From positions 1 to 17,973 of the forward strand of contig QHTZ01000039.1 of assembly GCA_003221005.1 (NCBI GenBank): a DNA stretch of 17,973 nucleotides, read 5' to 3'. Source of the DNA: Gemmatimonadota bacterium (lineage in GTDB: Bacteria > Gemmatimonadota > Gemmatimonadetes > Gemmatimonadales > GWC2-71-9). Shown in pieces: positions 1 to 17,973 of the stretch. A program made the translations under genes and the position numbers. Position 1 is the stretch's first letter, and every line of letters begins with the position of its first letter. The notes below the pieces were generated by a model. The model did no database searches. It saw nothing but the letters and a program-made list of their open reading frames with translations, and had not been told where the DNA came from.

Positions 1-15
1 CGCATTCGTCCCTCC
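1..15 (-). other. Probable RBS and start codon of a gene running off the left window edge
   Basis: Minus strand reads GGAGG (15-11), 5 nt, ATG (5-3), shortly after the stop of the 33..281 gene. Only one full codon is visible. Confidence 0.45.
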
Positions 16-32
16 AGGCGCACTCCTACCGC

Positions 33-281
33 TCACTCATCCAGCGGCTCAGCGAACACCTCGGCGCCCCCATCCGGCCCGTAGCGCACCGTCACGCGCC
101 ACGGCCGGCAGCACACCTGGCAGTCCTCCACGTATTCCTGGGTCGGCCCGCCCCCTGGATCGAGGCCGATCTCGTTCTCTTCGCCGCAGTGCGGACAAAT
201 CACGATCCCTCGCGTCTCGGTCGCGCCGTCGCCGGGCGGGAAGTCGTCGTCGTCGAGCGGGTCGAAGCCGGGGTCGTCCAT
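33..281 (-). CDS. CPXCG-motif cysteine-rich small protein (putative zinc ribbon), 82 aa
   Basis: Start trimmed to MDDPG at 281. Contains CPHCGE and YVEDCQVCCRPW, the signature of this family, after an acidic N-terminus. Confidence 0.85.
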   Translation of the reverse strand: MDDPGFDPLDDDDFPPGDGATETRGIVICPHCGEENEIGLDPGGGPTQEYVEDCQVCCRPWRVTVRYGPDGGAEVFAEPLDE

Positions 282-355
282 GCCACCTACAATTTGCGGT
301 GAAGATATCGCCGTAGTCGTCTGGCGCACTCCGCGCGCCGCCCGTACACTACCCC

Positions 356-421
356 ATGCCGCCGCCACGCACCAATCCTCTGCGCATTCCCCTCTGGGTC
401 GTCGGCCAGCCGCCCCCCTAG
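356..421 (+). other. Candidate Pro-rich uORF MPPPRTNPLRIPLWVVGQPPP* (21 aa) ahead of the AI-2E transporter
   Basis: ATG 356 to TAG 419-421, in frame with and 6 nt before ATG 428. A -10-like TACACT lies at 345-350. Confidence 0.3.
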
Positions 422-427
422 CCAGAC

Positions 428-1423
428 ATGCCCTTCATCGATACCAATCACCAGCGCGCCGCGCTGCTCGTGCTGGTCCTCGGCCTCAGCCTCGTCATCG
501 CACTCTCGCCGTACGCGACCGGGCTGATCGGCATTCCGGTCCTCTATGTGGTGTTCGCGCCGGTGCATACCTGGCTCTGCAAGCGGCGCGTGCAGCCTCA
601 GCTGGCCGCGAGCCTCGTGGTCGTCCTCGTGCTGTTCGTCATCGTCGTCCCCGGGGTGTCGTTCGCCGGGCTGGTGGTGAATCAGGCGCAGCAGATCGCC
701 GGTGGCGTGGTCCGGAGCCCCCTGCTCGGCCGGCTCTCGGAGCTTCACGTGGGCCAGATCGACGTCGGCTCCCAGCTCGCCGACCTCGGAGCCAAAATCG
801 TCACCTTCATCGGCTCCTCCGCATTCGGCCTGATCGGCACCGCGACACGCCTCGCGCTCAACCTCACGATCTCACTGTTCGGCTTGTTCTACCTGTTGCT
901 CCGGCCCGGAGAGACGTGGACTGCGGTGCGACCCTACATCCCATTCTCCGCCGGGAGCACCGAGAAGCTGCGCGCCCGGTTCCGCGACGTCACCACCTCC
1001 ACGATCATCGGCACCGGCCTCACCGCCGCGATCCAGGGCGCGCTCGTGGGGCTCGGGTTTCAGGTGGCGGGGCTCTCAAACGCGCTGTTCTGGGGCGTCG
1101 TCACGATGGTGTTCGCCATCCTGCCGGTGGTGGGCAGCGGGCTCGTCTGGGCCCCGGGCGCGTTCGCCGTATTTCTCGATCACCGCCCCGCCGCCGCGAT
1201 CGGGCTCGCGCTCTGGGGCGTGATCGTCGTGGGGAACGTGGACTACGTGATCCGGCCGATGGTGTTCCGCCGCTGGGCACACATCCACCCGCTCGTCACC
1301 CTGCTCGGCGCGCTAGCGGGCGTGCCGTACTTCGGCATCCTGGGACTGCTCATCGGGCCGCTCGCGCTGTCGTACTTCTTCGAACTAATAAAGATGTATA
1401 GAGAGGAGTACCTCAGGGCGTAG
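428..1423 (+). CDS. AI-2E (PerM/UPF0118) family transporter, 331 aa
   Basis: Multiple TM segments and family motifs AILPVVGSGLVWAP, DYVIRP, HPLVTLLGALAG and FGILGLLIGP. Confidence 0.92.
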   Translation: MPFIDTNHQRAALLVLVLGLSLVIALSPYATGLIGIPVLYVVFAPVHTWLCKRRVQPQLAASLVVVLVLFVIVVPGVSFAGLVVNQAQQIAGGVVRSPLLGRLSELHVGQIDVGSQLADLGAKIVTFIGSSAFGLIGTATRLALNLTISLFGLFYLLLRPGETWTAVRPYIPFSAGSTEKLRARFRDVTTSTIIGTGLTAAIQGALVGLGFQVAGLSNALFWGVVTMVFAILPVVGSGLVWAPGAFAVFLDHRPAAAIGLALWGVIVVGNVDYVIRPMVFRRWAHIHPLVTLLGALAGVPYFGILGLLIGPLALSYFFELIKMYREEYLRA

Positions 1424-1428
1424 GATGG

Positions 1429-1536
1429 GCAAAAGCTAGAGGCATAGACGCACAGTGGCGGACAGTCGTCAGTTTGAGGACACCCCTCAAAACTCGCACC
1501 TGTGCACCGCTACGCGTCTATCCGTCTAGTCTTTGC
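1429..1536. repeat. Long imperfect inverted repeat (about 50-bp hairpin) between convergent genes
   Basis: 1429-1475 pairs without gaps with 1536-1490 (34 of 47 Watson-Crick by manual count), then 4 more bp after a 1-nt bulge, with a loop at 1480-1484. Confidence 0.75.
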
Positions 1537-1575
1537 ATTGCCTGTTGCTATTCACTCCAGCCTTGTGCCTGATCC

Positions 1576-2904
1576 TTAATGCCTGAATCGCCAGTAGAGG
1601 TAGACTGGCACTCCCAGCAGCAGCAGCCCCCCGCCGATCGCCGCGTTGCGCGGATTGGCGAGCACCGAGCTCGCCACGACATATGCCGCCGCCACGACGA
1701 ACAGTCCGGGCACCCATGGATAGCCGATGGTCCGCAAGGCGCCGGGCGGCGCCGCCACGCCGGCGGCCCGATCCCGCGCTCGATAGACGAATAACGTCGC
1801 CACGGTCAGCCCGAAGAAGATCCAGTCGCCGAACACCACGTAGTCGAGCAGCTGGGCGTAGGTGCCGCTCACCGTGAGCAGGATGGCCCACGCCCCCATG
1901 AACACGATGGCGCCCGTCGGCGTGCGATGTGCGGGGTGCAACCGCGCGAGTCGCTGGAAGAAGACGCCGTCCGCCGCCATCGCCTGGAACACGCGCGGCG
2001 TCACAAGCAGCACGAGGCTCAGGAACCCGAGCGTCGAAACCGCGATCCCGACGCTGATGAGCCGTGTCCCGGGCCGGCCCAGCGCCTGCTGCATCACGGC
2101 CGCCGCCGGCGCGGGCGAGGCGGCGAGCCCCGCGACGCCCAACGCGTGCAGGTAGGCAAGGTTCGCGAGCAGGTACACGGTGACGACGCCGGCCACGCCG
2201 AGCGCGAGCGCGCGCGGCAGATTGCGCTCCGGCGCGATGATCTCCTCGGCGATGAAGTTGGTCTGTTGCCATCCCCCGTACGCGAACAGGATCGGGACGA
2301 GGGCGGTGCCGAGAGCCGCCACAACCCCAACGGCCCCCGCCGGGGCGGTCAGAGGCGGTAGCGGGCGGTAGGGGGCGGCAGGGGGCGTGAACCACAAGCC
2401 CACAGCGATCAGCGCGGCCAACGCCCCGAGCTTGAGAACCGTGAGGACATTGAGAGACAACGAGGCGGGCTTCACACCCACGTAGTTGACGATGCACAGC
2501 ACGACGATCGCGCCGACGGCCACGTGCGTCGTGATCCCGACCGGCAGTCCGAGCAGGGTCACGGCGTAGCCGGCGAAGGTGACGGCTACCGCGGCCGTAG
2601 CGCCGGTCGCGATCACCAGGAGCAACGCCCAGCCGTAGAGAAACGCGGGAAGCGGTCCCAGCGCGTCGCGCAGGTAGACGTACCCGCCGCCGGCTCTGGG
2701 GCTGCGCCGCCCCAACTCCCCGAAACACAGCGCACCCGCGAGTGAGATGAGCCCGCCCAGCACCCACGACACCAGCGTAAGGCCCGGCGTCCGCACGCGT
2801 GCCGCCACCACCGCCGGACTGCGGAAGATCCCGGCGCCAACGATCCCGCCCATCACGGCCATGGTCGCTGAGAAGAGACCGAGGCGGCGGGCGTAGGACG
2901 TCAA
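1576..2904 (-). CDS. APC-superfamily amino acid permease (LAT/SteT-like), 442 aa
   Basis: About 12 TM segments, GGIVGAGIF (TM1), ELG...[15 protein letters not shown] (TM6), EEI..PERNLP. TTG start at 2904. Confidence 0.93.
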
Positions 2905-3000
2905 GCGAGGGACGGGAGACGAGGGACGGGGGACGGGGATGTCACGGCGCGGAACATAACACCCCTCCCGATTCCCCTTCCGCCTTCCCTCTTCCCTCGC
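2905..3000. repeat. Degenerate heptamer tandem repeats arranged as an imperfect inverted repeat in a divergent intergenic region
   Basis: Left arm GAGGGAC/GGGAGAC/GAGGGAC/GGGGGAC (2907-2934). Right arm ATTCCCC/TTCCGCC/TTCCCTC/TTCCCTC (2971-2998). Outer ends GCGAGGGA and TCCCTCGC are exact complements. Confidence 0.7.
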
Positions 3001-3047
3001 CCCGTACGGTTAATCAGGTTTCCAGCACTCTCCGCGCTGAGGTTCCC

Positions 3048-3503
3048 ATGCCCGCGATTTCATTCGTCCTGAACGGCCGCTCGCGCACCGTCACCGTCGC
3101 GGCCGACACGCCACTGCTCTGGGTGTTGCGCGATACCCTGGGCATGACGGGCACCAAGTTCGGCTGCGGCGTCGCGCAGTGCGGCGCATGTACCGTGCAC
3201 GTGGACGGCGCCGCGACCCGGACGTGCGTACTGCCGGTTTCGAGCGTCGCCGGGAAGCACGTGACCACGATCGAAGGCCTCTCCCCCAATCGCTCGCATC
3301 CGGTGCAGCGCGCCTGGATTGAAGAGGACGTCCCGCAATGCGGCTACTGCCAGTCGGGCCAGATCATGGCCGCGGCCGCCTTGCTCGCCCAGACGGCCCA
3401 CCCGACGGACGCCGATATCGACGAAGCGATGACGAACATCTGCCGCTGCGGGACCTATCAGCGGATTCGCGCCGCCATCCACCGCGCCGCGAAGGGAGCG
3501 TGA
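3048..3503 (+). CDS. (2Fe-2S)-binding small subunit of a molybdenum hydroxylase (IorA/CoxS-like), 151 aa
   Basis: Start MPAISF at ATG 3048. Motifs [24 protein letters not shown] and NICRCGTY bind two [2Fe-2S] clusters. Confidence 0.95.
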
Positions 3504-3505
3504 CA

Positions 3506-5641
3506 ATGAGCACTCCGACTCGCGTCACCCGGCGTGAATTCCTCGAGACCGCCGGGGTCGTGGGCGCCGGCCTGGTGATCAGCTTCTACCTCCCGGGCGC
3601 CAGTCGTTTGCGAGCGGCCCCAATGGGCCCGTTCGCGCCCAATGCGTGGGTTCGCATCGGCGCGGATGAGAGTGTCCTGCTGATGGTGGACCGCTCGGAG
3701 ATGGGACAAGGGGTCACGACTTCGCTCCCGATGCTCCTCGCCGAAGAGCTCGAAGCCGACTGGACGAAGGTGCGGATCGAGTTCGCGCCGGCGGCGAAGG
3801 AATACATCAATCCCCTGTTCGGGATGCAGGGCACCGGCGGGAGCACGAGCGTGCGTGCTGGTTGGATGCCGCTGCGCAAGGCGGGGGCAGCGGCGCGTGA
3901 GATGCTCGTCGCCGCGGCAGCCCAGACCTGGAAGGTCAACAAGTCCGAGTGTCGCGCCGAGCGCGGCGCGGTGGTCCACGGACCGACCAAGCGCCGCCTT
4001 ACCTATGGCGCCCTCGCCGCCACTGCGGCGACACTCCCGGTGCCACAGGACGTGCCACTCAAGGATCCCAAAGACTGGAAGATCCTGGGGACGCGCGTGC
4101 GGCGGCTCGACACGCCCCCCAAGGTGGACGGCAGCGCGCAGTTCGGCATCGACGTGAAGGTGCCCGGCATGCTCGTCGCCGTGGTCGCCCGCTGCCCGGT
4201 GTTCGGCGGCAAGGTGGCGAGCTTCGACGCCACGAAGGCCCAGGCGGTCCCCGGGGTGCGCCGGGTCGTCCAGATCTCCTCGGGGGTCGCCGTGCTGGCC
4301 GACGGCTACTGGCCCGCGAAGCAGGGCCGGGACGCGCTCGAGGTGAAATGGGACGAGGGCCCGAACGCCGGCGTCACGAGCGGGAGTATCTCTCGGCTCT
4401 TCGCGCAGCGGGCGGACCAACCAGGTGTCGTGGCGCGCCACGACGGTGATCCTGCTGCCGGGCTCAGCACGGCAGCCTTGAGGGTCGAGGCCCCCTATGA
4501 GCTCCCGTTCCTCGCGCACGCGACGATGGAGCCGATGAACTGCACCGCCCACGTCCGGCCTGACGGCGTGGACATCTGGGCGCCCACCCAGTTCCAGACT
4601 GGCGCCCAGGGGATCGGCGCCCAGATCGGCGGCGTCGCGCCCGACAAAGTGAAGGTCCATACCACGTACCTAGGAGGTGGGTTCGGGCGGCGGTTCGAGC
4701 TCGACTTCATTCAGGAAGCGCTCGAGGCGTCGAAGGCCACCGGCGCGCCGGTGAAGGTCGTCTGGTCGCGCGAGGACGACATCCAGCACGACCTGTACAG
4801 GCCGGCCTGCTACCACCGCCTGGCGGCGGGCCTCGACGCCCAAGGGATACCGGTCGCGTGGACCCACCAGATCGTCGCGCCGTCCATCATGACCCGGGTG
4901 TTTCCCCAGACGGTGAAGAACGGCCTCGACGAGGAGGCAGTCGAGGGCGGCGTCGGGATGCCGTACGGCATTCCCAACGTTCACGTGTCTTATGTACTGA
5001 CAGACACGGGCATCCCGGTGGGGTTCTGGCGCTCGGTGAACAACTCGTTCCACGCATTCGTGGTCGAGAGTTTCGTAGACGAGCTTGCGCACGCGGCGAA
5101 GCGGGATCCCTACGAGTATCGCCGTGACCTGCTGACCAAGGCGCCGCGGCATCTCGGGGTCCTGAACCTCGCCGCGAGCAAGGCGGGCTGGGGCACGGCG
5201 CCGCCGATGGGACGATCTCGGGGCATCGCCGTATGGAAAGCGTTCGACAGCTACGTGGCCCAAGTCGTGGAGATCTCAATCAACGGGGACGGCGAGGTGC
5301 GCGTACACCGGGTGGTATGCGCGGTGGACTGCGGGCCGGTGGTGAACCCGGACACCGTCGAAGCCCAGATGCAGAGCGGCATCGTGTACGGGCTCACGGC
5401 GGCGCTGTGGGGTGAGATCACGATCGACAAGGGTCGAGTGCAGCAGAGCAACTTCCCTGACTATCGGATGCTCAAGATGGCCGAGATGCCCGAGATCGAG
5501 GTGCACATCGTGGCGTCGAGTGACGCGCAGGGTGGCGTCGGCGAGCCGGGCACCCCGCCGATCGCGCCCGCCGTGTGCAACGCGATCTTCGCGGCAACGG
5601 GGAAGCGCCTTCGCAAGCTCCCGATCGGGAAGGTGACGTAG
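3506..5641 (+). CDS. Xanthine dehydrogenase-family molybdopterin-binding subunit (IorB-like) with Tat-type signal, 711 aa
   Basis: ATG 3506 is 2 nt after the small-subunit stop. TRREFL twin-arginine motif, SEMGQGV, TGGSTS, HATMEPMN, LGGGFGRR, WRSV and GVGEPGTPP. Confidence 0.95.
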   Translation: MSTPTRVTRREFLETAGVVGAGLVISFYLPGASRLRAAPMGPFAPNAWVRIGADESVLLMVDRSEMGQGVTTSLPMLLAEELEADWTKVRIEFAPAAKEYINPLFGMQGTGGSTSVRAGWMPLRKAGAAAREMLVAAAAQTWKVNKSECRAERGAVVHGPTKRRLTYGALAATAATLPVPQDVPLKDPKDWKILGTRVRRLDTPPKVDGSAQFGIDVKVPGMLVAVVARCPVFGGKVASFDATKAQAVPGVRRVVQISSGVAVLADGYWPAKQGRDALEVKWDEGPNAGVTSGSISRLFAQRADQPGVVARHDGDPAAGLSTAALRVEAPYELPFLAHATMEPMNCTAHVRPDGVDIWAPTQFQTGAQGIGAQIGGVAPDKVKVHTTYLGGGFGRRFELDFIQEALEASKATGAPVKVVWSREDDIQHDLYRPACYHRLAAGLDAQGIPVAWTHQIVAPSIMTRVFPQTVKNGLDEEAVEGGVGMPYGIPNVHVSYVLTDTGIPVGFWRSVNNSFHAFVVESFVDELAHAAKRDPYEYRRDLLTKAPRHLGVLNLAASKAGWGTAPPMGRSRGIAVWKAFDSYVAQVVEISINGDGEVRVHRVVCAVDCGPVVNPDTVEAQMQSGIVYGLTAALWGEITIDKGRVQQSNFPDYRMLKMAEMPEIEVHIVASSDAQGGVGEPGTPPIAPAVCNAIFAATGKRLRKLPIGKVT

Positions 5642-5688
5642 ATCGGTGCGTGGAAACCGCACGGCACGTCCGGGGTAGACGGTTGCGT

Positions 5689-8600
5689 ATGCGCGCCCCG
5701 CGATCCGGACTGTTCCGTCCCGCCTTGGTCCTCGTCGGGACACTCGCGCTGGTCCTCGGCGCGACTCCGCTGTCGGCTCAGTACTTCGGACGCAACAAGG
5801 TCGAATACGACGACTTCAAGTTCTCGGTCCTAAAAACCGAGCATTTCGACGTCTACTTCTATCCCACCGAGCGCGCCGCGGCTAGCCAAGCGGGCCGCAT
5901 GGCGGAGCGGTGGTACGCCCGCTACTCCCAGCTCCTGGGCTACAAGCTGCGGGGCCGCCAGCCCCTCATTCTCTACGCCAGCCACCCCGAGTTCGAGCAG
6001 ACCAACGCCATCGCCGGCGAGCTAGGTGAGGGAACGGGCGGCGTCACGGAAGTCCTGAAGCGGCGGATCGTACTGCCGCTCGGAGGCTCGCTCGCACAGA
6101 CCGACCACGTCATCGGCCACGAGCTGGTGCACGCCTTCCAGTACGACATCACGGGGCAGGGACTCGGCGTCAACTTCCGGCTGCCGGGCGCCGCGCGGTT
6201 GCCCCTCTGGTTCATCGAAGGAATGGCCGAGTACCTCTCCATCGGCCCGGTGGATCCGAACACGGCGATGTGGCTGCGCGACGCGGCCGAGCACCACAAG
6301 CTCCCCAGCATGCGGCAGCTGTACGACCCGCGCTACTTCCCCTACCGCTACGGCCAGGCGTTCTGGGCGTTCCTCGCCGGCCGCTACGGCGAGTCGATCG
6401 TGGGTGACGTGTTGCGCAAGGCGGGCCGGACCGGGGATGCGGAGCTCACGCTCGCGCAGGTGACCGGCGTCAAGGCCGACTCGCTGGTCAAAGAGTGGCA
6501 CCACGAGATCGAGGCCGCCTACCAGCCGGTGCGCCAGGTGACGCACGTGCCCCAGACGTACGGTCGCCTGCTGGTGGGCGGGGACAAGCGTCCCGGCCTC
6601 AACGTCGCCCCCGCCCTGAGCCCTGACGGCAACGGACTGGCGTTCTTCTCGCAGCGCGGCCTGTTCTCGATCGACCTGTACCTCGCGAACGCGCGCACCG
6701 GTGAGGTCACGCACCGCATCATCGAGACGGCGCTCGACCCCCATTACCAGAGTCTCGAGTTCATCAACTCCTCGGGTGCATGGGACGCGGCCGGCAAGCG
6801 CCTCGCCTTCGGCGCGGTCGTCAACGGCAAGGCGGTGCTCTCCGTGCTCGACGTCGCGAGCCACCGCACGGAGCGCGACATCCCCGTCCCCGACGTCGGG
6901 GAGATCTTCAACCCCACGTGGTCGCCCGACGGGCGCTCGATCGCGTTCGCGGCGCTCGCTCAGGGCTTCAGCGACCTGTTCCGCTACGACCTGGTCGCGA
7001 ACCGGCTGGAGCGCCTGACCAATGACGCGTACGCCGATTTCGAGCCAGCGTGGTCCCCGGACGGCCGCGAGATCGCGTTCGTCACGGACCGCTTCTCCAC
7101 GAACCTCGAGGAGCTGCGGTACGGAAACTACGAACTGGCGCTGCTGGACGCCCAGACCGGCGCGATCCGGCGGCTGGCCGCGTTCGCCGACGCCAAGAAT
7201 ATCAATCCCCAGTGGACTCCGGACGGCCGCAGCCTCTACTTCGTCTCTGACCGCAACGGGATCTCGAATGTGTACCGCATCGAGGTCGCGAGCGGCCGCC
7301 TGTCTCAAGTGACGAACCTGTACACAGGGGCGAGCGGCATCACTGAGCTGAGCCCGGCCCTGTCCGTGGCACAGCAGAGCGGTCGTCTCGTCTACGGCCT
7401 GTACGAGGCGTCGGGCTACAGCCTGTACGCCATTGACTCGGCGCAGACGCTCGCCGGCGGCCCGCTGGCGGAGCCAGCCGCAGGCGTGAATGCGGCGGCG
7501 CTGCCGCCGCTGCAGCGCCTCTCGACTACGCTGGTGGCCGCGCTGCATGACCCCGAGACGGGACTCCCCGCCGACTCGGCTTTCCTCGTCAGGCCGTATA
7601 GCGCCAACCTATCGCTCGACTTTGTGACCCAGCCTTCGCTCGCCGTCGGCGCCGACCGGTTTGGCACCTACGTCGGCGGCGGCGTGGGCATGTACTGGAG
7701 CGACATGCTCGGCAACCACAATCTGGTGACGGCCCTGCAAGCGAACGGCGGGTTCAAGGACATCTCCGCGCTGCTCGCCTACCAGAACTTGAGCCACCGC
7801 TGGAACTGGGGCCTCGCCGCGCAGCAGGTCCCCTATTACTCCGGCGCTTACGGTATCGGCAGCGGCACGGTGTGCACGCCGCAGTGCGAACCCGCCTACA
7901 TCGAACAGGTCAGGCTGTTCCGGCAAACCAACCGCGAGCTCGACCTGATGACCGCTTACCCCTTCAGCTCGGCAGCGCGGGTCGAGTTTTCCGCGGGGAT
8001 CGACAACGTCAGCTTCGACACGCAGATCGAGACGCAGGCGATCTCCCAGATTGATGGGTTCTTGCTCTACGACAGCCTCACGAGCGGGCCCAGCTTCTCG
8101 GACATCAACCTGGGGATCGCGAACGCGGCGTTCGTGTACGACAACGCCTTCTTTGGCGCCACGAGCCCCATCCTCGGCCAGCGGTACCGCCTCGAGGTGT
8201 CGCCCGCAACCGGCACGCTCACCTGGGTGAACCTGCTCGCGGATTACCGCCGCTACTTCATGCCCGTGCGGCCTTTCACCATCGCCGCCCGGATCATGCA
8301 CTACGGCCGCTACGGCAGCGGCGCGGAAGACTACCGGCTCACACCCCTATACCTGGGCTACCCCAGTCTCGTACGGGGCTACGACATCGGCTCGTTCAGC
8401 ACGGCGGAGTGTCCGCAGAGCACGGGCGCCTGCCCCGCGTTCGACCGGCTGCTCGGCTCGCGCCTGTTCGTCGGCAATCTCGAGCTGCGCTTCCCGCTGC
8501 TCGGCGTGCTGGGGTTGGGGAACGGCTACTACGGCGCGTTCCCGATCGAGGCCGCCCTCTTCGCCGACGGCGGCGTCGCGTACTGCCAGGGCGGGAAAGC

Positions 8601-8760
8601 CTCCTTCTGCAGTGGCGACAACAAGCCGGTGTACAGCGCTGGCGCGGCGCTGCGCATCAACGTGTTCGGCTACGCGGTGGGAGAGATCGATTTCGTGCGG
8701 CCGTTCCAGCGCCCGGACAAAGGCTGGTACGTCGAGCTCAGTCTGACTCCGGGCTTTTGA
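5689..8760 (+). CDS. Omp85/BamA-TamA superfamily outer-membrane protein with N-terminal zincin-like domain and PD40/TolB-like propeller, 1023 aa
   Basis: Signal peptide ending LSA|QYFGRNK. HELVH plus WFIEGMAEY. Repeats PALSPDG, PTWSPDG, PAWSPDG, PQWTPDG. C-terminal barrel with VRGY and FADGG motifs and terminal Phe. Confidence 0.88.
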   Translation: MRAPRSGLFRPALVLVGTLALVLGATPLSAQYFGRNKVEYDDFKFSVLKTEHFDVYFYPTERAAASQAGRMAERWYARYSQLLGYKLRGRQPLILYASHPEFEQTNAIAGELGEGTGGVTEVLKRRIVLPLGGSLAQTDHVIGHELVHAFQYDITGQGLGVNFRLPGAARLPLWFIEGMAEYLSIGPVDPNTAMWLRDAAEHHKLPSMRQLYDPRYFPYRYGQAFWAFLAGRYGESIVGDVLRKAGRTGDAELTLAQVTGVKADSLVKEWHHEIEAAYQPVRQVTHVPQTYGRLLVGGDKRPGLNVAPALSPDGNGLAFFSQRGLFSIDLYLANARTGEVTHRIIETALDPHYQSLEFINSSGAWDAAGKRLAFGAVVNGKAVLSVLDVASHRTERDIPVPDVGEIFNPTWSPDGRSIAFAALAQGFSDLFRYDLVANRLERLTNDAYADFEPAWSPDGREIAFVTDRFSTNLEELRYGNYELALLDAQTGAIRRLAAFADAKNINPQWTPDGRSLYFVSDRNGISNVYRIEVASGRLSQVTNLYTGASGITELSPALSVAQQSGRLVYGLYEASGYSLYAIDSAQTLAGGPLAEPAAGVNAAALPPLQRLSTTLVAALHDPETGLPADSAFLVRPYSANLSLDFVTQPSLAVGADRFGTYVGGGVGMYWSDMLGNHNLVTALQANGGFKDISALLAYQNLSHRWNWGLAAQQVPYYSGAYGIGSGTVCTPQCEPAYIEQVRLFRQTNRELDLMTAYPFSSAARVEFSAGIDNVSFDTQIETQAISQIDGFLLYDSLTSGPSFSDINLGIANAAFVYDNAFFGATSPILGQRYRLEVSPATGTLTWVNLLADYRRYFMPVRPFTIAARIMHYGRYGSGAEDYRLTPLYLGYPSLVRGYDIGSFSTAECPQSTGACPAFDRLLGSRLFVGNLELRFPLLGVLGLGNGYYGAFPIEAALFADGGVAYCQGGKASFCSGDNKPVYSAGAALRINVFGYAVGEIDFVRPFQRPDKGWYVELSLTPGF

Positions 8761-9574
8761 GTTTCCAGACCGACCGCACGATCAGCCAATCCAGCAATCT
8801 GTCGGGAAGCCTCAGGAGCAGGCGGTCGATAATCGGGTGCTCAGACACGAGCATCCGCACCGGCGGCCGGCGCGCCGTGAGGGCCCGCGCGACCGCCCGC
8901 GCCACGATGTCGGCCGGGGGCGCCCGCTTGGCGCCCCGCAGTGCGGCATCGCGGAACCGCTCGAGTACGGGACCATAGGCCGTGGCGCGATAACGGCCCA
9001 GGTCCATCGCCGCCACCTTATCCCAAATCCTGCTTTGCACGCTCCCCGGCTCGATCATGATCACCCGCACCCCAAACGGGAGCAGCTCACGCCGCAGGCT
9101 GTCGGACATCCCTTCGAGGGCGAACTTGGAGGCGGCGTACGGGCCCATGAACGGCAGGGCACCCCGCCCTGACACTGAGCTGACGTTCACGATGCGGCCG
9201 CGAGCCGCCTTGAGGAGCGGCAGGAACGCCTGCGTCACTGCGAGCACGCCGATGAGGTTCACCTCGAGGACCCGGCGGAACTCCTCGAGGGGGATGAGCT
9301 CCAGCGGCCCGGCGCCGGCAATGCCGGCGTTGTTCACGAGCCCGGCGAGCGACCCGGGGCCGAGCGCGCGCTCCACCTGGGAGCGCGCGGCTGCGATGCT
9401 CGCGGCGTCGGTCACGTCCATGAGCACGGGGGTCGCCCCATAGGCCGTGACGGCAGCCGCGTCCTCGGCCCGGCGCACGGTCCCGAACACGCCGAAACCC
9501 TGGCGCGCGAGCTCCCGGGCGACCACCGCACCGATCCCTGAGCTCGTCCCCGTGACGAGCACACTCCTGGTCAA
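8738..9574 (-). CDS. Short-chain dehydrogenase/reductase (SDR), 278 aa
   Basis: [16 protein letters not shown] and YAASK motifs. TTG start at 9574 is preceded by GGAGG. The 3' end overlaps the Omp85 gene by 23 nt. Confidence 0.92.
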
Positions 9575-9747
9575 GCGAGAGCCTCCCGCAGCAGGGCGGT
9601 GAAATGTATCCGCCGCGCTACCCGACCGGGTGGTCCGAACCAGCCGGATCAGGCTACCTTCCCCAATGGCGGACGCGCCGTTGCACGAGACTTGCAATCG
9701 GTGATCAGGGATCAGGCGCGATCCGTTCACCACGAGGGAGTTGTCCG

Positions 9748-11037
9748 ATGAACCGTCAGGACATCATCAGCGAGCTCGAGCGCGAGTGGCAGACCAGGGG
9801 CCGCTGGACCGGGATCACCCGTTCCTACGCTGCGGCCGACGTGTACCGGTTGCGGGGCTCGATTGCCATCGAGCACTCGCTGGCGCGCCATGGCGCCGCG
9901 CGCCTGTGGCAGCTGCTGCACGACGAGCCGTTCGTCGCCGTGCTCAGCGCGATCACCGGCAATCAGGCGATTCAGCAGGTGCAGGCGGGGCTGAAGGCGA
10001 TCTACGTGAGCGGCTGGCAGGTGGCGGCGGACGCGAACCACGCGCTGGAGATGTATCCCGACCAGAGCCTCTATCCGTCCGACAGCGTGCCCATGGTGCT
10101 CGAGCGCATCAACAACGCGCTCAAGCGCGCGGACGAGATCCATCACCTGAAAGACGATCATTCGACCTACTGGTTCGCGCCGCTCGTGGCGGACGCGGAG
10201 GCGGGCTTCGGAGGGCCGCTGCACGCGTTCGAGATCATGAAGAACATGATCGCCGCCGGAGCAGCGGGCGTACACTTCGAGGACCAGCTCGCATCCGTCA
10301 AGAAATGCGGCCACCTCGGGGGCAAGGTGCTCGTGCCCACGAGCGAGTTCATCACCAAGCTCATCGCCGCCCGGCTGGCCGCCGATGTCTGCGGGGTGCC
10401 CACGATCCTCATCGCGCGCACCGACGCGAATAGCGCCACCCTGCTCACGAGCGACACCGACGAGTACGACCGGCGCTTCCTGACCGGCGAGCGGACGACC
10501 GAGGGTTTCTTCCGGATACGGGACGGCATCGAGGCGGCGACCGCGCGTGCCCTCGCCTACGCGCCGTACGCCGACTTGCTATGGTTCGAGACTTCCAAGC
10601 CGGACATGGCCGAAGCGACGCAGTTCGCGGAAGCGATCCACGCGAAGTTCCCCGGCAAGCTGCTCGCGTACAACTGCTCGCCGTCGTTCAACTGGAACAG
10701 GCACCTGTCCGAGCGGCAGATCGCCTCGTTCCAGCGCGAGCTGGGCGCGCTGGGCTACAAGTTCCAGTTCGTCACGCTCTCCGCCTTCCATGCGCTGAAC
10801 CTCAGCATGTTCCAGCTGTCGCGCGAGTACGCGGCGCGTGGGATGGCGGCCTACGCGGAGCTGCAGCAGCGCGAGTTCGCTGCGCAGGGAGAGGGGTACG
10901 AGGCGGTGCGGCACCAGGACTTCGTGGGCGTGGGCTACTTCGACGAGGTCACGCAGATCGCGACGAACGGCCAATCGGCGACGCTCGCGATGGAAGGCTC
11001 GACCGAGAAGGCGCAGTTCCATGAGCCCTCGCGCTGA
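9748..11037 (+). CDS. aceA: Isocitrate lyase, 429 aa
   Basis: [28 protein letters not shown], catalytic [27 protein letters not shown] before ATG 9748. Confidence 0.97.
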
Positions 11038-11051
11038 GACCCCGAACGCGA

Positions 11052-11079
11052 ACCGGGCCCGCCGCGCGGCAGGCCCGGT
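11052..11079. terminator. GC-rich hairpin between convergent aceA and S8 gene, probable terminator
   Basis: Arms ACCGGGCCCGCCG and CGGCAGGCCCGGT with 1 mismatch (G-U on minus). Only a weak T-rich tail (CTATTCT) follows on plus. Confidence 0.6.
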
Positions 11080-11102
11080 CTATTCTCGGAAACGTTGCGG
11101 CG

Positions 11103-12529
11103 TCACTGCACTGCGTTGAGCGCGTTCACCCTCCCGAGGCCGTAGAAGTCGTCGTTCCCCGGCTTGCCGAGGTCATCCGCCGAGTGGCGCAGCACTGCCG
11201 CAACCCCGGCGGGCCCGATCCGGCCGTACTTCTCGATGATCAGCGCGCCCACAGCTGCCGCGGCCGGCGTGGCCATGCTCGTCCCGGCGGCGAAGAAATA
11301 CACGTTGTTCACCGGGCCGAGGCTTCCCGGGCTGATGACATAGTCGAATACGTAGCAGGGGGCGGTGATCAACCCGGTCGGGATCCGTGGTAGCGAGCAG
11401 TTGGGGTTGGGGTTCGGCGCCGGCGGCGTGAAGGGAATGAAGAGCCGGAAATCGCCGCCCGGCGCCCCGAAGTCGATCACGGACTGGCCGAAATCGGTAT
11501 ACGACGCAGGATCGTCGTAGTCCGTTGCGCCCAGCGCGAAGCCCTCCGGCGCGAGCGCCGAGATCGCGAGCACATGCGGAGACTGCGCCGGCAGGTCGAT
11601 GATATTGGCGGTGTGGTCGAAGTCGACCGCGGCGTTGCCTGCGGCCGCGAACACAGTAACGCCTTGCTGGTAGGCGTACGTCGTCGCCTTCCCCAGGGCT
11701 ACCGCCAACTGTGCCGCCCCCACGCCTTGGCGCGGGAAGATCGCGCCGAGACTCATGTTGATGATGTCCGCGCCGGCGCCACCCTGGGCGATCGGCGTCG
11801 CGGCGTAGACGATCCCGCGGATCACCGCTTGTCCCGCGCCGCGACGATACCCGCCACGTGTGTGGCATGCGAGAACGTGGTGCACGTGCCACCGGGAGGA
11901 GGTGTACAAGGGACATCTTGGTTGAATGCGAAATTCTGGACGAACGATGCCGAGTGCGCCACGTCAACGCTGCCGTTGAGGTCGATGTGGAGGTTGTTCA
12001 ACCCGCCATCGATGACGGCAACGCGCACCCCTGCGCCGCGTGCCCCGGCGTCCCACGCCTCGGGTGCGTGCACCGCCTTGACCGCCCACTGGATATTGAA
12101 AAAGGTCTCGTCGCTGCCGAGGCTCGTGCCCCCGACGACGCCGCTCGCGTCCGCATCGAGCGGTATCGCGGCTTCCTTGGGATCGACCCACTGCACGACC
12201 ATGTCCGCGGTCACGGAGCTCACACCAGCGAGCTTCGCGACGCGGGCCGCAAAGCCCGCGTCGCTCGAGACTGCGAACGCGACGCCGATCTGGGGGAGCG
12301 TGCTCGTCAGGGTGCCACCGGCGGCCCTGACCGCGTCGGCGAGGCCGGCGGGCACCGCGTTCCCGGTGCTTTGGATCACATAGGAGCTCGCGCCGCCCGC
12401 CGCGGCGACGGATGAGGCAGAGATAGACGTCGGGGCGGAGCTCCGCGGCCCGAGCGCCACCTGATCGACGCAGCTCGCGAGTGCGAGCCCGCCGATCAGG
12501 CTGATGGATGTGACGGTGAGGAATCTCAT
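11103..12529 (-). pseudogene. S8 (subtilisin-family) serine peptidase lipoprotein, disrupted by an internal deletion with frameshift near 11829
   Basis: 5' part (12529-11822) has lipobox LASC, a propeptide, AVIDGG (Asp) and HATHVAG (His). 3' part in another frame has INMSLG, AAGN and GTSMATP (Ser). The usual GxAPxA...VKVL segment between them is absent. Confidence 0.85.
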
Positions 12530-12658
12530 ACGCGTGCTCCAGGGCCAGAGGGACTTTGAGGAGGGACCGGCCACTTATGAACTGAGAGAACGTGCGCCAC
12601 GCGGGGCGCGCCCGCAATGCCCCCAGTGTCGCACGCCAGCCACACCGGGGCCTGTTCT

Positions 12659-12686
12659 TTGACAGTCCCGCGGGACCGCCTAGCTT
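12659..12686 (+). promoter_or_regulatory. Candidate sigma70 promoter with a palindrome in the spacer
   Basis: TTGACA (12659-12664), 16 nt, TAGCTT (12681-12686). The spacer contains the perfect palindrome GTCCCGCGGGAC (12665-12676). Confidence 0.55.
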
Positions 12687-12710
12687 AGCACACTCCCCAC
12701 GGGACTGCCC

Positions 12711-12980
12711 ATGAAACGCTCGACGCTCTACACCCTGGCGGCCGTGCTCGCCGTCGCCGCGCTCTTCTTCTTCATGACCACGGCTCGCGCCAAGGTCGAG
12801 TGCCGCGTGTGCATGGACTATCACGGCCGCAGCAACTGCGCCACCGCGCTCGGCCCCACGCAGGAGGCCGCGCACGAAGGCGCGCAGACGACCGCATGCG
12901 GGCCCATCGCCAACGGGATGGACCAGCAGATCGAGTGCGGGCGAATCCCGCCCGCCTCTGTCCAGTGCAGGCAGCGGTAG
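12711..12980 (+). CDS. Small exported or membrane-anchored protein with six cysteines, 89 aa
   Basis: Basic then hydrophobic N-terminus ending ARA, CxxC plus four more Cys, GC3-rich codons and an upstream promoter candidate. Confidence 0.8.
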   Translation: MKRSTLYTLAAVLAVAALFFFMTTARAKVECRVCMDYHGRSNCATALGPTQEAAHEGAQTTACGPIANGMDQQIECGRIPPASVQCRQR

Positions 12981-13011
12981 TCCTCTCTACGCCTTTTCTC
13001 GACGTTTCACC

Positions 13012-13040
13012 TAGACGCTGCTCCTAGACGTCTTTAAGTT
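13012..13040 (+). promoter_or_regulatory. Candidate sigma70 promoter giving a leaderless mRNA for the 13047-pilT unit
   Basis: TAGACG (13012-13017), 17 nt, TAAGTT (13035-13040), 6 nt, GTG 13047. No SD precedes the start. Confidence 0.5.
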
Positions 13041-13046
13041 GTTCCC

Positions 13047-13514
13047 GTGTCTTTCGCCCTCCCCCGCACCGCCGTCCCAGCCCACCTGCTCCTCACCGAG
13101 GGCGACCTGCGGGAGGGTGATGTCTTCGTGATGGAACGCTTCCCCCAGCACGACGGCGCCGAGTCGGTCCTCGAGATGCTCAACCGGCCCGAGGGCTTCT
13201 TCGCGTTCCGGCCGGCGGACGGGGCGGACGCCCTGCTCGTGTCGAAGGCGCACACAGTGTCCGTCTCGACGGACCGGCAGGCGCCGATCGCCGACCCCGC
13301 ACGCCTCTCGGCGGCGAAGCTGCTCGGCGTGGAGCTGGTGCTCGCCGGCGGGTCCACGATCGGTGGCTGGGCGAGCGTAGAGCTGCCGCCGCAGCACTCC
13401 CGCCTGCTCGACTACCTCAACGCTTCCCGCGATCCCTTCTTCGCCGTGTGGACGCATGCCGCCACGCATTACGTGAACCGGACGCACGTCATGTACGCGC
13501 GACCGCTGGACTAG
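13047..13514 (+). CDS. Hypothetical protein made of two tandem small beta-rich domains (DUF6812-like), 155 aa
   Basis: Internal duplication: EGDVF..SVLEMLN..FFAF..LLVSKAHTV versus GGWAS..RLLDYLN..FFAV..YVNRTHVM. Ends 3 nt before pilT. The DUF name is from recall, not a search. Confidence 0.75.
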   Translation: MSFALPRTAVPAHLLLTEGDLREGDVFVMERFPQHDGAESVLEMLNRPEGFFAFRPADGADALLVSKAHTVSVSTDRQAPIADPARLSAAKLLGVELVLAGGSTIGGWASVELPPQHSRLLDYLNASRDPFFAVWTHAATHYVNRTHVMYARPLD

Positions 13515-13517
13515 GCC

Positions 13518-15071
13518 ATGCCCGCGCGGATCGATCCCTTCGTCGACCTCCTGCTGCGCGAGCAGGGGGAGCAGCTGTACCTCCTCCCCGACGAGCCGGT
13601 GACCATGGTGAAGGGGGGCAAGCCGCGCAGAGTGAGCCGCCAGCCGCTCACCGACCAGCACATCTACGCCCTGCTGGTCGAGGTGGCACCCTCGGAATCC
13701 GCCGACCACATCGACAAGATGGCGGAGACCGAGTTCGAATACGCGGCGGACCGCGGCCTCGTGCTGGTGCGCATCGTCCCGGAGCAGGGCCGGCTCACGG
13801 CCGTGGTGGCGCCGCTCGAGCAGGCAGAAGCGTCCGACCCTGCCCCGCCCGTGGCGCCACCGCGGCCGCCCCGGCCCTCCGCGATCGCTGCGGCGCCCAT
13901 GGTGGACGCCCCCGCCGCGACCGCGCCCGCACCGGCGCCACGGCCTGCGCTCCCCGGCGAATTCGCCGCCTCCCAGTACCAGGCGGCCGAGCGGGCGCTC
14001 GGCGAGCTGCTCAAGCGGCTCGTGCAATCCAAGTCGTCCGACCTGCACCTGCGGGTGGGCGAGCCGCCTCTGTTCCGAACCAACGGCGAGATTGCCCGGC
14101 AAGCGCCGCCACCCGTCTCGGGCGATCAGCTCGAGCTGCTGCTGCTTGCCATCATGCCGGAGCGGAACCGCGTCGAGTGGAAGGAGACGGGAGACTCGGA
14201 TTTCGCCTACGAGATCGCCGGGCTGGCGCGCTTCCGGGTGAACGCGGCGCGCGACCGCAAGGGTCCGGTTGCCGTGTTCCGCGTGATCCCGGCGCAGGTC
14301 GTGTCGGCGGAGCAGCTCGGCCTCAACAAGGAAGTGCAGCAGCTCTGCTACCTCACGAAGGGGCTCGTGCTCGTGACCGGACCGACGGGATCCGGGAAGT
14401 CCACCACGCTCTGCGGGATGATCGACCTCATCAACCGGAACCGCACCGATCACATCATCACGATCGAAGACCCGATCGAGTTCGTGCACGAGAACAAGAA
14501 ATGCGTCATCACCCAGCGTCAGGTAGGCATCCACACCGAGAGCTTCCGGTCCGCCCTGCGGGCGGCGCTGCGCGAGGACCCCGATATCCTGCTCGTAGGC
14601 GAGATGCGGGACCTCGAGACGATCGCGATCGCCATCGAGACCGCCGAGACGGGGCATCTGGTGTTTGGCACGCTGCACACCACGACCGCGGCCTCCACTG
14701 TGGACCGCATCATCGACCAGTTCCCGGCCGACCGCCAGTCGCAAATCCGGGTCATGCTCTCCGAGTCGCTCAAGGGCGTGATCGCGCAGACGCTGTGCAA
14801 GAAGGTCAGCGGCGGGCGGGTCGCGGCGCGCGAGATCCTCCTCACCACGCCCGCGATTTCGAACCTGATCCGCGAAGGCAAGACCTTCCAGATCCCCTCG
14901 ATCATCCAAACGTCGAAGCAGCTCGGCATGCTGACGCTGAACGACGCGCTGGTCGATCTTGTCGAGAAGAAGGAAGTGAGCCCCGACGAGGCTTACATGA
15001 AGTCGGTCGAGAAGGCGGGACTCGTGACCTCCCTCAAGTCGAAGGGCTTCAAGGTCACTCTAGCGTCGTAG
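13518..15071 (+). CDS. pilT: Type IV pilus retraction ATPase PilT with extra N-terminal domain, 517 aa
   Basis: SDLHL, Walker A GPTGSGKST, Asp box TIEDPIE, ALREDPD, Walker B LVGEMRD, His box TLHT, and AISNLIRE (AIRNLIRE-like). Confidence 0.93.
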   Translation: MPARIDPFVDLLLREQGEQLYLLPDEPVTMVKGGKPRRVSRQPLTDQHIYALLVEVAPSESADHIDKMAETEFEYAADRGLVLVRIVPEQGRLTAVVAPLEQAEASDPAPPVAPPRPPRPSAIAAAPMVDAPAATAPAPAPRPALPGEFAASQYQAAERALGELLKRLVQSKSSDLHLRVGEPPLFRTNGEIARQAPPPVSGDQLELLLLAIMPERNRVEWKETGDSDFAYEIAGLARFRVNAARDRKGPVAVFRVIPAQVVSAEQLGLNKEVQQLCYLTKGLVLVTGPTGSGKSTTLCGMIDLINRNRTDHIITIEDPIEFVHENKKCVITQRQVGIHTESFRSALRAALREDPDILLVGEMRDLETIAIAIETAETGHLVFGTLHTTTAASTVDRIIDQFPADRQSQIRVMLSESLKGVIAQTLCKKVSGGRVAAREILLTTPAISNLIREGKTFQIPSIIQTSKQLGMLTLNDALVDLVEKKEVSPDEAYMKSVEKAGLVTSLKSKGFKVTLAS

Positions 15072-16103
15072 CAGCTGAGCCGGCGACTCCGCCAGCTGCC
15101 GCCCCAGCGCGCTCGCCACGTCGCGCATCCGCTCCATCAGGTCGGCGAACCCGTCGAGCCGCAGCGACTGATCGCCGTCCGAGCGGGCGTGATCAGGATC
15201 GGGGTGCACTTCGATCAACAGGCCGTCGGCGCCAGCTGCCACCGCCGCGAGCGCGAGCGCCGGCACCAGGTCGCGGCGTCCGGCGGCGTGACTCGGATCC
15301 ACGAGCACCGGGAGATGGGTTTCCCGCTTCAGATAGGGCACCGCCCCGATGTCGAGGGTATTGCGGAGCGCGCGCTCGAACGTGCGGATGCCACGCTCGC
15401 ACAGCATCACGTGCGGGTTGCCGCGCGCCAGGACGTATTCGGCCGCGAGCAGCAGGTCCTCGAGCGTCGCCGACAGCCCGCGCTTCAAGAGCACCGGCTT
15501 CCCCGACTCCCCCACCTCGGTCAGCAACGCGAAGTTCTGCATGTTGCGAGCCCCCACCTGGAGGCAGTCGGCCTTCTCCGCGACGAGCGCGACGTGCCGC
15601 GTGTCGAGCACCTCCGTGACGATCGGCAACCCCGTCGCCGCGCGCGCCACGACCAGCATGTCGAGCGCCTCCGACCCGAGCCCGTGGAAGGCGTAGGGCG
15701 ACGTGCGCGGCTTGAAGGCGCCGCCCCGCAGCGCCGCCGCGCCGGCGGCCCTCACGGCCTCGGCCGTCTGCAGCAGCATGGCCTCGCCCTCGACCGAGCA
15801 CGGTCCTGCGATGACGTGGACCGCGCCGTCGCCGACGGCTCCCTGACCCAGGCTCACCTGCGTGTCCCCTGCGGCGAACTCGCGCGCCGCGAGCTTGTAA
15901 GGTTTCTCGATCGGGACGACCGTCTCGACCGCCGGGAAGGCGAGCATCGGCACCTCGCGCAGCCGGTCTTCATCGCCGATACAGCCCACGATGGTGCGCG
16001 TGACGCCGCGCGAGATGTGGGGGGTGAGGCCGAGCTGGCGCACCTGCTCGACCACCTGGGCGAGCTCCTCCTCGGTGACGTGCGGACGCAGAACGATGAT
16101 CAT
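15060..16103 (-). CDS. aroF: 3-deoxy-7-phosphoheptulonate (DAHP) synthase, type I-beta with N-terminal ACT-like regulatory domain, 347 aa
   Basis: GAGGAG RBS then ATG 16103 (MIIVL). Motifs IAGPCSVE, RGGAFKPRTSPY, GARNMQNF, LLKRG, CERGIRTF, VDPSH and SDGDQSL. Confidence 0.96.
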   Translation of the reverse strand: MIIVLRPHVTEEELAQVVEQVRQLGLTPHISRGVTRTIVGCIGDEDRLREVPMLAFPAVETVVPIEKPYKLAAREFAAGDTQVSLGQGAVGDGAVHVIAGPCSVEGEAMLLQTAEAVRAAGAAALRGGAFKPRTSPYAFHGLGSEALDMLVVARAATGLPIVTEVLDTRHVALVAEKADCLQVGARNMQNFALLTEVGESGKPVLLKRGLSATLEDLLLAAEYVLARGNPHVMLCERGIRTFERALRNTLDIGAVPYLKRETHLPVLVDPSHAAGRRDLVPALALAAVAAGADGLLIEVHPDPDHARSDGDQSLRLDGFADLMERMRDVASALGRQLAESPAQLLRR

Positions 16104-16126
16104 GCAGCGCTCCTCGAGACGGTCGG

Positions 16127-16166
16127 AAAAACCAACGGCCCCGGTGAGTCGCCGGGGCCGTCGGTT
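16127..16166 (-). terminator. Intrinsic terminator (attenuator) in the aroF leader
   Basis: Minus strand reads AACCGACGGCCCCGG-CGACTCA-CCGGGGCCGTTGG-TTTTT: a GC-rich stem with one G-U followed by a 5-U tract, ending about 24 nt upstream of the aroF ATG. Confidence 0.9.
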
Positions 16167-16187
16167 CATGTGAGTTTGGGCTTTGGT

Positions 16188-16274
16188 CTAGCTGGTCACT
16201 GCCGCCCTGGCGCACGAAGCCGACGACCCCGCGGGGCTAAACCAAAACGCGAAGTAGTAGCTCGTGCGCTGCAT
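16188..16274 (-). CDS. Aromatic amino acid attenuator leader peptide MQRTSYYFAFWFSPAGSSASCARAAVTS (28 aa)
   Basis: ATG 16274 to TAG 16190-16188. Codons 6-12 are TAC TAC TTC GCG TTT TGG TTT. It lies between a promoter and the terminator upstream of DAHP synthase. Confidence 0.88.
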   Translation of the reverse strand: MQRTSYYFAFWFSPAGSSASCARAAVTS

Positions 16275-16280
16275 GCGGGT

Positions 16281-16309
16281 AGCCTAGCCTCTTACCGCCG
16301 GGCTGTCAA
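16281..16309 (-). promoter_or_regulatory. sigma70 promoter for the leader peptide and aroF
   Basis: Perfect -35 TTGACA (16309-16304), 17-nt spacer, -10 TAGGCT (16286-16281), then 6 nt to ATG 16274. Confidence 0.8.
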
Positions 16310-16320
16310 CGCCGTAGAAT
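16292..16320 (+). promoter_or_regulatory. Candidate divergent sigma70 promoter for the 16352 gene
   Basis: TTACCG (16292-16297), 17 nt, TAGAAT (16315-16320). Overlaps the aroF promoter. Confidence 0.5.
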
Positions 16321-16351
16321 GGCCGTCCCTAACCCTTCTCGAGGAGGAAGT

Positions 16352-16921
16352 ATGCGCCTGCTTCCGGCGTGCTGTACCGGGCTCGTCACCGCGCTGCTGC
16401 TGCCGGCGCTGGGTCACGCCCAGGCTGCGATGATGACTGACGCGCAGTTCATCCAAGCCGCCCAGGGGGGCGCGCCCGCCGCGATCTCCGCGAAGGCTGC
16501 GATCGTCCGGATCGATGCGGCGAAAAAAATGACCATGGAAGTGCGGCCGGGTTCCAACGGGTTCACCTGCTCGATCATCCCCGATGAATCGAAAGCCCCG
16601 TTCTGCGGTGACAAGAACGCCTGGGCCTGGTTCGCCGCGGCGTTCACCGGCCAGCCGAAGCCCCCCAATACAGAGCCGGGAATCTCGTACATGGCGCAGG
16701 GCGGCATCCACTACGAGACCGCCACCGGCGACATCGTGATGGCGCCCGGGGCCGGCACGAAGAACGTCGCGGAGCCTCCGCACTGGATGCTGATGTGGGC
16801 CTTCGATCCCGCGGCGAGCGGCCTTCCCACCAAGCCGAACGCGAGCGGCGTGTACATCATGTTTGCTGGGACACCGTTCGCGCACCTCATGATCTACCAG
16901 AATCCGGCGACCATGAAGTAG
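16352..16921 (+). CDS. Secreted hypothetical protein, 189 aa
   Basis: GAGGAGG RBS and ATG 16352. Signal peptide ending GHA/AQA. Motif-like segments GSNGFTC, PFCGD, GISYMAQGG, PPHWM and GTPFAHLMI. Confidence 0.85.
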   Translation: MRLLPACCTGLVTALLLPALGHAQAAMMTDAQFIQAAQGGAPAAISAKAAIVRIDAAKKMTMEVRPGSNGFTCSIIPDESKAPFCGDKNAWAWFAAAFTGQPKPPNTEPGISYMAQGGIHYETATGDIVMAPGAGTKNVAEPPHWMLMWAFDPAASGLPTKPNASGVYIMFAGTPFAHLMIYQNPATMK

Positions 16922-16977
16922 GGCGGATGGGGGTTGGGCGGTTGGTTGTCTCGGTGCGTGCCAACCGCCTCCCCGCC
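16922..16977. terminator. Hairpin between convergent genes (possible terminator or 3' stabiliser)
   Basis: GGCGGTTGG (16937-16945) pairs with CCAACCGCC (16961-16969), with outer GGCGG/CCGCC. No U tract. Confidence 0.35.
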
Positions 16978-16992
16978 GAACCATGTGACCGC

Positions 16993-17973
16993 TCAGGGCG
17001 GCGGGACCCGGACCCGCTCCGGCACCACGATACTCCAGAGCTGTCTGGTCCAGAGCCTCTTGCCGCTCTTGGCATCCGTCGCGGTGAGCGTGGCGGTCGC
17101 AGCGTATGACAGCGTGAACTTGCGACCACCCAGGACTGCAGCGAACGGGTACGGCGGGTTCGAGATGGGTTTCGCCTCCTCCACACGCTTGATGGGAGCG
17201 AGGGAAACGGCCCCGCTTGTAAGGTCGACATCTCCACGTCCGGAGGTCGTGTACGGTCTTATGGTAGCTCCGCCCGGCCAGCCGTTGATGAGTATGTCCC
17301 AGCTGAGGCGGGCTCGGTCGCCCTCGATGCGCACGTCGGTCGTGAGGGGGTCACCCCAGGGTGCGAGCGTGGGGCGGCCCCAACCCCAATCGGGGATCGG
17401 GATGGGCTGGGAGGTCGCCACCTCGGCGCCGCTCACCGGATCGATCTGGGCCATTTGGAACACGCTCGCGAGCGTGTCGCGTTGCTCGAGGACAATGACT
17501 CGACCGTTCCAGATCCCTACCGGCCTTGCTGGGCTCTGCGTGCGCCACTTAACGGTCCCATCGGCGAGGGCCAGTGCCATAGTCGCGCCGGCGTCGGTTT
17601 GGACGTAGGCCACCTGGGCAACTGGATCCGCCACGCCCGCCGGGAATGGGCCGAATGGCACTTCGGGCACCGGGGCGGACGCCCGCGCAGCCCAACCCTG
17701 CGCCGGTCCCCCGCCCCGCATGACCCAGCCGGTAGCGGCGAGCTGCGGCCCGCCCGGAATGGTGTACGCACCCACGCTCCGGTGGTACGCGACTACCAAG
17801 TCCCCGTGTACGAGTCCGGCGACGTAGCCGCGTTGGTCGACCGGGAGCTCGCACAGTGGAGTCAGCTTGCCGTCGGGGGAGATGCGCCCCACGCGCTGGT
17901 TCTCCACGAAGAGCACGGAGCCGTCACTCAGCAACAGGAGGTGCTCCCACGTCAGCCCCACAGGGTGCGAGAA
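16993..17973 (-). CDS. Hypothetical beta-propeller-like (PQQ/BamB-like repeat) protein, probably 5'-truncated by the window edge
   Basis: Frame stays open to 17973. Repeats ALALADGTVKWRT, QIDPVSGAEV, VDLTSGAV and ATDAKSGKRLWT. Confidence 0.7.
   Translation of the reverse strand, partial: FSHPVGLTWEHLLLLSDGSVLFVENQRVGRISPDGKLTPLCELPVDQRGYVAGLVHGDLVVAYHRSVGAYTIPGGPQLAATGWVMRGGGPAQGWAARASAPVPEVPFGPFPAGVADPVAQVAYVQTDAGATMALALADGTVKWRTQSPARPVGIWNGRVIVLEQRDTLASVFQMAQIDPVSGAEVATSQPIPIPDWGWGRPTLAPWGDPLTTDVRIEGDRARLSWDILINGWPGGATIRPYTTSGRGDVDLTSGAVSLAPIKRVEEAKPISNPPYPFAAVLGGRKFTLSYAATATLTATDAKSGKRLWTRQLWSIVVPERVRVPPP

Follow-up and report, generated by a model that had tools for sequence, protein, structure and literature searches.

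A putative ribosome-mediated attenuator with a mixed aromatic codon cluster upstream of an I-beta DAHP synthase gene in Gemmatimonadota

Leader peptides of amino acid biosynthesis

Escherichia coli has three DAHP synthase isozymes plus TyrR and TrpR, and its multivalent attenuators, the thr and ilvGMEDA leaders, read Thr/Ile or Ile/Leu/Val. Like these, the leader treated here mixes the codons of several pathway products in one peptide, but it carries the aromatic trio and stands before the shikimate entry enzyme. It lies within a 17,973-nt stretch of DNA from a Gemmatimonadota bacterium (GCA_003221005.1, contig QHTZ01000039.1, positions 1 to 17,973 of the forward strand), called the window throughout. 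The pheL-pheA and trpL-trpEDCBA attenuators of E. coli (Yanofsky 1981; Zurawski 1978; both as summarised in PMC11802643) have the same protector, antiterminator, and terminator, with regulatory codons in or beside segment 1. They differ in possessing a Shine-Dalgarno site as well as a 5' UTR, whereas the window leader looks leaderless, and each of them reads a single amino acid and governs a terminal branch rather than the first step that all branches share. In addition, the window matches none of the Rfam families to which the E. coli leaders belong (Phe_leader, Trp_leader).

A leader upstream of a DAHP synthase gene has been described in Corynebacterium glutamicum. The aroR-aroF attenuator encodes Phe-Tyr-Phe, and stalling there raises read-through (Neshat et al. 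2014, as reported in PMC11802643 and PMC4046766). According to the account in PMC11802643, transcription was raised by Phe limitation only, despite the Tyr codon. As far as these accounts describe it, aroR shares with the window leader the mixed aromatic codons in front of a DAHP synthase gene, but it belongs to another phylum, and the Gemmatimonadota cluster is longer (six of seven codons) and includes Trp. The enzymes differ as well, because that of the window is of type I-beta with an FXD domain and that of C. glutamicum is, we assume, of class I-alpha. The likeness to aroR is presumably one of function only. In Acholeplasma, a low-GC Mollicute, aroF is likewise preceded by a short ORF that has Phe codons and adjoins an intrinsic terminator (motif uORFC-13-1; Brewer et al. 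2021, PMC8632094). By its published description, on which our comparison is based, this motif codes for Phe only, and it is unproven in its own right. In Thermus, too, attenuators have been predicted ahead of aroA(I-beta)>tyrA.

Leaderless leader peptides are likewise known. In Deinococcus deserti, for which table S9 of PMC4007540 covers 14 leader peptides, leader ORFs begin at the transcription start, as is predicted for the window leader; the terms "aromatic" and "DAHP" do not occur in the main text of that paper. The polycysteine leaderless sORFs described in a preprint for mycobacteria (bioRxiv 10.1101/834739) resemble Cys-rich leaders elsewhere in the genome of the window. Leader-peptide control of DAHP synthase has thus already been published, and the aroF leader is most likely a well-supported further example of a long-known switch. 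The original prediction had, with reserve, suggested novelty for a three-aromatic leader on a stand-alone I-beta DAHP synthase, which was too strong given that aroR-aroF and the Acholeplasma motif are in print. No paper turned up when the full-text literature was searched for attenuation and leader peptides in Gemmatimonadetes. The locus leaves the understanding of how attenuation works unchanged; what it adds to classical attenuation is a phylum that has been little studied and is for the most part uncultured.

The leader ORF, its promoter and the aroF gene

The leader ORF (16188..16274, minus strand) consists of an ATG start, 28 codons, and a TAG stop (16190-16188), encodes the peptide MQRTSYYFAFWFSPAGSSASCARAAVTS, and has no Shine-Dalgarno sequence. 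Aromatic residues are found at codons 6, 7, 8, 10, 11, and 12 and nowhere else, and together with the intervening Ala they form the putative regulatory cluster Tyr-Tyr-Phe-Ala-Phe-Trp-Phe (codons 6-12; 16239..16259, minus strand). Such a cluster is exceptional in this genome of 69% GC. Among 16,198 ATG-started small ORFs of 8-45 codons, collected from all six frames, six aromatic codons in seven occur once, in the leader ORF itself, and five in seven occur in four. The 28-residue minus-strand ORF that had been proposed is thereby confirmed at the stated coordinates. Gene callers miss small leaderless ORFs of this type, which is of relevance for annotation.

Upstream of the ORF, a -35 box (TTGACA, 16304..16309, minus strand) is found with the same sequence and spacing in relatives. 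The -10 box (TAGGCT, 16281..16286, minus strand), which has just three of six consensus matches, follows 17 nt past it and 6 nt ahead of the leader ATG. A -35/-10 pair ending 5-7 nt before the leader ATG was found at 21 of 24 related loci. Shuffled sequences have on average 0.11 such loci of 24 and never more than 2, and of 6,885 genomic ATGs 20 show the arrangement. This conserved promoter-to-ATG geometry implies that the leader mRNA is leaderless, and judged from the sequence the transcript would start at or beside position 16274, the A of the start codon. The predicted leaderless start is an addition of the present analysis, as are the second isozyme and the range of leaders in relatives described below. 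A consensus promoter/terminator scan flagged neither the leader promoter nor the terminator and is therefore unusable as support.

The gene behind the leader, aroF (15060..16103, minus strand), encodes a type I-beta DAHP synthase of 347 residues with an N-terminal ferredoxin-like (FXD) domain. Pfam assigns residues 87-328 to DAHP_synth_1 (PF00793, 2.2e-77) and residues 1-67 to DAHP_snth_FXD (PF18152, 3.8e-21). The gene has a Shine-Dalgarno sequence (GAGGAG, 16110..16115, minus strand) and is monocistronic, the next gene being convergent. A start at the upstream ATG 16169 was considered and rejected because the longer frame would cross the terminator; relatives align starting at residue 1, and the annotated start should be 16103 and not 16169. 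The same genome encodes a second I-beta DAHP synthase (C32), which is 52% identical and has no leader. No aromatic ORF was found before any of 11 second paralogues, counted among the FXD-bearing isozymes (the FXD-less and PDT-fused ones form a third class), and no genome examined has both leader types on FXD-bearing isozymes. Inspection by eye of the sequences upstream of trpE, pheA, and tyrA in the same genome revealed no leader ORF, and trpE closely follows another gene.

Of the sampled words, three soil metatranscriptome runs from one study contained fractions of 0.19, 0.11, and 0.06. Over 15060-16400 the reads gave a 261-nt contig (15838-16098), a 264-nt contig covering 16181-16400 and beyond, and small pieces, at a depth of about 2 and showing neither strand nor ends. 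Since the contig that covers the leader reaches upstream of the presumed start, it may represent DNA or another transcript.

Alternative helices and their conservation

The intrinsic terminator (16127..16166, minus strand) has a G+C-rich stem of 15-16 bp, formed by a 5' arm (16166-16152) and a 3' arm (16144-16130), a 7-nt loop, and a run of five U (16131-16127), which ends 24 nt before the aroF start. If the stem were extended via A-U pairs, it would consume part of the U-run. The duplex (3:4) amounts to -34.3 kcal/mol. In an 18-sequence MAFFT alignment, 11 of 16 terminator pairs show compensatory changes, and none of 500 shuffles reached the covariation score. A hairpin with a U-rich tail is present at all 24 Gemmatimonadota aromatic leaders examined; the U-tract is interrupted in two genus members (G005 and G006). 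Sequence, duplex energy, and relatives therefore all bear out the terminator that had been placed just ahead of aroF.

Three segments upstream of the 3' arm can pair in alternative ways. Segment 1, the 5' strand of the protector (16246..16269, minus strand), overlaps Tyr6-Phe8. Segment 2 (16210..16233, minus strand) lies within the 3' half of the leader ORF and pairs with either segment 1 or segment 3, and segment 3 (16152..16172, minus strand) is both the 3' strand of the antiterminator and the 5' arm of the terminator. The antiterminator (2:3; 16233-16210 with 16172-16152) consists of 18 pairs, two of them G-U, with one bulge, and reaches -34.0 kcal/mol, and the protector (1:2; 16269-16246 with 16233-16210) -31.3 kcal/mol, so that protector, antiterminator, and terminator are near-isoenergetic. 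The minimum-free-energy fold of the 187-nt leader is the antiterminator, the centroid fold contains the protector together with the terminator, and the unconstrained fold of the full leader has 1:2 plus 3:4 at -73.8 kcal/mol. The leader has a fold z-score of -2.75, and 3 of 200 shuffles fold equally well. The protector assumed in the original prediction is present in the window as a predicted helix.

Folding under a ribosome footprint, which had been suggested as a check, gave the antiterminator as the minimum-free-energy fold of the nascent transcript for ribosomes at Tyr6 to Phe10. With Trp11 or Phe12 in the A site, the 5' half of segment 1 is freed and the full-length minimum-free-energy fold retains the terminator; the nascent transcript folds into 2:3 also when the ribosome sits at Trp11. 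Truncated transcripts at equilibrium favour 2:3 even without a ribosome, so that termination would hinge on folding kinetics, in the order in which the helices form.

For the antiterminator, the energies of each segment 2 with its own terminator arm sum to -323.8 over 17 non-redundant loci; permuted partners average -254.8 (sd 11.1), and none of 20,000 permutations matched the own pairing. Each terminator arm thus fits its own segment 2, and the predicted antiterminator is real. In the 18-sequence alignment, 7 of 12 pairs of the 2:3 core have compensatory changes, with 24 of 500 shuffles reaching the score, and slid controls score below both the terminator and the 2:3 core. Within the genus, 2:3 pairs in 90% of the cells with one compensatory pair, 1:2 pairs in 74-78% of the cells with no compensatory changes, and 3:4 has no compensatory pair; the helix shuffles are not significant. 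Within the genus alone, the helices are too conserved and vary too little for covariation to show. The helix search in the relatives used a strict terminator definition, wide windows having been noisy from neighbouring hairpins.

The leader with a YYF.FWF-type cluster is kept in all five genus orthologues with an assembled upstream region; two further genus genomes contain just 3' fragments of the aroF gene and are outside this count. Among 179 DAHP synthase loci, upstream ORFs with at least four aromatic codons in seven were found at 34 in sense and at 2 in antisense orientation, and those with at least five in seven at 17 and 0, respectively. The order of sORF, terminator, and DAHP synthase gene recurs ahead of several DAHP synthase clades, and segment 2 falls within the 3' part of the leader ORF at the 24 aromatic leaders examined. 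Depending on DAHP synthase clade and genus, the leaders of the relatives are Trp-only (LWW.W), Tyr-only (YYYY), Phe-rich, or mixed. Outside the genus the aromatic cluster is kept while the remaining peptide and RNA sequence drift. Within it, the leaders also share a C-terminal stretch (TGS.GSCARA-like) that coincides with segment 2. A metagenome scan for closer relatives gave no new genus-level sequences, the best identity being 64%. The comparison of relatives that the original prediction had called for accordingly turned up conserved Y/F/W-rich sORFs as well as a terminator and an antiterminator with covariation-type support, and the proposed trpL/pheL-type logic is supported together with its four RNA segments, the protector helix being putative.

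Based on these elements, aroF, and with it one I-beta DAHP synthase of the two in the genome, is very probably under the control of a ribosome-mediated transcription attenuator. The leader ORF would be translated by a ribosome loading on the leaderless 5' AUG at 16274. With charged tRNA-Tyr, tRNA-Phe, and probably tRNA-Trp plentiful, the ribosome would reach the TAG, 1:2 would pair behind it, and the 3:4 hairpin could form and halt the RNA polymerase at the U-run ahead of aroF. If one aromatic tRNA were poorly charged, the ribosome should stall on codons 6-12 and cover segment 1, so that 2:3 would pair, block the terminator, and allow transcription of aroF. Without any translation, 1:2 plus 3:4 would be expected to form and transcription to end.

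Amino acids read by the leader and other explanations

The elements might also be explained without a translating ribosome. The hairpins could act as a 5'-UTR switch of the riboswitch or TRAP type, responding to a small molecule or a protein, with an untranslated or irrelevant ORF, and the missing ribosome-binding site would agree with this. However, the in-frame aromatic cluster and the fixed distance between ATG and -10 box are kept while the other peptide and RNA sequence drifts, and the upstream aromatic ORFs are almost confined to the sense orientation. Rfam 15 gave no match at the gathering score for any of its 4,227 models over the whole window, and so no riboswitch or leader family. 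Even at E-values up to 10, a 601-nt region gave only six sub-threshold matches, none to a leader family, of which four lie on the terminator hairpin alone and two extend beyond it (16154-16230 and 16078-16163). The amino acids of the leader also fit the pathway of the gene, as do Leu before leuA and Cys before sulfate-assimilation genes in the same genome, and we regard such a switch as very unlikely. It is hardly credible that the ORF encodes a functional aromatic-rich peptide with the hairpin as its terminator and a separate promoter for aroF. Conservation of the ORF within the genus, including its C-terminal stretch, would fit a functional peptide, but this stretch is segment 2, the pairing partner of the terminator arm, and beyond the genus the aromatic cluster alone is kept. 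In addition, the 24 nt between U-run and aroF start are too short for a promoter, and the recurrence of the same gene order before several DAHP synthase clades also argues against it.

It is harder to decide which amino acids the attenuator reads. Sensing of Tyr and Phe is likely, and sensing of Trp via one conserved codon is plausible but unproven. It is quite possible that the attenuator senses Phe and/or Tyr alone, in which case descent or a role in RNA pairing would account for the retained Trp codon. The leader holds a single Trp codon, the full-length fold with a ribosome at Trp11 retains the terminator, and aroR with its Phe-Tyr-Phe responded to Phe limitation only, Tyr having no effect (PMC11802643). 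In many related leaders the cluster lacks Trp (L006, L007, L008, L010, L011, L038). By RNAalifold, the region of the stop codon is the pairing partner of the UUUGGUUUA stretch; at one column three of five genus members, and at the other all five, have CC paired to the GG of UGG. The Trp codon could therefore be conserved for structure. On the other side, it has the same place in all five genus leaders while neighbouring positions vary, and the nascent transcript with a ribosome at Trp11 still folds into 2:3. Trp stands beside Tyr and Phe also in L036/L039 and L034, which are separate branches of the leader clade in the tree, as well as in L101, L144, L178, L189, L206, L214, L215, and L217, of which L144, L178, L189, L206, and L214-L217, all outside the tree, are presumably independent. 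Finally, the genus has no isozyme with a Trp leader, and by eye no leader was seen at trpE.

The original prediction had one leader integrating three amino acids at the shikimate entry. Its Tyr and Phe part is likely to stand; given the second, leader-free isozyme, the single Trp codon, and the Phe-only response of aroR, the full version is only partly supported. Tentatively, the leaderless aromatic leaders can be viewed as an evolvable family of multi-input sensors at the shikimate entry, in which the cluster of this genus integrates all three aromatic tRNAs. In such a family the sensitivity would be set by the rare Phe codon TTT. With no leader ORF visible at trpE, pheA, and tyrA, the aroF leader would be, as far as was seen, the sole control of its kind over aromatic synthesis in this genome. 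If true, one RNA does the work of the three E. coli isozymes plus TyrR and TrpR. The leader series, whose codon content changes with lineage and enzyme clade, could offer a way to study the evolution of attenuator specificity, and with it the question of whether one codon for a third amino acid suffices to add an input.

A strict genome-wide scan for leaderless leaders with a terminator found the aroF leader alone. A relaxed scan returned 113 rows, mostly noise, of which six were examined and three kept. In the same genome, leuA is preceded by a Leu-rich leader with a terminator, and Cys-rich leaders stand in front of two genes, one for a PAPS reductase and one for TauE.

The aromatic leader and its gene

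Rereading the minus strand from 16309 to 16101 bore out all coordinates and pairings of the original prediction, and the features described here for the window lie on this strand unless noted. The leader ORF consists of 28 codons, from an ATG at 16274 to a TAG at 16190-16188, and encodes MQRTSYYFAFWFSPAGSSASCARAAVTS, in which aromatic residues occur at positions 6, 7, 8, 10, 11, and 12 only. It is followed by a hairpin rich in G+C (16166-16130), which passes on its 3' side into a run of five U (16131-16127), by GAGGAG (16115-16110), and by the 347 codons of aroF (16103-15060), whose product matches the Pfam families DAHP_synth_1 (2.2e-77) and the ferredoxin-like DAHP_snth_FXD (3.8e-21). An alternative in-frame ATG at 16169 would give a 369-aa reading that crosses the terminator. 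The alignment of the relatives' enzymes, however, starts at the ATG of 16103, the one preceded by GAGGAG, and a gene caller preferring the longer frame would mask the attenuator. The downstream neighbour encodes a T2SSE/PilT-like ATPase in convergent orientation, and none of the remaining neighbours is related to aromatic synthesis, so that aroF stands alone. On the plus strand, a divergent ORF of 200 residues (16319-16921) with a signal-peptide-like N-terminus but no Pfam match starts about 45 nt from the leader promoter region.

This promoter comprises, as read in the sequence, a -35 box TTGACA (16309-16304), a 17-nt spacer, and a -10 box TAGGCT (16286-16281) ending six bases before the leader ATG. 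The -10 box agrees with the consensus at three of six positions, and a simple consensus scan detected neither the promoter nor the terminator of the leader. The terminator was probably overlooked because extension of the stem by A-U pairs uses up part of the U-run. The leader ATG lacks an upstream Shine-Dalgarno sequence. At 21 of 24 loci, a -35 box (TTGACA or TTGCGC) is separated by 16-19 nt from an nAnnnT hexamer that ends 5-7 nt before the leader ATG, compared to a mean of 0.11 and a maximum of two of 24 in 500 shuffles, and the same geometry occurs at 20 of 6,885 genomic ATG triplets (0.29%). Based on this geometry, the transcript appears to begin at the leader start codon, and would thus be leaderless. 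Leaderless leader peptides have been described for Deinococcus deserti (PMC4007540) and, for cysteine, in mycobacteria (bioRxiv 10.1101/834739).

The genome to which the window belongs, as contig C84, comprises 2.79 Mb in 141 contigs and has a G+C content of 69%, with Phe, Tyr, and Trp together accounting for 5.7% of the codons in long ORFs. Its six reading frames contain 16,198 ORFs of 8-45 codons with an ATG start. Among these, six aromatic codons within seven are found once, in the leader itself, and five are found in four ORFs. The 187-nt leader folds with a z-score of -2.75, and three of 200 shuffles folded equally well. The nearest named records of the enzyme come from metagenome-assembled genomes of Gemmatimonadaceae, Gemmatimonadales, and Longimicrobiales, and a DAHP synthase match is present in all 60 relatives (genome G020 being counted in this tally only). 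Four genus relatives have a full-length aroF orthologue (83-84% identity), and two others have 3' fragments broken at contig ends. Counting the window, all five assembled upstream regions of the genus contain the leader, with the clusters YYFAFWF, YFYFAFWY, YYFGFFWF, and, twice, YYFTFWF. The rare codon TTT makes up two of the three Phe codons in the window's cluster (16239-16259) and, in the genus alignment, 11 of the 16 Phe codons of the five leaders, compared to 2,504 of 19,783 in the long ORFs of the genome. This preference could reflect slower decoding or RNA pairing.

Competing helices and probable attenuation

Three helices compete in the leader: a protector (1:2) of segments 16269-16246 and 16233-16210, an antiterminator (2:3) of 16233-16210 and 16172-16152, and the terminator (3:4). 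Attenuation of the trp, phe, and his type is an established model. By analogy, a ribosome stalled at codons 6-12 would uncover segment 2 and thereby allow antitermination. The duplex energies are similar (-31.3, -34.0, and -34.3 kcal/mol for 1:2, 2:3, and 3:4). Folding of the leader gives the antiterminator as the structure of minimum free energy and protector plus terminator as the centroid. The unconstrained full transcript of 155 nt adopts 1:2 and 3:4 (-73.8 kcal/mol). With the ribosome modelled as a 30-nt footprint and the transcript ended before the 3' arm of the terminator, 2:3 is the best fold for A sites on Tyr6, Tyr7, Phe8, and Phe10. It still forms with the A site on Trp11 and is shortened on Phe12. 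However, 2:3 also wins at equilibrium on the ribosome-free truncated transcript, and therefore termination must depend on 1:2 forming first. When the full-length RNA is folded with a ribosome at Trp11 or Phe12, the 5' half of segment 1 stays unoccupied and the terminator persists. Both observations weaken the simple attenuation picture.

Within the genus, the helices are nearly invariant, with one compensatory pair in 2:3 and none in 1:2 or 3:4, and the shuffles were not significant. All 24 Gemmatimonadota leaders examined have a hairpin with a U-rich tail, and the 5' arm of the terminator finds its best partner within the 3' portion of the ORF. For 17 loci with distinct terminators (the near-duplicates L002-L005, L021, L026, and L039 removed), pairing with the own arm sums to -323.8 kcal/mol compared to -254.8 (sd 11.1) for permuted arms, and none of 20,000 permutations reaches the sum for own arms. 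For 18 leaders from the window's enzyme clade, aligned with MAFFT without refinement, 69.7% of the terminator cells pair and both sides change in 11 of 16 pairs. The covariation score is 0.315 compared to 0.199 in shuffles (0/500), with slid controls of at most 0.194. The antiterminator has a core of 12 pairs in which 68.3% of the cells pair, with double changes in seven pairs and a score of 0.179 compared to 0.143 (24/500; slid controls at most 0.126). Three collections supplied 179 DAHP synthase loci with 300 nt of upstream sequence, in which ORFs ending 40-140 nt before the gene with at least four aromatic codons in seven were found at 34 loci in sense and two in antisense; with at least five, the numbers are 17 and zero. 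Sequence and comparison demonstrate the ORF with its codon bias, the terminator, and the three competing helices, and show that segment 2 co-varies with the terminator arm. The interpretation as a leader-peptide attenuator is well supported and very probably correct.

Amino acids probably sensed and precedents

It is likely that the leader senses Tyr and Phe because segment 1 is most fully covered by a ribosome stalled at codons 6-10. Sensing of Trp is plausible but not secure. In its favour, a single Trp codon is kept at the identical place in all five genus leaders, and Trp stands beside Tyr and Phe in several others, of which only some have been placed on the tree so that their independence is presumed. 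However, it is one codon, late in the cluster, and RNAalifold pairs the Phe-Trp-Phe codons (16237-16246; alignment columns 38-46) with the stop-codon region (16181-16190; columns 100-108), with one compensatory change. This alternative helix may hold the Trp codon in place and may thus confound the reading of its conservation. In addition, the Tyr codon of Corynebacterium glutamicum aroR is reported to have had no measurable role (PMC11802643). The predicted three-way sensing is about as likely as not.

The novelty of the element had been overstated. Control of a DAHP synthase gene by leader-peptide attenuation has been published for C. glutamicum (PMC11802643 and PMC4046766) and proposed for an Acholeplasma motif (PMC8632094), attenuators have been predicted before DAHP-synthase-led operons in Thermus and Vibrio, and a Tyr-tRNA-sensing attenuator has been hypothesised for E. 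coli aroF. Given these precedents, the element adds to an already published type of control with a well-documented surrounding family. No Rfam family fits the leader region or the window, and a full-text literature search combining Gemmatimonadetes, leader peptide, and attenuation found no paper. The mechanism is textbook; the value lies in a series of leaders that spans the lineage, shifts in codon content, and shares a consistent leaderless layout.

Leaders of other enzymes and pathways

A quick IQ-TREE tree of 49 enzymes (SH-aLRT support) contains three main clades. The window's clade (21 rows, support 99) has mixed, Tyr-only (YYYY, YYAY), Phe-rich (FHFFFPF), and Tyr/Phe (FFSFAFYF) leaders. 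A separate clade of five Gemmatimonadota rows and Ferrimonas balearica (support 95) has Trp-only leaders (LWWRW, WWPW, WWW) that lie about 85-100 nt before the DAHP synthase start and have terminators (L012, L014, L016, L021, and L026; L074 in Ferrimonas), and these are the Trp-specific counterpart of the window's element. In the third clade (12 rows, support 99), an upstream aromatic ORF is absent from all. To this clade belongs the second isozyme of the window's genome (contig C32:668-1690, minus; locus L031), an I-beta DAHP synthase with FXD domain and 52% identity, which has no leader. Its GTG start lies 5 nt after an upstream ORF, with which it is presumably co-transcribed, and it is presumably regulated differently. 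Similarly, none of the second paralogues in eleven other genomes has an aromatic ORF, and a type II DAHP synthase was not found in the window's genome (completeness 94%). A further class, in other genera of the order, comprises FXD-less cores and cores fused behind a prephenate dehydratase-ACT module, with aromatic leaders and terminators at most of eight loci (L218-L221 and L214-L217, from genomes G021, G018, G041, G011, G047, G059, G049, and G043). Of the seven with upstream regions examined, the leaders of L214-L218 are clear and those of L219 and L221 partial. Mixed Tyr/Phe/Trp leader-like ORFs also precede genes of I-beta DAHP synthases that share no more than 52-58% identity with that of the window, in a Phycisphaerales genome of another phylum (L101) and on metagenome contigs (L178, L189, L206, and L205).

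No leader was seen before trpE, pheA, and tyrA of the window's genome, and a scan of this genome yielded three further cases. An ORF with ten Leu in 30 residues (contig C61:44865-44957, plus; L116:116-208), followed by a hairpin with U-run, lies 90 nt before leuA (L116:299-1852), which encodes a 517-aa isopropylmalate synthase with HMGL-like and LeuA_dimer domains; this is likely a leucine leader-peptide attenuator. Two Cys-rich ORFs with strong terminators (L115, C61:21647-21757, and L114, C8:14842-14934, both minus) precede, at a distance of about 175 nt, genes for a PAPS reductase and for a member of the TauE/SafE sulfite-exporter family, and resemble the cysteine-responsive leaders described in mycobacteria.
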